From the NCBI GenBank assembly GCA_016178135.1, contig JACOTW010000007.1, positions 431 to 64,430 on the forward strand: a DNA stretch of 64,000 nucleotides, given 5' to 3'. The translations under genes were made by a program, and so were the position numbers. Shown in pieces: positions 1 to 64,000 of this stretch. Source of the DNA: Candidatus Saccharimonadota bacterium (lineage in GTDB: Bacteria; Patescibacteriota; Saccharimonadia; Saccharimonadales; JACOTW01). Under the pieces are notes generated by a model. It ran no database searches and was not told the origin of the DNA. It saw only the letters and a program-made list of their open reading frames with translations. The stretch's first letter is position 1, and each line of letters starts with the position of its first letter.

Positions 1-65
1 GTTAGTTTGTGCTAGAATTAGCGTAATTGTTTCGATGAATCCGGGTTCGTAAAGTTATTTACTCG

Positions 66-1325
66 ATGTTCATTGCCGACAATGAATGTAAATCTAAAGT
101 AAATAAATTAACGAACAACAAGGATTCTATTTTTATGTCGTATTCATATACTTCACGGTCCAGTCACTACAATAAGCCACGCCCTTCAAACGGCAGAGGT
201 CGAAGAAATCAACCCAACAAACAAACGATACATGCCAGTAAATTCGTGCAGGCCGCTAAACCTGTCCAAATTGATGCCTACACCCCAACCCATCAATTCG
301 CGGATTTTACTATTCATTCACTTCTCAAACAAAACATCATAGCCAAAGGCTACAAAACACCATCGCCTATCCAAGATCAAGCTATTCCCCATGGTCTAAA
401 TGGTCAGGATATAATTGGCATCGCCAACACCGGTACAGGTAAAACTGCGGCGTTTGCCATTCCAATCTTAAACAAACTTTTTGACGACAAAAAATCTCGA
501 GCACTAATCATCGCGCCAACAAGAGAACTTGCCCAGCAAATCGAAGAAGAATTTCGATCTTTCGCTAAAGGCAGCGGTTTATTTGGAGCGCTCTTGATTG
601 GTGGCTCGTCTATGGGTCTTCAGCTAAGAGATTTACGGAGTAACCCAAATATCGTTATCGGTACACCAGGACGCATCAAAGATCATCTAGAACGTCGTAC
701 ACTTAATCTGTCTTTGTTCAATATTATAGTTCTTGACGAAGTCGATCGCATGGTTGATATGGGATTCATTAATGATATTCGTTACTTACTGGGTGCTCTA
801 GCTCCCGTGAGGCAATCACTGTTTTTTTCCGCTACTATTGATCCTAAAATTGAAGGACTCATTCAAAGCTTTCTCACCAATCCGGTCACCATATCTGTTA
901 AAACGGGGCAAACCGGTGAAAATATCGAACAAAACGTTATTCGCTACAATCACAGTAGCGAAAAAATTGATAAACTGCACGACTTACTGACCAGAGAAGA
1001 TGTTGCCAAAACATTAATTTTTGATGAAACTCATCGTAATGTAGATCGCCTTACTAAGGAGCTGGAAGTTCGTGGCTTCAATGTAGACGCTATTCATGGT
1101 GGCAAATCACAAGGACACCGCCAGCAAGCATTAAGGCGCTTTCGTAATAATGACATCAAGGTACTGGTCGCTACCGACGTAGCCGCCCGAGGCATTGATA
1201 TATCTGATATTACTCACGTGATTAATTATTCGGTACCCAACACCTACGATGATTACATTCACCGTATTGGTCGAGCTGGTCGAGCTGGTCGCATAGGCCA
1301 CGCTTTGACTTTTGTTAACCCCTAA
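66..1325 (+). CDS. DEAD-box ATP-dependent RNA helicase
   Basis: 419-aa ORF with Walker A ANTGTGKTAAF, DEVD (DEAD variant), SAT and HRIGRAGRAG motifs. The N-terminal tail is basic. The true start may be the Met at 135. Confidence 0.9.
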   Translation: MFIADNECKSKVNKLTNNKDSIFMSYSYTSRSSHYNKPRPSNGRGRRNQPNKQTIHASKFVQAAKPVQIDAYTPTHQFADFTIHSLLKQNIIAKGYKTPSPIQDQAIPHGLNGQDIIGIANTGTGKTAAFAIPILNKLFDDKKSRALIIAPTRELAQQIEEEFRSFAKGSGLFGALLIGGSSMGLQLRDLRSNPNIVIGTPGRIKDHLERRTLNLSLFNIIVLDEVDRMVDMGFINDIRYLLGALAPVRQSLFFSATIDPKIEGLIQSFLTNPVTISVKTGQTGENIEQNVIRYNHSSEKIDKLHDLLTREDVAKTLIFDETHRNVDRLTKELEVRGFNVDAIHGGKSQGHRQQALRRFRNNDIKVLVATDVAARGIDISDITHVINYSVPNTYDDYIHRIGRAGRAGRIGHALTFVNP

Positions 1326-1527
1326 TTTTGATCATCAATCTTAGGTTTGATAGGTAGTGCTCGGGGTTAACTTTTGGATGCACCCTAAGATACATAGCAT
1401 GATTTTCGATAAAAGAAATCAGATTATCGGGCCACAGAACTGCATTAGCCCGATAAGCTGACTCGGTCTTTAGCCCTGGATCAAGCTCCATAAGCCGCAA
1501 TTTTTCGCGTATTTCTTCTTCCGTCAT
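1315..1527 (-). CDS. hypothetical protein (70 aa)
   Basis: ORF only. It is convergent with the helicase and overlaps it by 11 nt. No recognisable motif. Confidence 0.35.
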   Translation of the reverse strand: MTEEEIREKLRLMELDPGLKTESAYRANAVLWPDNLISFIENHAMYLRVHPKVNPEHYLSNLRLMIKIRG

Positions 1528-1666
1528 TTAACTACAGTTTAACACATTTACTCTGTTTATGCTCAACTTTCCCAAAATCCTTAGACTGGACTTGCGCGCT
1601 TTCTCATTGCAACAGACAACAGCTGACTGACTACAAGCTGTCTATATTCTGTTATTATTCCAAAAG

Positions 1667-1807
1667 TATAGTCCCCGCAAAACAAATTCGTGGGTTTTTG
1701 AAGCAATGATCTTTGAGCCAAAAACTGACTTTTCCGAGAGAGACATATCCTTAGATACGTTGAACGAGGAAAGGCGGTTTTGGGCCAAAGAGGGTGATTC
1801 GAAAAAT
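1667..1807 (+). mobile_element. family-A palindromic MITE-like element, copy A1 (intergenic)
   Basis: TA + TAGTCCCCGCAAAACAAATTC arm + a 110-nt imperfect palindrome core. The core is identical to the copies at 8210, 49404 and 55610. Confidence 0.8.
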
Positions 1808-2122
1808 TGTCGGTTGGTAATAGCTCAAAAGCTAATTCGCCAAAAAATATTTTTTTCACAATATACTCCGTATTTAATTTTTGTTTTGTTTTTCAACATA
1901 CATCATTATACATGATTTTGTATATTTGTCAATCTTGGTATGCCGCATGTTCAGTACGTCCGGATTGTAAAAACCAAATTTTTATGCTTAAATACACTAT
2001 GCAGGTTCTTATCTGTCGTTCGCGGTCGGGATATTTGTTTCTTGGTTATTAAAGAGCAGGTCCGTCGATAAGCGTTTGCAATAAGGGGTCGTACCTGAAA
2101 GTTAATAATTAGGAAACAATAT

Positions 2123-2419
2123 ATGTATAAGTTATTTGTAGGTGGTTTGCCATTTTCAACTACTGACGACGAACTGCAACAGGCTTTTGCCCAGTACGGT
2201 ACCGTTGCTTCAGCAGTTGTTATTCGTGACCGCGACACCCAACGCAGTAAAGGTTTTGGATTCGTTGAATTTGAAAACGATGAAGAAGGCAAAGCTGCTC
2301 AGGATGCAATGAATGGTAAGGAACTTGGTGGCCGTGCTATTACGGTTAATCAAGCCCGTGAACGCGAAGAACGTCCACGTCGCGACTTCGGTGGTGACAA
2401 CAATCGCCGTAGCTGGTAA
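2123..2419 (+). CDS. RRM-type RNA-binding protein
   Basis: RNP-2 LFVGGL and RNP-1 KGFGFVEF motifs, with an RG-rich C-terminal tail. Confidence 0.85.
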   Translation: MYKLFVGGLPFSTTDDELQQAFAQYGTVASAVVIRDRDTQRSKGFGFVEFENDEEGKAAQDAMNGKELGGRAITVNQAREREERPRRDFGGDNNRRSW

Positions 2420-2463
2420 TCTACCAGACGCACTCTATTCCGCAAGGTATTAGAGTGCGCTAT

Positions 2464-2538
2464 CGCGGGGTAGAGCAGTGGCAGCTCGTGTGGCTCATAA
2501 CCACAAGGTCGCAGGTTCGAGTCCTGCCCCCGCTACCA
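2464..2538 (+). tRNA. initiator tRNA-fMet (anticodon CAT)
   Basis: Cloverleaf folded by hand. Acceptor CGCGGGG/CCCCGCT has a 1:72 mismatch, the anticodon loop is CTCATAA, the T-arm is GCAGG-TTCGAGT-CCTGC, and CCA is encoded. It closely resembles the E. coli initiator tRNA as I recall it. Confidence 0.85.
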
Positions 2539-4087
2539 AGAAAGATTCAGAAGGCTCTTCGGAGCCTTTTTCTGTTGTTATACATCTGTAAAGTGGGCTG
2601 ATTTGAGAGGTTCCAAACTTACCGCTCGTAGAGTCATAGACCAGCCTCTCTGGAAACAACATATTTTGGAACCTAATTTGTATATCTAGGTCAGATTCTA
2701 TCCATTGCTTGTCCACGTTGTCCATTACAGTAATTGCAAACTCAATATCTGTTTCATGAATGGTTTGTTGTTGTTCCAGCTCCCTTAATTCAGTGGACTT
2801 CTCTAGTTTCTGTTGGTCAAGTAACCCTGTCAGGTCATTCTTCTCCTCAACAGTTATAACACCCTCTGTAAGCTTCTGAATTGCATTAAGCCTAGAGGTG
2901 TCAATTTGGCTTAAATCCTGCCTGAGAGTGCTTATGTGCTGGTTTAGCTTACCCAGTGCATTACCCGCCTCTCTTATCAATACTGTTTTGTATAGTTTTA
3001 AAATGCCCTCTGATGGTTTTATGCGTTTTAGCATATCTTCAAAATCATCATGTACTTGTCTGGCCTTTATGGACTTAACTAAGCCCTTACAGGTGGCTCT
3101 GGCACAGTGGTATCTAGGAGAGCGTTTGCCGTTCCCAGTAGTCGGTGCTGAGGCATACAGCTTATTGTTACAGTTATGACAGAGTAGTAGCCCTTTTAGC
3201 GGATACTCCCTGTTTTGTTTGAGGTGTGTCTCATTTTTTCTGCTGTTCTTACCATATAACAACGATTGATTCCTCTCAAAAGTATCTACAGATATTAATG
3301 ACAAGTGCTTACCATCCACTAACTCGTAGTTGGTAAACTTATCACTAATGTATCCAGCGTATATAGGGTGTTTTATCATTCTGTTTATGCTGTCTTCGCT
3401 TAGTATCTTGCCATAACGGCTCCTAAGCCCAATATCTGAGGCGTAACGGCTCAATTCGGCCTTTGTCGTATCTCCAACACTAAAGCGTTCTAAGACCTTC
3501 TTAACCTTTTCAGCCATCCCGTTAGGCTTAAGTGTTGGACGCGGTTTGCCACGCTCATTTAGTATCTTGTGTGTTTCGTAGCCAATCATGGGCGGATGTT
3601 GCCAGTAACCCTGTTCCGCCAAAGCTTTCATATTATCTACCGTTACTTCCGCCTTGCCCTCATTGTCCAACTGACCAAGCAGAACTAGGAAGTTTTCCAT
3701 GAATCTACCTATTTTAGTATCATCTACAACCGATTCCGTTGCTGAACGAACGGTAATCCCCATAGTTTTTAAAACTAATCTAATCTGCTGTACGTATGAG
3801 TCTAAATCACGAGACGCCCTTCTCATGTTATAGACAATCAAATAATCTATCTTACCTCTGAACTTCTTTGCGAAAGCGAGTAAGTTTAAAAGTTCTTCAC
3901 GATCCGCATTTTTACCTGACTTCGCTATATCTTCGAACCACTCGATTATTTCTATATCTTTATCTTCAGCGTACTTTGTAATTATTGCCCTTTGTGTCTC
4001 AGGACTTTCATTATCTATCTGCCTTGTAGACGATATTCGTATGTATGCAACTGCTTTTTTTCTCGTTTCGAGAGCCATAGTACTCAC
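2495..4087 (-). CDS. large serine recombinase (integrase)
   Basis: N-terminal resolvase catalytic motif VAYIRISSTRQ, a recombinase domain, a Cys-rich zinc-ribbon (CHNCNNK...RYHCARATCKG) and a coiled-coil C-terminus. The last ~15 codons are antisense to the tRNA. Confidence 0.9.
   Translation of the reverse strand: MSTMALETRKKAVAYIRISSTRQIDNESPETQRAIITKYAEDKDIEIIEWFEDIAKSGKNADREELLNLLAFAKKFRGKIDYLIVYNMRRASRDLDSYVQQIRLVLKTMGITVRSATESVVDDTKIGRFMENFLVLLGQLDNEGKAEVTVDNMKALAEQGYWQHPPMIGYETHKILNERGKPRPTLKPNGMAEKVKKVLERFSVGDTTKAELSRYASDIGLRSRYGKILSEDSINRMIKHPIYAGYISDKFTNYELVDGKHLSLISVDTFERNQSLLYGKNSRKNETHLKQNREYPLKGLLLCHNCNNKLYASAPTTGNGKRSPRYHCARATCKGLVKSIKARQVHDDFEDMLKRIKPSEGILKLYKTVLIREAGNALGKLNQHISTLRQDLSQIDTSRLNAIQKLTEGVITVEEKNDLTGLLDQQKLEKSTELRELEQQQTIHETDIEFAITVMDNVDKQWIESDLDIQIRFQNMLFPERLVYDSTSGKFGTSQISPLYRCITTEKGSEEPSESFLVAGAGLEPATLWL
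2551..2571 (+). terminator. rho-independent terminator after tRNA-fMet
   Basis: AAGGCTC-TTCG-GAGCCTT hairpin followed by a T-run. Confidence 0.6.
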
Positions 4088-4311
4088 TATACACCAAGCT
4101 CTTTTTTGGAACTACTTCTTTGCAAGTATTGTTTAGCCATAAGAGTAAGGGTGTCTATTATTTCGATCATTTGGTTGTCGGATAGCCCAACAGAATCTTT
4201 ACCAAGTATTTTTCTGGCTTCCTTGACGCTAATTGAGGGCTTATAAGCAGCTTTTAGACCTAGGTACATAAAAAGAACGCACTTCCCCTGCCGATTGTCG
4301 CCAACCAGCAT
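4087..4311 (-). CDS. small hypothetical protein (possible excisionase or DNA-binding protein)
   Basis: ORF abutting the recombinase start. The likely start is the internal Met (MYLGLK...). No motif recognised. Confidence 0.3.
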   Translation of the reverse strand: MLVGDNRQGKCVLFMYLGLKAAYKPSISVKEARKILGKDSVGLSDNQMIEIIDTLTLMAKQYLQRSSSKKELGV

Positions 4312-4405
4312 TAATGCGTTCTAAATGACTGCTTATGTTTTATAAATCTTAAGGAACTATATATATTCTAACATTTGCTCTTATCAGACACAATATAGGG
4401 CAGTC

Positions 4406-4852
4406 TTAGCCGTTTTTGTTGACCTGTTGCATAAGATTCACATGGACTGGCTGCATGGGTATAATACCCTCAATTTTATCTAGATATACCAGAGCTTTAT
4501 AACGTACATTCCAGTCAGGAAGGGTGATATAACCACCGTTATACATCCTGCCGCCCGGAGTTTCTGCATAGAAGTCTTCAGGTTCTCTGGCGGGGATTTT
4601 TTTAGTTGCTCCAAGCATTTGCCCCCACAATCTGGCTCGCTCGATATTCGTGTTCTCGGCGTACTCCTCAATCAAACTTATATAGTTACGCCGTTTCTGT
4701 GCGATTACGTGCGATTCAGACCTCATAAGGCGTGAGGCAGTGCTATTACTTTGCATAGCAGTACCCTGGATTGCTTCTCGTGTAGACATGCCTTCTGCAA
4801 GACGCTGAAGCACTATAGACTTGTCTTCAAGTGGAATCGTTTTATTAGCCAT
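4406..4852 (-). CDS. HTH protein resembling a phage terminase small subunit
   Basis: N-terminal HTH (LAEGMSTREAI) and a C-terminal PDWNVRYKALVYLDKIEGI segment, which resembles the TerS (Terminase_2-type) pattern as I recall it. Confidence 0.45.
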   Translation of the reverse strand: MANKTIPLEDKSIVLQRLAEGMSTREAIQGTAMQSNSTASRLMRSESHVIAQKRRNYISLIEEYAENTNIERARLWGQMLGATKKIPAREPEDFYAETPGGRMYNGGYITLPDWNVRYKALVYLDKIEGIIPMQPVHVNLMQQVNKNG

Positions 4853-4932
4853 GCTCCTATTTTACACCTATCTAACAGATAGGAAATAATTTCATAATTG
4901 AAAAAGGTGTTTGTAAAGAGTTATGCTGTGGA

Positions 4933-5045
4933 TGTCTAGATTAGCGACAGTTTTTATTTGCACTCGAGAATGGGCAACCTCTCTCGAAAACGATGAGTGC
5001 AAACTTGTCGCTGGTCTAGACAATCTAGAGGAGGTTGTCCTTTTT
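4933..5045 (+). promoter_or_regulatory. long nested hairpin in the divergent control region or 5' leader
   Basis: GTCTAGATTAGCGACAGTTT pairs with AAACTTGTCGCTGGTCTAGAC, and the inner TTTGCACTC pairs with GAGTGCAAA. The loop sequence GGGCAACCTC is complementary to the downstream GAGGTTGTCC followed by T5. Confidence 0.45.
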
Positions 5046-5075
5046 GATAGCCTCTGAAATTAATCAGGAGGCCGT

Positions 5076-5585
5076 ATGAGCACCCACAGCAAAAGACAAG
5101 AACTTATTAATCAAGCTAACTCGTGGGCAAACTGGAGTTTCGCGGGGCTATTATTTCCTGCTGGAGGCTGGTTCGCTGGTATCAAAAGCCTGATGAAACT
5201 AAGCAAACTTACCCCGAAGACAAACGAAGAAATACGGTTATTCCAGAATATACGCACCAAGGCGTGGTGGGCGTTGGTGTTATCTACTCTGACTTTTATT
5301 ATTGTAGTGTGGGTCAGAATAGACAACTACCAGCAAGCGGAGCGGGAAGCGACTGAGGCAAGCCAACAAGCAGATGAGGCCAAGAAAACAGAAGAAGCAC
5401 AGCAAGAACAGGCTGCTGCGTCCAGAGCTACTCAGCAATTACTACTAAATAACTGCTTAGAAGGGATTGATAAATGGTATAGAGAAAACTCAACCGGCCT
5501 TAATACTGACTCTTACTGGGATAGATTATTAGAACTTCGCAAGCAATATACTACTGAGTGCAATGCCAAGTACCCAGTGCAATAG
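5076..5585 (+). CDS. membrane protein with Q/E-rich linker and a Cys...C-x-KYP C-terminal module
   Basis: AGGAGG RBS 6 nt upstream and two predicted TM segments. The C-terminal motif is shared with the next ORF. Confidence 0.5.
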   Translation: MSTHSKRQELINQANSWANWSFAGLLFPAGGWFAGIKSLMKLSKLTPKTNEEIRLFQNIRTKAWWALVLSTLTFIIVVWVRIDNYQQAEREATEASQQADEAKKTEEAQQEQAAASRATQQLLLNNCLEGIDKWYRENSTGLNTDSYWDRLLELRKQYTTECNAKYPVQ

Positions 5586-5600
5586 GAAGGGAAAATATCA

Positions 5601-5954
5601 ATGATTCATGCCGCGTTATGGTTAATATCAGCTTGCATAGTAGTAACTTTTGTTCTTGTTGGTTTGGGGTTAGCAGGAGCCTTGCTTGGGTTTCTTTTTA
5701 GTAAGGAGATGGCACCAATAACAATTGGAGCTATTTTACTTATTGGGTTTTGGGTATATAGAACTGTTGATAGCCAAAATAAGCAAACAGAGGTTCGTCG
5801 TAAGAACAATACGGTATTACAGCAACAGTGTATTGATAGAGTACGGTCAATAGCAAAGGCTAATTTTAAGCCCGATTTAACTTATCTTAAGAAGTTAAAT
5901 GTGGCGAAAGAACAAGCCATCACTGATTGTGAAATAAAATACCCTACCTACTAG
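5601..5954 (+). CDS. membrane protein, paralog of the preceding ORF
   Basis: Two TM segments. The C-terminal QQQCIDRV...DCEIKYPTY parallels NNCLEGID...ECNAKYPVQ in the preceding ORF. Confidence 0.5.
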   Translation: MIHAALWLISACIVVTFVLVGLGLAGALLGFLFSKEMAPITIGAILLIGFWVYRTVDSQNKQTEVRRKNNTVLQQQCIDRVRSIAKANFKPDLTYLKKLNVAKEQAITDCEIKYPTY

Positions 5955-6133
5955 ATTATTCTTTATTTACTTTTCCCCAAGGTTCAATTCTGAATTCACC
6001 CCAGTTAAGCATAAGCTTATACACAATCTTTATGCTTACCATTCCATGAAATACTTGACATGTTTTGTCAAGATGATATATACTGTAATGGCTAAATCGA
6101 AACGGTCATCTTCGGATGGCCGTTTTACTTAAC

Positions 6134-6745
6134 TTAATAGAGAATAGCCCTGTGCTGTGCAACTGATTCAAGATTAATTAAATCTATACAGCCCTCTTTG
6201 TCCAAGTCCTTAAGTTTTCCAGATGTGTTCAGGCTTGCTGGATATTTCAAGGGAGAGAACACCCGTACTTTTTTTCTGAGTTCTGAAACTACAAATTCGT
6301 ATAAGTAAGCGAAGTCTCCATCTCCAGAAAAAACGATAATATCATCGCATTTATCAGTAATACAAAGCCTTGTTACATCAACAGTAAGTTCAGCGTCGCA
6401 ATTCGCTTTAGATTTATCGTTCATTTTATGCTCGTGGATGAATTCATTTTTACACTTCGGGCATTCACAGCCAATTTCTATAATTTTTCCATCGTAGACT
6501 TGGACTGGTTTTATTTTCATTTCATAACCGAGTTTGGCTAAACCATTATATTTGTTTTCACGCTGCGAATCGCCTTCAACTAAGCCAACGTATAAGAATA
6601 CTTTTTTAACATTCTTCTTGTTTCTTAGCCACCAATAGAGCTTTACATAGTCAACGTTCTTATAGCCCATAGCCTTAAAACTCTTAAATAGGTTTTCTCC
6701 GTCAATAAAAGCATATGTTACTGGTTGCTTGGTCATGCAACACAT
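6134..6745 (-). CDS. NYN/LabA-like (PIN-fold) nuclease domain protein with inserted zinc ribbon
   Basis: AFIDGENL and FSGDGDF motifs typical of NYN domains, with a CECPKCKNEF insert. The likely start is the Met at 6736. Confidence 0.7.
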   Translation of the reverse strand: MCCMTKQPVTYAFIDGENLFKSFKAMGYKNVDYVKLYWWLRNKKNVKKVFLYVGLVEGDSQRENKYNGLAKLGYEMKIKPVQVYDGKIIEIGCECPKCKNEFIHEHKMNDKSKANCDAELTVDVTRLCITDKCDDIIVFSGDGDFAYLYEFVVSELRKKVRVFSPLKYPASLNTSGKLKDLDKEGCIDLINLESVAQHRAILY

Positions 6746-6993
6746 TATAGCTTGTTACGCTATTAAATTAGGATATTCGCCTCTTGCGTTCCAGTCTTAA
6801 GGGGTAGAGTAAATAATCGGGTTAACTACTCTTGAGAGTATCTTCCATCTCGCTAACTCCTCACGGATATTGTTCCAATTCGAATGAACAAGGGCTACCA
6901 AAATAAGAATCCCAGCTTGTCTGGGGTTTTTATTTTGGTACAGAGTCAAGATTCCGGTTCTGCGACAGAGATTTTCTGAAAGAAAATATCGTA

Positions 6994-7088
6994 GTCGCAG
7001 GTTCGTTGGAGCAACAGCTCTCGCAGAAGCTCGCTTAGAGAAAGCTGTTGCGGATAAAGGACGAAGTCCGCTGTCCTGCCCCCGCTAC
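6994..7088 (+). repeat. duplicated tRNA-fMet 3' segment (candidate att site) split by a 67-nt hairpin insert
   Basis: GTCGCAGGTTCG (6994-7005) and GTCCTGCCCCCGCTAC (7073-7088) are identical to 2508-2519 and 2521-2536. The insert carries a perfect 9-bp stem GCAACAGCT/AGCTGTTGC. Confidence 0.7.
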
Positions 7089-7104
7089 TAAGTTTTGATT
7101 TAAG

Positions 7105-7126
7105 TCGGCCGAAAGGCCGATTTTTT
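7105..7126 (+). terminator. rho-independent terminator after the tRNA fragment
   Basis: TCGGCC-GAAA-GGCCGA followed by T6. Confidence 0.65.
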
Positions 7127-7280
7127 GCATTAACAGATAAGAATTGTTCAGTTTAGCGGCTCCAAAACCAGTTGAGAAATTGTAACAAACCTGCAAAAAT
7201 TACATCTGTTAGAGTATGGACCTCTGAAGCTCCTGAAGCCTGAAGCACTCTGAAGCATTTCAGTAACTTTTGCGTTGGGA

Positions 7281-7308
7281 TTGACAGGTATTACAATGTG
7301 TGTATAAT
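7281..7308 (+). promoter_or_regulatory. sigma-70-type promoter of the toxin-antitoxin pair
   Basis: TTGACA (7281-7286), a 16-nt spacer, then TGTGTATAAT, an extended -10 (TATAAT at 7303-7308), 9 nt before the ATG. Confidence 0.6.
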
Positions 7309-7316
7309 GTATTACT

Positions 7317-7592
7317 ATGAATACATCAGTTATCAGTATCAAAACCGATCCCAAGACCAAGAAGGAACTCCAGGGCTTCGCCGAATCTTTGGGTATGACA
7401 GTGAGCGGGCTTATCAACGCACAGGTGCGTCAAATGCTGCGTGACCGCAAGGTTGTGTTGACCGATACGCTTGAGCCCACGCCTTACTTAGAAAATATCA
7501 TGCGCCAGACCGAGAAAGACCTAAAAACCGGCAAAAACATTAGTAAACCAATGACGCCAGATGAACTTTTTGACCACCTAGCTAGTCTATGA
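7317..7592 (+). CDS. RelB/DinJ-family antitoxin
   Basis: N-terminal ribbon-helix-helix pattern ISIKTDPKTKKELQGFAESLGMTVSGLINAQVRQM. It overlaps the toxin start by 4 nt. Confidence 0.75.
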   Translation: MNTSVISIKTDPKTKKELQGFAESLGMTVSGLINAQVRQMLRDRKVVLTDTLEPTPYLENIMRQTEKDLKTGKNISKPMTPDELFDHLASL

Positions 7593-7844
7593 ACGTACGT
7601 CCACAAAAAAGTTTTAATCGCCAGTTTTCTAGGCTAAAGTCTAACCAAAAACAAACAGCCACCAATCGCATTAAGCTGTTCGTGATCAACCCCTATGATG
7701 CTCAGCATCCACTCAAAGGCGAGTGGCATGGTTACAGATCCATCAGTGTAGGCGGTGACTTGCGTATTCATTTCAAAGAGCTGCCAGATAAATAAGACCA
7801 TTCTTTTTGTAGCCATCGGCACGCACGCTCAATTGTACAAATAA
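7589..7844 (+). pseudogene. RelE/YafQ-family toxin, frameshifted
   Basis: HPLKGEWHGYRSISVGGDLRIHF lies in frame 1 and stops at 7795. The canonical C-terminus TILFVAIGTHAQLYK continues in the +1 frame to 7844, with the shift in the GATAAATAAG run. Confidence 0.65.
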
Positions 7845-8209
7845 ACCCATTTCGGCACCCGCCTACGGCTAGCTTCCCGAGTGACTTTCTCTCCCTCATA
7901 ATCTTCTAGAAAATTCTATACTGGTCTGAACTCGAAAGCTGTTCCATGACCTTAATATTTTATCGGCATACCATAGGTGTTAATACGTTAAATCACATTT
8001 TTATTATCTGTTCGAGATTAAACCCCATATCCCCATATCCCCCATTTAATGGCGAATGGCAGGCACTACCAGACGATAGGTTTATGACAAGTGCCGAGCT
8101 GCTTGAATCAGTCGAGCGGGTGCCACGCCTATTCCCAAATGCATAAGTTCGAGTCCTAGCTATTGGGTCAAGTAATATAATTTTGAGCCAAAACTCGATT
8201 CCAGCGAAG

Positions 8210-8348
8210 TATAGCCCCCGCAAAACAAATTCCCGACTTTTCGAATCACCCTCTTTGGCCCAAAACCGCCTTTCCTCGTTCAACGTATCTAAGGATATGT
8301 CTCTCTCGGAAAAGTCAGTTTTTGGCTCAAAGATCATTGCTTCAAAAA
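8210..8348 (-). mobile_element. family-A element, copy A2 (core inverted relative to its arm)
   Basis: The TATAGCCCCCGCAAAACAAATTC arm is in the same window orientation as the other copies, but the identical 110-nt core is reverse-complemented. So the arm is attached to the opposite end of the core. Confidence 0.8.
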
Positions 8349-8837
8349 CAAGTACAATTGCAGGTACCGGCAACGGTATCGAAAGCAGAATCAAGCTTTT
8401 CAGCTGTAATTACAATAGTCAACAATGGCGATACGCCACAGACAATCAATTCGATACGAGTCAGTTTAGTAGAAGACCGCAGCCAACCTACAAATGGTAC
8501 CGCGAATTCCACGGAAAGTTTGCAGAAAGAATTATCTGTAATAACTGATCAAGATCATTTTATTTTAAAACCAACCGAAACCAAAATGTTAACAATGACC
8601 ATACCACTTAATCTTAGTAAATTAATGACCGAAGAAATGTCTGATAACCCAGTATCTTCAGTTGCTGCGCATATCCTTGATGGCCTTCAAAAGACCGTAG
8701 ACGCTATGGACAGTTCTAGCTTTGAGCACTACGTTGAAGCCGTTGCTAATGTCGATGGCATTGCCCTGGATCCTTCGGCCCGGTCAAGTATCCAAATCCT
8801 GAAGCCCGGACAAATCGGAGCGAGTTTCCGTTTATAA
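8322..8837 (+). CDS. hypothetical beta-strand-rich protein whose 5' end lies in element A2
   Basis: The ORF starts at a TTG inside A2 (MAQRSLLQK). Deleting 8210-8348 joins an upstream TTG-initiated MSQNSIPAK (8183-8209) in frame to QVQLQVPATV... Confidence 0.5.
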   Translation: MAQRSLLQKQVQLQVPATVSKAESSFSAVITIVNNGDTPQTINSIRVSLVEDRSQPTNGTANSTESLQKELSVITDQDHFILKPTETKMLTMTIPLNLSKLMTEEMSDNPVSSVAAHILDGLQKTVDAMDSSSFEHYVEAVANVDGIALDPSARSSIQILKPGQIGASFRL

Positions 8838-9015
8838 CACGGGTTTCGCACTTTTTCACCACCCCAGATCAATCCCACAGGGCTGCAAACTGCTTATGGA
8901 ATTAATAAGATGTACATACTGAACACCGATTTTTGGGCTCATCATTCAAAATTTGGTCATTTTGCGTTGACAGGCATGGCTATTGTAATGCCCATAGTTG
9001 ACACGATAGTGTAGA

Positions 9016-11463
9016 ATGTATTTAATATCAATAAATCTAACGATAGCCATCAGTCTAATGAAACAGTCAACAACTAAAGTTAGGAAAACAAAAACAATGA
9101 AAGCCAAAACTCCGTATAAGACTAACAAAAAACCAAAAAATACATTTTTGCAACAACTAAAGAAGCGATTACCACGTTCTCGTGTAGTCATGCTCTTGTT
9201 TGTTATCGTGTTCGCTTCTACAGGTATTTACTTTTTATTTTTTAGCAAAGCAGCGACACCTCTAACGGTTGAGCAAGTTGTTACGCAGTTTCCTCAAAGA
9301 CGTACGGTCTATGAAGACGCGATATTGGGCAGGGACGCCGCATCAGATTTTGATATGGGAGCAGCGCAGGGAACGATAATGTTGCAACGCCGTAATAGAG
9401 ACGGTGCGAGCGCCTGTAACGATGCCTGTGTTTCCAAGGCCAATGATCTAATTTATAACAGTACTGACAAGATAGATACGGCGGAGAAAGAATCACAAGC
9501 CATTCATCACGCGGCTGCATTTACGTATTTGCGTGCTTACTTGATGTTCAAGGATAAGCCGGACTTATTATATCCAGCTACCAAATCAAAGCTCAAGACT
9601 GGGTTGAAAAAAGATGGCACTACCAATGCCCAGAAATCATTGATGTTTTGGCGCAATAAGCTATTCGATAAATATACCGTTGATAATATCAATTTTGATA
9701 TAGCCAGTTTCAACCCTTGGAATCCAAAAGGATCAGGGGGCTATAACGGCACCGAAAACCACAAACTCCAGGTTATTACAACCGGTATGCTGATGTCGGA
9801 GGTTTATGCTGGAGAATCTTACAGAGGCTATGCGGTAAAAGACTCTACAGCTGTGCGTGATGATTACTGGCACTATTTCCGTGATGCCTTTTTCCGATAT
9901 TCTGACGCATGGGGGAATGACAGAACAGATCATTTCAGGCTAGATATTGCAGAATTTGAGAAAGATAGCGCTGGTTACGCGCATGTTTACATGGGTGATT
10001 ACTGGATGATTCGCGATTTGTTTCAGGATGCCGTGGTCCAAAAACATGCCGAGATTATGCTAGATCGATTGATGATTGATTGGTCAGAAGACATGGTAAA
10101 AAATATGTACACAGGGCAAAATGACCGATGGTACAGCATGGATGCGTCAGTTGGTGCATCACATCATTTACAGCCAATGAATTTCTTGCTTTTCGATAAT
10201 CTAGGGTATCAATTGCCAGCTGATTATAAGTATCTGTTTTCATGGGGACGCTGGGCAGCGTTGAGTATAGCAACCAGTGACTATAATCCTACGAACACGA
10301 ATTTTCCCAAGGCAATTATTGATGTAGCTCGAAACAAAGGGGACGGATATCTGGTAACAGATGGTACGGGACCAAAAGCTAACTGGGTTGAAAAAGATTT
10401 CGGCCTGGGATTTTTATTGGATGGCACTACCGGTGATGAACATCATTCGGGAGGCTTCTATATTCATAACACCAATTCCATGCCAGCTGGGCTAAATATT
10501 ATGCCTTATTTTGCGGTTGATTCCACCAAAGCCGATCCAGAGGGTTGTAAATCTCCGAGTCCGTGTAATGGTCCGTTTCGTAAACGCAAACCCGCCCATG
10601 ACGCTAAAGGGGTAGTGACCGAACGAGTCGCGATTACTCGTAGCAAAAGTGGAGATCTTAACCCCAGGATATGGATTCAGGATAAGTTTGATACCAAGGA
10701 CTATAGTTCACCACCATGGATGTTTTTTAAACAAAAGTCTTCCGAAGGACGGGATGTTTATATGGCAGTTCGCCCAAGTGCGGGTCAATTCGCGGATGAT
10801 GGAAATGCCCAAGGCGGGCAAATCAGAGTGCTTAAGGCAAACGAGGCAATCCTAATCTGGGAAGTCAGTACATCTGATGAGTATCCTTCATTGGCGGCAT
10901 TTAAGTCTGATATTTTGGATAATACCCTACAGGTTACATCATCCGATGTTACGTATAAATCCAGCAAACTAGGCACCACACTGTTGTTTAATCGTTCTGC
11001 TTTAACTAGCCACAAGATAAACGGTGTACTGCAAGATTTCAATACCTTTAAGTATGGTTTCAAGACTCCATTCCTCCAGAATCCCTATAATTCCAAAACA
11101 GCTAGTATTACCAGAAATGGCTACGGGGTTACGTATAATTGGGATCCCAATAATGATAATAATTTTGATGGGATGCCATCCAAATCCGTAGATAACACGG
11201 GCGGTAGTTCGTCCACTCCCCCACCATCCACTACAGACACCACCGCCCCCACCACTCCCACCAACCTGGCAGTCACACCCACAAGCTCTACCCAGATCGA
11301 TCTAAGCTGGACAGCCTCAACCGACAACGTTGGTGTAGCTGGTTACGATATTTATCGTGGCGGTACCAAGATAAACACTACCACTGTCGCCGGCTTCACA
11401 GACACAGGACTCCACCAGCTCCAGCCCCAACAACGACCACCAAAACTTACACCGCCACCCTAA
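9016..11463 (+). CDS. large secreted/anchored protein with a truncated C-terminal fibronectin type III domain
   Basis: Lys-rich N-terminus plus a TM segment. A Thr/Pro linker is followed by LAVTPTSSTQIDLSWTASTDNVGVAGYDIYRGG (the FN3 start). The central ~600 aa are unassigned. Confidence 0.6.
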   Translation: MYLISINLTIAISLMKQSTTKVRKTKTMKAKTPYKTNKKPKNTFLQQLKKRLPRSRVVMLLFVIVFASTGIYFLFFSKAATPLTVEQVVTQFPQRRTVYEDAILGRDAASDFDMGAAQGTIMLQRRNRDGASACNDACVSKANDLIYNSTDKIDTAEKESQAIHHAAAFTYLRAYLMFKDKPDLLYPATKSKLKTGLKKDGTTNAQKSLMFWRNKLFDKYTVDNINFDIASFNPWNPKGSGGYNGTENHKLQVITTGMLMSEVYAGESYRGYAVKDSTAVRDDYWHYFRDAFFRYSDAWGNDRTDHFRLDIAEFEKDSAGYAHVYMGDYWMIRDLFQDAVVQKHAEIMLDRLMIDWSEDMVKNMYTGQNDRWYSMDASVGASHHLQPMNFLLFDNLGYQLPADYKYLFSWGRWAALSIATSDYNPTNTNFPKAIIDVARNKGDGYLVTDGTGPKANWVEKDFGLGFLLDGTTGDEHHSGGFYIHNTNSMPAGLNIMPYFAVDSTKADPEGCKSPSPCNGPFRKRKPAHDAKGVVTERVAITRSKSGDLNPRIWIQDKFDTKDYSSPPWMFFKQKSSEGRDVYMAVRPSAGQFADDGNAQGGQIRVLKANEAILIWEVSTSDEYPSLAAFKSDILDNTLQVTSSDVTYKSSKLGTTLLFNRSALTSHKINGVLQDFNTFKYGFKTPFLQNPYNSKTASITRNGYGVTYNWDPNNDNNFDGMPSKSVDNTGGSSSTPPPSTTDTTAPTTPTNLAVTPTSSTQIDLSWTASTDNVGVAGYDIYRGGTKINTTTVAGFTDTGLHQLQPQQRPPKLTPPP

Positions 11464-11726
11464 GTAAATCCGGCTCCAAAAAACAAACTATACAAATACC
11501 CAAAGCCGGCACAATCAAATACTCTCTGTCTACCAAAGAAGGTAACGGCAGATACGACGTAAAAGTTTACGACTCTAGCAATAAAGTCATAGCTCAACAG
11601 CTAAACACCAACGTACCACTATCCGGCACCTTTAACGCATCCAAAGCTGGCAACTACACCATAGAAGTTAAAACCCGTTTCTCAAGCGCACGAACCCACA
11701 CACTTAAGGTTACTTATCCTAATTAG
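11398..11726 (+). pseudogene. out-of-frame continuation of the 815-aa gene (linker plus beta-sandwich, PPC-like domain)
   Basis: A different frame is open and reads TPPAPAPTTTTKTYTATLSKSG...GNGRYDVKVYDSSNKVIAQQ...GNYTIEVKTRFSSARTHTLKVTYPN, with no start codon. Confidence 0.5.
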
Positions 11727-11737
11727 GATAAGTTTCA

Positions 11738-11847
11738 TTAGACCTACCCGAAGCTCCTCCATCCCCAGATCGAATTCTGTCGGCTCCAAACAGTTTTCAC
11801 CAGAAATAATTCACTCTGGGATCGGGCGATTTTGCGACAGGTCAAGT
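11738..11847 (+). mobile_element. family-B MITE-like element, copy B1 (short form, degenerate ends)
   Basis: It shares ...GCTCCTCCATCCCCAGATCGAAT...TCGGCT...AAACAGTTTTC...TTCACTCTGGGA.CGGGCGATTTTGCGACAGG with other B copies. The central part is missing. Confidence 0.7.
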
Positions 11848-11853
11848 GTAGAT

Positions 11854-12561
11854 TCAAAAAGTAATTTCCATCTTGACAGAAGGGTTGTCAACCACCGTAC
11901 CGTCAAGTAGATAAATAATCCGCTTGCTGGCCTTGGCAATTCTTGGATCATGCGTAACTATGATGAATGTTTTGCCTTCTTCTTGATTGAGCTGTTTGAT
12001 TAATCTAAATATTTCAGCACCAGTATGACTATCTAAATTACCGGTTGGTTCATCTGCCAGAATAATGGGCGGATCCAAAATCAGTGCACGAGCTATCGCC
12101 ACACGTTGCATCTGTCCACCAGACAGTTCTGATGGTTTATTGTTGAGTTTATCGCCCAGACCAACGGTTTCCAATAACTTGATAGCCCGTTGCCTATAAA
12201 AGCTTTTTCGACGCAAAGGCATTATTGGCAATAATACATTGTCTAACGCACTCAAAGTAGACACTAGATAGAATGATTGGAAAACAAAACCTATTTTTTG
12301 GCGACGAACTTTAAAAAGACGTCCTTCGGGAACGTTGGTAATATCGACTCCATCAATTATAACGTGTCCGGATTCTGGCCGATCCAGTGCCCCCAGCTGG
12401 TTTAATAACGTGGTCTTGCCAGAACCGGATGGGCCCATTATGGAGACCAGCTCACCTTGCTTAATAACAAAACTCATATTATTGAGCGCTTTATAGGCGG
12501 TCTTTCCTCTAACGTAGGTTTTGTTGATTTTATTTACTTCTATTATGTTGCGATTTTTCAT
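11854..12561 (-). CDS. ABC transporter ATP-binding protein (MacB/LolD-like)
   Basis: Walker [10 protein letters not shown], signature [15 protein letters not shown], Walker [12 protein letters not shown]. Confidence 0.9.
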
Positions 12562-12565
12562 AATT

Positions 12566-13783
12566 TTATAGTGCTTTCAGTGTTTCAACCGGACTGACAC
12601 GGGCTGCCCGAACTGCCGGATACAAACCCCCGACAACACCCATGGCTACCCCGAAAAACAATACTCCAAATGTTAATAACGGGGTAATAACAGCTATGTC
12701 GCTGCCTAGATAATTATTTATAATTTGCCCGATACCTAGCCCAACAAAGAACCCGATCAATGCTCCGCTAAGCGATAAGGTGATTGATTCTATAAAAACA
12801 GTATATAAAATGTTGCGGTTGCTCCAGCCACCAGCTTTTATAATGCCGAATTCTTGCATCCGTTCCATAACGCTCATCAGCATGATAATCATTATAGAAA
12901 CACCTCCGGCTACTGCCGCGACAATCGCTATAACCAGTAGAAAATTGCGAAAAATATCCAGCGTGTTATTGATATCTCCCAGCAAGTCTTTAGATACGGC
13001 AGATTGAACCGGATTATCTGTACTGGATAGAGTTTGTTCAATTTCTTTAGCTAGCACGCTTACATTATCCGTACTGTCGGCTGTTACTCGAATACTGGTA
13101 ATTTGATCTGGCCTGAGTCCGGCTATTGTTCTGGCTGTAGCTATATTGGTTACTATATTACGATCATTGATGTCATTGCCAGTTTCAAAAATACCAACAA
13201 TAGTTAATGTTACTGTGTCAGGAGCGTTTTTTGGTGATCGAGCTCCTAAATTGTTTGGAGGAATCCTCGGAACTATTATTTTTTGTCCGATAGTGAGTTG
13301 CTGCCCGCCAGTTAACTTATTTTGATTAAGCAGACCCTTGCCTATTATGGCTTCATCGTCCTTAGTTATAGTATTGCCCTCTATAATCTTCACTGACGGA
13401 CCGTCCAGAGTTTTATCTATACCTAAATCAAGTCCTTGAAGCGGGGTTCCGATTGGGCTTTGACTTTCCAAAAACTGTTTGGGGATAGCAGTATTTATTT
13501 GCGGGGATAGTGACTTGATATGATGAAGATTTTTAATCTTTGCCAAATGACTTACGGGTAGGGGGTTGCCACCGCCTATAAAACCACCTATAACTGATGA
13601 TCCTTTTGCTGATATGACTACATCGCCAGCCACTTTATTTAGAGTATTGTTAAGTTCAGTATTCATGCCACTAGACAAGCTAAGCAAAACCGTCATTAAG
13701 GCCGTGCCGATACCGCTACCAGCAATCGCCAAGAATGCGATACCCTTACGGCGAAACCCATTTTTGATAGCAAATCTAAACAC
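12566..13783 (-). CDS. ABC transporter permease, FtsX/MacB-like
   Basis: An N-terminal TM segment, a large periplasmic domain and a C-terminal FtsX-type 3-TM bundle. It is adjacent to the ATPase. Confidence 0.8.
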   Translation of the reverse strand: MFRFAIKNGFRRKGIAFLAIAGSGIGTALMTVLLSLSSGMNTELNNTLNKVAGDVVISAKGSSVIGGFIGGGNPLPVSHLAKIKNLHHIKSLSPQINTAIPKQFLESQSPIGTPLQGLDLGIDKTLDGPSVKIIEGNTITKDDEAIIGKGLLNQNKLTGGQQLTIGQKIIVPRIPPNNLGARSPKNAPDTVTLTIVGIFETGNDINDRNIVTNIATARTIAGLRPDQITSIRVTADSTDNVSVLAKEIEQTLSSTDNPVQSAVSKDLLGDINNTLDIFRNFLLVIAIVAAVAGGVSIMIIMLMSVMERMQEFGIIKAGGWSNRNILYTVFIESITLSLSGALIGFFVGLGIGQIINNYLGSDIAVITPLLTFGVLFFGVAMGVVGGLYPAVRAARVSPVETLKAL

Positions 13784-13918
13784 TTCTGAACACTCCCCTT
13801 ATTTTGCCTCGTTATCAAGGTTAGTTTGCATAAGCTTAGTATACACCTCATGCACATATAGTTGACTGTTTTTGTGTTAGTGACTAAACTAATTAGTAAA
13901 ATTAAATTAAGGGGATCT

Positions 13919-16123
13919 ATGTCAGACAAATTATACAAACTTGGTCGCTGGTCATTCAAACGTCGTAAGTACGTGTTGAGCGGTTGGCTGGTGATTGTAA
14001 TGATTTTTGTTGGCTTAATGACTACTTTTCAACAGCCTATTTCGTCAGAATTTACGATACCTGGTACAGAATCTCAAGCAACAATTGATACCTTAAGTAA
14101 GAGTTTTCCGGCAGCTTCTGGCACATCTGGACGTATAGTATTTGCGACGCCACCAACAAAAACTATTACTGACTACCAGTCTGTGATTGATCAAACTGTT
14201 CAAGACATTAGTAAAGTTAAAAATGTGGCGGTTGTTCTTGGTCCTCTACAGACAAGAGCTATTTCGCCAGATGGACATGTCGCCATTGCTCAGGTTCAGT
14301 TCAGCGTTGAGCGTGGCGGCATTAACAAAGAAATGACCCAGGCCATTTTGTCGGCCCTGGAAGTCCCCCGTGCTACTGGTTTGCAAGCTGAAGTTAGCCG
14401 TGACATTCTCGGTCAACCCGAACCGGCCTTGGTTGGCCCTGGTGAAATCGTAGGTGTAATAATTGCCGCTATGGTGCTTATCGTAACGCTTGGTTCATTG
14501 GCAGCAGCCGGTATGCCGTTGGCAGTGGGTTTGGTCGCGGTATCTATAGGTGTTACTGGCATTTTTGCACTTAGTGGCGTCATTAGTGTTAGCTCTGTTA
14601 CGCCAGTTTTGTCGATTATGTTGGGGTTAGCCGTTGGTATTGATTACGCACTGTTTATCGTCACAAAATATCGTAAATATTTACTAGAAGGTATAACGCC
14701 GGCTGAAGCGGCTGGTCGAGCTATTGCTACTGCTGGAAACGCTGTTATTTTTGCTGCGCTAACCGTAGTCATTGCTCTATCAGGTTTAAGCGTTGTTGGT
14801 ATACCATTCCTGACAATCATGGGGCTAAGTGCGGCCGCAACTGTCGCAACCACCGCAACTGTCGCAGTTACACTTATACCGGCTTTGCTTGGTTTTGCGG
14901 GCAAACGGGTATTAAGTAAATCACGCCGAGCCGAAGTGATGGTAGCTAAACGTAAACACACCCGAGTTAAAGTTACCGAAGACAGTCATAAAACTTTTAG
15001 CTACCGTTGGGCCAAGAAAGTTACAAAACATCCACAAATAGCAATCGGTATGGTTTTATTTATGATAATTTTGATAGCTCTGCCAACAATAAAACTACGA
15101 TTGGCTTTTCCTGGTGACGGCGACGCGCCCATAGGCACAACAGAACGAACAGCCTACGATCTAGTTAGTAAAAGTTTTGGGCCAGGTTTTAATGGACCGT
15201 TGATAGTAGTTGCTGAATTACCAAACAAACTATCTCTAGAGCAAGCTCAACAAACAGCCGGACAGTTAGCTCAATCTTTAGCAAAAGTTGAAGGCGTACA
15301 AATTGCCTTACCTGGAGCCATAAATAAATCTAATGATATGGCCATCCTGCAACTTATTCCAAAAACTGGGCCTTCTGATAACGCTACAAAAGATTTAATC
15401 CAGCAAATACGAACAAACAGACAACAGATTGCTGGTAATTCTGGTGCCAAGCTGTCAGTAACTGGCGCAACGGCTGTGTCTATAGATCTTGACCAAAAAT
15501 TAGCTAAAGCTTTACCGGTTTATATCATAGTGGTGGTGGGCTTGTCTTTACTGGTACTACTTGTAGTATTTCGCTCGGTACTTGTGCCCGTCAAGGCGAC
15601 CCTAGGTTTCCTGTTGTCTTTATCGGCAACCTTAGGCGCGTTAGTAGCATTATTTCAGTGGGGCTGGCTGGGCATTTTCGATAAAACACCAGTGGTGAGT
15701 TTTTTGCCAATAATTGTTGTAGGTATTTTGTTTGGGCTAGCTATGGATTATGAATTCTTTTTAGTGTCTGGTATGCATGAATCCTACACTGTCAATAAGC
15801 ACGCTTCAAAAGAAGCCGTAATCAATGGTTTTGCTCATGGTGCCCGTGTGGTTACTGCCGCGGCTATTATTATGGTGGCGGTTTTCAGTGGCTTTATTTT
15901 TGGCGACGAGCCTATGATACGAATGATTGGCTTTGCTTTGGCGTTTGGTATATTGATTGATGCTTTCGTGATACGGATGACCTTGGTGCCGGCAGTTATG
16001 GCGCTTTTAGGCGATGCTGCTTGGTGGTTGCCAAAATGGTTGGCTAAAATACTACCAAATGTCTCTATAGAAGGCAATGAAGCTGTTTATGAGCTCGAAG
16101 ATAAACAGAATCAGCCCAAGTAA
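13919..16123 (+). CDS. MMPL/RND-superfamily membrane transporter
   Basis: Two 6-TM blocks separated by soluble loops, with a duplicated MMPL-type motif (AVGIDYALF in the first repeat, GLAMDYEFF in the second). I prefer the ATG at 13919, which follows an AAGGGGA RBS, over the ORF-track start at 13862. Confidence 0.85.
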   Translation: MSDKLYKLGRWSFKRRKYVLSGWLVIVMIFVGLMTTFQQPISSEFTIPGTESQATIDTLSKSFPAASGTSGRIVFATPPTKTITDYQSVIDQTVQDISKVKNVAVVLGPLQTRAISPDGHVAIAQVQFSVERGGINKEMTQAILSALEVPRATGLQAEVSRDILGQPEPALVGPGEIVGVIIAAMVLIVTLGSLAAAGMPLAVGLVAVSIGVTGIFALSGVISVSSVTPVLSIMLGLAVGIDYALFIVTKYRKYLLEGITPAEAAGRAIATAGNAVIFAALTVVIALSGLSVVGIPFLTIMGLSAAATVATTATVAVTLIPALLGFAGKRVLSKSRRAEVMVAKRKHTRVKVTEDSHKTFSYRWAKKVTKHPQIAIGMVLFMIILIALPTIKLRLAFPGDGDAPIGTTERTAYDLVSKSFGPGFNGPLIVVAELPNKLSLEQAQQTAGQLAQSLAKVEGVQIALPGAINKSNDMAILQLIPKTGPSDNATKDLIQQIRTNRQQIAGNSGAKLSVTGATAVSIDLDQKLAKALPVYIIVVVGLSLLVLLVVFRSVLVPVKATLGFLLSLSATLGALVALFQWGWLGIFDKTPVVSFLPIIVVGILFGLAMDYEFFLVSGMHESYTVNKHASKEAVINGFAHGARVVTAAAIIMVAVFSGFIFGDEPMIRMIGFALAFGILIDAFVIRMTLVPAVMALLGDAAWWLPKWLAKILPNVSIEGNEAVYELEDKQNQPK

Positions 16124-16126
16124 AAG

Positions 16127-16588
16127 ATGGTTAATTATTTGATGGCACAAGAAAATCGTCAAAGCGTACTACAGGAAGTCCTAGAAAACATAACTGCAAT
16201 TTACCGGCTTATGGGGAGCAGTAGAGATCAATTCTTGGCTAGTCTGGGCGTTAATAAGCCCCAGATAGAGGTTTTATTTTTGTTAAATGAGCATCCTATG
16301 AATATTAAAGCCATTGCCCAAAAACTTAATATTACCAGTAGTGCTGTTACCCAGATCGTTGGTAATCTGGTCAAAAATGGATTATTACTACGAGAGGCCA
16401 GTTCGACCGATAAGCGAGAAACTATGATACGCTTGAGTACTCAAGGAAAAAAACGTTTTCAAAAAATTAGAAATGTATATATGAAAAAAATGGAGGTGGT
16501 TTTATCTAATATTAAAGACGAGCAGTTACGAAGTTTAGAATTAATAACAAATCAGATTATAAAAATAATTGAGGACAAAGATGAATAA
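16127..16588 (+). CDS. MarR-family transcriptional regulator
   Basis: Winged-HTH pattern (IKAIAQKLNITSSAVTQIVGNLVKNGLLLRE...DKRE). Confidence 0.85.
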   Translation: MVNYLMAQENRQSVLQEVLENITAIYRLMGSSRDQFLASLGVNKPQIEVLFLLNEHPMNIKAIAQKLNITSSAVTQIVGNLVKNGLLLREASSTDKRETMIRLSTQGKKRFQKIRNVYMKKMEVVLSNIKDEQLRSLELITNQIIKIIEDKDE

Positions 16589-18260
16589 AGAATTAGAGCT
16601 ACCAAGCAGTGCCGCTGAATTTAAAAAAGGTTGGCGCAAGTGGATTCCGGTAGTGATTTTGAGTTTGGCATTAATGATAATAGTATTGGACACCACGGTA
16701 CTTAATGTTTCCCTAAAAACTATTACTCAAGACCTAGGTACTGACTTAAAAGGTATCCAGTGGGTCATAACGGCCTATGCATTGACGTTGGCGTCATTGA
16801 CTATTACGGGTGGTCGTATGGGTGATTTGTTTGGCCGAAAACGAATGTTTATGGTTGGGGCAGTTATTTTTGCCATTGGTTCGTACATAACGTCAATCAG
16901 TCATTCGGTTGGAATAATGGTTATCGGTGAATCTATTATAGAAGGGATCGGTGCCGCTATGATGATGCCAGCTACCGCTTCTCTGCTTGTGGCAAACTAT
17001 CGAGGGCGTGATAGAGCGATTGCTTTTGGTATCTGGGGTGGTATAGCTGCGGCGGCGGCTGGTCTCGGGCCTATACTTGGTGGGTGGCTAACGACCAATT
17101 ACAGTTGGCGTTGGGCGTTTAGAATAAATATATTTGTAGCCGCGGTTTTACTGCTGGGTTCGTTATTAATTGATGAATCCGAAGACGAAGAAGAAAAACA
17201 CCAATTGGATGTACTGGGTGTCGTTCTTTCGGCAACGGGATTATTGTCGTTGGTTTTTGGTGTTATACAGTCGGCACAATTTGGTTGGTGGATGGCTAAT
17301 GAGTCATTTTCTGTTTTTGGTCATGCTATTAATATTTTTGGGCTATCTGTTACTCCGCTAGCTATTGCTTTGGGTATAGTTCTGCTTGTTACTTTTGGAT
17401 GGTCGCAGTTACGACGTGAAAAACTTGGATTGACGCCTCTGGTATCCATGAGATTATTCCAAAATTCACAGTTTACGGCTGGCGCAACAGTAACCATGAT
17501 TTTGTCACTTGGGCAGGTAGGTTTAATATTTGCCATTCCGGTATTTTTGCAGTCTGTGCGTAATTTAGATGCTTTGCATACCGGATTAGCACTCTTACCG
17601 ATGTCGGCATCTTTATTGATTGCGGCCCCATTCTCGGCAATAATTAGCAAAAAGTTTTTGCCAAAACGAATTGTGCAAGTTGGGTTAGCTATCAATGCTT
17701 TGGCTGCTTTGGTGATTTGGCAAAGTATTTCTGTTACAGCTACACCAGCCACGTTAGCTCCTGGCTTAATATTGTTTGGGGCTGGTATGGGATTGGTAAT
17801 GGCCCAGGTTAGTAATTTGACATTATCGGCAGTATCGGTAGACGAAGCCGGTGAAGCATCAGGTGTCAACAACACCATGAGGCAAATTGGGTCTTCTTTT
17901 GGATCGGCAATAATTGGAGCGGTTTTGTTTATGACTTTAGCTACTGGCTTGTCTAATGGTGTCAACAAAAGTACGGTTATTCCAGAGCAGTTAAAACCAA
18001 AATTATCACAGGCTTTGTCTTCTAGGGCTTCATCGGTTGAATTTGGTGGTGTCAGTAAGGCAGAGGGCAAAGATGCTCCAAAATTGTCCGAAACCGTACA
18101 GAACGAATTAACCGCAATTGCCCACCAAGCTTCGGCTGATGGCAGTAAAAAAGCTATAATTTTGACCGGCATGTTTGCATTATTGGCATTTATTGCGGCA
18201 GCAAAATTGCCCAATTCTATAACAATAGAACGCAACGAATCTCTAGCATCCAGACACTAA
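16569..18260 (+). CDS. MFS transporter, DHA2 (EmrB/QacA-like, 14-TM) family
   Basis: Motif A-like GGRMGDLFGRKR, many TM segments, and an extended C-terminus. Confidence 0.85.
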   Translation: MRTKMNKELELPSSAAEFKKGWRKWIPVVILSLALMIIVLDTTVLNVSLKTITQDLGTDLKGIQWVITAYALTLASLTITGGRMGDLFGRKRMFMVGAVIFAIGSYITSISHSVGIMVIGESIIEGIGAAMMMPATASLLVANYRGRDRAIAFGIWGGIAAAAAGLGPILGGWLTTNYSWRWAFRINIFVAAVLLLGSLLIDESEDEEEKHQLDVLGVVLSATGLLSLVFGVIQSAQFGWWMANESFSVFGHAINIFGLSVTPLAIALGIVLLVTFGWSQLRREKLGLTPLVSMRLFQNSQFTAGATVTMILSLGQVGLIFAIPVFLQSVRNLDALHTGLALLPMSASLLIAAPFSAIISKKFLPKRIVQVGLAINALAALVIWQSISVTATPATLAPGLILFGAGMGLVMAQVSNLTLSAVSVDEAGEASGVNNTMRQIGSSFGSAIIGAVLFMTLATGLSNGVNKSTVIPEQLKPKLSQALSSRASSVEFGGVSKAEGKDAPKLSETVQNELTAIAHQASADGSKKAIILTGMFALLAFIAAAKLPNSITIERNESLASRH

Positions 18261-18272
18261 TGTGTTTTTAGG

Positions 18273-19793
18273 TTATTCGACGGTAATTGGCTGTAGATTC
18301 TTGAGCCCTGTTTTCACAAGCCTAACAATAATCCGGCCAACACGAATAGCTATCGGATCAATTATGTTGGCTGGTATGACTGTCTTGGTGCGTGAAAACA
18401 AAAACTCCTGTTGATTGTCTTCGTTAGCAAGTTCTGTCAAGTACTCAATTGCTTGCACCAAAAAATCAATGTCGTGCCGGACTATTAATTCATCTAAAGC
18501 ATCCTGGGGACTTCTACGTCCCAGCAACTCAAACAATCTTATAATTTTTTCTTCGATTTCTGGGGCTAATGGTGATGCTTCAGTAATACGCAGGTTATCT
18601 ACTGTAAAGAGTTGGTCGATTTCCTGTATCAGATTAGTAATTTCTTGCATTTCAGGAGTTTTGGAAGTTTCCTGGATTAATGTGATTAGTTCGGCTAGTG
18701 ATTTTTCGATTGGTTGCCGACTGGCTGTTTCACGGATTTCTTCCAGATTGCCGATAGTATCAATGACTTCCAAGGAGCCTAAGTATTCTTCAAATAGGCC
18801 CACATTTGGGGTTTCTATTTGTGTATCAAAATCTTGTTCTGTATCTGCAACCGTATCCGTCACGAATGTAATTAATGGTTCTATAGTCATTACTGGCTCG
18901 ATATCGTCAGTTATACTGGACTTACGCAAAGCTCCCCCATCCCCAGACCAACTAATCTCGGCTGATAGTGGCCTGTCTTCTTTCGATGTGGCTACCTCTC
19001 CTTCAGCCAAACCACTCCCAACTCGAGCTGATTTAGCCTGGGAACGGGCGATTTTGCGTAAGTCCAGTTTATTTGGCATTAGTTTGACCTCTTCCTTGAT
19101 AATTGCTGTTTTTGGGTCTATACGGCTAGGCGTGTCAGTGTCAGGAATAAGCTCTGGGCTATCCTCCGTAATGGAGTCTTTATTAATAATATTTGTTTTG
19201 CCAGGAATAATGACGAACTTTGTTGCAATTATGGGTGATTTGGATATTTGCGTTTTGAGGGTAGGGGCTGGACTATTGGTTTCTTCGATGATTACCCGAA
19301 TATCAGAAACTTCATTTTTCAGTACATTTTCATTGTGTATAATTTCATGCCTCAAAGACGCTGGTAAGATAGGGCTGGGTAAGATTTCGATACGTGCAGT
19401 TTGTTTACTTGTTATCTTTGGCTCAAATACTTGGCTGACCTTAGCGGGGATAGTTGTTTCCGTGTTTTTATTCACTGCCCGGGGTGCTTTTTCTATAGTT
19501 GCTTCCGGATGTTTTACCTCGGTTTTTAAATAAGCTTCGACGACAATCTTGAAGGCTACTTCGCCCAGTTTGGCAAGATAGGGACATACCTCGCGCAGTT
19601 GTGATTCCGGTATAGTCATACCATTGTAGGTAATTATGCGCTCGGTCTGAATATCCCCTGTTGTAGTGGCCAAATTTTCCTGGTTGATCGTGGTAGCTGT
19701 TGCCCCCTCGGCGGTCGTATCAGAATGTTCCGCTAACCACCAGATTTCATCGCCAAGTTCTGGCACGGCACTCATTTCTATCGTGTCGGGCAA
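18273..19793 (-). CDS. acidic hypothetical protein (506 aa) carrying an in-frame family-B element
   Basis: Long ORF with 4-nt spacing to the upstream ORF. The antisense 372-aa ORF is a Ser/Ile-rich mirror artefact. Confidence 0.6.
   Translation of the reverse strand: MPDTIEMSAVPELGDEIWWLAEHSDTTAEGATATTINQENLATTTGDIQTERIITYNGMTIPESQLREVCPYLAKLGEVAFKIVVEAYLKTEVKHPEATIEKAPRAVNKNTETTIPAKVSQVFEPKITSKQTARIEILPSPILPASLRHEIIHNENVLKNEVSDIRVIIEETNSPAPTLKTQISKSPIIATKFVIIPGKTNIINKDSITEDSPELIPDTDTPSRIDPKTAIIKEEVKLMPNKLDLRKIARSQAKSARVGSGLAEGEVATSKEDRPLSAEISWSGDGGALRKSSITDDIEPVMTIEPLITFVTDTVADTEQDFDTQIETPNVGLFEEYLGSLEVIDTIGNLEEIRETASRQPIEKSLAELITLIQETSKTPEMQEITNLIQEIDQLFTVDNLRITEASPLAPEIEEKIIRLFELLGRRSPQDALDELIVRHDIDFLVQAIEYLTELANEDNQQEFLFSRTKTVIPANIIDPIAIRVGRIIVRLVKTGLKNLQPITVE
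18914..19069 (+). mobile_element. family-B element, copy B2, inside a coding region
   Basis: Both TIRs are present (ACTGGACTTACGCAAAG... and ...TTTTGCGTAAGTCCAGT) and it is flanked by TTAT/TTAT. It is translated as LDLRKIARSQAKSARVGSGLAEGEVATSKEDRPLSAEISWSGDGGALRKSS. Confidence 0.85.
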
Positions 19794-19796
19794 AAT

Positions 19797-20015
19797 TTAC
19801 TCCTTTGGTGCAAGATCGGTTACGAGTGTTCTGGCTTCTTCCATCGTCAGACTACCCAATATATTTAATAAATGATTGGTGCCCTCTTTGTCTACGCAAA
19901 GTGGCAGAGCATCAGCAAGAGAGGCAATTTCATCAGTTCCTGGTTTGACAACTGGCATGTCGCCAACCTTGTCTAAGATTGCTTGTACGTGCGGCGTATA
20001 TTCCGGCGAGCTCAT
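19797..20015 (-). CDS. hypothetical protein (72 aa)
   Basis: ORF only. It is probably co-transcribed with the 506-aa ORF. Confidence 0.4.
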   Translation of the reverse strand: MSSPEYTPHVQAILDKVGDMPVVKPGTDEIASLADALPLCVDKEGTNHLLNILGSLTMEEARTLVTDLAPKE

Positions 20016-20181
20016 ATTAACAGTATGGCAAAGTTTATCCCAATCGACAACTCGTTCGACTTAGCTCATCTAAAATCTTTCCCAAATAGTATTCGTTAGC
20101 TCATGAATAATGTTTCCGAGATAGAAACAATAAAGTATCGGTTAGTTGATATATGACACTAAAAGACTCCTATGACTCCTA

Positions 20182-20470
20182 TAGAAGACTGTCTTCTAAC
20201 TGATTTGGAACCCTAATCACCAAAATTCTTCCCTGTTAAGGGTGAGACCCTTTTAATTCCTTATGTTAGGAGTCGAGAAAATGGATGGGGTGGTCAAGTC
20301 AGGTATTAAATATGAACTTGCCGATCACTAGTACGCAATAATCCCCTCTCTGTTAGAGGACTGTCCTCTAGATCCCCCCATAATGTGATAATTTTAAGGC
20401 GAGGCGGTGATTCTTTATCTGTAAATTTATAAACTTGCAAACTTCCCATCTGTTAGGGGACAGTCCCTTA
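20182..20470. repeat. four dispersed 15-17-bp palindromes of one motif family
   Basis: TAGAAGAC-T-GTCTTCTA (20182-20198), AAGGGT-GAG-ACCCTT (20238-20252), TAGAGGAC-T-GTCCTCTA (20354-20370), TAGGGGAC-A-GTCCCTTA (20454-20470). Three are preceded by CTGTTA. Confidence 0.75.
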
Positions 20471-20508
20471 AGCTCCCAAATTGTATATCCGGGCCTTATG
20501 GGCGGGGG

Positions 20509-22338
20509 TCAGGCTCCGCTGCCGAGACTGTTGCGGGCCAGGAATGCGAGCAGGCTTGCCTGCGGTGTCGCGGAGAAGTTGCTTGCGTCGCCGTGCGTGC
20601 CGGTCGATGTCAGCGTGGTGACCTCTGCGGCATACGGTGTGACGGCGGTCACGAACGCGTCGAGGTTGGCAGCCTTGTTCATCGTGACGTCATCTGTGCT
20701 GGCAATACCCCACACGGGCACCCCACGGAACGCGGTCCCGGCCATGAGTGCCGGGTCGTGGCCTGCGGTCTTGGCGGCGTAGTCTCCGCTGATTCCGTAG
20801 GCCGTGTTGATTCCAGCGGTGAACGAGGCGTTGGCGTAACTCGCGGCGAGGTTCGTGGCAGGGTAGATCAGCGCCAGAGACGCGGCGGGAACCTTGCGGG
20901 CCGCGAGGGTCAGCGTGGCAGACAGCCCACCCATGGACTGCCCGAGGTGATGCACCGGGCCGATGGCGAAGTGATCCCGCAGGTACTGGTAGAGGTTGAC
21001 GTAGGCGTTGATCCCGGCGTCATTGCCCCAGTTGTTCGATCCCGCAAGCGTGGATGCCACGATGTACCCGGCATCCACAAGGGACTGGATGAACGCCCGT
21101 TTGACAACCTCGGAGAAGGGGCCGTTGGAGTCCTCACCGACGCCGTGGTGGTAGATGACCACGGGGGACGGGGTGCGCGAGTCATAGGCTTTGGGCACGC
21201 AGACCCGCATAGTGTTCGCGGCTGAGTCCACAGCGGTGACAACCCAATCCGCCGCCCCCTCCACGTTGGTCCGGGGCACGATGGTGTTGATGCTTGTCGT
21301 GGCGGCGATGGGGCCAATGCTGGTTCCGGACAGTTGTCGGGTGTCGTTGAGCCAGTACGACGCGGACACGTAGTTGGCCGCTTCGGGGATCGCAGACCAC
21401 GGGATGCGGTCGGTCCACTCGACGGTATGTGCGGCGTCGATGAGCGACGCGGAGATGCCCAACTCGTCGGACTCGATGGTCACGGTGTAGGTGGTGGAGA
21501 CCGTGATGAGGGCGGAAGCACCGACCGCGTACATGTTGCTGGTCGGGTAGCCGGGGACGAAGGTGCTAGCGTTCCACCGCTTCGGCTGGTTGCCCAGCAG
21601 TCCCCACATGAGCGAGTAGGTGCCGTTTGCGGGGAGCGCCCCGGTGTTGGCCCACAAGCCGAACATGGCCCAATCGGTGCCGCCCGCGACAAAGTTGATC
21701 GTGCCAGTGATGCGAAAGCGGGAGTTCTTGGGGACGACGAATGCCCGACCGCCGCCGCCAGGGTTCTGTATGGTGCCGAGGCCGTAGACCTTGCCCGCGC
21801 TAACTTGGCTTTGGGTGGCGGGGTTCCATGCGGTGAGGTTGGCCCATGTCTCGTTGAACCCGGTCGCGTCGTCACGGTCACGTCGCAGCCGGGTCACGGA
21901 GTTGGAGCGGTCCCCGGCTGCGAGGTCACCCAAACGGCGCAACGCGAACTGGTCGGCAGCCGTCCCATATGTGGAATTAGCGACCGTGGTGTCAATCTTG
22001 GCGGCGAGGGCTGCAGCCTGTAAGGTGCTGACCGGCTTGGCCGAGTCGGCAGTGTTGTCGACGGATCCCAAGCCGAGCGTGGTTGGGGTAATGGCAGCAG
22101 CAGCACCAGCCACGTCAAAGTCACTTGTAGCATGAGTAGAGGCAGTACCAAGTCCAAGGTTAGTCCGGGCAGTAGGAGCGTCAGTAAGATCACTTAGGTT
22201 ACTAGACTTGTCGGTTTTACTAGCTAGAGTACCAGTAGCCTTAAGACTACCGTCTGGGTTGTGCTCAACTGCTAGGAAGTCATTTAGGATTGTACCCCAA
22301 GTACCATTATCTGAACCAGGAGTTGGAAGTCTCGCCAT
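20509..22338 (-). CDS. mosaic tail-fibre-like protein with a C-terminal alpha/beta-hydrolase (esterase/lipase) domain
   Basis: 609 aa. The N-terminus has LPTPGSDNGTWGTILNDFL and TNLGLG repeats. The C-terminus has VVIYHHGVGED, a GQSMGG nucleophile elbow and THGD. About 70% GC from about codon 85 onward. Confidence 0.8.
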   Translation of the reverse strand: MARLPTPGSDNGTWGTILNDFLAVEHNPDGSLKATGTLASKTDKSSNLSDLTDAPTARTNLGLGTASTHATSDFDVAGAAAAITPTTLGLGSVDNTADSAKPVSTLQAAALAAKIDTTVANSTYGTAADQFALRRLGDLAAGDRSNSVTRLRRDRDDATGFNETWANLTAWNPATQSQVSAGKVYGLGTIQNPGGGGRAFVVPKNSRFRITGTINFVAGGTDWAMFGLWANTGALPANGTYSLMWGLLGNQPKRWNASTFVPGYPTSNMYAVGASALITVSTTYTVTIESDELGISASLIDAAHTVEWTDRIPWSAIPEAANYVSASYWLNDTRQLSGTSIGPIAATTSINTIVPRTNVEGAADWVVTAVDSAANTMRVCVPKAYDSRTPSPVVIYHHGVGEDSNGPFSEVVKRAFIQSLVDAGYIVASTLAGSNNWGNDAGINAYVNLYQYLRDHFAIGPVHHLGQSMGGLSATLTLAARKVPAASLALIYPATNLAASYANASFTAGINTAYGISGDYAAKTAGHDPALMAGTAFRGVPVWGIASTDDVTMNKAANLDAFVTAVTPYAAEVTTLTSTGTHGDASNFSATPQASLLAFLARNSLGSGA

Positions 22339-22378
22339 GGAATATATACACCTCTTTTATGCTTATCCTTTATATGTG

Positions 22379-22408
22379 AGTTTACCCCCCCCCGAGGGTT
22401 TTAGTCAA
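22379..22408 (-). promoter_or_regulatory. putative promoter of the mosaic gene with a G9/C9 tract in the spacer
   Basis: On the minus strand: TTGACT (22408-22403), an 18-nt spacer AAAACCCTC+G9 (C9 at 22385-22393 on the plus strand), TAAACT (22384-22379), then GAGGTG 10 nt before the ATG. Confidence 0.45.
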
Positions 22409-22440
22409 GATTCTATGAGGGATTCTATGAGGGATTATGG
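22409..22440. repeat. tandem 12-mer GATTCTATGAGG, 2 full copies plus a partial third
   Basis: Direct tandem copies at 22409-22420 and 22421-22432, then GATTATGGG. They sit immediately upstream of the putative -35. Confidence 0.8.
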
Positions 22441-22591
22441 GAAAAGAATACTAGACAGAGGCCTTAGAGCCACCTGTCAAGGACGTACCTTGACATGTTA
22501 TGGAAAACTGCGTGTTAATTTTACTTAGTTTTCAGGGTGCCAATAGGACGTTCCTCTATAAGAGTTAAATCGTGTTTGTTTGGATTTGGGG

Positions 22592-23050
22592 TTAGATTTC
22601 TAGGCCGGTTACGTATTGATATGATTCTAGGATGAAGTTTTTTACTACTTCTAGTTCTTTTTTGTCCATGGGAGTATAGAGTAACACCATGCCTGGCAAG
22701 CCAACGTGCTTGGCAACGGGGTGGGGTTCTGCCCAATCGTGTTCTATGGCTTGCAGGGCGATTGGTTCTGGTAGGGGTAAATGTAAGCTGGCATCTGGAT
22801 GAATATGAGCAAATTCGCGCCCGACTAGCATGGTTTCTGGGTGGATGGCGTGGACGGATTCGTCCAGCCACAGAGCACGGGCACCTGGTACGGAGATTTG
22901 GGTGGGCCGTTCCGAGACGTTTGGCAATGAAAAGCAATAATTTGCCAATTTTTGCATGATTCCATCTGGCGGTATAACACCAATTTGGGTATGAGGCATG
23001 CCCTGATGCACTGTCGGTTTGTTGGGTTTTTTGAATAATTTATCGGTCAT
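22592..23050 (-). CDS. conserved hypothetical protein (152 aa)
   Basis: Motif REFAHIHPDASLHLPLP...DWAEPHP resembles a small 'luciferase-like domain' (DUF5519-type) family as I recall it. The assignment is tentative. Confidence 0.5.
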   Translation of the reverse strand: MTDKLFKKPNKPTVHQGMPHTQIGVIPPDGIMQKLANYCFSLPNVSERPTQISVPGARALWLDESVHAIHPETMLVGREFAHIHPDASLHLPLPEPIALQAIEHDWAEPHPVAKHVGLPGMVLLYTPMDKKELEVVKNFILESYQYVTGLEI

Positions 23051-23907
23051 TTGATGCTCAACAGTCCTGTTGTGGGTAGTTTGGTGAGGTCAACTGTGCC
23101 GTGGCTGACAAACGAGCGCATGCCCGCACTGCCGTAATCGTAAAATTTATCATTAAAATAGTCCACGCCTTCATCTGGATCAAGTAGTGCCATGGCTGCC
23201 AACATGGGCCGATAATGATCGTCGGTAGGCACTGCCAATAAACCAGCTTGTCCTGCTTTGTGTGGATTTATGAGGCTATCCAAATGATAATTATCTATGG
23301 CTTGTTTGGTGTGGTTGTCAAACTCCATAGCCCAATCAAAAATACCGTCGTCAAACCGCATTGCACGCAAATTATGCACGATATTGCCACTGCCAATAAA
23401 CAACACTCCTTTTTGACGCAGAGGCTTTAATTGTCCGAATATACTCAGCAGGTCTTTTAACGACTTAGTCATGTCTAAACTTATCTGCAAAACCGGCACA
23501 TCTGGCTCTGGTAAAAGATGTTTGAGCACGCTCCAGGTGCCGTGATCCAACCCCCAACTGCTATCTAGTGCTGATTCGTATTTGATTAACTCCAAACGTA
23601 ATAATTTGGCTAGTTCGGGGTCGCCCTTGGCATCATACGTAACCTTGTAGAGTTCATCAGGAAAACCGTAAAAATCATAAATAATCGGCTGTTTTGGCGC
23701 ATCAGTAATGTGCGTGCCATGCGTCAGCCAATGAGCACTGATCACCACCACGGCTTGTGGCTTGGGCAACTGTTGCCCCACGATTTGCCAATTATCTGTT
23801 ACGGGGTCGGTCTGAATGGCGTGCATTGGGCTACCATGACCCACAAACAGGACTGGCATTTTGGGGCTAGGTTGTAGGTGCTCTGCTAATTTTTTGAGCT
23901 TGTCCAT
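23047..23907 (-). CDS. class III extradiol dioxygenase (YgiD / 4,5-DOPA dioxygenase family)
   Basis: PVLFVGHGSPMHAI, ISAHW and GSGNIVHNL motifs. Confidence 0.8.
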   Translation of the reverse strand: MDKLKKLAEHLQPSPKMPVLFVGHGSPMHAIQTDPVTDNWQIVGQQLPKPQAVVVISAHWLTHGTHITDAPKQPIIYDFYGFPDELYKVTYDAKGDPELAKLLRLELIKYESALDSSWGLDHGTWSVLKHLLPEPDVPVLQISLDMTKSLKDLLSIFGQLKPLRQKGVLFIGSGNIVHNLRAMRFDDGIFDWAMEFDNHTKQAIDNYHLDSLINPHKAGQAGLLAVPTDDHYRPMLAAMALLDPDEGVDYFNDKFYDYGSAGMRSFVSHGTVDLTKLPTTGLLSIK

Positions 23908-23910
23908 GAG

Positions 23911-24219
23911 TTACTTAATCACGCTGGTTTTTTGAGAAAAAGCATTGATGGCGTTGATGATTGGCAGGACTTCTTTGCCGCGGTTGGTTAGGGAATACGT
24001 TACTGATATTTTGCTCTGGGTTTCTTCTGAACGGCGGATTAAACGCATATTTTCCAGGTTTTTGAGTCTATCGGTTAGGGTGGCGGGATTGAGATTGTCG
24101 ACATCTCGTTGTAATTGGCAAAAACGTTGTTCGCCCTCTCGTAGGGCGTCAATAATACGCAGTGTCCAATAATCGCCGATTAATTTTAGATTATCCGAAC
24201 AGTTTCCCGTGTCTTTCAT
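23911..24219 (-). CDS. HxlR-family transcriptional regulator
   Basis: LKLIGDYWTLRIIDALREGEQRFCQLQR...NPATLTDRLKNLE pattern. Confidence 0.85.
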   Translation of the reverse strand: MKDTGNCSDNLKLIGDYWTLRIIDALREGEQRFCQLQRDVDNLNPATLTDRLKNLENMRLIRRSEETQSKISVTYSLTNRGKEVLPIINAINAFSQKTSVIK

Positions 24220-24303
24220 AATTTTCTACTTGCTATAAAAATTAAAGTACTATTAAATGTATAGTACTTGGATAAAATATAACATTGGAGAGGTATAAGT
24301 ACA

Positions 24304-25239
24304 ATGAAAGCAGCCCAAATCAAACAATTCGGTCATGCCGATGCAGTAGAAATAGTAGACATTCAGCCGCCGGTCATTCAACCCGGCATGGTGTTGGTAG
24401 AGGTTAAAGCCGCCAGCTTGAACCCAATCGATACGGCCGTTCGTGAAGGCTACACACAATCATGGGCCCCTGTAGAATTGCCAGTAACCTTGGGTGGTGA
24501 TATTGCCGGAATTGTTTCAGAAATTGGAGATGGCGTTACGGGTTTTCAGGTTGGCGATAAAGTTTACGGTCAAGCCAGTGCATTGGGTGGTGGCAGTGGC
24601 GCATTAGCCGAATACGCGCTAACCAAGCCCGAACAACTTGGACTACTGCCTGAAAATATTGATTTTAATGAAGCAGCATCACTGCCATTAGTTGGCGTTA
24701 GTGCGTTACAGGGCCTGAAAACTCACATCAACCTACAGCCTGACCAAAAAATTCTAATCACTGGTGGAACTGGCGGGATAGGTACAGCGGCGATTCAAAT
24801 CGCCAAGAACTTGGGCGCGCATGTTGTTACGACGGTTGGAACTCAAGCAGTTGATTATGCCAAGCAACTTGGGGCAGATGAAGTGATTGATTATGCCACG
24901 CAAGAAGTTGGGACGGATCAAGAATTTGACGCGGTGTTTGACACGGTGGGTGGTGAAACATTCCAAAAAGCCCTGGCGATGGTAAAAAAGGGTGGCACGG
25001 CAGTTACTATGGCCGGTCAATCCGATGAAGCCAAATCACAAGAACTAGGTATCACCATTATTGGTCAAATGACCCATGTAAATACTGCCGCACTTGATGA
25101 ATTATCTGCCCTAATCACATCAAAGAGCGTAACACCTCATGTTGCCAGCACATTCACGTTAGATCAAGCCAAAGAAGCATTTCAAGCCCGAGAAAATGAA
25201 AGCATCATTGGTAAAGTAGTAGTAAGTATAAAAGATTAA
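24304..25239 (+). CDS. NADPH:quinone oxidoreductase / zinc-type alcohol dehydrogenase-like (MDR family)
   Basis: GroES-like N-terminus and the Rossmann motif ITGGTGGIGTAAIQIAK. Confidence 0.85.
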   Translation: MKAAQIKQFGHADAVEIVDIQPPVIQPGMVLVEVKAASLNPIDTAVREGYTQSWAPVELPVTLGGDIAGIVSEIGDGVTGFQVGDKVYGQASALGGGSGALAEYALTKPEQLGLLPENIDFNEAASLPLVGVSALQGLKTHINLQPDQKILITGGTGGIGTAAIQIAKNLGAHVVTTVGTQAVDYAKQLGADEVIDYATQEVGTDQEFDAVFDTVGGETFQKALAMVKKGGTAVTMAGQSDEAKSQELGITIIGQMTHVNTAALDELSALITSKSVTPHVASTFTLDQAKEAFQARENESIIGKVVVSIKD

Positions 25240-25242
25240 TCT

Positions 25243-25419
25243 ATGAGGGTAGCTATTTTGGGCGCTACCGGACCAACCATGTTAACCAATAAAGCCTACA
25301 AACTCGACACAAATCCCAACATGATGTCCAAAATTTCCAGAGCTAGCGTCGCGGACTTTACGCTAGGTCAATTATCAGATAAACGGTTTATCAAGAAATC
25401 AGTCATAATAACGGAGTAA
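25243..25419 (+). pseudogene. remnant of an NAD(P)-binding (NmrA/BVR-B-like) oxidoreductase
   Basis: 58 aa. The N-terminal MRVAILGATG is fused directly to a C-terminal ...ISRASVADFTLGQLSDKRFIKKSVII. The whole middle of the domain is missing. Confidence 0.5.
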
Positions 25420-25422
25420 ATC

Positions 25423-25674
25423 ATGTCAAAAATTACAATTTATAGTACGGCGACATGTGCCTACTGCAAAATGCTTAAAAGCTATTTGCAAAGCAAGGAT
25501 ATTGCATACCAAGAAATCCATGCCGACCAAGACCAGAAATTTGCCCAAGAATTATATGAAAAAAGCGGTCAGCTGGGCGTACCGTTTACTATCATTGAAA
25601 AAGATGGTGGAGTCGAAGAAAAAGTTCTTGGCTTCGACAGACACAAAATAGACTCAATCCTAGGACTGGCGTAA
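25423..25674 (+). CDS. glutaredoxin-like protein (NrdH/YruB type)
   Basis: ITIYSTATCAYCKMLKSYL (CxxC) and GVPFTII motifs. Confidence 0.85.
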   Translation: MSKITIYSTATCAYCKMLKSYLQSKDIAYQEIHADQDQKFAQELYEKSGQLGVPFTIIEKDGGVEEKVLGFDRHKIDSILGLA

Positions 25675-25707
25675 GCAAACTTTAATTTAAGATGAGGAGG
25701 GGTATTT

Positions 25708-26328
25708 ATGGAAGAGACTAATAAATTCCAACAATTAGCGAGTGCGGAACAACTAAAGCGTACCGTTGCCGCGCTAGAAACTAACGGTATATCCGCTGTT
25801 GTAGTTGAAACTGGCGCCGAGGCAAAGACTAAGGCGTTATCCCTTATAGAAAAAGGCACGAGTGTTATGACCGCCACCTCAACCACCGCCGATCAGATTG
25901 GTCTGGGCGAAGCTATTGAGGAATCCAAAGATTTTGTATCTTTGCGCAAAAAAATCACCGAATTGCCCGAGAGCGAACAGCGCGCGGCAGCTCGCCGTAT
26001 CAACAGCGCGCCCGACTATGTAGTTGGCAGTGCCAATGCCGTTACAGAAGATGGTAAGGTCGTTATCGCCTCTAATTCTGGTAGTCAGCTAGCGCCTTAC
26101 GCTTTTTCGGCCGCCCATGTAATCTGGGTAGTTGGTACACAAAAAATTGTCGCTAATCTTGACGAAGCCATGAAACGCATTGAGGAATATACTCTAAAGT
26201 TAGAGAGTGAGCGTTTGCAGAAAATATACGGTATGGACAGTGTTATTCGTAAAACGTTAATCATAAACAGCGAAGTTATGCCAGGACGTATCACTATGAT
26301 TCTGGTTAAAGAAAAGTTGGGATTTTAG
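25708..26328 (+). CDS. LUD-domain (LutC/YkgG-like) protein
   Basis: The size and the pattern ...GSANAVTEDGKVVIASNSGSQL...RITMILVKEKLGF are typical of DUF162/LUD proteins. Confidence 0.7.
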   Translation: MEETNKFQQLASAEQLKRTVAALETNGISAVVVETGAEAKTKALSLIEKGTSVMTATSTTADQIGLGEAIEESKDFVSLRKKITELPESEQRAAARRINSAPDYVVGSANAVTEDGKVVIASNSGSQLAPYAFSAAHVIWVVGTQKIVANLDEAMKRIEEYTLKLESERLQKIYGMDSVIRKTLIINSEVMPGRITMILVKEKLGF

Positions 26329-26330
26329 CC

Positions 26331-26546
26331 ATGGAAGATCATAAGCACCAAAACGAACCGCTGGCCACCTGCCAAGTTTGCAAGGTGCAAGTACCGCGCA
26401 GCCAGTTGCTGAAGCACAATCTTAAGGCCCACCGACTACTTTTCATAGGATTGTCGTTGCTAAGGCTACCTCTCCTTCAGATAAAACAGTTTTCGCTCGA
26501 AATAATTCACTCTGGGAACGGACGATTTTGCGTAAGTCCAGTATAG
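26331..26546 (+). CDS. small zinc-finger-like ORF whose 3' end runs into a family-B half element
   Basis: CQVCKVQVPRSQLLKHNLKAH (C-x2-C...H-x5-H). Residues after about 40 are repeat-encoded. Confidence 0.3.
   Translation: MEDHKHQNEPLATCQVCKVQVPRSQLLKHNLKAHRLLFIGLSLLRLPLLQIKQFSLEIIHSGNGRFCVSPV
26460..26542 (+). mobile_element. family-B element, copy B3 (right half only)
   Basis: GCTACCTCTCCTTCAGATAAAACAGTTTTCGCTCGA.ATAATTCACTCTGGGAACGGACGATTTTGCGTAAGTCCAGT, nearly identical to the right half of B6. Confidence 0.8.
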
Positions 26547-26578
26547 TGGTAATTATTAACGTATAAAGGAGTCCCGTC

Positions 26579-27010
26579 ATGCAGGCAGTAGCAGTAGCAG
26601 TAGCAGTATTAGTACAAAATAAAAAGACGACCCGTAGCAATGAATACATCCCGGGTGTGTGCAATATTGGTGAAGCTGAACGCGCCAAACGCCGTCAATC
26701 TGGCATTATCAGTACTCTTGTCGCGATAGTCCTATTAGTCTTATTAGTGGCTATTGACGCACCTAGGGGCTGGAGGTTACTGCTAATTTTGCCTGTTGCT
26801 GGAGCGGCTACGGGGTTTTTGCAAGATGCTATGCATTTTTGCGCTGGGTTTGGTTTGAAAGGTGTTTTTAATGTCATCAATAGTGCTGGTATAACTGACA
26901 GTGTTGACCTAGAAGAATTCCGCAAAAAAGACCGCCGCAAAGCATTACAAATTTCCGGATATAGTTTGGCAATCGGCACAGGAATTGCATTACTAAGCTT
27001 ACTAATTTAA
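26579..27010 (+). CDS. membrane protein (YgaP/DUF2892-like)
   Basis: NIGEAERAKRR followed by two TM segments. The assignment is tentative. Confidence 0.45.
   Translation: MQAVAVAVAVLVQNKKTTRSNEYIPGVCNIGEAERAKRRQSGIISTLVAIVLLVLLVAIDAPRGWRLLLILPVAGAATGFLQDAMHFCAGFGLKGVFNVINSAGITDSVDLEEFRKKDRRKALQISGYSLAIGTGIALLSLLI
26585..26608 (+). repeat. hexanucleotide repeat (GCAGTA)x4
   Basis: Tandem repeat at codons 3-10 of the ORF, encoding AVAVAVAV. Copy-number change would stay in frame. Confidence 0.9.
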
Positions 27011-27035
27011 TAAAAAGCTATAGAGGGCTACACTG

Positions 27036-27914
27036 TCAGGCTTTGGTCTGTTTGTAGTCAGTATATTTTCCAGATGAGGGTGTAATATGAATAACCGTAA
27101 AGGAGCCCTCGGATAGTTTTGTGACGGGCGGTGGCTGCACTTCCCCATCGTAAGACCGTGGCTTAACTATTTCATGGAAAACAAAATCTTTAATTTTCTG
27201 ATCAGTCTCATATTCGGCATCACCCTGTATATTTAGCGTACGAGCTGTGTTTTCTTCAAAAATTGTAAGTGATACTTGCCCATGTGCCAGAATATTACGT
27301 GCTTTGGTCGTGCTTGATTTGGTCAAAATATAGATTCGGCCAAGTTGGCCAACCAGATAATAAACAACGGCTCCGTAGACATTTCCCGTACGATCTACTG
27401 ATGACAAAACCGCAATATCATGACTTTTTAAAAAGTTCTGAGCCGAATCATCCAGAAATGGCATAGATGAGGCTGAAGATATTGCAGGAGAGACCGTGTC
27501 AGAAACCGGCTGTCCATCATTACTTTCCAGTCGCCTAGATTCAATATATTTCACAAAACGGCGAGCACATTTAAGATTAACGTAGCGAAGTGCATAGTCG
27601 GCAACTCGGGTGTGTAGAGTAACGGCAGTAAATAGACCACCTTGATTAAGCTTGACGCCAGAGACAACATCATAAGTAAGTTCGTCATTGGTAGTAAACA
27701 TTGGTTTGCGATCCAAGAAAATAATCCTATGGTCAGTAGCTATAAGCATAGCTGAACCACTCCCAAATTGACCGTAAACCGCACCACCAATATGTTCATT
27801 TTCATGAATAATCTGTGGTAAATAACGACTTTCAGATTTAACTAATCCGTAGCCGGTAACTCCCGCTTCGGCCAATTCTTTTTTGACTCGATTGATATGT
27901 TCCGCGCTTATCAT
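27036..27914 (-). CDS. bacterial PH-like domain fused to a pyridoxamine-5'-phosphate-oxidase-like FMN-binding fold
   Basis: The N-terminal half has the pattern IGGAVYGQFGSGSAMLIATDHRIIFLD. The C-terminal half has VLSSVDRTGNVYGAVVYY...TIFEE. Confidence 0.5.
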   Translation of the reverse strand: MISAEHINRVKKELAEAGVTGYGLVKSESRYLPQIIHENEHIGGAVYGQFGSGSAMLIATDHRIIFLDRKPMFTTNDELTYDVVSGVKLNQGGLFTAVTLHTRVADYALRYVNLKCARRFVKYIESRRLESNDGQPVSDTVSPAISSASSMPFLDDSAQNFLKSHDIAVLSSVDRTGNVYGAVVYYLVGQLGRIYILTKSSTTKARNILAHGQVSLTIFEENTARTLNIQGDAEYETDQKIKDFVFHEIVKPRSYDGEVQPPPVTKLSEGSFTVIHITPSSGKYTDYKQTKA

Positions 27915-27995
27915 TTATTAGATAACTCCTATAACAGATAATTATACGCCACAATTCATGTTTCGGGGCTATGGTCTATACTGGACTATATTTGA

Positions 27996-28016
27996 TATAA
28001 TACCCCCAGGGGGTAT
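27996..28016 (+). promoter_or_regulatory. CsoR operator overlapping the -10 of the copper operon
   Basis: TATAAT (27996-28001) overlaps the dyad ATACCCCC-A-GGGGGTAT (28000-28016). This is the GC-tract inverted repeat typical of CsoR sites. Confidence 0.75.
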
Positions 28017-28025
28017 ACTGTAAGC

Positions 28026-28310
28026 ATGATAAGTACTCTAAAGAAAAAGGCTATACATCGTTCCAGGATTATACAAGGACAACTAAAAGGCCTGGAAAAA
28101 ATGATCGAAAAGGAAGAATACTGTATGGATATAATGATCCAGAGTTTAGCAATTCAAAAATCGTTGAGTTCTCTTGACAAGTTAATACTTGAGAACCATC
28201 TGCGTACCCATGTTAAGGAAAGTTTTGGCTCTAATTCGGAAACAAACAAAGAGCAAGTAGTCGAGGAATTGCTAAAACTTTATAAATTATCAAATATAAG
28301 GAGTCAATAA
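28026..28310 (+). CDS. csoR: CsoR/RcnR-family copper-sensing repressor
   Basis: RIIQGQLKGLEKMIEKEEYCMDIMIQSLAIQKSL...NHLRTH pattern (C-H-C ligand positions). Confidence 0.9.
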   Translation: MISTLKKKAIHRSRIIQGQLKGLEKMIEKEEYCMDIMIQSLAIQKSLSSLDKLILENHLRTHVKESFGSNSETNKEQVVEELLKLYKLSNIRSQ

Positions 28311-28747
28311 TGAAAAAAACGTCAATATTATATGGGATTATCGGACTGCTGGCAGGCATAATTATTACCGGTACAACCGCCGTTTTGGCTGTTAATAACG
28401 ATAATCATTCGTTGATGAATGCTATGGGTATGGATACCGACCACAGTCATCAACCATCAGCTAACAACCACGGTGAAATGCCTATGACCGCCATGTCCGC
28501 GCAATTGCAAAACAAAAGTGGTGATGATTTTGACAAAACGTTTATTGAAATGATGATTAGCCACCATGAGGGCGCCATTGATATGGCCAAACTAGTCCCC
28601 GCCCGTGCCAAACACGACGAAATCAAAAAACTCGGCGAAGCCGTGATATCCGCCCAAACCAAAGAAATTATTGATATGAAACAATGGCAAAAAGGCTGGA
28701 ACTATGACGCTAACGAAGCTATGCAAATGATGCACGGTACAAATTAA
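28310..28747 (+). CDS. DUF305-family (ferritin-like) exported protein
   Basis: An N-terminal TM/signal segment, then DDFDKTFIEMMISHHEGAIDMAK and HDEIKKLGEAVISAQTKEIIDMKQW. Confidence 0.8.
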   Translation: MKKTSILYGIIGLLAGIIITGTTAVLAVNNDNHSLMNAMGMDTDHSHQPSANNHGEMPMTAMSAQLQNKSGDDFDKTFIEMMISHHEGAIDMAKLVPARAKHDEIKKLGEAVISAQTKEIIDMKQWQKGWNYDANEAMQMMHGTN

Positions 28748-28748
28748 T

Positions 28749-30815
28749 ATGCATCCCCAGGAACACGATTCTCATAATATGAACCATGCCACCGAGCACG
28801 AACATCATAACCATGCAATACAACATGATCATAGCCAGCATGATAAACACGCTGGGCATAGTCCGCAGATGTTCAAAAAGAAGTTTTGGCTAAGTTTCGC
28901 GCTCACCATTCCGGTGCTTTTGTATTCGCATACCATTATGGAGTTACTGAACTTCACTATGCCGGAATTTCCGGGGAGCGAGTGGTTGCCAACAGTCTTG
29001 GGAATCGTGATATTTTTCTACGGCGGGATGGTTTTTCTGAAAGGTGCCAGAGCCGAGTTGGCGGCCCGTTTGCCTGGTATGATGACTTTGATATCTATGG
29101 CTATAACCGTCGCTTTTGGCTATAGCTTGGCGGTTAGTTTGAATCTGGTTGAGGGTATGGATTTTTGGTGGGAGCTGGCAACGCTAGTAACAATTATGCT
29201 ACTGGGGCACTGGTTAGAAATGGCGTCGGTTATGAACGCTCAAGGCGCACTCAAAGAACTGGCCAAATTATTGCCTGATGAGGCGGAAATTGTTACCAAT
29301 GATGGCACCAAAAAAGTAGCTGTTGCTGAACTAAAAGTCGGAGACACCATCTTAATTCGCCCGGGAGCCAATGTCCCAATCGACGGCATGGTTATAAAAG
29401 GTGAATCAGACGTAAACCAATCAATGCTCACCGGCGAATCACAACCAGTCAAAAAACATATCGGCGATATGGTTATTGGCGGGACGGCTAACGGCAGTGG
29501 ATCGTTGACAGTAAAAGTTACCAAAATTGGCAATGATACGGCACTGGCTGGCATTATCAAGCTCGTGGCTGATGCCCAAAACAGTAAATCTAAAACCCAG
29601 ATTTTAGCGGATAAAGCCGCTTTTTATTTAACTTTCGTGGCAATTGGCTCGGCACTTTTAACCTTGTTGGGTTGGGTATTGTTGTCGGATCGTTCGGTGG
29701 CGTTTATTTTGGAGAGAGTGGTAACCGTTTTGGTTATAGCTTGTCCGCACGCGCTTGGTCTGGCAATACCACTGGTTACGGCTATATCAACTACTCTTGC
29801 GGCCAAAAACGGATTGTTGATAAGGGAGCGAATGGCGCTGGAGGCGGCTCGTAATATAGACGTGGTGTTGTTTGACAAAACGGGCACCCTGACTAAGGGT
29901 GAACAGGGCGTAGTAGATATCGTCAGTGTTAGTGGTGATAATAATAAACTTTTGACATTGGCAGCCGCGGTTGAGTCTGATTCGGAACATCCTATTGCCA
30001 AAGCAATTGTAGCATCAGCCCAAGAGCATGATCTAAAAATCCCCAAAGTCAGTGGCTTTTCGGCATTATCTGGACGAGGCGCAAAAGCAAAAGTAGCTGG
30101 CAAAGTAGTAGTTATTGGTGGGCCACGATTGTTGGAGGAATTAAAGATTAAGACCATGGACGATGGTGTTCAAAAAACTGCCAAACAAGCTGACATATCT
30201 GGTAAGACAGTAGTTTACGTGGTTGCAGACAAAGAAGTAATGGGTGCAATTATGTTAGCAGATGTTATCCGTCCGGAATCAAAACAAGCCGTTAATTCTC
30301 TAAAACAAGCCGGCAAACGAGTCGCCATGCTAACTGGTGACGCTAAGGGTGTGGCGACCTGGGTTTCCAAAGAGCTTGGTATAGATGAGTATTTTGCCGA
30401 AGTTTTGCCAGAGCACAAAGCCGATGTGGTGAAACAACTACAGACTGATGGTAGTCGCGTGGCGATGGTTGGTGATGGCGTCAACGACGCGCCAGCCCTC
30501 ACGCAAGCTGATGTCGGTATTGCTATTGGTGCTGGTACAGACGTTGCTATAGAATCCGCTGGGGTGGTATTAGCCAGTAGCGATCCTGGTGGCGTTGCCA
30601 AAACCATTAAATTATCGCAGGCAACTTACCGCAAAATGATTCAAAATCTTGGCTGGGCGGTGGGCTACAACGTCTTGGCCATCCCACTAGCCACCGGAGT
30701 AACTGCTGGCTTGGGTTTCGTGTTATCACCAGCCATTGGAGCCGTATTAATGTCTATGTCCACCATAATAGTAGCCGCCAACGCACAATTACTGCGCAAA
30801 CTTAGCCTGAAATAA
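28749..30815 (+). CDS. copB: copper-translocating P1B-type ATPase (CopB-like, His-rich N-terminus)
   Basis: His-rich N-terminus, CPH in the TM segment (VIACPHALGLAIP), DKTGTLT, TGD and GDGVNDAP. Confidence 0.95.
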   Translation: MHPQEHDSHNMNHATEHEHHNHAIQHDHSQHDKHAGHSPQMFKKKFWLSFALTIPVLLYSHTIMELLNFTMPEFPGSEWLPTVLGIVIFFYGGMVFLKGARAELAARLPGMMTLISMAITVAFGYSLAVSLNLVEGMDFWWELATLVTIMLLGHWLEMASVMNAQGALKELAKLLPDEAEIVTNDGTKKVAVAELKVGDTILIRPGANVPIDGMVIKGESDVNQSMLTGESQPVKKHIGDMVIGGTANGSGSLTVKVTKIGNDTALAGIIKLVADAQNSKSKTQILADKAAFYLTFVAIGSALLTLLGWVLLSDRSVAFILERVVTVLVIACPHALGLAIPLVTAISTTLAAKNGLLIRERMALEAARNIDVVLFDKTGTLTKGEQGVVDIVSVSGDNNKLLTLAAAVESDSEHPIAKAIVASAQEHDLKIPKVSGFSALSGRGAKAKVAGKVVVIGGPRLLEELKIKTMDDGVQKTAKQADISGKTVVYVVADKEVMGAIMLADVIRPESKQAVNSLKQAGKRVAMLTGDAKGVATWVSKELGIDEYFAEVLPEHKADVVKQLQTDGSRVAMVGDGVNDAPALTQADVGIAIGAGTDVAIESAGVVLASSDPGGVAKTIKLSQATYRKMIQNLGWAVGYNVLAIPLATGVTAGLGFVLSPAIGAVLMSMSTIIVAANAQLLRKLSLK

Positions 30816-30932
30816 TATTATCCCGAGTTTTGCACTTCACTATCGATGCCTTGGTTGTGCCAAGACGGGCAAAAACTACTTGTAGCCGATTTGGGGTAAT
30901 CTTGGGCGGATGGAAAAACGTGAAATGCGTGA

Positions 30933-31475
30933 TTATTTCAGACTTGTTAGGTGCCGGACACCTAGTAATACCAATGACCCCATGATCACCGCGCCAGCAA
31001 ATGAAGCAAAAGCTGCGTATTTCGCAATCATGCCAAATGTCCAATAGGCATAGCCATCACCTAGAAGTATTCCGCGTAACGTTTCTCCCTGAAATAACGC
31101 TTGCTTTTGGGCCTGAAGCTTCTGGTTGGTAGGATTTTTCATTGCTTCGGCACTAATTTCTGCATAGGTTTTACCATCAGCTATTACTGCAAGATGACGC
31201 CCAATAAATCCATTCGCATATGCTTTAGCTTTTGGACCATCATTTACTTGCTGACCAGCATATTGTTGTAAATCAGGAAATTTAATTGGGTCCAAAGCTG
31301 GATCGCCTTTAGCCGGAAAATAGATTTTTTGAGCAGACAACTCATTTCTAACATTTGTCGTAGCGAAATGATAGCCGTACCAAGCCAGCCCTCCCGCCCC
31401 TATCAGAACCACGGTTACAGCACTACCCAGAAGAATAAATACTTTCTCTATTGTTTTACGATCTGATTTTGCCAT
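30933..31475 (-). CDS. membrane protein, unknown function
   Basis: TM segments at both the N- and C-terminus, flanking a soluble domain. Confidence 0.5.
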   Translation of the reverse strand: MAKSDRKTIEKVFILLGSAVTVVLIGAGGLAWYGYHFATTNVRNELSAQKIYFPAKGDPALDPIKFPDLQQYAGQQVNDGPKAKAYANGFIGRHLAVIADGKTYAEISAEAMKNPTNQKLQAQKQALFQGETLRGILLGDGYAYWTFGMIAKYAAFASFAGAVIMGSLVLLGVRHLTSLK

Positions 31476-31561
31476 TGATTATCCTTATTGATATTAAAAC
31501 ACAAATTTATTTTTCAGCGTGACCACAAGCAGTTTCGCACTTTAATGCTAATATAGCAACC

Positions 31562-32020
31562 TTATTCTTGGCGATGCATAAAGAAATTCATCCATGCTTC
31601 AAAATTCTTCTGATACAAGGGCTTTTTTGGTTTTGGCTTATCGACGATTTTTTTATTAGGATCAGGTAAATCTATAGTATGAGCAAGTGCTACACCCCTG
31701 GGGACCAACACGAGCTTCTCACCCGGCACAGCCTTACCAAACTGTCGCCTGGTAGCGAGCTCTAGATATTGATCCGTATTGTAGTATTCATTACGCAATT
31801 TAAGGTTATTGTTTTCTAGTTCTTGTATGGTATTTTGCTGTTCTAGTTTAGAGATTTGTTTTTGCAAATCATAGTTTGTCTGAATAATTCCTACGCTACT
31901 CCAACTAACCAGTAAAACCAGCACGCCAAACACCATAAATCCAAGGAAACGTACATCTCGTATCTGTTGCCAAATTGGACTTTTATAGTAGTTTTTTATT
32001 TTTTTTAGCACTAACATCAT
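31562..32020 (-). CDS. septum formation initiator (FtsB/DivIC-like)
   Basis: One TM segment, a coiled coil (LQKQISKLEQQNTIQELENNNLKLRNE), then YLELATRRQFGKAVPGEKLVLV. Confidence 0.65.
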   Translation of the reverse strand: MMLVLKKIKNYYKSPIWQQIRDVRFLGFMVFGVLVLLVSWSSVGIIQTNYDLQKQISKLEQQNTIQELENNNLKLRNEYYNTDQYLELATRRQFGKAVPGEKLVLVPRGVALAHTIDLPDPNKKIVDKPKPKKPLYQKNFEAWMNFFMHRQE

Positions 32021-32072
32021 TATACCAAATTGTTGCGAATCTGGTTTACCATAAGCGAACGTGTGAGTCGAA

Positions 32073-32759
32073 TGGTGGGGATGGCAGGATTTGAACCTGC
32101 GACCAATCGGTTATGCGCACCACTACAACTTTCGTTGCCTCTTTCGAGTTTGTAGTCCGGACTGTCTCTTCATCCGCATATACGGATGCCTGCCATACAG
32201 TCTCTACACCTTCCCAGACTTTATAAAACTCTGGGCTTGGCTCGGGATTGCCAAGGCCGAAGCCGTAGGGTTCCCCGAATTTGACAAGATATACTTATCG
32301 GTTACCCGATAAGCAGCCCTTTTACTGTTTGACCTATCTAAGTTAACGTAATGGTTATGAAGAAAGAGTCTAACTGTAAAGTTTGTGGCGATGAACTGAC
32401 CGGAAAGCAAACGCTTTTTTGCTCAATAAAATGCAAAAATGCGTTGCATCAATCCTATCCTTCGCAAAAAAAGCGAGGAATAGAGCGTAAGCTACATTTC
32501 GTCAAAATGCTTGGCGGAAAATGCTCACACTGCGGTTACTCAGCCAATCTTGCCGGTTTGGCATTTCACCATTTAGGCGGCAAGGAATTTCAGCTGGATG
32601 TTCGTTCGCTGTCAAACCGAAAGATTGAACCCATTCTCAAAGAAGTTGCAAAATGCAAGCTTCTCTGTCACAACTGCCATGCAGAAGTGCACAATCCAGG
32701 CTTAGACTTAGCCAAATTGTCAATTGAGCCGACTGCTCTAACCACTGAGCTACATCCCC
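32073..32759 (-). tRNA. tRNA with CAU anticodon (Ile2/Met type) interrupted by a group I intron
   Basis: The 5' exon is 32759-32727 and the 3' exon 32115-32073. Joined, they give a 76-nt cloverleaf GGGGAUG...CGGCU|CAUAACCG...CAUCCCCACCA with a perfect acceptor stem and encoded CCA. Confidence 0.85.
32116..32726 (-). ncRNA. group I intron (IC3-like core) in the anticodon loop
   Basis: The 5' exon ends in U and the intron ends in G. The core strings GUCAAAUUCGGGGAACCCUACGG, GGCAAUCCCGAGCCAAGC and GAAGGUGUAGAGACUGUAUGGCA match the conserved core of bacterial tRNA introns such as the Azoarcus tRNA-Ile intron, as I recall it. Confidence 0.8.
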
Positions 32760-32827
32760 ATCGACCAAAAGAAGTATATCAGATTAGTTTAACAAAACTA
32801 ACAGATCCACGGCAACTTAGAGAGTAG
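32351..32827 (+). CDS. HNH homing-endonuclease-like protein encoded antisense within the intron
   Basis: CxxC pairs, then FHHLGG...N...CKLLCHNCHAEVHN (HNH). The ORF runs out through the antisense of the tRNA 5' exon. Confidence 0.75.
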   Translation: MVMKKESNCKVCGDELTGKQTLFCSIKCKNALHQSYPSQKKRGIERKLHFVKMLGGKCSHCGYSANLAGLAFHHLGGKEFQLDVRSLSNRKIEPILKEVAKCKLLCHNCHAEVHNPGLDLAKLSIEPTALTTELHPHRPKEVYQISLTKLTDPRQLRE

Positions 32828-32834
32828 GTTGGGC

Positions 32835-33470
32835 TTAAAAGCCAAACGTATTACGAGCATCTAGTAATATCAGGCAACCAAGAAGTCCAAAAATCAGTAG
32901 CGTAGTTAAAGTAAGCATTCTGGCTGTTTTCGAACTAGTTAATCCTTTAACAACCCCATAGAGCCCCTGTCCAACAATAGCTCCAAGGCTGACTCTGCTA
33001 TCGCCACTTATTTCCGTTATTACTCCTGCCCCCGCTCTATACGTACCTTCTAACGGTAAACGAGGATTAGCTTCGTTTGTTTCTTTTTGATTGGCTTGCT
33101 TAATCCGCATATCTACGTCGGCTACATAGAGCAAATCCTGAATATCAATGTTTGACTTAAAATTTTTTATTTTAGTTATTTCGCCCGAATCAAGCCAACG
33201 ATAATGACAATTAGTACAGGAATCGATGATAATGCCTCTACTGTTGTAGTCAACTTTTTGCATTGCTACTGAACAATGAGGACAGGTGATTACAGACTTC
33301 GCGTGGCTCAATGTCTTATTCTGTTGCTCGTGCGGGACGGATTCCGTTTCAATATCACTGAGATACTTGCCTGTCACAAGAGTGCCGTGTCCGTCAGGAC
33401 ACATAAACAAACCTTTTTGTTGCTCGGTAAGTTTACCACTGCAAATTGGGCAAAGCATAAAGTTACTCAA
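32835..33470 (-). CDS. double zinc-ribbon protein with a C-terminal TM anchor
   Basis: CPICSG...CPDGHG and CPHCSV...CTNCHYRWLD (TFIIB-type zinc ribbon), plus a terminal hydrophobic helix. Confidence 0.55.
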   Translation of the reverse strand: MSNFMLCPICSGKLTEQQKGLFMCPDGHGTLVTGKYLSDIETESVPHEQQNKTLSHAKSVITCPHCSVAMQKVDYNSRGIIIDSCTNCHYRWLDSGEITKIKNFKSNIDIQDLLYVADVDMRIKQANQKETNEANPRLPLEGTYRAGAGVITEISGDSRVSLGAIVGQGLYGVVKGLTSSKTARMLTLTTLLIFGLLGCLILLDARNTFGF

Positions 33471-33527
33471 CCCCTATAGAGGATGTAATTTTCTCAATAT
33501 CCGAATAGGTACGTACAATATATAGAC

Positions 33528-33715
33528 ATAACACTCTGACTAGCCACATGGAGCCTGTGCCAGTAAGTGGTGCTAGCCGGCTATTTGACAAACTAGTCAG
33601 AGTGAGCGGTATCCGTAGATACCGTGAGCAGAACTAGTTTGGCAAAGAGTCGGCTAGTGCTGCTTAGGGGTGCAGGATCGAGACAAGTCAGAGTGTGATG
33701 TCTATAGATGTCTCG
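33528..33715. repeat. large nested imperfect palindrome (candidate structured RNA or single-copy MITE)
   Basis: ACACTCTGACT pairs with AGTCAGAGTGT. GCCGGCTATTTGACAAACTAGT pairs with ACTAGTTTGGCAAAGAGTCGGC. The inner stem is CGGTATC-CGTA-GATACCG. Confidence 0.55.
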
Positions 33716-33798
33716 ATTGTTAAATTGCTGATTTACGAGATTTGGCTGTTGCTTGATTGTTGCTTCATGCATAGTCATTAATATGAACTGTTTAATAC

Positions 33799-33909
33799 AC
33801 CGGGCTTATGCGAAACTCCTCCATCCCCAGATCGAATAATCTCGATTGCAGACAGTTTTCCCTCGAGCTGGTTAACCCTGGGAACGAGCGATTTCGCGAC
33901 AGACCCAGT
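33799..33909 (+). mobile_element. family-B element, copy B4 (short form)
   Basis: ACCGGGCTTATGCGAAACTCCTCCATCCCCAGATCGAAT...CCTGGGAACGAGCGATTTCGCGACAGACCCAGT. Confidence 0.75.
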
Positions 33910-34154
33910 AAAGTATACGACAATTGTGCTTATAGGCATATGGATCATCTACTATAGCCCCCAGCTTGTTGAAGTTGGCATTGCCAAGCTGGTCGGGGGT
34001 TATCAATCAACCAATCAGCAAGGTCAGCTAATAATCGTTCAAAAGATTTCTGTTCCTCTCCACCAAAAGCTGAATTTTTCAATTATTGTCACAGATTTCG
34101 TCATATGACCATATGTGTGATGATTTGGTTTGCTCAATAAGGAAATTTATCGGA

Positions 34155-35096
34155 TTATAGGAGAGCTAGAAGTTCATTAGTGGTTTTTGTTTGCATTAAC
34201 TTTTCGCGGAGTTCTTTGGCTCCATCGAAGCCGTTAATGTAGATTTTGCAGAATTTGTTTAGCACAACTAATGGCTTTTCGTTGTTCTTCCAGGTTTTGG
34301 CAAAAAGCTTAACGTGTTTAGCATACAAATCCTTGCGTTGTCTGGGGCTATAGGTTTGCCATATATCTTCTGAAGAAAATACAAAAGGGTTATTAAACAC
34401 GCCACGGCCGATCATAATACCGTCCAATGAGTATCGAGCCGCAAGTTCCATGCCTTGGGCGCGAGTAGAAACATCGCCGTTGCCGATAATTTTGGTGGTG
34501 GGAGATATTTTGTCCCGCAGCTTTACAATCTCCCCAATTGCCTCCCAGTTGGCAGGGACTTTGCTCATCTGTTTTCTGGTTCTTCCGTGGATACTTAACG
34601 CGTTAAGGTTTTGTTCAAACAAAAATTCGTGCCACGAATAATCAATATTATGATACCCCAGACGAGTTTTCACAGATATTGGTAAGCTACCCGCACCGTC
34701 TTTGGTGGCCTGGATAATCTCTGCCGCAAGCCCCCTGTTATTAATCAACGCCGAGCAACAACCGTTCCTGACCACATCCTTGACTGGACAGCCCATATTG
34801 ATATCTATGCCGTCAAAGCCCATAGCCACCATATCTTGGGCGGATTTATAATAATTTTCTGGAGTTTTACCCCATATCTGGGCAATTAACGGCTTTTCAG
34901 CGGGCGTATGTAACAGCCGAGGCAAAGTAGCCGTACGTCCGGCACTTTGCAAAGCATCAACATTCACGAACTCCGTAAAAAAAACATCTGGCGGAGCACA
35001 ACCAGCAATAACCTGCCGAAAAACCGTATCGGTAACATCATCCATCGGCGCCAGTACAAAGAAAGGCTTGGGCAAAATAATTTTATTTTTGCCCAT
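34155..35096 (-). CDS. tRNA-dihydrouridine synthase
   Basis: LAPMDDVTDTVFRQ, IDINMGCP and HGRT motifs of the Dus family. Confidence 0.9.
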   Translation of the reverse strand: MGKNKIILPKPFFVLAPMDDVTDTVFRQVIAGCAPPDVFFTEFVNVDALQSAGRTATLPRLLHTPAEKPLIAQIWGKTPENYYKSAQDMVAMGFDGIDINMGCPVKDVVRNGCCSALINNRGLAAEIIQATKDGAGSLPISVKTRLGYHNIDYSWHEFLFEQNLNALSIHGRTRKQMSKVPANWEAIGEIVKLRDKISPTTKIIGNGDVSTRAQGMELAARYSLDGIMIGRGVFNNPFVFSSEDIWQTYSPRQRKDLYAKHVKLFAKTWKNNEKPLVVLNKFCKIYINGFDGAKELREKLMQTKTTNELLALL

Positions 35097-35100
35097 AATT

Positions 35101-35688
35101 TTATTTTTTATTAGGCTTCAATCGTCTAGTATTTGTGCCACCACCTTCGATAAGTATTTTCTTTGCCAGTTCAATCGCAAATGTATTGGAACCATATTCA
35201 CGCACAGGAACATCTACAAATCGATCGCCTAGAGCAACTCTTGTAACTAAAGTCCCTTTCCTACCATGAGTGCTTGTGGCTGTAATATCTTCTGCGCGTC
35301 CAGCAGGCATCCTGCCCAGATCATCCAAGGTACTCAAGCCCCCTCCGAGTGATCGCCAAGGATCTTCGGGCTCATCTCGTCGTGGTATTGGCGTAGGTTC
35401 AAATTCGGCTCCGTTGGCACCTTCTCTAGCCCTCACCCGCTCCATGATTTTTGCCATATGCTCGACAACGTCATTAGAAGATTCGAAAGCTGTTGGCTGA
35501 AATTGTGAGGTCAATTCGGGGGGCGGTAAATACTCATCAGCTATTCGTCTGGCTACATTGTTGTACTCATCCAAAGTCTGAATGGGGTGATGGGTATTAG
35601 GGTTACGAGGCATTGGTGTCATACATGATATTGTATCATACTTATGTATACTGCGCAATATAGTTGGTATAAAAGCAAACTGCCCCAC
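35101..35688 (-). CDS. hypothetical protein
   Basis: ORF only. The start is uncertain. Confidence 0.4.
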   Translation of the reverse strand: MGQFAFIPTILRSIHKYDTISCMTPMPRNPNTHHPIQTLDEYNNVARRIADEYLPPPELTSQFQPTAFESSNDVVEHMAKIMERVRAREGANGAEFEPTPIPRRDEPEDPWRSLGGGLSTLDDLGRMPAGRAEDITATSTHGRKGTLVTRVALGDRFVDVPVREYGSNTFAIELAKKILIEGGGTNTRRLKPNKK

Positions 35689-35727
35689 TTACGCGGGACA
35701 GTTTTTATCTATTTAGAGTAGTTTTTT

Positions 35728-35922
35728 CTACTTGCGTTTAACAGTCAAGAAACCGTTGCGTGGGTTTTCGTTGACCATGAAACCATCAGGCAATTCTGCA
35801 GCTTCTGGACGCTGATCCTTGCTGAAATAGTAAATAGTTTGTTGCTTGCCACCGCGAAGTGTGACGTCCTTGGAATTAAGGTAGTATGTTACACCCTTAG
35901 AGTTTGTGTGCTTGTATGCCAT
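35728..35922 (-). CDS. small basic hypothetical protein (64 aa)
   Basis: ORF of plausible coding composition, with GGAGAA about 6 nt upstream of the ATG as a possible RBS. No motif recognised. Confidence 0.45.
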   Translation of the reverse strand: MAYKHTNSKGVTYYLNSKDVTLRGGKQQTIYYFSKDQRPEAAELPDGFMVNENPRNGFLTVKRK

Positions 35923-36113
35923 TGCTACAAATTCTCCCTCTCTTTAACTTTAAGTAATGGTACCCCTAACATACTCTGGTGGGTTTTATATTGTCAATAG
36001 GGCTTTATAAATTAATATAACCAGCACCCCGTCATCCAGAGTAAAAATTGCTATTGCATAGCTACACGCTTATGTATTAAACTTAGATTCGTAATCAAAA
36101 GCTAAGACATAAG

Positions 36114-36722
36114 GTGGATATAAATATCATGGATATCAGGAATCAAGATACGCGACCAAACAACCAAGCAAACTTAACTACTCAAGCAGCATCTAGTAAC
36201 GCAACACGTGGGTACAAAAAATCCAAAGTTGCCGTTGGTATTCGCTTGGCATTTGTAGCACTCTTGTTTTCGGCAACTATTTTGGTTGTAGCCCTGGTGC
36301 TTTATGTGGCTATTGGTGGGCCAAAGAATGAAAAAGAATACGTTGATAAAACTAAAGTTCAGGCCGTTTTCCTAAATGGTGGGCAAGTTTATTTTGGTCG
36401 AATTGTAAATATGAGTGATAAGTATATAAATCTATCCAACATTTATTACTTGAGTGTTAGCCAGCAAGTTCAGCCAGATGAAAAAAAGACCAATAATCAA
36501 CAGCAGAATATAACCTTGGTCCCACTTGGTTGTGAATTACACCGACCCCAAGATAATATGCTAATCAATCGTGATCAGGTCATTTTCTGGGAGAACATGA
36601 AAGATGATTCTAGCGAAAAAACCGTACCTGGCGCTATCAAGAAAGATACTGCGGCAAATCCAAAAGGACACACTTGTCAAGAAAGTGGTACTAGCAATAC
36701 GCCCGATGCCAATAAGCCTTAG
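36114..36722 (+). CDS. membrane-anchored hypothetical protein
   Basis: A single TM segment after a polar N-terminus. The ATG at 36129 (MDIRNQ...) is a possible alternative start. Confidence 0.45.
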   Translation: MDINIMDIRNQDTRPNNQANLTTQAASSNATRGYKKSKVAVGIRLAFVALLFSATILVVALVLYVAIGGPKNEKEYVDKTKVQAVFLNGGQVYFGRIVNMSDKYINLSNIYYLSVSQQVQPDEKKTNNQQQNITLVPLGCELHRPQDNMLINRDQVIFWENMKDDSSEKTVPGAIKKDTAANPKGHTCQESGTSNTPDANKP

Positions 36723-36728
36723 TAATAT

Positions 36729-36867
36729 ACTCGACTTAAGCGAAACCATACGTTCCCAGAGTGAACTTGTTGTATCTGAAGAGGGGTATCTATAACTAGA
36801 GAAGATCGGTCGCTACCAGCCGAGATTAGATGGTCTGGAGATGGGAGAGTTTTGCGACAGGTCCAAT
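36729..36867 (-). mobile_element. family-B element, copy B5 (reverse orientation, diverged)
   Basis: ACTCGACTTAAGCGAAACC.TACGTTCCCAGAGTGAA ... CCGAGATTAGATGGTCTGGAGATGGGAGAGTTTTGCGACAGGTCCAAT. Confidence 0.7.
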
Positions 36868-36917
36868 CTATTCCTCGCTCAACATAGGCTACGGCCTAAG
36901 TCTCTCTAGGCCACAAA

Positions 36918-36972
36918 TTTCGCACTTTTCCATCGCCTCAGCTGCCACCTGGCATCAATGGCTAAGTGCGAA
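36918..36972. repeat. family-C hairpin element (TTTCGCACTT...AAGTGCGAAA)
   Basis: Imperfect palindrome. The reverse complement of its right arm matches 49325-49360 at about 33 of 36 positions. Confidence 0.6.
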
Positions 36973-36973
36973 A

Positions 36974-37582
36974 CTAGTGTTTAAGCGTATGCTTCAGCCA
37001 TTTCTCTAGCAAAAAACGCACCACGCCCAGCAACAGAAAAATTAAGCCAAGCACCAAACTCCAGCCAGCCATATCAGGCGACCAAACAGGAGCAATGAAG
37101 TCAAACTTATACAACGCATCAGGTATATCTTGTTCCTTGACAGAGTTTCCCTGTATGTATTGTGTAATGCATGGTATTCGATTGGTGCCAGGTCCGTTTT
37201 CGGGAACCGCCCGCGCGCAATAACTCGTAGCTTGAGCCATAATATCTTTCTGTGCGGTAGCTACCCTAGCTTGCTCTATTTGTACTAGTCGTTCATAGGT
37301 ATATTGAAGCTGTATTGGTGGGTATATGCTGTTTTGCCCGCCCGCCAAATTGGCATTCATGTGTGCATAAGTAAAGCCGCGTAACTCCTTGAGTGTTGTT
37401 TCGACATCGCCATTTGCTTTATCAACCTGCAATAATTGATCACGAAGCTCCAGAGCTCTTAAATTGTTGTGCCTATAGGCAAAGACAAAAATGATACTAC
37501 AAATAGCAAAGCCTACAAAAAAATACCAATAGCTAACTGGCCTAATACGCGTCCAGAAGTGATGTATATGTCTTTTATTCAC
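36974..37582 (-). CDS. membrane protein, unknown function
   Basis: An N-terminal and a C-terminal TM segment. Confidence 0.45.
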   Translation of the reverse strand: MNKRHIHHFWTRIRPVSYWYFFVGFAICSIIFVFAYRHNNLRALELRDQLLQVDKANGDVETTLKELRGFTYAHMNANLAGGQNSIYPPIQLQYTYERLVQIEQARVATAQKDIMAQATSYCARAVPENGPGTNRIPCITQYIQGNSVKEQDIPDALYKFDFIAPVWSPDMAGWSLVLGLIFLLLGVVRFLLEKWLKHTLKH

Positions 37583-37606
37583 TATACTTTAGATTATACT
37601 GGACTT

Positions 37607-38908
37607 ATGCATATTTATTTTAGTGGTATTGGCGGGACTGCTATTGGCCCCTTGGCCCTAATTGCTCAACAAGCAGGTTTTACCGTTTCTGGCTCTGACA
37701 AACAAGATTCTCAATACATCACATATCTAAAGAAACGCGGGATAACTAATATTCACGTTGGTCAGAGTCGTGAACAAATTGAAGCAGTTCACCAAAAAAG
37801 TCCGATTGATTGGTTTATATATTCGTCGGCAGTTGCCATAGAAAACCCTAACGCTCCAGAGCTTGCTTTCTGTTCAGAAAAAATCATTAAAATATCTAAA
37901 CGTGATGAATTATTGAACCTGATATTGCAAGATAAACATCTGAAACTAATAGCTATAGCCGGTACGCATGGTAAAACTACCACAACAGCTATGATCATCT
38001 GGCTGTTTAAACAACTCGGGGAACCTGTATCGTATTCAGTTGGGGCAAAAATCAGCTTTGGCGATATGGGACAATATCAAAATAATTCAAAATATTTTGT
38101 TTATGAGGCCGATGAATTTGACCACAACTTCTTAGGTTTTGAGCCATATCTTAGTGTTATTTCTGGTGTAAGTTGGGATCATCATGAATATTTTCCAACC
38201 AGAGAAGACTATCAACAGGCCTTCCGTGAGTTTATAGCTCAAAGTCAACGGACTATTATCTGGCAAGAAGATTATGGATATTTGGGCTTGACCGTAAAAA
38301 CTCATTATTCATTGCTGGATTCCAGCGAACCAGTAATTAGTTCAATAGATATACCCGGCCATTATAATCGTCTGGATGCTTGGCTCGCTATCCAGGCAGT
38401 ACATACAATCCTCAAAACACCCATAACTAAGCTGATTGAGCTTATCAAACTTTTTCCTGGTTTACAGCGACGCATGGAAGAGATTGTCCCAGGTCTTTAT
38501 AGCGACTATGCTCACACCCCAGAAAAAATCCGTGGTGCTATGAGTGTCGCGCTGGAAATAGCCGAGAAACAAAAAAAAGACCTAGTAGTCATTTACGAAC
38601 CACTGACAAATCGTCGTCAACACTACATACTAGACAACTACAAAGACTGCTTCAATGGTGCTAGGAAAGTTTATTGGATACCCAGTTATCTGGCACGAGA
38701 AAATCCAACCCAGAGAATTATTGAGCCGTTAGAGCTCATAGCCCACCTTAGCGATCCAACTATTGCACAACCAGAGATACGTAACGATAAACTAAAAAAA
38801 ATCATCCAAAAACACCTATATAAAGGTACTATGGTAGTGGCCATGTCCGGCGGAGGCGGCGATAGTTTGGATGAATGGATTAGACACGAGTTTCGCACCC
38901 TGCCATAG
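37607..38908 (+). CDS. Mur ligase family protein (MurC/Mpl-like)
   Basis: MHIYFSGIGGTAIGPLA (N-terminal Rossmann motif) and the P-loop AGTHGKTTTTAM. I chose the start at 37607 to avoid overlap with the divergent gene. The last 7 codons lie in repeat C4. Confidence 0.8.
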   Translation: MHIYFSGIGGTAIGPLALIAQQAGFTVSGSDKQDSQYITYLKKRGITNIHVGQSREQIEAVHQKSPIDWFIYSSAVAIENPNAPELAFCSEKIIKISKRDELLNLILQDKHLKLIAIAGTHGKTTTTAMIIWLFKQLGEPVSYSVGAKISFGDMGQYQNNSKYFVYEADEFDHNFLGFEPYLSVISGVSWDHHEYFPTREDYQQAFREFIAQSQRTIIWQEDYGYLGLTVKTHYSLLDSSEPVISSIDIPGHYNRLDAWLAIQAVHTILKTPITKLIELIKLFPGLQRRMEEIVPGLYSDYAHTPEKIRGAMSVALEIAEKQKKDLVVIYEPLTNRRQHYILDNYKDCFNGARKVYWIPSYLARENPTQRIIEPLELIAHLSDPTIAQPEIRNDKLKKIIQKHLYKGTMVVAMSGGGGDSLDEWIRHEFRTLP

Positions 38909-39030
38909 CCCCAGTTCATACCTGAACGGCTCCGAGCTTCCACCCCTCTATAAACAATACCTCCCTTGGATTGAAAGCTCTCGCTCGTTAAGGGGCAATC
39001 TGGCATCAATAGAAAAGTCCGCAAGTCCTA
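38884..39030. repeat. family-C element, long palindromic form
   Basis: The left end ACACGAGTTTCGCAC equals 49320-49334. The reverse complement of 38956-39030 is about 75% identical to 49331-49396. Confidence 0.5.
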
Positions 39031-39089
39031 TTTATTTCGCGACATTTTTGGTCTTGTCTATTTTCGTCAATCGTGTTGCAATAGTAGTA

Positions 39090-39704
39090 ATGAAACGGAC
39101 GACTAAAAAAACCGCTCTTTTTCTTGGTCTTTCGGTAAATTCGTTGCTTTTTCCCGTTACTCACGGTGAAATAGAGTCCATAAACCCTGAATATCATACC
39201 CAGCCCGAGACAACTATGCCCGTCAGCACAGACAAAACGGCACCCATACAAACCATACTGCCAGATATCGTGAAAGTAGAACCAGTACCAACCAGCTTGA
39301 TAGAAAACCAAGAAGACAATAAACAATATATAGAAACAACAATTATACCCGTATTAGAAGAAGCAGGATTAAGGATAGTTCCACCCACCAATGTCGATTT
39401 TGATCCTGTTAATGCCCCTAATCAGTTTATTGTAACTAATGATGGTAAATGCGGAAGTCAGTTTTCCGTTATAGATAGCAATAAACCTGATACTAAAAAT
39501 ATAACGATTGAAGTGTTTGGGGAACTTGATATTTTGGAAAATGGTAAAGAGTACGTTACGGCGGCTTTTGACAATAGGCTTGGCCACCAAGAAGTTGAGC
39601 AGGTGGATGGCCATGATTTCCTCAAAGAAGATCCCGCGTCCGTTAAGCAGTTTGTAGAGGACAATAATAATGCTATGTGTCAAGTAATGATGAGGCAGCC
39701 TTGA
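39090..39704 (+). CDS. secreted hypothetical protein
   Basis: The signal-peptide-like MKRTTKKTALFLGLSVNSLLFPVTHG starts at 39090. The upstream part of the ORF-track entry is repeat sequence. Confidence 0.45.
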   Translation: MKRTTKKTALFLGLSVNSLLFPVTHGEIESINPEYHTQPETTMPVSTDKTAPIQTILPDIVKVEPVPTSLIENQEDNKQYIETTIIPVLEEAGLRIVPPTNVDFDPVNAPNQFIVTNDGKCGSQFSVIDSNKPDTKNITIEVFGELDILENGKEYVTAAFDNRLGHQEVEQVDGHDFLKEDPASVKQFVEDNNNAMCQVMMRQP

Positions 39705-39748
39705 AATACTCGAATCTTTCATCAAACCACTCATGCTATTATTAGAGT

Positions 39749-41131
39749 ATGAAGCTCAAGAAAGTGGTGGATCGTTCACCACTTTTCAGACCAAAGCGCT
39801 ACACAACAGTAGTCATGGCATTGATAATATTTACCGGAGCAGCCGGTTCATTGTTTGCCGCTATTAATACTAGATCCATAACTCGCGACTCTTTAATGTC
39901 TCGTGCAACTACAGCGGCCGCCGCTCTAAATGTTAAAGACATCCAGAAACTGACTGGTAATGATACGGATATACAGTCACCCACTTATCAAGATTTGAGA
40001 CATCGACTAACACAAATAAGATCCGACAACCCAGACATACGTTTCGTTTATCTACTAGGTCAACGTAACAACAAAATCTACTTCATGGTAGATTCAGAAT
40101 CTGAAGCCAGCAAGCTTCATTCGCCACCCGGTAAAATCTATCCGGGAGTATCTAATAATGTACGAGGCTCTTTCATTATAAGCAAAGCATTTATAGAGGG
40201 TCCGGTCCAAGATAATTACGGTAACTGGCTGTCGGCAATTGTCCCGATAGTCGATAATTCTACTGGCAATACCGTCGCTTTATTAGGCATCGATATACCT
40301 AGCTCTGATTACTACTGGCAGATTTTTGTGTATTCCTTGGTACCTCTGCTTTTGGCAGCCATACCTTTTGCCGGACTACTTAGAGACCGTCAGTTAGAGG
40401 CCAAGGAACGTGAAATTACTCAACTCAAGACCCAGTTTCTGTCTGTTGCTTCACATGAACTCCGATCACCCCTGACAGGAACACTTTGGGCAGTGCAAAC
40501 ACTGCTAAAACCAACGACCAACAATAACCTGACAGGTCCACAGACAGACTTACTTACCGATATTTACAGCAGTACGGCTTCATCGCTAACCACCGTAAAT
40601 GAAATTCTTGATTTTTCAATCTTTGATCGCGACAAAGCTATAAAACTCCAGCATGAGACAGTGGATCTCATACCGGTACTTCAAGAGGCACAAAAAATGC
40701 TTAGACTAAGCGCCAAGGAAGCTGATGTTAAAATTGTCTTTTCCAATAAGTGGCCAACTTTAGTTGAAACCATTGGTGATGTTGCCGCTCTGAAACGAGC
40801 ATTTACGAATATAATTGCAAACGCTATCAAATACAGCCGTGCCAAAACGAAAGTGGAATTAGTGTATCATTTTCAAAATGGTGAACATGTTATAGCAGTT
40901 CGCGATCATGGCATTGGCATTCCAAAATCCGAACAAGGTCGTGTATTGGAAGGTTATTATAGGGCAACGAATGCACTAAAAGTGCAATCACGCGGCACTG
41001 GACTGGGGCTTTGGATGACTCGCCTAATCATTGAGCGCCACGGTGGTAAATTATGGCTAAAATCAAGAGAAGGTGATGGTACTATTGTTTTCGTTGCTTT
41101 ACCAACACTAGATAAACCAACAAGCACTTAA
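39749..41131 (+). CDS. sensor histidine kinase
   Basis: TM segments flank an extracellular domain. H-box SHELRSPL, N-box, and G-boxes DHGIGIP / GTGLGL. Confidence 0.9.
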   Translation: MKLKKVVDRSPLFRPKRYTTVVMALIIFTGAAGSLFAAINTRSITRDSLMSRATTAAAALNVKDIQKLTGNDTDIQSPTYQDLRHRLTQIRSDNPDIRFVYLLGQRNNKIYFMVDSESEASKLHSPPGKIYPGVSNNVRGSFIISKAFIEGPVQDNYGNWLSAIVPIVDNSTGNTVALLGIDIPSSDYYWQIFVYSLVPLLLAAIPFAGLLRDRQLEAKEREITQLKTQFLSVASHELRSPLTGTLWAVQTLLKPTTNNNLTGPQTDLLTDIYSSTASSLTTVNEILDFSIFDRDKAIKLQHETVDLIPVLQEAQKMLRLSAKEADVKIVFSNKWPTLVETIGDVAALKRAFTNIIANAIKYSRAKTKVELVYHFQNGEHVIAVRDHGIGIPKSEQGRVLEGYYRATNALKVQSRGTGLGLWMTRLIIERHGGKLWLKSREGDGTIVFVALPTLDKPTST

Positions 41132-41351
41132 ACTGGACTTACGCAAAACTCCTCCATCCCCAGATCGAATTCTATCGGCTACTCTTCGAGTCTGAGCCTG
41201 AGGGCTCACCTCAGAGTCGAAGACAAACAGTTTTTCTTCTTTCAATGTAGCCAAGAACTAATTAGCTCTAAAGCTACCTCTCCTTCAGATAAAACAGTTT
41301 TCGCTCGAGATAATTCACTCTGGGAACGGACGATTTTGGGTAAGTCCAGTT
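41131..41351 (+). mobile_element. family-B element, copy B6 (long form with a nested hairpin insert)
   Basis: TA|AACTGGACTTACGCAAAA...TTTTGGGTAAGTCCAGTT|TA. The extra internal palindrome TCTTCGAGTCTGAG...CTCAGAGTCGAAGA is absent from other copies. Confidence 0.85.
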
Positions 41352-41358
41352 TAGATTG

Positions 41359-41724
41359 TCAGCGTAAAAAATTGATAATTTGCTTAGTAATTGTTTCCAG
41401 ATCCAGTGTGGCTTTGGATAAGTACGTAGTTATGCCAGCCTCCATAGCTTGATTCACGGATTGTATGTCGTCATTAGTAGTTAGTATAATAACCCGTAAA
41501 TCTTTAGTTTTTGGATTACTGCGGAGTGCCTTAATCATATCCAAGCCATTCATTTCTGGCATATTAAGATCGGTAACAATCAAATCGATATCTTGACTCG
41601 CTTTTTCAAGCCCATCTTTGCCATTCGCAGCTTCTAGAGCAATCAGGCCATTTTGGCGCAACATAGTTACTAAGCTTCTGCGTACAAGACCATCGTCATC
41701 AACTACCAAAACCTTTTTATTCAT
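41359..41724 (-). CDS. single-domain response regulator (CheY-like receiver)
   Basis: VLVVDDD, a phospho-acceptor D in LIVTDLNMP, and a conserved T and K. Confidence 0.9.
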   Translation of the reverse strand: MNKKVLVVDDDGLVRRSLVTMLRQNGLIALEAANGKDGLEKASQDIDLIVTDLNMPEMNGLDMIKALRSNPKTKDLRVIILTTNDDIQSVNQAMEAGITTYLSKATLDLETITKQIINFLR

Positions 41725-41760
41725 AGGCTAATAATACTCTACTACCAGCCATATTCGCTA

Positions 41761-41926
41761 TATAGCAATCCCAAAACAAAATGACCATTTTAAGCCACGC
41801 CTCAGCGGCCAAAAACTTCCATTCCTCCCTCAGCGTATCTACGGATATGCTTTAGTCGGAAATGGAAGTTTTTGACTCACTGATCCGTCAACCTAAAAAA
41901 GACATTTTGTTTTGGGATTACTATAG
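41761..41926. mobile_element. 166-bp two-armed relative of family A (element D)
   Basis: 23-bp TIRs TATAGCAATCCCAAAACAAAATG / CATTTTGTTTTGGGATTACTATA flanked by TA. The centre GGCCAAAAACTTCC...CGTATCTACGGATATG...GGAAGTTTTTGAC is homologous to the family-A core. Confidence 0.75.
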
Positions 41927-42087
41927 GTATTGCCGGATTTGAGCTGTTCCAACATAAAACGCACGGCAGGCACGACGTTATCTGGCAGATTTTCTATGTC
42001 TAGCCAGGCAATTTCTTTGGGCACTTTTGGCTCGGCGTTTGTCGGCTCGCCCTGCCAACTCATGGCTTGAAAAATTACATCTACGGA
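41893..42087 (-). pseudogene. 3' fragment of a MutT/NUDIX hydrolase gene running into element D
   Basis: VIFQAMSWQGEPTNAEPKVPKEIAWLDIENLPDNVVPAVRFMLEQL resembles a MutT C-terminus. There is no Nudix box upstream, and the last 11 codons are repeat-encoded. Confidence 0.4.
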
Positions 42088-42129
42088 CTAATATATAACT
42101 TGCGATGTACGGGGTTGCTGTATTATATT

Positions 42130-42462
42130 TCATCGATTATCACCCTCACCTTTGGTAGTGCCACGTTTTTTGCGATCAGCTAATTTGTGAAGATTTTGTT
42201 GCATAATTGCATCGAATGATAAACCCAAACTGTGCGCGAATACAGCGACATACCACACCACATCACCTAATTCTTTGGCTAACCCCATCATATCTTCCTC
42301 GCTAATCTTTCCCTCTTTGTAGGCGACGATTTTCTTCCACTTTTCTACAACTTCGCCCGCCTCACCAGCTACACCCATAGCCCAGATGGTCTTGTCCATT
42401 AGTGGCATCTCATGGCGCAGGGCTGTCGTAAGAGCCTTTTCTTGATATTCGTCAAACGTCAT
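42130..42462 (-). CDS. MazG-like nucleotide pyrophosphohydrolase
   Basis: GEAGEVVEKWKK and ELGDVVWYVA motifs. Confidence 0.85.
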   Translation of the reverse strand: MTFDEYQEKALTTALRHEMPLMDKTIWAMGVAGEAGEVVEKWKKIVAYKEGKISEEDMMGLAKELGDVVWYVAVFAHSLGLSFDAIMQQNLHKLADRKKRGTTKGEGDNR

Positions 42463-42709
42463 AATCTACACCCTTTATGGTTTTAATTGTTTGGCTTGAT
42501 TCTACCCCCATTAAATACGTATTTTATAGTGTTCGGTAGCTGTTACGAAATCGTTTTCATCAACATGACGAATCGTGAAAGAGGTCTATTAAATCAGTTA
42601 GACACAAGGTTCGTACTTTCCTATTACTACCGAGTACCCTACGTCGACTACGTGATCTACTTATGCTAAAAGGTGTAAATCCTCTATATGGACTATGTAT
42701 TAGCAATGG

Positions 42710-43246
42710 CTAAAGTCCGAGGGACGCATCGCTCAAATCATTAACGTTCAAATCTTTACTATCGTCTAAGTCATTAACTGTTTTATCTACTTGGTCAGCC
42801 GTATTGCCAACTTCTGTGCTGGTAATCTTGGCAGCTGGTGCTATTGGCGTGGAAGCTGTTGGAGTTACGGTGTTTTTGGCAGTGTCATTAGTCTGCATGT
42901 AGAAATACGCACCAGCACCTGCCAAACCAAGAACAAGAATAATGATCAATAGTATAGCGACCATTGGTTTTTTAGTCTTGGTATGGGCGGGTAATTCCGG
43001 AATACTTAGATTTGGCTTATCGTAACTAGGAGCAATATTTTGCTCGGGCGCTGGTTCTGGTGATAGTGAAGCTGGTTCGAGTTCATTCATTGGATCATCA
43101 TCGACAGGAGCAGTATAGGCCCCAGTTAAAGGGTTGCTAGCTTCTGGTGTCGGTGATGATGGCTGTATATCCATTACGGGCATGCTTATTGTTGGGCGTG
43201 AATCTGTTTGTTGACTGCCCTGTGGCTGCTGTTCGGGTTCATCCAT
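42710..43246 (-). CDS. Pro/acidic-rich membrane-anchored hypothetical protein
   Basis: A central TM segment. Low-complexity composition. Confidence 0.45.
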   Translation of the reverse strand: MDEPEQQPQGSQQTDSRPTISMPVMDIQPSSPTPEASNPLTGAYTAPVDDDPMNELEPASLSPEPAPEQNIAPSYDKPNLSIPELPAHTKTKKPMVAILLIIILVLGLAGAGAYFYMQTNDTAKNTVTPTASTPIAPAAKITSTEVGNTADQVDKTVNDLDDSKDLNVNDLSDASLGL

Positions 43247-43248
43247 GA

Positions 43249-43890
43249 TTATTCATTCTCCTTGTGTTTTTCGGTAGTACTTAATTGCATTCTAATCTGT
43301 ACTAGTGTCGGTTTGATGGTACCGTTTATATAAGTCTTTATGTCCGCAGCATCTTTAGCTAATTTGGCCCTGGATACACGAGCTGTTTCTAGAGAAGCTT
43401 TGAAGCCCGTGGGATCAGCCGCGCAATCCATCGTGCCAAGATCAGCAACGGTTTCTTTGTAGGCAGCCATATCTGTCTTAAAGGTTGTTATCATACCCTT
43501 AAGAGTAGTGATTTGTGGGTCAAGGGTTGTAGTATCAACGTTGTGGTCTTTTAGTTTGGTAACAAGTTTGGTCAGTTGATTGGTCAGATTGTCATAGATG
43601 TTATTGCGACTGGTTTGAAGCCCTTGAATTCGTCCTGACAGGTTATTTACTGATACTTGGCCATTTTTACATTTTGATTTTAGTCGTGATTGTTCAAGTG
43701 TTGTTAGTTTAATTTTCAGCTCGGCCTTACGTTCTTTTATACGATCCGCTAACACTGTTTTACTCTCTGCTGTCTGATCACTGGCAGTGTCCATATTCGT
43801 CAGTGCGTGAGCCTGACTGACTACAGGCACAAGTGTCAATATTGACATCATGAATGTTGTTTCTAGAACTAATTTTATACGTTTTTTCAT
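43249..43890 (-). CDS. secreted coiled-coil protein
   Basis: A signal peptide followed by heptad-rich sequence with two Cys residues. Confidence 0.5.
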   Translation of the reverse strand: MKKRIKLVLETTFMMSILTLVPVVSQAHALTNMDTASDQTAESKTVLADRIKERKAELKIKLTTLEQSRLKSKCKNGQVSVNNLSGRIQGLQTSRNNIYDNLTNQLTKLVTKLKDHNVDTTTLDPQITTLKGMITTFKTDMAAYKETVADLGTMDCAADPTGFKASLETARVSRAKLAKDAADIKTYINGTIKPTLVQIRMQLSTTEKHKENE

Positions 43891-43965
43891 GCTAAAAATT
43901 CCTTTTCTAACTTATTTTACCATAAGCATTAAAAGTTTAATAAAATTTTAATTTATGGATAGATT

Positions 43966-44250
43966 CTAGGAGGTTTTACTGGCCAACCAAGTAATAATAA
44001 GTGCCGCTACAACGTAATTTGGTACCAAAATAAAAACACTTGTCCAAAAACCATAACTACTACTGTAAAGATAGATCATGACCGCCACTAGATAAGCCAG
44101 ATAGGGTATATATGTTAACCAGCCTTGCCATGTGTTTGGCAAATAACTCCATCTAACTTTTATAAACCATTTCTTATTATTATTGCTTTTCTTCATATAC
44201 AAAATTATACACGAGTTAATAGTAATACCATCGTCCCAGGCCAACGACAT
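43966..44250 (-). CDS. small membrane protein
   Basis: Two TM segments. The start is probably the internal Met. Confidence 0.4.
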   Translation of the reverse strand: MSLAWDDGITINSCIILYMKKSNNNKKWFIKVRWSYLPNTWQGWLTYIPYLAYLVAVMIYLYSSSYGFWTSVFILVPNYVVAALIITWLASKTS

Positions 44251-46165
44251 TGGTAACGTCTACAATTTTAACCGGATTGCCACCATCAATATTTAACGCG
44301 TAATCAGACGTTTCCTGGTTTGTGATCATGCGAAATATTAAACTACGGTTATCCAACCAACGAACCGGATTAGTTATGCCGGCTTTTGTTTGAAGAATTT
44401 TATCTTCTCCAGTTTTAATGTCATAAGATATCAAAACACGCTTACCATCTCGTACATCAATCCATAGGCTGTGCTTATTATCAGGGCTGTCTACATATAT
44501 ACGAGACACTGGGTTTGCAGGCTGACCACCCAGTTTAGTAACCTGTTTATCGCCAATTTTATAATCGTACCACCCATCTTGCGCAGATAAAATAAGGTGA
44601 TCATAAGAGGTACGGAACAAATTCCATGTTTCTTTATTTAAAATAGTCTGTTTGTTACTCCCGTCGCTACTAATTCCATAAAAGCCGCTAGCTCCATTTT
44701 GGTAAGTATCGGACGTAGCATAGTATATTCTTCCGCCTATCATCATGACATCATTAAAATAATTAGAAGCCGCTAGCTCCTGGTTCTGCCCAGTTTTTGA
44801 GTTATGACTCATAAGCCGTTGTCTTTTGGGGTTGGCTGCACTTGATCCAGCGGTAACCTGAACGAATACTAAGCGATCACCACTCCAGCCAACTACTTGT
44901 ACTAGTTCAGATGTAACAATATCTTCACTGGAGTTATCTTGCAAATCAATCAACGTAAGTGTACTTAACAGATAGCCGTCTTTATTGCGTTTATTTTCTC
45001 GTGTAGATACATAAGCAGCGGCTTCATTGATTGGATCTGGCACTAGTGCCAGATCATCACGTTCGCTACCAGTACCAGCCAATACAATCTTTTCATTTTT
45101 ACCATCAATATCAACAGAGTAGAGGTCATATTTACCGGAACGCTTAGACACGAATATTTCTTTTCGAGCAGAAACAAGTTTTATAACTTTTTCTTCTTTG
45201 GTGCTTGTTGGTATTATGATTTCCTCGGATCTATAGCCTTCTGATTTGATCACAACCTTAAGTTCCGTATTATCGCTTGCTTCAACTGTGAGTATGATTT
45301 TGCCTTCTTCATCTGATATTGCGTTAGCATCACCGCTTGAAGCTTCTGCCTTATGTATGACTTTGCCTGAAAGAAAATCGGTTACCAAAAACGTGTACTG
45401 GCTACCTATTGGCAGAAGCTTATAATCACCTAGTGGGTTGCTACCCCATCCCACCGTAATTTTACGCTTTTCTACTGCAAAAGCTCGCTTTTCAATAACT
45501 AGCTCTTTTGTACCAAGTTTCAATCCCTTAAGATTAACCTTGCCGTCGCTATCGGTCTTGCCTGTTTGACCCGATAGCGTAACTGTAACCTTTTTAAGGG
45601 GTTGTCCGGTGCTATCGTCAAATATAGTCATGGAGGCACTGGCCCTTACTCCAAGAGCATTAAACATGAAATAACGGCTAACTGGCACAACTGTGGCAAC
45701 TATTAAAAGACCAGCCAAACTACCAATAGTAATGTAGCGGGCTTTTTTATTCACCCACCAAGCCACGAAGAAGTTTCGTAATTTATCTTTTAAGCTAGGT
45801 TTTTTATCATTAAATGCTTTGGCGAGCTCTTTGTCTTCGGCCTCCAGCAAATCATCCCCTTCTTTGGCGATAATTTCGTCAACCACTTTATCTGTATCAG
45901 CATCTTTTTCGTCATCGGATAAAGTCTCTTCGCTGAACTCATGTGTTTTTGTAAGCTCAATCGATGGCTCAACAGGAATTTTTGCTTCTAGAATTTCAGG
46001 AGCAGTGGTTGCTTCTGAGTGATTCGCGAATATATCTATGTCTTGTGCTTGATCAATAATCGGATCGGCTTCTGAAGGATCCATAATTTTCCTGACATGC
46101 TCTTCGGCATCAGAAACATTATCAATATCCTGGCCGTTTTGTTCTTTTTTATTTGCATCAAGCAT
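44216..46165 (-). CDS. large membrane-anchored protein with Ig-like/CarboxypepD-like repeats and a beta-propeller-like C-terminus
   Basis: An acidic N-terminus, a TM segment, repeated GKVxL modules, then WD/PD40-like repeats. Confidence 0.5.
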   Translation of the reverse strand: MLDANKKEQNGQDIDNVSDAEEHVRKIMDPSEADPIIDQAQDIDIFANHSEATTAPEILEAKIPVEPSIELTKTHEFSEETLSDDEKDADTDKVVDEIIAKEGDDLLEAEDKELAKAFNDKKPSLKDKLRNFFVAWWVNKKARYITIGSLAGLLIVATVVPVSRYFMFNALGVRASASMTIFDDSTGQPLKKVTVTLSGQTGKTDSDGKVNLKGLKLGTKELVIEKRAFAVEKRKITVGWGSNPLGDYKLLPIGSQYTFLVTDFLSGKVIHKAEASSGDANAISDEEGKIILTVEASDNTELKVVIKSEGYRSEEIIIPTSTKEEKVIKLVSARKEIFVSKRSGKYDLYSVDIDGKNEKIVLAGTGSERDDLALVPDPINEAAAYVSTRENKRNKDGYLLSTLTLIDLQDNSSEDIVTSELVQVVGWSGDRLVFVQVTAGSSAANPKRQRLMSHNSKTGQNQELAASNYFNDVMMIGGRIYYATSDTYQNGASGFYGISSDGSNKQTILNKETWNLFRTSYDHLILSAQDGWYDYKIGDKQVTKLGGQPANPVSRIYVDSPDNKHSLWIDVRDGKRVLISYDIKTGEDKILQTKAGITNPVRWLDNRSLIFRMITNQETSDYALNIDGGNPVKIVDVTNVVGLGRWYYY

Positions 46166-46228
46166 ATGCTTAAGTCTATAGGATTTTTGTACTTTTTTGT
46201 AGATAAAAAGATTCTTTTTAGGATTTGA

Positions 46229-46376
46229 TTGATAAACCTATCGCAAAATCTCCGTTTCCAGGGCGAATCAGCTCGAGCAAAAACAGTTTTATCTGGAAGG
46301 TACGTAAAGAGAAGAAAAACTGTTTGCAGCTGAGTTTAGTCAGTCTGAGGACGAGCGATTTCGCGACAGGTTCAGT
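46229..46376 (-). mobile_element. family-B element, copy B7 (reverse orientation, degenerate left end)
   Basis: ...CTATCGCAAAATCTCCGTTTCCAGGGCGAATCAGCTCGAGCAAAAACAGTTTT...GAGCGATTTCGCGACAGGTTCAGT. Confidence 0.75.
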
Positions 46377-46687
46377 GTACGCCAACCAATATACCAAAGC
46401 ACCGTGGCAACAATCAGACTTGTGATACCCAAGCCTGCAAACCAACCAATTTTGGATGATCTTGGTGGTGGTGCTACTTGTTGGCTTACGTAAGCAGTAA
46501 CCTCTTCTTGGCTTATGCCACTAATATCAATCGGAATACCGCCTACATTACTATTATCTAGAGCCTTAAAATTAGCCGTTGATTGTAGTCCCTCTTGCTG
46601 ATTAAGCAGGTTTTGACCGCCACCGATAGTTTGGGGGTTACCAGTTTTTAGCTGATCATTAGATTGAAGATTTTGGAATGACTGCAT
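46340..46687 (-). CDS. hypothetical protein with a C-terminal TM segment; tail and stop lie in B7
   Basis: The last ~12 residues (TLNLSRNRSSSD) are encoded by the repeat. Confidence 0.45.
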   Translation of the reverse strand: MQSFQNLQSNDQLKTGNPQTIGGGQNLLNQQEGLQSTANFKALDNSNVGGIPIDISGISQEEVTAYVSQQVAPPPRSSKIGWFAGLGITSLIVATVLWYIGWRTLNLSRNRSSSD

Positions 46688-46707
46688 AGTATTTTAGTAT
46701 ACCTAAC

Positions 46708-47556
46708 CTAACTAATTATTAGTGAGGTTAGAATTGCTTTTATAGGGTCAACAAAATTTTTATCATCCAGCATACTACTCGGAACTCCTACGGATGCTCC
46801 CGCTTCTGAACAGCTACTATCCGAACATTTAACAAAAGCCACACTAATAACCGGCTCTATTGGCAAAATGTCGGCCTTTGGTATGGCCTGTGCCAATTGA
46901 TAACCAGTATCACCTGTTATAAACATAGCATCAATCGTGGTTTCCGAAGTCGTTGAGCCAGCAAGATGCAAAAAACTTAGAAACGTCTGTCCTCGTTGAT
47001 TTTGAGCGGGCTGGGTATAAGTAATCTTTTCTGATGCTCGGGTGGCCAACGCATTGCCCTTGTCAAATTCCGGAAATTTTTGCTGCTTGGTACGAATCAT
47101 AATAATGATTTGCCCGTTAATATCCTGACCGCCTCTTATATTTTTAAATTTGTTGCTGGGCGAACGTAGGATAAGCTGACCATTACCCTCGACATCTGTT
47201 AGAACCCAATCTTCTGGATAATCCATAGACAGACCGAATTGACCGGATATGTAGTGTTTAGATGCGACGGTCGGCTTGGATGATGTTTCTGATTGTCTGA
47301 CACTCGTTGGTTGAGGCTTTGATTCTTGTGGTCCTGTCCGTACAAAAAACCAATATCCAATTACGCCTATAACAACCAAGGTACCAAAAACAAATATCAA
47401 GCCCAACGAACGTTGACTACGCAGTTTTGATCTATACTTCGGGGGAGTCAGATCTGCAAAATCACGCGTTTCTTCCAAAGAATCCCTATAAGCATCTCTA
47501 CCTTCTGGTGTACGCGGACTATCTGGACGCGGTGTGTCGTGGTAATCCATAACCAT
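46708..47556 (-). CDS. membrane-anchored hypothetical protein
   Basis: An N-terminal cytoplasmic tail, a TM segment and an extracellular domain. Confidence 0.5.
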   Translation of the reverse strand: MVMDYHDTPRPDSPRTPEGRDAYRDSLEETRDFADLTPPKYRSKLRSQRSLGLIFVFGTLVVIGVIGYWFFVRTGPQESKPQPTSVRQSETSSKPTVASKHYISGQFGLSMDYPEDWVLTDVEGNGQLILRSPSNKFKNIRGGQDINGQIIIMIRTKQQKFPEFDKGNALATRASEKITYTQPAQNQRGQTFLSFLHLAGSTTSETTIDAMFITGDTGYQLAQAIPKADILPIEPVISVAFVKCSDSSCSEAGASVGVPSSMLDDKNFVDPIKAILTSLIIS

Positions 47557-47561
47557 AATTA

Positions 47562-47724
47562 TACTGGACTTGTCGCAAAATCCCCCGTTCCCAGGGCGAA
47601 TCAGCTCGAGCGAAAACAGTTTTGTCTGAAGGAGAGGTACCCAGGAGGTACATCGAGAGAGGAAAAACTGTTTGTAGCCGAGGTTAGTCGGTCTGGGGAT
47701 GAGGGATTTTGCGTAAGTCCAGTT
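47562..47724 (-). mobile_element. family-B element, copy B8 (full length, reverse orientation)
   Basis: TA|TACTGGACTTGTCGCAAAATC...GGGATTTTGCGTAAGTCCAGTT|TA. It fills the whole gap between two genes. Confidence 0.85.
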
Positions 47725-49247
47725 TAAGAGGCTGTTTTCAGAAGATTCAAAATATCAGGGCCATATTTAGCGGCTTTGGCAGGGCCAATGCCGTTTACGG
47801 CTAACAATTGGCTGTCTGTCTGTGGCTTACTAGTAGCAATGGTGAGCAACAAGCTATCGTGAGCAATTATGTAGGCTGGCATACCCTCATCTCTGGCACG
47901 CTTAGTACGCCAAGCTTTTAATTTGGCTAGCAGATCATCATCAACGGCCTGTACTGGTGGCTCTTCGGTTTCAGTATCGTCTTCGGCCTCTGTAGTAATG
48001 TCAGCCAGTCTGGACGACGATGACTTTAACGCTTGGTCCAGTTCAAATATGGCTGGGTGTAGTCGCAATGCCATAGCATTAATACCGCTCAAATATAGTC
48101 CGTCCAGACTACGCACGCGCGACAAAGCTACATAGCCCATGCCAGGCGTAAACGTCTTACTCAAGTCAATTTCAGCAGCATCTAGACTCATACCTTGGCT
48201 TTTATGAATCGTAATAGCCCATGCCAGGCGTAGAGGCAACTGCATAACTTCCGCCCTAATTTTATTATCTTCTTCAAGTTTCCAGCTATGGGGCACGACT
48301 TTGATCTTGCGGGTACTGTTATATAGACGCACGATTGGTTGTTCGTTATTAAACTCCACAACCCGCCCACGCGTACCATTAACAAAACCAGCCGTCGGAT
48401 TATTGGCCACAAACATTATTTCCGCACCAATTTTTAGTTCCAACAAATCAGCCGCCAAAACACCACGCTGTAACTGTTCAATCTTTAACGCTGAACCTTT
48501 AGTAGTCATTTCGTAAGTATGAATTTCGTTCGGTAATTCCTTAAGACGACGCTGATTAAGGGTGTCAATATCCACATTGTGGGCATACAGGCGAGTCACT
48601 GACTGGTTACTAGACGGTCGCTGGCCTATTCTAGTTTTTAATAACTCTCGATGATATGGCTCCAGTTCATCATGACGCATGGCCTCTAATAACTCCAGTA
48701 AGCCGTCACGCTGTTGACGATGTTGCTCGCTCAAGTAGCAAATTTGTGGATTTAGTTCTCGCCAAGCGGCCGACAAATGCACAAAGTCTGGCGCTTCCAT
48801 GCCACGATTGACTGGAGGCAATTGAAACAAATCACCAACCAATATAACTTGCAAACCTCCAAAAGGTCGTTCGCTTTTACGCAGTAATTTACAAGCTTCA
48901 TTGACCATATCCAATCTGTGCCCATGTAGCATTGAAACTTCATCGATAACTAAAATATCAGTCGAATTATAACGTTTAGCCAGTTTTGCATTCACTGCCA
49001 ATTGCTGACGAGTCCTCGGGTCAATATATTCTTTTATGCCCAGACCAGACCAAGAATGAATAGTCACGCCACCGATATGCGTCGCCGCAATACCCGTACT
49101 GGCGGTAACTGCCACTGTTTTGCCGTGCTTCTTGGCACGCCGAATAAACTCATTCAAAATATAAGTCTTGCCAGCCCCTGGCGGTCCAGTCAAAAACACC
49201 GCCTCTCCCCCCAACATAACATTCAACGCCTGCTTCTGCCTCATCAC
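47724..49247 (-). CDS. PIF1/RecD-like ATP-dependent DNA helicase with a C-terminal HRDC domain
   Basis: Walker A GPPGAGKT and DEVSM. The C-terminal AWRTKRARDEGMPAYIIAHDSLL...NGIGPAKAAKYG is HRDC-like. Confidence 0.85.
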   Translation of the reverse strand: MMRQKQALNVMLGGEAVFLTGPPGAGKTYILNEFIRRAKKHGKTVAVTASTGIAATHIGGVTIHSWSGLGIKEYIDPRTRQQLAVNAKLAKRYNSTDILVIDEVSMLHGHRLDMVNEACKLLRKSERPFGGLQVILVGDLFQLPPVNRGMEAPDFVHLSAAWRELNPQICYLSEQHRQQRDGLLELLEAMRHDELEPYHRELLKTRIGQRPSSNQSVTRLYAHNVDIDTLNQRRLKELPNEIHTYEMTTKGSALKIEQLQRGVLAADLLELKIGAEIMFVANNPTAGFVNGTRGRVVEFNNEQPIVRLYNSTRKIKVVPHSWKLEEDNKIRAEVMQLPLRLAWAITIHKSQGMSLDAAEIDLSKTFTPGMGYVALSRVRSLDGLYLSGINAMALRLHPAIFELDQALKSSSSRLADITTEAEDDTETEEPPVQAVDDDLLAKLKAWRTKRARDEGMPAYIIAHDSLLLTIATSKPQTDSQLLAVNGIGPAKAAKYGPDILNLLKTAS

Positions 49248-49318
49248 CCCAGTATACCACCCCCTTTGCTATCGAGTCGCGCCCGATGGCACCGATAACG
49301 TTAGTTTTTGTTTTATCC

Positions 49319-49400
49319 TACACGAGTTTCGCACTTAGCCGTTGATGCCAGGTTGCAACTGGACGAGCGAAAACTTTTAATCCGAGTGAGGCATAACCGT
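49319..49400. repeat. family-C half element abutting A3
   Basis: ACACGAGTTTCGCACTTAGCCGTTGATGCCAGGTTGCAACTGGACGAGCGAAAACTTTTAATCC... Confidence 0.55.
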
Positions 49401-49403
49401 AGT

Positions 49404-49544
49404 TATAGCCCCCGCAAAACAAATTCGTGGGTTTTTGAAGCAATGATCTTTGAGCCAAAAACTGACTTTTCCGAGAGAGACATATCCTTAGATACGTTGA
49501 ACGAGGAAAGGCGGTTTTGGGCCAAAGAGGGTGATTCGAAAAGT
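49404..49544 (+). mobile_element. family-A element, copy A3 (intergenic, TA-flanked)
   Basis: TA|TAGCCCCC...CGAAAAGT|TA. The element is 139 nt between the TA dinucleotides. Confidence 0.85.
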
Positions 49545-49575
49545 TAGGTAACGCTTTGGTGTAAGTGGTTCAATA

Positions 49576-50883
49576 TTAGGGAGTTAGGCGATTTATATCG
49601 CGTGGGAATAAGATAGCTTCTTTGACATTCGCCAATCCGATGGTTTTTTCGGTCAATCTGTCGATACCAAAGCCAAAGCCACCATGTGGTGGTAAGCCAT
49701 GCTTAAAAGCACTCACGTAAGGTGCGAAACCAGGAGAGTTTGGATCAATACCTACAGTTTTCATCTGATCTGTTAAATGTTGGTAGCGGTGTTCACGCAC
49801 TGGTACGGTTGATATTTCTATGCCACGAAACAGCAAATCGGCCGATAAGGCGGTTTCATCCTCACCCTTCATATGATAGAACTTCATTTTGCTCACCGGC
49901 AATCCTGTTGCAAACACGGCCTCGCAACCATCTTGTTTTTTGGCATATTCACAAATCCATCTTTCTTCGTCTGGCGTTAAGTCAATTTCTTGGCTCATGT
50001 CTTTCTTGTTGGCTTTACCATATAGATTATGAATTTCGGCCATGGAATATCGGGGGAATTCGGCTGTCAGTTTTAGCTCTGGAGCGTTTAAACTTTTTAA
50101 ATCTTCTGCGTAATCTTTATATAATCGGGTCAAAATGTCGTATACCAAATCTTGAACAAGATTCAGAACATCGTCAGGCCCTTCTATAAATCCCATTTCT
50201 ACGTCAAGCATAGTTACTTCTGATACATGACGAGTGGTTGCCGATAACTCGGCCCTAAAAGCAGGTGCAATCTCAAAAACTCGCTCAAATACACCAACCA
50301 TAATTTGCTTATATAACTGCGGGCTTTGAGCTAATGTAGCTTCTTGTCCAAAATAATCAAGTTTAAATACTTCGGCACCACCCTCGGCGGCATCTGCCTG
50401 TAATTTGGGTGTATTGATCTCTGTAAAATCATTTTTATATAAAAACTCTCTGATATATCTTAATAATTGACTACGAATTTTAAAAATCTTGGTCTCTTGT
50501 AAATTACGTAGGCCAATTGCCCTATGCTCAAATAATGTGTCCAGGTTTTCTGGTTCATGACTTAGGGGTTTATCGATTTCTACTGGCGGTTCTTCCGTAA
50601 CGGGCACTACAACTTCCAGCTTAGGATCGTGAATCTCCGCACCACCAGGAGCACGAGGTTCATCCTTCACCGTACCGATGACCTTAAGAATAGTCCCGAT
50701 TTGTAGACCGCGTAATTTTTCTACCTCATCTTTTTGTTCTACGACAATTTGCGTCAAACCGGTGCGGTCGCGAATGTTTATAAAATTCAAGCCACCCAGC
50801 AGACGTTTCTTGTGTAGCCAGCCTTCAATTAAAATTTCCTTGCCAATGTTCTTAATAACATCTTCGGCTAGAGTTCGGTCCAT
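49576..50883 (-). CDS. aspS: aspartate--tRNA ligase, archaeal/type-2 form (class IIb)
   Basis: 435 aa. An OB-fold N-terminus, QSPQLYKQ, FRAE, and the C-terminal GGFGFGIDRL...FPRDINRLTP. Confidence 0.8.
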   Translation of the reverse strand: MDRTLAEDVIKNIGKEILIEGWLHKKRLLGGLNFINIRDRTGLTQIVVEQKDEVEKLRGLQIGTILKVIGTVKDEPRAPGGAEIHDPKLEVVVPVTEEPPVEIDKPLSHEPENLDTLFEHRAIGLRNLQETKIFKIRSQLLRYIREFLYKNDFTEINTPKLQADAAEGGAEVFKLDYFGQEATLAQSPQLYKQIMVGVFERVFEIAPAFRAELSATTRHVSEVTMLDVEMGFIEGPDDVLNLVQDLVYDILTRLYKDYAEDLKSLNAPELKLTAEFPRYSMAEIHNLYGKANKKDMSQEIDLTPDEERWICEYAKKQDGCEAVFATGLPVSKMKFYHMKGEDETALSADLLFRGIEISTVPVREHRYQHLTDQMKTVGIDPNSPGFAPYVSAFKHGLPPHGGFGFGIDRLTEKTIGLANVKEAILFPRDINRLTP

Positions 50884-50888
50884 AAACG

Positions 50889-51980
50889 CTATTCTAACAT
50901 CTCTGGCTTTTCAGGGGTAGCCTTTTGTGACTCAAAACGTTCTTTGCGATCTTTTTTGGCCGATCGAGTAGCCACAACACGCAAATCATCATATTGATCA
51001 AACTCGTCAATAATTGGTTTGCCAATAATCTGCTCTAGAATATCTTCCATAGTAATAATGCCAGCGTATTCTTCAAAACTATTTACTACTATGAGCAGTT
51101 GCTGGTGAGTTTTCAATATAGCCTGAAGCGCGTCGTACAAACTCTGTTCCTCGTGAATATAATAAACCTCGTGATGCATTTTTCCCTGTACCGATCCCCC
51201 GCCGCGAGCATTCACCAAATCACGCGTGTACAGCAAGCCGACTATATTGTCCTGTTTGTCTTCAAAAACTGGAAAACGAGAATGTCCGCTGGCATGCAAT
51301 TCATCCATCAATACCGGCCCAATAGATTCTCTAATGTTTATCATCTTAACTACTCGACGCGGAATCATAATTTTACTAACAGTTTTATCAGCAAAAGTCA
51401 GAGCATGACTAGCAATACTTAGCTCCATTTGCTCAATACGATTATCGACTTGGGACTGCTGTTGATTGATCAGATCTAGTAAATCTTCTTTTTCATATAA
51501 TCCGGTATGAATGTGCACTGGACGAAAGCGATGCAATAAACCCATAACCCGATCCAATGTCGGATGCAGATAATGCATCAGCCATCCAAAAGCCGGCGCT
51601 AACCACGCCGCCAAACGTTCACCAAAACTCGTGACTGGCCGTACCGGGAGCCATACAAAACCCACCCATACTAAAGCAATGCTTGATGCAAGCGCAAACC
51701 AGAGCGCAGAATAAAGTGCTACATTAACAAAAAATCCAGCCGCAAATAATCCAATCAAAAACCATAAAACCACTCTTAGCGTATACCCGTAACTGACGGC
51801 ACGATACAAAATATTAGCCAATTCATCCCCGGCACGAGCACGCCGCTTAACTTCTTTGACTGGTAGATTATAATAAGTACGCTGTAAACTCACAGATAAC
51901 AGGGTTAAGCCAGCTAGTATAAAACTCAATAAAGTATGCATAGCTTCAATAGTAGCAGAACTTGTATAGGACTTTCGCAC
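50889..51980 (-). CDS. CNNM/DUF21 plus CBS-pair membrane protein (HlyC/CorC-type transporter lacking the CorC domain)
   Basis: Four N-terminal TM segments followed by two CBS motifs. Confidence 0.75.
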   Translation of the reverse strand: MRKSYTSSATIEAMHTLLSFILAGLTLLSVSLQRTYYNLPVKEVKRRARAGDELANILYRAVSYGYTLRVVLWFLIGLFAAGFFVNVALYSALWFALASSIALVWVGFVWLPVRPVTSFGERLAAWLAPAFGWLMHYLHPTLDRVMGLLHRFRPVHIHTGLYEKEDLLDLINQQQSQVDNRIEQMELSIASHALTFADKTVSKIMIPRRVVKMINIRESIGPVLMDELHASGHSRFPVFEDKQDNIVGLLYTRDLVNARGGGSVQGKMHHEVYYIHEEQSLYDALQAILKTHQQLLIVVNSFEEYAGIITMEDILEQIIGKPIIDEFDQYDDLRVVATRSAKKDRKERFESQKATPEKPEMLE

Positions 51981-52059
51981 TTTGTTGCCAATTCCAGAGT
52001 AATCCTGCTTGGACCGAAAATTGTTAAGTTTCTGGAGGGGTAACCATAGCTAAACTGAC

Positions 52060-52125
52060 AAGAGATAAACAGTTTGCAACCCTACAGGATTGGTCTGGGG
52101 ACGGGCGATTTTGCGTAAGTCCAGT
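52060..52125 (-). mobile_element. family-B element, copy B9 (half element)
   Basis: ...AAACAGTTTG...GGTCTGGGGACGGGCGATTTTGCGTAAGTCCAGT followed by ATAAT. Confidence 0.7.
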
Positions 52126-52161
52126 ATAATGTATTATGAGTAACAACATGGAGATTTATGC

Positions 52162-52818
52162 ATGAGTAAGCGTTTCGCGTTTATATTAGTAATCAGTGTA
52201 ATTCTATTCAGTGGATTTTTAATCTTTGGCAAAAAAGACACCAACACCCCTAATAACAGCTCCTCGTCCCGACCAACCAGTCATACCAAAGGTCAAGGAA
52301 AAAGCGGGGTGGTATTGGTTGAATACGGGGATTTCCAGTGTTCGGCTTGCTATGCTTATGAACCTGTTATAAAAGAGATATTTTCTACCTACAACGAACA
52401 AATTACTTTTCAGTTTCGCAATTTCCCACTTGTTCAGATTCACAAAAATGCCCTAGTAGCATCTAGGGCTGCGGAGGCCGCTGCCCTACAAGGTAAGTTT
52501 TGGGAAATGCATGATAAACTTTACGAAACACAAGATCCTAGTGGTAAAACAGGTTGGGTGGTTGCGGATGATCCCGTAAGTTATTTCGCAGAAATTGCCG
52601 CCAAACTTGGTATGAACGTAGAAAAGTTCAAGACTGACTTAAAAAGTAGTGCAGTTAATGACTCTATTCAAGCAGACATAAAAGAGGGTCAGGCACTTGA
52701 TTTCAGTGGCACGCCTTCCTTCGTACTAGATGGCAAAAGAATCGAAAAAAATCCGGCTGATTTGCAAGCTTTCAAGAAACTGATTGAGGATACTATAAAA
52801 GCTAAAACAGGTCAGTAA
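52162..52818 (+). CDS. DsbA-family thiol:disulfide oxidoreductase
   Basis: A signal/TM segment, the active site CSAC, and GTPSF. Confidence 0.85.
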   Translation: MSKRFAFILVISVILFSGFLIFGKKDTNTPNNSSSSRPTSHTKGQGKSGVVLVEYGDFQCSACYAYEPVIKEIFSTYNEQITFQFRNFPLVQIHKNALVASRAAEAAALQGKFWEMHDKLYETQDPSGKTGWVVADDPVSYFAEIAAKLGMNVEKFKTDLKSSAVNDSIQADIKEGQALDFSGTPSFVLDGKRIEKNPADLQAFKKLIEDTIKAKTGQ

Positions 52819-53102
52819 GTCCAGTTGATCTCTTTGCACTTGCACAGCACTAAACTTATGACTAATACTTGATAAATTGCTGCCAATTTGGCCGCTTAAT
52901 TTTTACTTCCACTTTATACTCCCTAGAGGATACTATTTTTATTTTTACAGCCATTACCTTAACATTCCCCAAAACCACGAGCGCACACATACACTCGTTA
53001 TTATGTTTTTATTAGAACAAGTTTTTGTATTTCTTACGGTTATTATCCGCTTGAAGTACAACTATACTCTCATAACCATAACCATATTGTCAATTAGTAT
53101 TT

Positions 53103-53582
53103 TTATTTTTGGTTGTGATTACTTAAGGGGTTGAACCTATTTAATGCTTGTCCGGCCTCCCGCAAAGTAAGACGACGCTTGTGTTCGGCGTGAATCTTGC
53201 CGTGAAGCTTATGTAATGTAGCACTGGCTATCTGTTTTTCATGGAGCAAACGAAATTCATCATCAAGTTTTGCCAGCTCATCATCGGTCATATCTTCTAG
53301 GTCTACAAAAGAATTCCGAGCTTTAGTAGACAAAATAAGCTCGTCAAGTTTGAGCTGCATAGCTTTGCCGTCACGATTCTGTGTATTTTGAATCAAAAAT
53401 ACCATCAAAAAGGTCCCAACTGTAGTGCCGGTATTAATAAGTAGCTGCCAAGTATCTGAATAATTAAACACTGGTCCAGTTAATGCCCAAACCACCACTA
53501 GTGCTATAGCCAATAAAAATGCCAGGGCGCTACCTGTCCAAGTGGAAACCTTACTAGCGATTTTACGAAAATGTTCTTTCAT
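53103..53582 (-). CDS. low-affinity iron permease family protein
   Basis: WQLLINTGTTVGTFLMVFLIQNTQNRD motif. Confidence 0.75.
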   Translation of the reverse strand: MKEHFRKIASKVSTWTGSALAFLLAIALVVVWALTGPVFNYSDTWQLLINTGTTVGTFLMVFLIQNTQNRDGKAMQLKLDELILSTKARNSFVDLEDMTDDELAKLDDEFRLLHEKQIASATLHKLHGKIHAEHKRRLTLREAGQALNRFNPLSNHNQK

Positions 53583-53694
53583 TTAGCTCATTTATTTTTT
53601 ATTGTTTACCATGGATTCTTATGCCTATTTATCGTAGAATACCCCTATATGTTAGAAAATACAAATCCTATCTTATACAGAACCGGTGTAAGTT

Positions 53695-55395
53695 TTGGAG
53701 TCTTGCATGAATAGTGTCTTTACCGAACTAAGCATTGTTATTGTCTTTAGCGTTTTTGTAAGTATGTTTTTGCGTTTTATTCGACAGCCGATGATCATTG
53801 GTCATATTATCACCGGTATTTTAGTAGGGCCGATTGCTTTTCATGTTATTAAATCTCCTGAAACATTTGAAGTTTTTGGACAATTCGGCATTGCTCTTTT
53901 ATTGCTTATCGTTGGTATCGGATTAAATCCTCGCGTAATCCAGGAAGTTGGTAAAATTGCCGCGTTAATCGCATTCAGTAAAGTTACCCTTACTACTGGT
54001 TTTGGTTTCGCGATATCAAGACTTTTTGGCTATGATCAAGTAGCGTCTCTGTACATTGGTATCGGGCTATCATTTTCAAGTACCATTATTATTTTGAAAT
54101 TATTGACGGATAAGAAAGAGCAGAATCGCCTGTATGGCAAGATCTCAGTTGGCTTTCTTCTAGTAGAAGACCTGATTGCCACACTGGTCTTAATTGGTGT
54201 CGCAGCCACTGGTAGTGGCGGGCTATCACTTAACGATATAACCCAATTAATATTAAAAGCCGCTTTGATTATAGGTGGCGTGATGCTAGTACGCGGTGCC
54301 TTATTGCCTAGACTAAATAATATTATTGCGGGATCGCAAGAATTTTTATTTATTTTTGCGATTGGCTGGAGTTTAGGATTAGCCACGCTATTTGACAAGC
54401 TCGGATTTAGTCTTGAGATTGGCGCTCTACTGGCCGGTATCACACTAGCGTCACAGCCCTACGCCCAAGAGATAGCTTCTAGATTAAAACCCTTGCGCGA
54501 TTTCTTCATCGTACTGTTTTTTATATCGCTCGGATCACATCTGGGAGTAGACCACATAGAATCTATCCTGCCAAAAGCTTTAGTGTTTTCTAGTCTGGTT
54601 TTAGTAGGAAATCCGATAATCGTCATGACCGTCATGGGCTTATCGGGCTATACCAAAAAATCTAGCTTTAAAGTTGGAATTGCTGGTGCACAAGTTAGCG
54701 AATTCTCATTTATATTGTTGCTGTTAGCTAATCAACTTGGTCAGATTAGTACCGAAATAGTTTCTTTGGTAACTATTACCGCTCTAATCACTATCGCGGT
54801 ATCTACCTATGTGATAAATTATTCTGATAAATTATATAGCTTATTCGAACGCTACTTGCACTTGTTTGAAAGACAAAATTTACGTGCAGAACACGAACGC
54901 AGTCAGCACTTTGATTTAGTACTGATTGGCTATCAAAAAGGTGGCCATGAGTTTCTTAAAGTATTTCAGCGGCTACATCATTCTTATACTGTAATAGATT
55001 ATGATCCGACTGTTATAGACACGCTTGAACGTAACCACATAAATTATATGTACGGTGATGTTACCGACCCCGAGCTTTTAAATGAAATCGATTTAGAACG
55101 TGCTAAATTGATTGTCTCAAATCTCTCGGATCTACCGACTAATCAATTTTTGTTGAGGTGGATGGAAACTCATAATCCTCATGTGGTTTTTATATGTTCC
55201 GCTGATACTATTGAACACGCTGCCGAGCTTTATAGTTTAGGAGCAGCTTACGTCATGTTGCCACATTACATCGGTAGCGAAAAAATTGGAGCTTTTATAA
55301 AAAAGAATGGACTTAAAAAAAGCGAGTTCAAAAAGTACCGAGAACGGCATCTGGCATATCTACAAAGCCACTACTCTGCTTCTAGTGAAGTGTAG
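53695..55395 (+). CDS. CPA2 cation:proton antiporter (Kef-type) with a C-terminal TrkA-N-like domain
   Basis: About 12 TM segments and the C-terminal LVLIGYQKGGHEF Rossmann-like domain. The likely start is at 53707. Confidence 0.85.
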   Translation: MESCMNSVFTELSIVIVFSVFVSMFLRFIRQPMIIGHIITGILVGPIAFHVIKSPETFEVFGQFGIALLLLIVGIGLNPRVIQEVGKIAALIAFSKVTLTTGFGFAISRLFGYDQVASLYIGIGLSFSSTIIILKLLTDKKEQNRLYGKISVGFLLVEDLIATLVLIGVAATGSGGLSLNDITQLILKAALIIGGVMLVRGALLPRLNNIIAGSQEFLFIFAIGWSLGLATLFDKLGFSLEIGALLAGITLASQPYAQEIASRLKPLRDFFIVLFFISLGSHLGVDHIESILPKALVFSSLVLVGNPIIVMTVMGLSGYTKKSSFKVGIAGAQVSEFSFILLLLANQLGQISTEIVSLVTITALITIAVSTYVINYSDKLYSLFERYLHLFERQNLRAEHERSQHFDLVLIGYQKGGHEFLKVFQRLHHSYTVIDYDPTVIDTLERNHINYMYGDVTDPELLNEIDLERAKLIVSNLSDLPTNQFLLRWMETHNPHVVFICSADTIEHAAELYSLGAAYVMLPHYIGSEKIGAFIKKNGLKKSEFKKYRERHLAYLQSHYSASSEV

Positions 55396-56109
55396 AGTCC
55401 GTTTCTCTTGATATAATTCAACACAGGGATAGCAAGGCCTTCGGGTTCCTTGCCGTTACGAATAGCTTGCTTGATTTTCCTCGATGAAACTTTTGGTAAA
55501 TTATGAGCAATAATCTGGTAGCGGAATCTTAGACCTCTGGTCTTCTCTAAGTTCTCCAAGGTTCTTTGAATTCTATTTTCGTCAGACTGACGCACACTAA
55601 CTATGAAACTATAGTCCCCGCAAAACAAATTCGTGGGTTTTTGAAGCAATGATCTTTGAGCCAAAAACTGACTTTTCCGAGAGAGACATATCCTTAGATA
55701 CGTTGAACGAGGAAAGGCGGTTTTGGGCCAAAGAGGGTGATTCGAATGACTGCAGCAAGCACTCTACGTGTGGCCAGCCGGCCAGATGGTCCAACATGTC
55801 GTCGCCTATCAGCATGTATAGATCCGCTCCTTTGAAACGTTCGGTCAGTAGAGGCAAAGTATCGGCTGGCGTAAACCGCTGCTGATTTAGCACTATGCTC
55901 CCTAGACTATGTTCGTTTTTTATAGCTAGTCTGACCATTTCCGTACGATGCTCAAAGGCTTTTACGCCTTGTTTGCGGCGCGGTCTTGGCTCAACCAGAA
56001 AAAAGATTTTGTCTAGATTGCATTGTTTTAGTGCAGCATTCGCAAAAGCAATATGACCATCGTGTACCGGATCAAACGTCCCTGAATATATTCCTATTCT
56101 GCTTTTCAT
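55371..56109 (-). pseudogene. nadD: nicotinate-nucleotide adenylyltransferase gene interrupted by a family-A element
   Basis: The N-terminal part contains SGTFDPVHDGH and ends ...WPHVECLLQS (56109-55747). The C-terminal part, FIVSVRQ...VSSRKIKQAIRNG...VLNYIKRNGLY (55607-55371), is in another frame. Removing 139 or 136 nt restores one ORF. Confidence 0.8.
55610..55746 (+). mobile_element. family-A element, copy A4, inside nadD
   Basis: Its core is identical to A1-A3. The right end is 4 nt shorter (…GATTCGAA|TGACTG). Confidence 0.85.
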
Positions 56110-56129
56110 TATGGTTATATTTTATCTCT

Positions 56130-57410
56130 TTAGTTTAGTTTAGATTCGGCTTTGCAGTTTGGGCAGCATATTTTAGATTTGGTCTTGATAGCATCCACGG
56201 TTTTTTTACAAAACGGACAGGTGACACATTTCATAATTTCTTTTTTTTCGTTTTTATCATCTTTTTTGCCAAAAATCATTTTGTGCACGTCGGCAACCGC
56301 TGCCTCCAGAATGTTGCCAATACTACCGCCGCAAGCTAGCAAAACTTCGCCGAGTTGCTGCGCTGAACGGAAAGACTCCGATACTTCCTCTGCCAGAAGG
56401 TTGTACAAAGCTGTTATGTCTTCGACATATCGAACATCGCGAGCGTCTGACCACAATGCTTGCGGCGCAATATTGTTATCAATACGCCGCTTAACGGCCG
56501 CCCATATCCCATAAGTCAGTTTCTTTTTCGCTATTTCTAACTCTTTTCCATTTAGCTCGCTTAAAGCCAACTTTATACTCTCATCCTTGTAATAAGCCAA
56601 TAGATCGGTTTGCTGGTGGAGAAGCTGCCAGGAATTTTGTTTATCTAGAGATGTGCGCCCTGCATATGTCTCGATACCCAGTTTTGCCGATAGTATCTGG
56701 TCATAGATATTACGGAGCTGCTCGGGTAGATCCTCGACTGAGTTTACTACTGGCTGGATGTCTACCATGTCATCAGCCGTTGTGCCCTCAGGAACCTTTG
56801 CTCCGGCTGCATCTAATACTCCACTGAAGCTATCCATGTCGCTCCGATCAACCGTCAGCGAAGTTATCACTACACTTCCGTCTTTCTGCTTAGTTGATAC
56901 TCGAATAAAACCCAGATCCCGGCCAGGCCAAAAACCTTGCTCCATTACAAAACGCCGGCCATGATGTAGATAAGCTTCGTGTGCAAATGGCGAACATACT
57001 ACCAAGCTTTGACCCGGCTCTAAGCCCTCAAGCTTATAGCCTTCTTGCCATTCATAGTATGCCCTTCTTGCCAGGAACCCCGCCCTCGGATCCTTCTCTG
57101 CTTTTGCTTCAGCAGCCCGCAGCCCATTCACGAAAGCCGCTACATAAGGTCGCCACTCTCCTTTGTCAAAATAAGATAAAATCCCATCATGTATTTCTAG
57201 TCTGAAGTCAGTACGCATCGGGCGGTCAATGCCTTCAGCAATCATGCTCAGGTCTTCATCATCTACGCGTTTCAGAGTCTCTGGCAAAATAGCGCCGGTA
57301 CGCCGCAAATCTCCACGCATCATATCAATTGATGCGACTGGGTTATAAAACTCCTCCTTGGTTCTCGCCAGTTCCGGGCGAAACCCTAGCTCAGCAACTG
57401 CCGTAGACAT
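56130..57410 (-). CDS. uncharacterised 426-aa protein with a C-terminal zinc ribbon
   Basis: GAGGGG RBS, and the C-terminal CVTCPFCKK...CCPNCK. GC looks higher than in neighbouring genes. No family recognised. Confidence 0.6.
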   Translation of the reverse strand: MSTAVAELGFRPELARTKEEFYNPVASIDMMRGDLRRTGAILPETLKRVDDEDLSMIAEGIDRPMRTDFRLEIHDGILSYFDKGEWRPYVAAFVNGLRAAEAKAEKDPRAGFLARRAYYEWQEGYKLEGLEPGQSLVVCSPFAHEAYLHHGRRFVMEQGFWPGRDLGFIRVSTKQKDGSVVITSLTVDRSDMDSFSGVLDAAGAKVPEGTTADDMVDIQPVVNSVEDLPEQLRNIYDQILSAKLGIETYAGRTSLDKQNSWQLLHQQTDLLAYYKDESIKLALSELNGKELEIAKKKLTYGIWAAVKRRIDNNIAPQALWSDARDVRYVEDITALYNLLAEEVSESFRSAQQLGEVLLACGGSIGNILEAAVADVHKMIFGKKDDKNEKKEIMKCVTCPFCKKTVDAIKTKSKICCPNCKAESKLN

Positions 57411-57625
57411 AAAACCCCTCGGTTCCTAAGCAGAGCCAAGGGTTTCCAAAAAAACCTTTGCTCCTGCTCGGGAGGCTTAACGCTGTTTCGGACTATCACC
57501 AGAACTTGGGTCAGTGAGCGATGACTCATGCTCCGTATGAGTGCAGGCTCGCTGGTCCAAATGTCTGGAACCGTTGCGGCACAGTGAGGGAATTACACCC
57601 TACTTCCAGCTATATTTTGTTAAAA
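57411..57625 (-). promoter_or_regulatory. cobalamin-riboswitch-like 5' leader
   Basis: The minus-strand RNA reads GGAAGUAGGGUGUAAUUCCCUCACUGUGCCGCAACGGU, then GACCAGCGAGCCUGCA (B12-box-like), then hairpins and a U7 run before the RBS. It matches my recollection of the RF00174 core. Confidence 0.55.
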
Positions 57626-57669
57626 GTACTGGTAGTTTAGCACACACCGACTACGCTATATGTAGTAGT

Positions 57670-58467
57670 TTATACAAAGAAGGTAACCGTAAGAACAATT
57701 ACCGCTAGAGCTATACGGTAACAAGCAAAAACTGCCAAAGTATGTTTAGCCAAATATTTCAACAGAAAGCCAATGGCAAACAACCCACTCAAGAACGCAG
57801 TAATAATACCAACAGCAAACAAGGAAATTTCATTCTGAACTAGGTTTAGGGAATTTTCACTTATCAACACTTTTCCAATTGCCCCGGCGGTAATAGGTAT
57901 GCCCAGCAAAAAAGAAAATCTAGTAGCCGCTACTCTGTCCATGCCCATAAAAAGTCCAGCAGTAATTGTACTACCAGAACGCGATACGCCAGGAATAATT
58001 GCTACTGCTTGAGCCAGACCAATACCGGCCGCTTGCCCTATGGTCACTTTTTCTAATTTAGTCTTGTGCCGATAACGTTTTGCGTACCACTCCGCACCAA
58101 GCATAATAAATGCTACTAGCAACAAATTGATAGCAACTAAATTGACCGAACGAAATGCTGATTCGGCCGCACTTTCCAGTAAAACACCAACAATAACCGC
58201 TGGCACAGTAGCCAATACTAGCAACCAAGCCAAGTGTTTTAAATTATTCTTCCCTAAAATCCCTTGAAAAAGTTGCCAAAGTTCTTTGTAAAAGAAAATA
58301 ATTAACGCCAGTAAAGTACCAAGATGCAAGGCAACGTCAAACGTCAACCCGTTTTCGGTTATGCCTAAAGCCTGATGCATAAGCACCAGATGCCCAGAGC
58401 TAGATACTGGAATAAATTCTGTTAAACCTTGAACCAGGCCTAAAATAATGGCTTGTATTATATTCAT
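57670..58467 (-). CDS. uppP: undecaprenyl-diphosphate phosphatase
   Basis: LGLVQGLTEFIPVSSSGHL and PGVSRSG motifs, with 8 TM segments. Confidence 0.9.
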   Translation of the reverse strand: MNIIQAIILGLVQGLTEFIPVSSSGHLVLMHQALGITENGLTFDVALHLGTLLALIIFFYKELWQLFQGILGKNNLKHLAWLLVLATVPAVIVGVLLESAAESAFRSVNLVAINLLLVAFIMLGAEWYAKRYRHKTKLEKVTIGQAAGIGLAQAVAIIPGVSRSGSTITAGLFMGMDRVAATRFSFLLGIPITAGAIGKVLISENSLNLVQNEISLFAVGIITAFLSGLFAIGFLLKYLAKHTLAVFACYRIALAVIVLTVTFFV

Positions 58468-58928
58468 TGCCGAGAAGTATACACGCGCTTTTTAAGTACT
58501 GAAAGTTTCGGCAAAAATGACTGTACAGCACCATCTAGACCCAAAACTTTTAGTGCGCCTACTAGCACATAAAGTTCATCTAGTTTTTTCTGTTCTAGCT
58601 TCGTGTCCTGGTCAAGATTTCTAAAGAAATATTCTACCCTTTCTATTAACCATTTTTCCTCACCTGGCTTAATTTCGTTACTTTGAAGCTTGGAAACGTC
58701 TGCGATCTTAACAACTTCAAGCGAACGAGCAGAATGATCACGCTTTCTCAAATGACCACGTTTAATCAAACTATTTACGTGCAACGCCACTGTTGCTACG
58801 GAACTATAATTAAGTGCCGTCATAATTTCTCGGTAACTGGGGCTATAGCCATGTTGTCCTATAAACAGCCCTATAAACTCCAGCGTTGCTTTCTGCTTTT
58901 TCGTCGGTCTCATAATTTCATCTTTCAT
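58464..58928 (-). CDS. LexA-type winged-helix DNA-binding protein lacking the S24 peptidase domain
   Basis: The N-terminal TKKQKATLEFIGLFIGQHGYSPSYREIMTALNYSSVATVALHVNSLIKRGHL. There is no Ser/Lys dyad region. Confidence 0.7.
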   Translation of the reverse strand: MKDEIMRPTKKQKATLEFIGLFIGQHGYSPSYREIMTALNYSSVATVALHVNSLIKRGHLRKRDHSARSLEVVKIADVSKLQSNEIKPGEEKWLIERVEYFFRNLDQDTKLEQKKLDELYVLVGALKVLGLDGAVQSFLPKLSVLKKRVYTSRQ

Positions 58929-58931
58929 AAT

Positions 58932-59423
58932 TTATATCCTGTAAGCACTGTGGCCATGTGGTCGATGAGCTACAACTTTCGCTATACTAATTTTTGCTTT
59001 CTTGTACGATTTAAACTTTTCTGGAAAAACCCAATATTTATACCACAAGTAATTCCAGACCGTGAAGAATCCACTCGATACGAACTGACCTATGTACGGC
59101 GTAAGCCCAGCCACTTTTAGGCCGTAAACAATCAGGTAGTCCAGCACAAAATCCATTAGCGTAATAATGATATAACGGTTTGTAACTTCGGTTTCATGTT
59201 TTTTTAGGCCAGGGTTTTTAAATACCCAGAAGCGTTGCAATAAATAATTAGCCGTCCAGCCAAACAAAGTCGAAAGAGACTTCGCCCAGAAAAAACTTCC
59301 GTCCAAAATCTTATCAATAAAGAAAAACATTAAATAACCAGACCAAAAATATGCCCCGCCGCTAACAATATATTCGGTAATTCTAGTTATTTCGATACGT
59401 TGTTTTTTCTTAAATTTGAACAT
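58932..59423 (-). CDS. GtrA-family membrane protein
   Basis: Four TM segments and FVSSGFFTVWNYLWYKYWVF. Confidence 0.75.
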   Translation of the reverse strand: MFKFKKKQRIEITRITEYIVSGGAYFWSGYLMFFFIDKILDGSFFWAKSLSTLFGWTANYLLQRFWVFKNPGLKKHETEVTNRYIIITLMDFVLDYLIVYGLKVAGLTPYIGQFVSSGFFTVWNYLWYKYWVFPEKFKSYKKAKISIAKVVAHRPHGHSAYRI

Positions 59424-60708
59424 GTTTTTGCTTTTTGTTCATCATAACAGATAGAGCTATACCTGTCATCCCCCACCACAAAAGTGCCAGCGTATCATCT
59501 GTCCAGGCATGGGAAAACATATTTACAATTGTCAAACCAACAAATACCGCCAAAAGAATTCTCGCCAAAATGTCTTGTTTCTGTTGCCAGAGTAATCTAG
59601 CTACCAGCAAATTAATCATCATAAATAGCATCATGCCCAGCCAGCCAACTTCCTGCCCAACTTGCAGAAAATAATTTTCAGCAATACGTGGCGTATGGTT
59701 ATTTCTAAATGATGCTGGCCCAGCCGTTCCTGGACCGCGCCCAATTGGCTCCCGCACAACATCTTGGATTCCGTTATTCAGTGCCTCAACCCTATCTTCA
59801 TTAGAACTTTCAACAGAAGTGGATGTCGTGTCGGTATGAAAAACCGTATTCTGCACCACTTGGTTGTTACGAAATATCACTACGCCAGCCAAAGTAACAA
59901 CAATGAAAATAACAGCCGTTAAATACCAATATTGTTTTGCTTTCTTATCACGTAGCGACCAATAACTAAATAATCCAGCAGCTATAAATAAACCCAGCCA
60001 AGCGCTACGAGAATAGGTATAAAACAGTGCCGTACCCGCAACAGCTAACGCTATTATATTTAAGACTTTGTGGCGTTTCATCCACAAAAACATAATAGCC
60101 AAAACTAGATATGCTCCTAGGGGATTAGCACCGCGAAGTGTTGATTGAATACGCCGATAATCAATCTTGTTATCAACAGTTTGATAGGCCGGTATAGTTT
60201 TAGGGCCATAACCAAAATGCTTCAGAAAGTCATACGGTAAAACAAAACGCTGCAAAATACCAAAACTTATTACAATCAAAGCTGGAATCACCACAATTTT
60301 TTGCCAGTGCCGCTTCAAAAATTCGTTTTTTGAGGAGACAACCAAACAGATCATAAAAAAGCCCAAAAATCGCAAGTCGATAAGTAAACCATATATCAAT
60401 GCATTACGGTTTACATTGCCAATTAAAAGTGCCCGCGCACCTAAAATAATATACACAAACGTGTAGAGAAGAATTAGGCGTGGTAACCAACTTGTTTTCA
60501 GCCATTTTTTTATACTGGGTTCACGCCAGGCCAGCCAAATAGCCAATGGCGATAAGGCAACAATAATTAACTCTTTCCAGATACGCCAACTATCTAAATG
60601 CCCAAAATTACTACCCAGCCAAGTGGTAAAAAACGCGTGAAATGGTAAAAGTATTAAGACTATGGCTATAATCCATGAAAGCTTTCGAGTCAGCGCGACG
60701 TCGTTCAT
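59410..60708 (-). CDS. O-antigen ligase/polymerase-like (Wzy_C) membrane protein
   Basis: About 11 TM segments and a YSRSAWLG loop motif. Confidence 0.75.
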   Translation of the reverse strand: MNDVALTRKLSWIIAIVLILLPFHAFFTTWLGSNFGHLDSWRIWKELIIVALSPLAIWLAWREPSIKKWLKTSWLPRLILLYTFVYIILGARALLIGNVNRNALIYGLLIDLRFLGFFMICLVVSSKNEFLKRHWQKIVVIPALIVISFGILQRFVLPYDFLKHFGYGPKTIPAYQTVDNKIDYRRIQSTLRGANPLGAYLVLAIMFLWMKRHKVLNIIALAVAGTALFYTYSRSAWLGLFIAAGLFSYWSLRDKKAKQYWYLTAVIFIVVTLAGVVIFRNNQVVQNTVFHTDTTSTSVESSNEDRVEALNNGIQDVVREPIGRGPGTAGPASFRNNHTPRIAENYFLQVGQEVGWLGMMLFMMINLLVARLLWQQKQDILARILLAVFVGLTIVNMFSHAWTDDTLALLWWGMTGIALSVMMNKKQKHVQI

Positions 60709-60729
60709 AATGTTACAATTTAAACACAG

Positions 60730-62175
60730 ATGAAAAACAATGCCTCATTACTCTATAGCTGTTTTTTAGTTGCAGGGGATTTCCTAGCGCTAGTGCTGGC
60801 TTTTGTAGGTGCTTTTATTTTGCGAGTAACTCTTGGTTTTGGTTTAGGCGAACAGGCCGTAGCTAATCCGGTTCACGCTAGAACTTATTTGGGTATTTTC
60901 CTGATTCTTACACCATTTTGGATAATAATCTTTGCCCTACTGGGTCTTTACGGTAGCTCCATTTACGAAAAACGCTTCTCTGAAGCCGGACGGCTACTGA
61001 TAGGTTCTTTTGCTGGACTTTTATTTGTACTTAGCTATGCCTACATAATAAACGAACCAATTTTTCCAGCCAAACTTGTGCCCGTTTATGGATTTATTCT
61101 AGCTTTCTTACTCTTACTAATTTTTCGTAATCTAGCACGATGGACGAGGAGCGTCCTGTTTACTTACAATATTGGTATTACTCATCTACTGATTGTTGGG
61201 GACACTCGGATTACGGCCGAACTAATTGAGACTCTGCACAATAGTCGGCTTTCTGGGTACAAGATCGTAGGAGTTGTGGGTCATAATAATATCCCCGACA
61301 ATACTAGTCTGGCAATATTTAATAATTTCGCCGAGGCAATCGACAAGATTGGGCCAGAAGACATCCACTCCATTGTCCAGACAGAACTGTACTCCAACAG
61401 CGACAAAAACAATGAGATTCTGACTTTTTCGCAGGAGCATCACATAGCTTATCGTTTTGTGCCAGGTAACACCGAATTGTTTGTGGGGAACCTAGAGGTG
61501 GAACTTTTCCGCCAATCGGTTCCAGTAGTTGCTGTTCATCAAACAGCGTTAATTGGTTGGGGTAGGATTGTAAAAAGAGTCTTCGACATGGTTGTAGGGT
61601 GCTTATTGCTTATAGTTGCTTCTCCACTCTTGGCAATAATCTCACTTTTACAATTATTAAACGGTGGTGACGTATTTTTCAGGCAAACCAGGCTTACTAG
61701 GTTCAACCACAAATTTAAGGTCTATAAGTTCCGGACCGTACGCCCCGCCTACAACGGCCTGTCCCCCGAAGAAGCATTTAAAAAAATGGGCAAGCCGGAA
61801 CTTATTAAAAAATACCGTGACTCTGGCGACCAGCTCATGAATGACCCGCGTATTGGTAAGTTCGGCCGTTTTCTTAGAGCCACTAGTCTAGATGAGCTTC
61901 CTCAATTGTTTAACGTATTAAAAGGAGATTTAAGCCTGGTTGGGCCACGCGCGCTTGTGCCCGAAGAACTCAGTACGTACGAAAAACGGCACGCAATCCT
62001 AAGTGTTAAATCTGGGCTAACTGGTTTGGCGGTAGTTTCTGGTAGGCGCAATATTAGTTTTGAAGAACGCCGCAAGCTAGACATGTACTACGTTCAAAAC
62101 TGGAGCTTTTGGTTAGATATAGTCATTCTACTTAAAACAATTCGGGTAGTACTAACCGGCTCCGGAGCCAAGTGA
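60730..62175 (+). CDS. polyprenyl-phosphate sugar phosphotransferase (WbaP/Bac_transf family)
   Basis: An N-terminal TM block and the C-terminal RATSLDELPQLFNVLKGDLSLVGPR. Confidence 0.9.
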   Translation: MKNNASLLYSCFLVAGDFLALVLAFVGAFILRVTLGFGLGEQAVANPVHARTYLGIFLILTPFWIIIFALLGLYGSSIYEKRFSEAGRLLIGSFAGLLFVLSYAYIINEPIFPAKLVPVYGFILAFLLLLIFRNLARWTRSVLFTYNIGITHLLIVGDTRITAELIETLHNSRLSGYKIVGVVGHNNIPDNTSLAIFNNFAEAIDKIGPEDIHSIVQTELYSNSDKNNEILTFSQEHHIAYRFVPGNTELFVGNLEVELFRQSVPVVAVHQTALIGWGRIVKRVFDMVVGCLLLIVASPLLAIISLLQLLNGGDVFFRQTRLTRFNHKFKVYKFRTVRPAYNGLSPEEAFKKMGKPELIKKYRDSGDQLMNDPRIGKFGRFLRATSLDELPQLFNVLKGDLSLVGPRALVPEELSTYEKRHAILSVKSGLTGLAVVSGRRNISFEERRKLDMYYVQNWSFWLDIVILLKTIRVVLTGSGAK

Positions 62176-62208
62176 GGCGAAGCCTCACGAGAAGTTAGAA
62201 GATAGAAT

Positions 62209-62571
62209 ATGGAAGATAGAATATCCAGCTTCGAAGATCTGCGCGTTTGGCAAGAAAGCCAAATATCAGCAGTAATGACGTATAGGCTCGTGAAGCAACT
62301 GCCCAAAGATGAAGTCTTTGGACTTATTAGTCAGATGAAACGGGCGGTGGCTTCAGTTTCGGCAAATATTGCAGAGGGTTTTGGGAGAAAAACAAACAAA
62401 GACAAATTACAGTTCTACAGAATTGCATATGGATCGTTGCTTGAGACGAAAAATTTTCTTTATCTCAGCGAAAAGCTTCGGTACATCTCCAACACACAGC
62501 TTGAGGAAATACTTGAGCAAGTGGTTATCTGCCAGAAATTACTGAATGCGTTCATGAGGCCCCTCAAATGA
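62209..62571 (+). CDS. four-helix-bundle protein (23S rRNA intervening-sequence protein family)
   Basis: FEDLRVWQES...SANIAEGFGR...Y.IAYGSLLETK pattern. Confidence 0.8.
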   Translation: MEDRISSFEDLRVWQESQISAVMTYRLVKQLPKDEVFGLISQMKRAVASVSANIAEGFGRKTNKDKLQFYRIAYGSLLETKNFLYLSEKLRYISNTQLEEILEQVVICQKLLNAFMRPLK

Positions 62572-63746
62572 AGAAGCCACCTTCCACCCCCCACCTTCCA
62601 CCTTCCAAATCGCCACGCGTGGCGATTGTGCATGATTGGTTATATGGTGGCGGAGCTGAGAAAGTTGTTTTGGAACTCCATAAAATGTTTCCGAAAGCAC
62701 CGATTTACACCTCGTATTGCACTGATGAGTGGCGGCAAAAACTGGATAACAAGGTTGTGACTGGCTATTTACAATACTGGCCATTCAGTAAATTACGAAA
62801 ATTTTTACCGATTCTGCGCCAACGCTGGTTCAGCGGATTAAATCTTGAGGGTTTTGATTTAGTTATCAGCAGCTCGGGCAATGGCGAAGCCAAATTTGTC
62901 CTATCAAAAATGCCATCTTCCAAACCAGTGCATATCTGTTACTGTCATACACCTCCGCACTTCTTGTGGAACAAATATGATCAATATCTAGAAAACCCTG
63001 GATTTCGTCCTAAATGGTTAGCAAGACTGGGTCTAAAATTACTAGTAAAACCACTTAGAAAACGTGACTACAACATAGCACAAAGAGTTGATTTTTTTAT
63101 TGCTAACTCAACCCATATTCAATCATATATAAAGCAGTATTATGGCCGAGATTCAGTGGTTATCCATCCGCCTGTTGATACTGATAGGTTTTCTAAAATC
63201 AAAGGGACCCAGAGGCAGGGTTTTATAACTGTTGGACGCCAAAATCCTTATAAAAGAACCGACATTTTGATTACTGCTTGCAACAAGCTCAAATTGCCTT
63301 TAACCGTAATTGGCAAAGGCCCCGAACATAAAGACCTAGTTAAGCTGGCTGGCCCTACAATTATGTTTGATACAAATGCCGATGACGACGCTATCGTCGA
63401 GTATATGGCTTCAACCGAGGCGTTTTTATTTGCCGCTGAAGAAGATTTTGGCATTACACCTGTTGAAGCCATGGCAGCCGGCACGCCGGTTATTGCCTAT
63501 AAGGCAGGAGGCGCCTTAGACTATGTTATAGAAGGCAAAACTGGATTATTTTTTGAAGAACAAACATCTGAAAGTTTAATGAAAGTCTTGCAAGATTTTA
63601 ATCCCAAAAAAATTGACGGCATAGAAATTAGCAAACATTCCGAGCTCTTTGCCGAAAAGCAATTCCATAAAAAGTTTAATAAGTTACTAACCGAAAATGT
63701 TCTATACTGGACTTACGCAAAGCTCCCTCATCCCCAGACCGAATAA
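62568..63746 (+). CDS. glycosyltransferase family 4 (GT-B, group 1)
   Basis: The C-terminal EDFGITPVEAMAAGTPVIA motif. The last ~13 codons and the stop are encoded by B10. Confidence 0.85.
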   Translation: MKKPPSTPHLPPSKSPRVAIVHDWLYGGGAEKVVLELHKMFPKAPIYTSYCTDEWRQKLDNKVVTGYLQYWPFSKLRKFLPILRQRWFSGLNLEGFDLVISSSGNGEAKFVLSKMPSSKPVHICYCHTPPHFLWNKYDQYLENPGFRPKWLARLGLKLLVKPLRKRDYNIAQRVDFFIANSTHIQSYIKQYYGRDSVVIHPPVDTDRFSKIKGTQRQGFITVGRQNPYKRTDILITACNKLKLPLTVIGKGPEHKDLVKLAGPTIMFDTNADDDAIVEYMASTEAFLFAAEEDFGITPVEAMAAGTPVIAYKAGGALDYVIEGKTGLFFEEQTSESLMKVLQDFNPKKIDGIEISKHSELFAEKQFHKKFNKLLTENVLYWTYAKLPHPQTE

Positions 63747-63868
63747 CCTCGGCTACAAACAGTTTTTCCTCTCTCGATGTACCTCCCTGGTACCTCTCCT
63801 TCAGACAAAACTGTTTTCGCTCGAGCTGATTCGCCCTGGGAACGAGGGATTTTGCGACAGGCCCAGTA
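63705..63868 (+). mobile_element. family-B element, copy B10 (full length; used here as the forward reference)
   Basis: TACTGGACTTACGCAAAGCTCCCTCATCCCCAGACCGAAT...CTGGGAACGAGGGATTTTGCGACAGGCCCAGTA. It is essentially the reverse complement of B8. Confidence 0.85.
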
Positions 63869-64000
63869 AAGCTATCCCCTATTTAGTCAACTCAAAATAT
63901 GTAATTGTAATTGGTAGACCAGGTAAGATCTTCAAATTTACCTTGCCCAGGTATTTACCATCACTTGTTTGGACTAATTCATCCACGACATAGCGTAACC

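Follow-up and report, generated by a model that had tools for sequence, protein, structure and literature searches.

The gene examined here is a 609-codon ORF on the minus strand (20509-22338, ATG at 22338) of the window, which is the whole 64-kb stretch of DNA (64,000 nucleotides) that was analysed. Its neighbours are ordinary cellular genes (MMPL, MFS, HxlR, LigB dioxygenase, luciferase-domain protein, and alcohol dehydrogenase), and a megablast of positions 20000-24500 against GenBank phages gave no match; the window is chromosomal Candidatus Saccharibacteria DNA. Upstream of the gene lie a homopolymeric tract and the hexamers of a predicted promoter, and the features of the locus are given below by window position:

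20509..22113, minus strand: acquired C-terminal module of the gene, 534 codons (GC 64.9%, GC3 0.82)
22114..22338, minus strand: native N-terminal module, ~75 codons (MARLPTPGSDNGTWGTILNDFL...; GC 46.7%, GC3 0.29)
22349..22354, minus strand: GAGGTG, Shine-Dalgarno-like, 10 nt ahead of the ATG at 22338
22360..22366, minus strand: ATAAGCA, a promoter-proximal motif frequent in Saccharibacteria leaders
22379..22384, minus strand: -10-like hexamer TAAACT, immediately adjoining the tract (from the sequence and a promoter scan)
22385..22393, minus strand: G9 homopolymer (C9 on the plus strand), read from the sequence; G10 in a sister haplotype
22385..22402, minus strand: 18-nt spacer aaaaccctcGGGGGGGGG (aaaaccctc followed by G9) of the predicted promoter
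22403..22408, minus strand: -35-like hexamer TTGACT, 5/6 matches to TTGACA
22409..22432, strand not assigned: perfect tandem 12-mer GATTCTATGAGG, two copies, adjoining the -35 (repeat in the sequence)
22472..22498, strand not assigned: inverted repeat with 11-nt arms and a 5-nt loop, after the upstream luciferase-domain gene

The run of nine C at 22385-22393 described in the original prediction was recovered on the plus strand and reads as G9 on the coding (minus) strand, and the order TTGACT, 18 nt, TAAACT and then GAGGTG is likewise present in the sequence of that strand. The intergenic region had also been called AT-rich, a description that did not hold up, with a GC content of 40.7% vs. 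42.9% for the window. A mononucleotide tract of ~7 nt or longer between the -35 and the -10, as in porA-type promoters, is found here as G9 in a predicted promoter, with transcription predicted to start at ~22371-22373 on the minus strand. G10 would lengthen the spacer to 19 nt, and G8 would shorten it to 17 nt.

Apart from this C9, no G/C run in the 64-kb window exceeds 6; in a stretch of this size, 0.16 runs of at least 9 are expected (analytic estimate, first-order Markov model) and runs of at least 6 are depleted (5 seen vs. 13 expected under the Markov model). The two hexamers match at 9/12 positions, which is the threshold of the promoter scan, and the scan returned 7 sites in a 5-kb region vs. 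5.1 in shuffles; TTGACT/TAAACT is the only sigma-70-like coding-strand site that it found in the 253-nt intergenic region. Taken from the window alone, the tract and promoter features are near chance and weak, and the significance of the tract comes from the comparative data and not from the window. The tandem 12-mer beside the -35 may be a regulator site or an UP-like element, and a third copy of the pentamer CCCTC from this repeat region occurs within the promoter spacer. There are no Rfam matches at E ≤1 in 22000-22800, and the fold z-score around the tract is 0.23. Because the inverted repeat at 22472..22498 is followed by no T-run, and no terminator-like sites were found in the scanned region around the tract, read-through from the upstream operon is possible.

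The gene downstream of the tract is a mosaic. Horizontal acquisition had been claimed for the gene as a whole, and this stands for the C-terminal 534 codons, while the first 75 codons have the low GC3 of native sequence. On sequence comparison, the predicted promoter, the tract, and the N-terminal domain are part of a resident gene family and not of the acquired module. The C-terminal module is tail-fibre-like and carries an alpha/beta-hydrolase esterase domain with a GQSMG nucleophile motif; profile searches matched it to tail-fibre, virion-structural, and esterase profiles, and both the GQSMG nucleophile elbow and an HGD motif are invariant across its homologues. Two metagenomic proteins share 55-61% identity with the high-GC part, and one of them adjoins Gp34_trimer and YadA-stalk genes on a 64%-GC phage-like contig. 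Among isolated phages, 9/10 tblastn matches of the high-GC part were in Arthrobacter and Gordonia phages, in which the matching proteins are annotated as esterase, tail fibre, or minor tail protein. That the product is a surface protein, as originally supposed, can at most be inferred, as the protein sequence shows no signal peptide or membrane anchor; it may be exposed and interact with a host or phage, given its tail-fibre and esterase homology and the receptor-binding-protein domains of the family.

The ATG at 22338 is the true start, as shown by homology of the first 36-75 residues to >500 family members. The NCBI annotation (P0001, 534 aa, “alpha/beta hydrolase”) begins at V76 instead, exactly at the GC-content junction (22114/22113). 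The public annotation of the gene thus starts 75 codons late, omitting the N-terminal domain and hiding the promoter context, which is a caution to annotators. Downstream of the mosaic gene (20170-20480, minus strand) we observed four short palindromes (GGGACtGTCCCcTAACAG, GAGGACaGTCCTCTAACAG, GGGTctcACCCtTAACAG, and GAAGACaGTCTTCTATAGG), each followed by TAACAG or TATAGG, that may be protein-binding or recombination sites bordering the acquired segment.

Several other elements were observed elsewhere in the window. The minus-strand region 32021-32341 contains a group I intron (RF00028, 72.6 bits; 32135-32341), after which comes sequence resembling the 3′ half of a tRNA that would have a CAT anticodon (...gcgcataaccgattggtcgcaggttcaaatcctgccatccccacca); ARAGORN made no tRNA call in this region, and no matching tRNA 5′ half was seen just upstream of the intron. 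An identical 21-mer, GCTCGAGCTGATTCGCCCTGG, is found at 46258-46278 (minus strand), 47591-47611 (minus strand), and 63819-63839 (plus strand), within a ~60-nt repeated element (..aaactgttttYgctcgagctgattcgccctggRaacggRgattttgcga..) with no Rfam match. At least two genes (44216-46165 and 46708-47556) have this element upstream, the third copy is near the end of the window, and a related sequence (GATTTTGCG..AGTCCAGTATAAT) is upstream of 52162-52818.

The window protein belongs to a Saccharibacteria family defined by a “MARLPxPGxD” N-terminal domain, which is phage receptor-binding-protein-like and has modular C-termini. The family motif spans ~36 residues (M-x-RLP-x-PG-x-D...WG..LN..L...H..DG.LK), over which the window protein is 67-89% identical to 23 family members. 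There are >576 family loci in species-representative genomes, nearly all of them Saccharimonadales, and >578 in JGI metagenomes, with only 22 in viral contigs and at lower identity. The C-terminal module varies across the family: it is an alpha/beta-hydrolase in the window gene, and elsewhere a GDSL esterase, pectate-lyase beta-helix, polysaccharide deacetylase, BppL_N, or phage tail repeats. One family locus (L003) had its upstream region excluded as chimeric; positions 1-290 of L003 (ENA contig k119_48353) contain the Nextera transposase adaptor AGATGTGTATAAGAGACAG twice, marking a chimeric assembly.

Other assemblies of the locus were found by exact look-up of the adjacent luciferase-domain protein, and matching the pattern AAAACCCTC(G+)TAAACT gave the tract length in each:

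Window: G9
Logan SRR12113417 contig: G9; 100% identical to the window over 4116 nt
NCBI GCA_040960765.1, contig JBFOMR010000010.1: G10
Logan SRR25508618 contig: G10; recovered as one contig from 3 samples and matching the NCBI contig exactly
Logan SRR25508638 contig: G10

The variation in tract length that had been anticipated for this locus was seen as G9 and G10 in near-identical haplotypes, that is, between populations. The window is a sister haplotype of GCA_040960765.1 and not the same record, and the extra G of the latter maps at 22394. From 23523 to 17871 (5.65 kb) the tract indel is the sole difference between the two, and over the longer stretch from 23523 to 15797 (7.7 kb) only two SNPs add to it, while 54 positions differ between 23524 and 26010 (~2% divergence). 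Across 15797-26041, the comparison with GCA_040960765.1 (L001, L188, and L193) goes from ~2% divergence to near-identity, which suggests that the segment bearing the mosaic gene recombined or swept recently. The spacers of the two haplotypes are 18 nt (G9) vs. 19 nt (G10), and the flank-constant tract difference among close relatives that marks porA-type loci is found here between populations only. For the window haplotype, G9 comes from one run and the window's own assembly. In at least four runs of one series the assemblies show G10, and the majority allele is therefore stable there.

Homopolymer lengths are error-prone, and all five independent Logan short-read contigs (L189-L192) end 11-12 nt past the tract (window 22373/22374), so the tract does disturb assembly and the G9/G10 difference could in principle be a sequencing or assembly error. 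We consider this very improbable, since each length is tied to its own flanking haplotype and was recovered by two assemblers; the runs that yielded G10 are also separate ones, and the tract is found within long contigs with unique flanks. The final 31-mer of the Logan contigs is centred on the tract and begins 10 nt upstream of it, for G9 and G10 alike. These contig ends were rejected as evidence of heterogeneity, as loss of tract-spanning k-mers at low coverage fits them better than a variant further downstream or a bubble from differing tract lengths does. Neither 20106-22372 nor the mosaic gene is covered by the short-read contigs that were recovered, no Logan contig with the downstream 47-codon ORF is on record, and an exact-pattern search for the tract flanks in JGI metagenomes returned 0 matches. 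In the closest relatives as judged by the LigB neighbour (91% and 78% aa; L084 and L085), a small membrane-protein gene stands in place of the family gene, so they offer no orthologous promoter for comparison.

The tract could also be read as C9 inside a plus-strand ORF (22208-22528, 106 codons, TTG start) that is present in the mechanical ORF list, with slippage then acting by frameshift in a coding tract. This ORF runs antisense to the family gene across its conserved 5′ end, the TTG start of the ORF has no ribosome-binding site, and the G10 allele of the sister haplotype would frameshift the ORF, which together leave a coding role for the tract with a negligible probability.

In 158 family upstream regions, TTGnnn and TAnnnT are most often 17 nt (36 cases) or 18 nt (23 cases) apart, over a background of 6-14, with 6 cases at 19 nt and a flat coding control, and extended -10 sites have a T where the first -35 base falls with a 17-nt spacer. 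Together, the spacer peaks and the extended -10 signal indicate that these organisms use sigma-70-like promoters. In the family, 18 nt (G9) is thus a used length and 19 nt (G10) is not enriched. The original prediction stated that the loss of one G would give the optimal spacing, and 17 nt is indeed the modal spacer of the family.

The most enriched word upstream of family genes is ATAAGCA (or its complement in GCTTATGnTAnAAT), at ~125-fold. We rejected ATAAGCA/GCTTATG as a family-specific operator, as it is also found at unrelated promoters in the window, including the upstream regions of 12566-13783, 31562-32020, and 43249-43890; it looks like a general Saccharibacteria promoter-proximal motif, of which no published description was found. 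ATAAGCA/CATAAG and GCTTATG flank the -10 on either side, sometimes both as an inverted repeat (L004-L165 and window promoters).

The motif usually follows the -10 by 0-8 nt in the family and lies 12 nt after TAAACT at the window locus, whereas it is only 2-4 nt after TATAAA/CATATA (22369-22376). This raises a different geometry, in which TATAAA/CATATA is the true -10 and the tract sets its distance to an upstream element, as in Bordetella fim; that element could be TTGACT or the tandem 12-mers, possibly as an activator site, and the perfect repeat does adjoin the -35. TATAAA, though, has no -35 at 16-19 nt (the sequence there is CCTCGG) and no TG extension, and the promoter scan yielded the TTGACT/TAAACT pair alone. 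In another family promoter (L015, described below), the polyG directly adjoins TACACT, with AAGCAT 7 nt later. We therefore find this geometry quite unlikely and retain TAAACT as the predicted -10, with the tract in the spacer.

Placement of a homopolymer in the promoter spacer, as first described for the window, is also seen ahead of members of this gene family in three other Saccharibacteria MAGs. The 160 non-viral family loci (441 kb) contain just three G/C runs of at least 8, namely the C9 of L010, the G10 of L015, and the G9 of L044, and each lies ≤120 nt upstream of a family gene start. This zone makes up 4.3% of all bases and 23% of non-coding bases (p ~0.012 for 3/3 tracts in the zone with long runs restricted to non-coding DNA). 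All three tracts are enclosed by TTGnnn-18-TAnnnT:

L015: TTGACA-ctcccacc-G10-TACACT
L010: TTGTAT-tta-C9-ggtcta-TACAAT
L044: TTGCGG-G7ctatattgccc-TACAAT, with the G9 run overlapping the -35

Only 5% of 9-nt windows (-150 to -20) in the other upstream regions are similarly enclosed, giving ~1e-4 for three of three. Two of these promoters precede genes for a GDSL esterase (L044) and for a pectate-lyase-like beta-helix (L010), predicted products of the same functional class as the window esterase. Long-tract promoters are rare, with 3/160 family loci (~2%), and none were found in 80 metagenome loci. The geometry of the window and L015 promoters is identical, with the polyG abutting TAnACT, though homology between them is not claimed (41% identity outside the tract, z = 1.7, rank 13 of 158), and a search with the L015 protein for other assemblies of this G10 analogue returned its own contig alone. 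The window and L015 also have an equal distance of 40 nt from the -10 to the start codon. In all four promoters with a tract of at least 9 (window, L010, L015, and L044), the spacer to the best -10 is 18 nt, vs. the family mode of 17 nt; G-tract helical geometry and selection for an intermediate state are both possibilities for this shared length.

Within one MAG, L010 and its paralogue L061 share a conserved block (CTTGTATT.A-C9/C6-..TCTATACAATAGAATCATAAGCACTAA) within diverged flanks, which spans from the -35 to just beyond the ATAAGCA motif and holds C9 in L010 vs. C6 in L061, for spacers of 18 vs. 15 nt. On a smaller scale, L137 and L146 have C6 and C5 after TGCTATAAT in promoters that are otherwise conserved, and L021, L049, and L069 have the homopolymers G6T5, T10, and T7 in otherwise conserved promoters. 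The paralogous leaders of the latter three (MAG DATKGP01) end in ..gcgattctgtatatATG, and their homopolymers, immediately ahead of this sequence in the region ~15-35 nt upstream of the ATG, would sit in a TTGnnn-16/17-GATTCT spacer.

Another explanation of the tract at the window locus is neutrality, where a hypermutable tract mutates quickly without mismatch repair, its length has no effect on expression, and it is tolerated in non-coding DNA. The promoter at the window locus is a prediction at the scan threshold, and G9 and G10 both persist as majority alleles, as neutrality would allow. Across the family loci, however, G/C runs of at least 6 are ~4.5-fold rarer than expected (36 seen vs. 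161 under the Markov model), as are runs of at least 7 (9 seen vs. 42 expected), and with shorter runs so depleted the long promoter tracts stand out and look retained rather than accidental or tolerated. Neutrality also does not account for all three other long tracts in 441 kb falling inside TTG-18-TAnnnT spacers of the same gene family, or for conservation of the core promoter around the tract in the L010/L061 block. We judge a neutral tract to be unlikely.

Among the closest known systems is Neisseria porA, where adding or removing a single G between the -35 and the -10 alters transcription (PMC3899988). Like N. meningitidis porA, the window locus has a G/C homopolymer of ~9-11 nt within a -35/-10 spacer, here a predicted one; the porA product is exposed and interacts with the host, as that of the window gene may. 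The locus differs in that porA encodes a porin, whereas the gene here encodes a phage-tail-fibre-like esterase in Patescibacteria/Saccharibacteria, which are reportedly without MutS/MutL, and its switching is a prediction. The poly-C promoters of opc and fetA are of the same kind as porA. In Bordetella pertussis fim2/fim3, a poly-C upstream of the -10 sets the distance to the BvgA activator site, and the tract here would likewise set the distance from the -10 to an upstream recognition element, which is a good -35 hexamer rather than an activator site.

The variable surface proteins of Mycoplasma hyorhinis (vlp) are a multi-copy family with a poly-A in every vlp promoter spacer. The likeness extends to a multi-copy family in a small-genome, host-dependent bacterium with a promoter-spacer homopolymer, but a long G/C tract is found in only ~2% of the family loci here. 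Campylobacter jejuni and Helicobacter pylori are without MutS/MutL-type mismatch repair, and their G/C tracts of at least 8 are hypervariable. Tract length and the reported lack of this type of repair are shared with the present case, but their tracts are mostly coding and act by frameshift, whereas the one described here is in a predicted promoter. In Haemophilus influenzae hifA/hifB, the number of TA repeats alters the -35/-10 spacing (PMC3899988). Changes in repeat number thus shift spacer length in both, although hifA/hifB has a dinucleotide repeat in a bidirectional promoter and the window locus a mononucleotide tract in a unidirectional one. In its sequence features, the locus fits the porA/opc/fetA type of promoter-spacer contingency locus well, and both its phylum and its gene family are new for this type.

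On balance, we think it probable, if only modestly so, that the G9 is a slippage-prone tract in a sigma-70-type promoter spacer, with gain or loss of a G altering expression of the esterase gene. In this model, a TTGACT-N18-TAAACT promoter would drive a chromosomal Saccharibacteria gene for a phage-receptor-binding-protein-like esterase, and slipped-strand mispairing during replication would add or drop one G of the tract. The slippage would go uncorrected, as Saccharibacteria are apparently without MutS/MutL, neither of which Jaffe et al. (2021) found in them (PMC8406219). The -35/-10 spacing would then shift between 17 nt (G8), 18 nt (G9), and 19 nt (G10), raising or lowering transcription, and the population would carry cells or strains with differing amounts of the esterase protein. 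In such a switch the hexamers would form the functional promoter, a 19-nt spacer would be weak or off, and changes in the tract would be reversible; the role proposed for the protein is likewise a prediction.

Host-adapted pathogens classically use promoter homopolymers for phase variation, and we found no report in the searchable literature of homopolymer-based or other phase variation in Saccharibacteria/Patescibacteria. The locus is, on its sequence features, the first credible candidate that we found for a slippage-driven expression switch in Saccharibacteria. For the question of how ultra-small bacteria attached to other bacteria vary their host-contact proteins, this locus is a concrete case, with two natural alleles (G9 and G10) in named public read sets and a promoter model that gives a predicted used state (18 nt) and unused state (19 nt).

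Saccharibacteria live on Actinobacteria as episymbionts, and the esterase module that follows the native Saccharibacteria head in the mosaic gene is related to tail esterases of phages infecting Actinobacteria, the phylum that Saccharibacteria parasitize. More tentatively, and in our view less likely than not, Saccharibacteria may keep multi-copy receptor-binding-protein-like enzymes with modules swapped from phages of the host phylum, a subset of them under contingency-switch promoters with G/C tracts, and so hedge which host-envelope-targeting enzyme is expressed. If so, the Candidate Phyla Radiation would have its first described contingency locus, and phase variation would be tied to the host attachment or host range of these bacteria.

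Follow-up and report, generated by a model that had tools for sequence, protein, structure and literature searches.

The nadD gene in the window (the whole 64,000-nt stretch of DNA that was analysed) runs into a palindromic repeat and continues beyond it in a different reading frame. The question raised by this locus is whether a normally essential gene is truly broken, is read across the break in some unusual way, or only appears split as assembled. The best overall explanation, which we hold with considerable confidence, is a recent in-frame insertion of a miniature transposon (MITE), the split of the frame being an assembly error.

The nadD locus as assembled

Domain and motif matches place the gene in the NadD (nicotinate-nucleotide adenylyltransferase) family. 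Codons 1–121 (MKSRIGIYSGTFDPVHDGH ... HVECLLQS), 5' of the insertion, lie at 55747–56109 on the minus strand, and the C-terminal part ((S)FIVSVRQ ... VSSRKIKQAIRNG ... NGLYTSLEAE, then a stop) lies at 55371–55609 on the same strand. PF01467 (E = 1.8e-14) covers residues 7–121 of the N-terminal piece and residues 7–168 of the joined protein. The orthologue P0003 matches B. subtilis NadD (1KAM) with E = 1e-23, and the N-terminal piece is 100% identical to the N-terminus of the public protein P0007.

The description of the break given by the sequence-only reading was borne out. The 121 N-terminal codons run into the element and, after 45 element codons, end at a TAG (55611–55609), giving an ORF of 166 aa at 55609–56109(-). 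The C-terminus follows in the +1 frame relative to the N-terminal part as assembled, and is carried by a 97-aa ORF, 55371–55664(-), that begins at a TTG within the element (55662–55664, minus strand). Contig JACPYE010000002.1, from a sister MAG, has the same 97-aa ORF at its end.

No decay is visible in the coding parts themselves. Of the family's N-terminal (H/T)xGH and C-terminal ISSTxxR-type motifs, the protein has HDGH (residues 16–19) and VSSRKIK (C-terminal part). Among alignment columns with a conservation of 85% or more it deviates at just one, which does not exceed the number in orthologues. A reading of SSRKIK as a degenerate motif, and of nadD as decaying, was rejected on this count and because an intact conspecific allele has the same residues. 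Hundreds of Saccharibacteria have NadD, with strong conservation among them. The sequence-only reading had proposed searching for another NMN/NaMN adenylyltransferase; an HMM search of roughly 130 kb of the species (window, L001, L095, L099, L101 and L105) returned no second NadD-like ORF. A JGI metagenome scan with NadD gave no further nadD alleles (best match 54% identical), and a literature search on nadD in Saccharibacteria found nothing relevant.

The inserted element and its target site

The element in nadD is a non-autonomous transposon of the IS630/Tc1-mariner type, that is, a MITE, because its 23-nt ends match those of IS630-family insertion sequences and the TA at the target is duplicated. 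A complete copy, from TATAG to CTATA, spans 167 nt and consists of a 163-nt element plus the duplicated TA, so that the net addition to a target is 165 nt; the earlier size of 136–139 nt was an underestimate. As assembled in nadD, the palindromic repeat is 137 nt long (55610–55746). Alignment of the copies places about positions 31–165 of the 167-nt unit at 55612–55746 on the minus strand, made up of an imperfect palindromic core and the B-end terminal inverted repeat. The latter, TATAGTCCCCGCAAAACAAATTC, lies at 55610–55632 on the plus strand, and its outer TA (55610–55611) is the right-hand copy of the duplicated target. Four occurrences of the 23-nt terminal repeat were counted in the window, where chance predicts none.

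A 1120-bp IS630-family insertion sequence in another genome (L012, 1443–2562) has this 23-mer, TATAGYCCCCGCAAAACAAATTC, at both ends; it encodes HTH_29/HTH_23 (E = 2e-8), HTH_33 and DDE_3 (E = 7e-19) domains. Similar insertion sequences start in L007 and L009, and IS630-family elements with ends matching the MITE occur in other Patescibacteria. This parent family was found by a scan of GTDB genomes with the terminal repeat; the species itself is absent from the representative genomes. Duplication of TA is a property of IS630/Tc1-mariner elements (PMC2170065). Here it follows from a comparison of the empty site, CAGTCAGT-TA-GTTTC in the conspecific sequences L099 and L100, with the occupied site, CAGTCAGT-TA-[TAGCC...GGCTA]-TA-GTTTC, whose left junction was taken from L001 and the Logan contig L106 and whose right junction was taken from the window.

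The element is small, has no transposase coding and exists in many near-identical copies. Besides the copy in nadD, three further copies in the window (1667–1805, 8210–8349 and 49404–49544) are 97–100% identical where no match is expected by chance, in agreement with the sequence-only reading; additional complete copies were found in L001, L095 and L099, and L008, another Saccharibacteria MAG, has one as well. No IS630 transposase gene was found in the window or in the conspecific loci read, and no autonomous copy in the approximately 130 kb of the species read. The complete MITE folds at -65.1 kcal/mol (z = -9.2), with a perfect outer stem of 23 bp in the mRNA, while the truncated nadD copy folds at -39.3 kcal/mol (z = -2.9). 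A group I or II intron, an attC-like site and an IS200/IS605-type palindrome were considered for the element and ruled out by its size, its IS630 ends and the TA duplication; the matches of an Rfam search over the window were limited to one tRNA and one group I intron, the latter unrelated.

In its length, in ends of about 23–26 nt that recur unchanged in a full-length IS630-family insertion sequence, in its TA duplication, near-identical copies and long hairpin, the element resembles the IS630/Tc1-mariner-derived bacterial MITEs of 100–170 nt. RUP of Streptococcus pneumoniae is an example of these, and the Correia elements of Neisseria also duplicate TA. It differs from the known members in that its host is a Patescibacteria (CPR) genome, for which a literature search on such elements in Saccharibacteria yielded no published MITE description.

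The insertion point is the TA of GTT|AGT (Val122–Ser123) of nadD, in a groundwater Candidatus Saccharibacteria population; orthologues read GTC|AGC or GTT|AAT here. Comparison with the nadD of related genomes, as had been suggested, was informative. The conspecific genome GCA_040960765.1 has an empty site and an intact 201-aa NadD (...LLQSVSFIVSV...), the codons at the site being CAG TCA GTT AGT TTC (QSVSF), and an empty site with an intact 201-aa nadD is also present in a Logan contig. L099 and L100 read CAGTCAGTTAGTTTC at the site, within the empty allele ...GCAGTCAGTTAGTTTCATAG..., which yields the 201-aa protein. That protein differs by one amino acid from a reconstruction made beforehand. 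At the nucleotide level, codons 1–121 differ from the intact allele (L099, 7607–7969) at five positions and the C-terminal part at one. Given an empty site and an intact enzyme within the species, the insertion is recent and polymorphic.

This comparison also shows that deleting 139 or 136 nt does not precisely restore the gene, as had been claimed. Such deletions give QSF or QSSF in place of the true QSVSF, which has one or two codons more; the boundaries had been chosen to fit the frame, and the frame is all that they restore.

Missing bases at the edge of the repeat

Comparison of the window with the sister MAG (L001, JACPYE) and with L106 marked the junction 55746/55747 as suspect. Of the 32 nt absent here (GTTATAGCCTCCGCAAAACAAATTCCCGACTT), 28 belong to the A-end terminal repeat, two are the left TA and two are the GT of nadD; the window reads GCAGTCA|TTCGAATC (also written GCAGTCA|TTCGAATCACC). 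The missing bases are present in independent assemblies of the same population. A complete element stands at the N-terminal part of nadD in L001 (10366–10532). L106, from run SRR12113417, is 100.000% identical to window positions 55747–60410 and then runs on into the missing bases, ending ...GCAGTCA GT TATAGCCTCCGCAAAACAAATTCCCGACTTTTCGAATC. On the other side, L102 starts with the B-end joined to the C-terminal part of nadD, and it too matches the window at 100.000% identity as far as the suspect junctions. The complete allele reconstructed from these pieces reads ...GCAGTCAGT + 167-nt element + GTTTCATAG..., with GCAGTCAGTTATAGCC at its left junction.

The nadD copy is not the only one affected. 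The plus-strand copy at 1667–1805 retains 139 nt and has lost 63 nt at 1805/1806 (28 nt of terminal repeat and 35 nt of flank), all of which are contained in each of the four sequences compared (L095, L096, L097 and L098). At 8210–8349 (plus strand, opposite orientation) 140 nt are retained and, by comparison with L095, 172 nt are gone at 8349/8350, and with them the start and first 17 codons of the ORF at 8322–8837. The copy at 49404–49544 (plus strand) retains 141 nt and lacks 119 nt at 49544/49545, the flank being contained in L099, L100 and L102; at the same place the sister MAG lacks 20 nt more than the window's MAG. Retained lengths across the window are thus 139, 140, 141 and 137 nt, next to losses of 63, 172, 119 and 32 nt. 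Moreover, contig 2 of the sister MAG begins at the identical base of the element, TTCGAATC.

The supplements of He et al. 2021 list the sister MAG, and the methods of that study give MEGAHIT at default settings and then IDBA-UD for scaffolding (PMC7906910). MEGAHIT contigs built at k = 141 would each cover about k-1 = 140 nt of the repeat, and the scaffolder could have joined them in such a way that the 32-nt gap remained; in doing so it would have dropped the overhang of the second contig together with 4–145 nt of flank. Since all four copies keep only 137–141 nt, close to k-1, with a variable loss of flank, the gaps are best read as scaffolding artefacts, and since independent assemblies contain the 32 nt, the break in the frame is itself probably spurious. 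The organism very probably has a complete copy, the frame-shifting gap having been created when the MEGAHIT contigs were scaffolded. The link between the window's MAG and the Logan runs is a probable one, judging from 100% identity to the Logan contigs and the accession series. The pattern resembles known repeat-associated scaffold-join errors, in which sequence is lost at the edge of a repeat that exceeds k in length; retained lengths of about k-1, a sister-assembly contig that ends at the same base and a variable loss on the flank side are all found here. Recurrent real deletions anchored by the hairpin, through nuclease action or slippage at the base of the inner stem, were considered and rejected, as the retained lengths are about k-1 and the independent assemblies have complete ends. 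An assembly artefact had been foreseen by the sequence-only reading, and this holds for the 32-nt gap; it does not hold for the insertion itself.

The probable in-frame fusion and its alternatives

With the missing 32 nt restored, the C-terminal part falls in frame with the N-terminal part. The net 165 nt of the complete insertion amount to 55 codons free of stops, and three of the six element frames (+0, +1 and -0) are open, in the complete copy only. A single frame spans the reconstructed 256-aa allele, as it does the 201-aa empty-site allele, in contrast to the +1 shift in the window. The real allele would be one open frame of 256 codons, in which NadD carries a 55-residue insert encoded by the element (IASAKQIPDFSNHPLWPKTAFPRSTYLRICLSRKSQFLAQRSLLQKPTNLFCGDY); that it encodes such a protein is the most likely reading of the assembled alleles. 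The earlier proposal of a fresh inactivating insertion consequently stands in its first half, supported by the empty site in a conspecific genome and the near-identical copies, and lacks support in its second, the complete insertion being in frame and stop-free.

In the AlphaFold model of the orthologue P0003 (mean pLDDT 87.8) the insertion site is residue 120, the sole residue that is neither helix nor strand between helix 113–119 and strand 121–125. On this model the insert would lie between a helix and the next beta-strand of the Rossmann fold, at the N-terminal end of that strand, opposite the nucleotide-binding site. There is no sign in the sequences read that the MITE habitually lives inside genes. 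Its other copies are intergenic in the loci examined, and a phmmer search of 1.84 billion representative proteins with the element peptide returned only P0007.

Taken literally, the window would describe an in-frame insertion that later lost one terminal repeat and 4 nt of nadD, leaving a frameshifted pseudogene; the cell would then get its NAD or NaAD from the host or by way of another enzyme. Palindromes are easily deleted, and Saccharibacteria are reduced epibionts that rely on a host. In the sister MAG, too, nadD is disrupted beyond the insertion, its N-terminal part and the complete element being joined to a flank with no relation to the gene (Aminotran_4/ddl/murF). Should this join be real, the gene is truly broken in that strain. 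We nevertheless regard a real deletion as unlikely, as it would have to have struck all four copies in the window with 137–141 nt retained each time and to have removed the start of a second gene (ORF 8322–8837), while complete ends and flanks are found in independent assemblies that match the window at 100% identity, the two MAGs, products of one pipeline, differ by 20 nt at one copy, and the coding parts of nadD are without decay. Still more improbable is a real break that is overcome at translation. The sequence-only reading had offered two polypeptides, a +1 frameshift and removal or bypass of the hairpin, and the literal sequence does lend itself to these: the two frames overlap for 54 nt without a stop (55611–55664), a 136-nt gap lies between identical TTC codons (55746–55744 and 55607–55605), the second ORF has a TTG to start from and the hairpin is strong. 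No specific signal was found, however. The codon after the putative take-off site is GAA and neither a stop nor a rare codon, a slippery or stimulatory context of the prfB type is not recognisable, pieces of 166 and 97 aa would carry the HxGH and SSxxxK/R motifs on different polypeptides, and the length and frame of the element at the site differ in the sister assembly, so that there is no conserved recoding signal. Programmed bypass is known from T4 gene 60 and from the byps of Magnusiomyces mitochondria, with gaps of 27–55 nt. The likeness to nadD is formal and holds only as assembled (a hairpin insert in coding sequence with TTC...TTC codons); the gap of 136 nt far exceeds the 50 nt of gene 60, no stop follows the take-off codon, a signal in the nascent peptide is not known and the break itself is most likely an artefact. 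It is equally hard to credit that a truncated, frame-breaking copy is real in part of the population with NadD still made by a 136-nt hop or a +1 shift, although such a hop, if true, would exceed every known translational bypass in length and be the first to involve a MITE. As the complete insertion keeps the frame open, neither frameshifting, bypass nor a two-piece enzyme is needed.

With the complete in-frame insertion as the preferred reading, a further alternative concerns the enzyme. The fusion may be real and yet dead, through misfolding or through cleavage of the mRNA hairpin, in which case nadD::MITE would be a young pseudogene. This is a possibility to be taken seriously, even if we lean away from it. 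The insert puts 55 residues at what is, in the orthologue model, a one-residue linker between helix and strand; the mRNA hairpin (-65 kcal/mol, 23-bp perfect stem) is very stable; public proteins searched contain no other in-frame copies of the MITE; and with an empty-site allele within the species the insertion is young, so the absence of decay weighs little. A stem like that of the complete element could be a target of RNase III and lower expression, as for Correia elements. Against this, at least two MAGs and several runs from the Pr1 population yielded the insertion allele on assembly, NadD is strongly conserved in the group, the site lies on the face of the modelled Rossmann fold away from the active site, and insertions of similar size by Rickettsia palindromic elements (RPEs) are reported not to conflict with the folds of the proteins that carry them (review PMC10969869). 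Because the allele was assembled from several samples and NadD is so highly conserved in Saccharibacteria, we rate the chance that the 55-codon fusion yields active NadD as slightly better than even.

RPEs are palindromic repeats of about 100–170 nt that sit in coding genes, keep the frame and add a peptide segment (review PMC10969869, section 4.2). The nadD insertion resembles them in its 165 nt (55 codons), its preserved frame and the absence of stops in the host frame, all of which apply to the complete copy only. RPEs are found in dozens of genes and are not known to have a transposase partner, whereas the nadD element has clear IS630-type ends and a TA duplication and, unlike RPEs, is otherwise intergenic in the loci examined, with no recurrent insertion in genes.

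The four copies in this public MAG contig conceal deletions of 32–172 nt that are not marked by Ns, and two of these produce false gene disruptions, in nadD and at the start of ORF 8322–8837. Pseudogene counts and split-gene calls from such assemblies thus call for caution near repeats slightly longer than k. For the organism, the locus is a datable case of a transposon remnant in a normally essential gene of an ultra-small symbiont with the frame unbroken, and it bears on the activity of MITEs in Patescibacteria. Both alleles, empty and occupied, are in public data and amount to a natural experiment on the tolerance of a core enzyme for a foreign peptide. An active product of the complete 55-codon fusion would give the Candidate Phyla Radiation an RPE-like case of its own.

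Identity and age of the insertion in nadD

On the minus strand of the window nadD is assembled in two pieces. An N-terminal ORF (55609-56109, minus), which matches PF01467 with E = 4e-13, encodes 121 NadD residues (SGTFDPVHDGH...HVECLLQS) followed by 45 codons of a repeat at 55610-55746 and then TAG, and the remainder (FIVSVRQ...VSSRKIKQAIRNG...NGLY) lies in the +1 frame inside a 97-aa ORF with a TTG start within the repeat. Three further copies, 97-100% identical with 0 expected by chance, are found at 1667-1805, 8210-8349 (inverted) and 49404-49544. A sequence-only reading had reported the gene running into the repeat, the stop, the out-of-frame C-terminus and the three other copies, and was accurate as a description of the window. 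The N-terminal ORF has the same sequence as MBI1857228.1, an NCBI protein of a Candidatus Saccharibacteria MAG.

A complete copy, 167 nt from TATAGCCTCCGCAAAACAAATTC to GAATTTGTTTTGCGGGGGCTATA, occupies the same nadD position in the sister MAG GCA_016196105.1 (JACPYE010000004.1, 10366-10532). For several kb around nadD this MAG (JACPYE, site Pr1), which He et al. 2021 list in their supplements, has the same sequence as the window. The 23-nt terminal repeat was found at 9 loci in GTDB representative genomes (Saccharibacteria, Kuenenbacteria, Minisyncoccia and other Patescibacteria). It forms both ends of a 1120-bp IS (L012, 1443-2562) whose ORFs carry HTH_29/HTH_23, HTH_33 and DDE_3 domains, the architecture of IS630/Tc1-mariner; similarly starting IS630-family ISs with the same repeat are present in L007 (5115-6248) and L009, the three loci belonging to Kuenenbacteria and other Patescibacteria MAGs. 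Members of this family duplicate TA (PMC2170065). The element, an IS630-family MITE, is inserted at a TA inside nadD; its insertion there is genuine, of recent date and well accounted for. In the related ISs the terminal repeat also codes for the transposase C-terminus (...PEFVLR, then stop), and the L012 transposase lies in two ORFs, reflecting a frameshift or a pseudogene. No MITE literature was found for this phylum.

Full-length nadD orthologues (~200 aa, 70-81% identity) read GTC|AGC or GTT|AAT at the insertion site, which predicted an ancestral CAG TCA GTT AGT TTC (QSVSF), the target being the TA of GTTAGT. The 139-nt or 136-nt deletion earlier proposed to restore the gene yields QSF or QSSF rather than QSVSF, and thus restores the frame only. 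Look-up of an identical neighbouring protein led to an uninterrupted nadD of 201 aa in a 654-kb contig of the conspecific GCA_040960765.1 and in a Logan contig. The empty site is exactly the predicted CAGTCAGTTAGTTTCATAG, and the protein differs from the reconstruction by one residue (C117Y). As an empty site and an intact nadD occur in the same species, the insertion is recent and polymorphic within it. Compared with window 55747-61575, the empty-site strain shows 98.8% identity upstream of nadD (72 mismatches in 5.8 kb); downstream of nadD the identity is 99.87% (8 mismatches in 6.1 kb). This uneven divergence on either side of the site suggests recombination among strains.

Missing sequence at the repeat copies

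The frame break in the window is due solely to 32 nt missing at 55746/55747, which comprise two bases of nadD (GT), the left TA and 28 nt of terminal repeat. This gap is very probably an assembly artefact. Compared with assemblies made independently from this species or population, each of the 4 window copies lacks one terminal repeat together with a variable length of flank: 63 nt are missing at 1805/1806, 172 nt at 8349/8350 and 119 nt at 49544/49545, in addition to the 32 nt in nadD. Lost with the 172 nt are the ATG and the first 17 codons of the ORF at 8322-8837, whose true start, MGFFSKLKQNFNHGGVKVQLQ..., is present in another assembly (L095). The element lengths kept (139, 140, 141 and 137 nt) are close to k-1 at k = 141, the last k-mer size in MEGAHIT defaults. 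Logan contigs, independent k = 31 assemblies of one run each, match the window at 100.000% identity for 4.7-6.2 kb, as far as each suspect junction, and then continue into the 'missing' sequence. One of these (L106) reads ...GCAGTCA GT TATAGCCTCCGCAAAACAAATTCCCGACTTTTCGAATC; another (L102) starts with the B-end, one of the two terminal inverted repeats, running into the nadD C-terminal part, and carries the longer flank of the 49404-49544 copy at its far end. L096 and L097 start with the terminal repeat and flank that the window lacks beside the 1667-1805 copy. Were the gaps real deletions, they would have to stem from four separate events, each with an endpoint that depends on k, and none of the four is seen in the reads-derived contigs; the gaps at 1805/1806, 8349/8350 and 49544/49545 are probable scaffold-join artefacts.

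From its accession series and its sequence identity, the window's MAG appears to come from the same project as the sister MAG. The junctions of the two agree on the element side and disagree on the flank side. The sister contig with the nadD C-terminal part begins exactly at TTCGAATC, the first base of the window's copy, and at 49404-49544 the element-side boundary is common to both MAGs and the flank side differs by 20 nt. The sister MAG has the nadD N-terminal part and complete MITE leading into an unrelated Aminotran_4/ddl/murF flank (JACPYE010000004.1, 10533-10600), and the C-terminal part lies at the end of another contig, from element base 31 (JACPYE010000002.1, 1-137). The B-end of the complete copy has G where the copy adjoining the C-terminal part has A. 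A wrong exit from the repeat is plausible because only ~13 of the 141-mers across the copy lack a copy-specific base. The join is probably chimeric, or otherwise a real recombination between copies of the repeat.

Other mobile and repeated features of the window

Small palindromic repeats are unusually many for a ~1 Mb genome. A second, commoner MITE-like family with ends TATACTGGACTTACGCAAA has at least 9 termini in 64 kb (18912-19072, 26460-26546, 41129-41354, 46245-46365, 47555-47736, 52048-52128, 63703-63875 and others), and a further TA-flanked palindrome lies at 41761-41925. A group I intron at 32073-32341 (minus; Rfam RF00028, 72.6 bits) adjoins a tRNA-like arm complementary to part of tRNA-Met, and the region is probably an intron-containing tRNA gene without an ARAGORN call. 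Adjoining tRNA-Met (2464-2538), a 4.3-kb island (~2549-6893, flanks GCTACCAA) has a large serine recombinase (2495-4087, minus) and also encodes an NYN-domain protein. Its presence in Logan contigs L096/L097 and absence from conspecific L095 and L098 mark it as a strain-specific integrative element.

Reading frame and probable product of the complete insertion

With the 167-nt unit in place of TA, the gene gains 165 nt (55 codons). Stops are absent from 3 of the element's 6 frames, nadD's among them, and the reconstructed allele is one ORF of 256 codons. Most likely the product of the true allele is NadD carrying 55 inserted residues, and the 'split' is probably not real, which makes two polypeptides, a +1 shift, and removal or bypass of the hairpin unnecessary as explanations. 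Among the four explanations offered earlier, a fresh inactivating insertion came closest, its freshness being upheld by the conspecific empty site.

The family is NadD, as shown by the match of orthologue P0003 to 1KAM, the NadD of B. subtilis (E = 1e-23). In the AlphaFold model of P0003, with a mean pLDDT of 87.8, the insertion falls at residue 120, which alone links helix 113-119 to strand 121-125. The site is modelled at the N-terminal end of a strand of the Rossmann fold; in Rossmann-type folds this end points away from the nucleotide site. The nadD coding parts show no decay, a lack that carries no weight given so young an insertion. Within ~130 kb of readable sequence of this species no second NadD-like ORF was found. 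In mRNA the complete element is predicted to fold with -65 kcal/mol (z = -9.2) and a perfect 23-bp outer stem, which could be an RNase III target. Correia elements have been reported as RNase III targets.

As an in-frame palindromic insertion the nadD insert would be analogous to Rickettsia palindromic elements (PMC10969869). Unlike these, it represents a single event rather than a habit, since the element peptide occurs in no public protein besides the sister MAG's nadD product. The novelty is modest: MITEs and in-frame palindromic insertions are both known kinds, to which this case adds a member. The practical upshot is that this MAG contig conceals deletions at each repeat copy.
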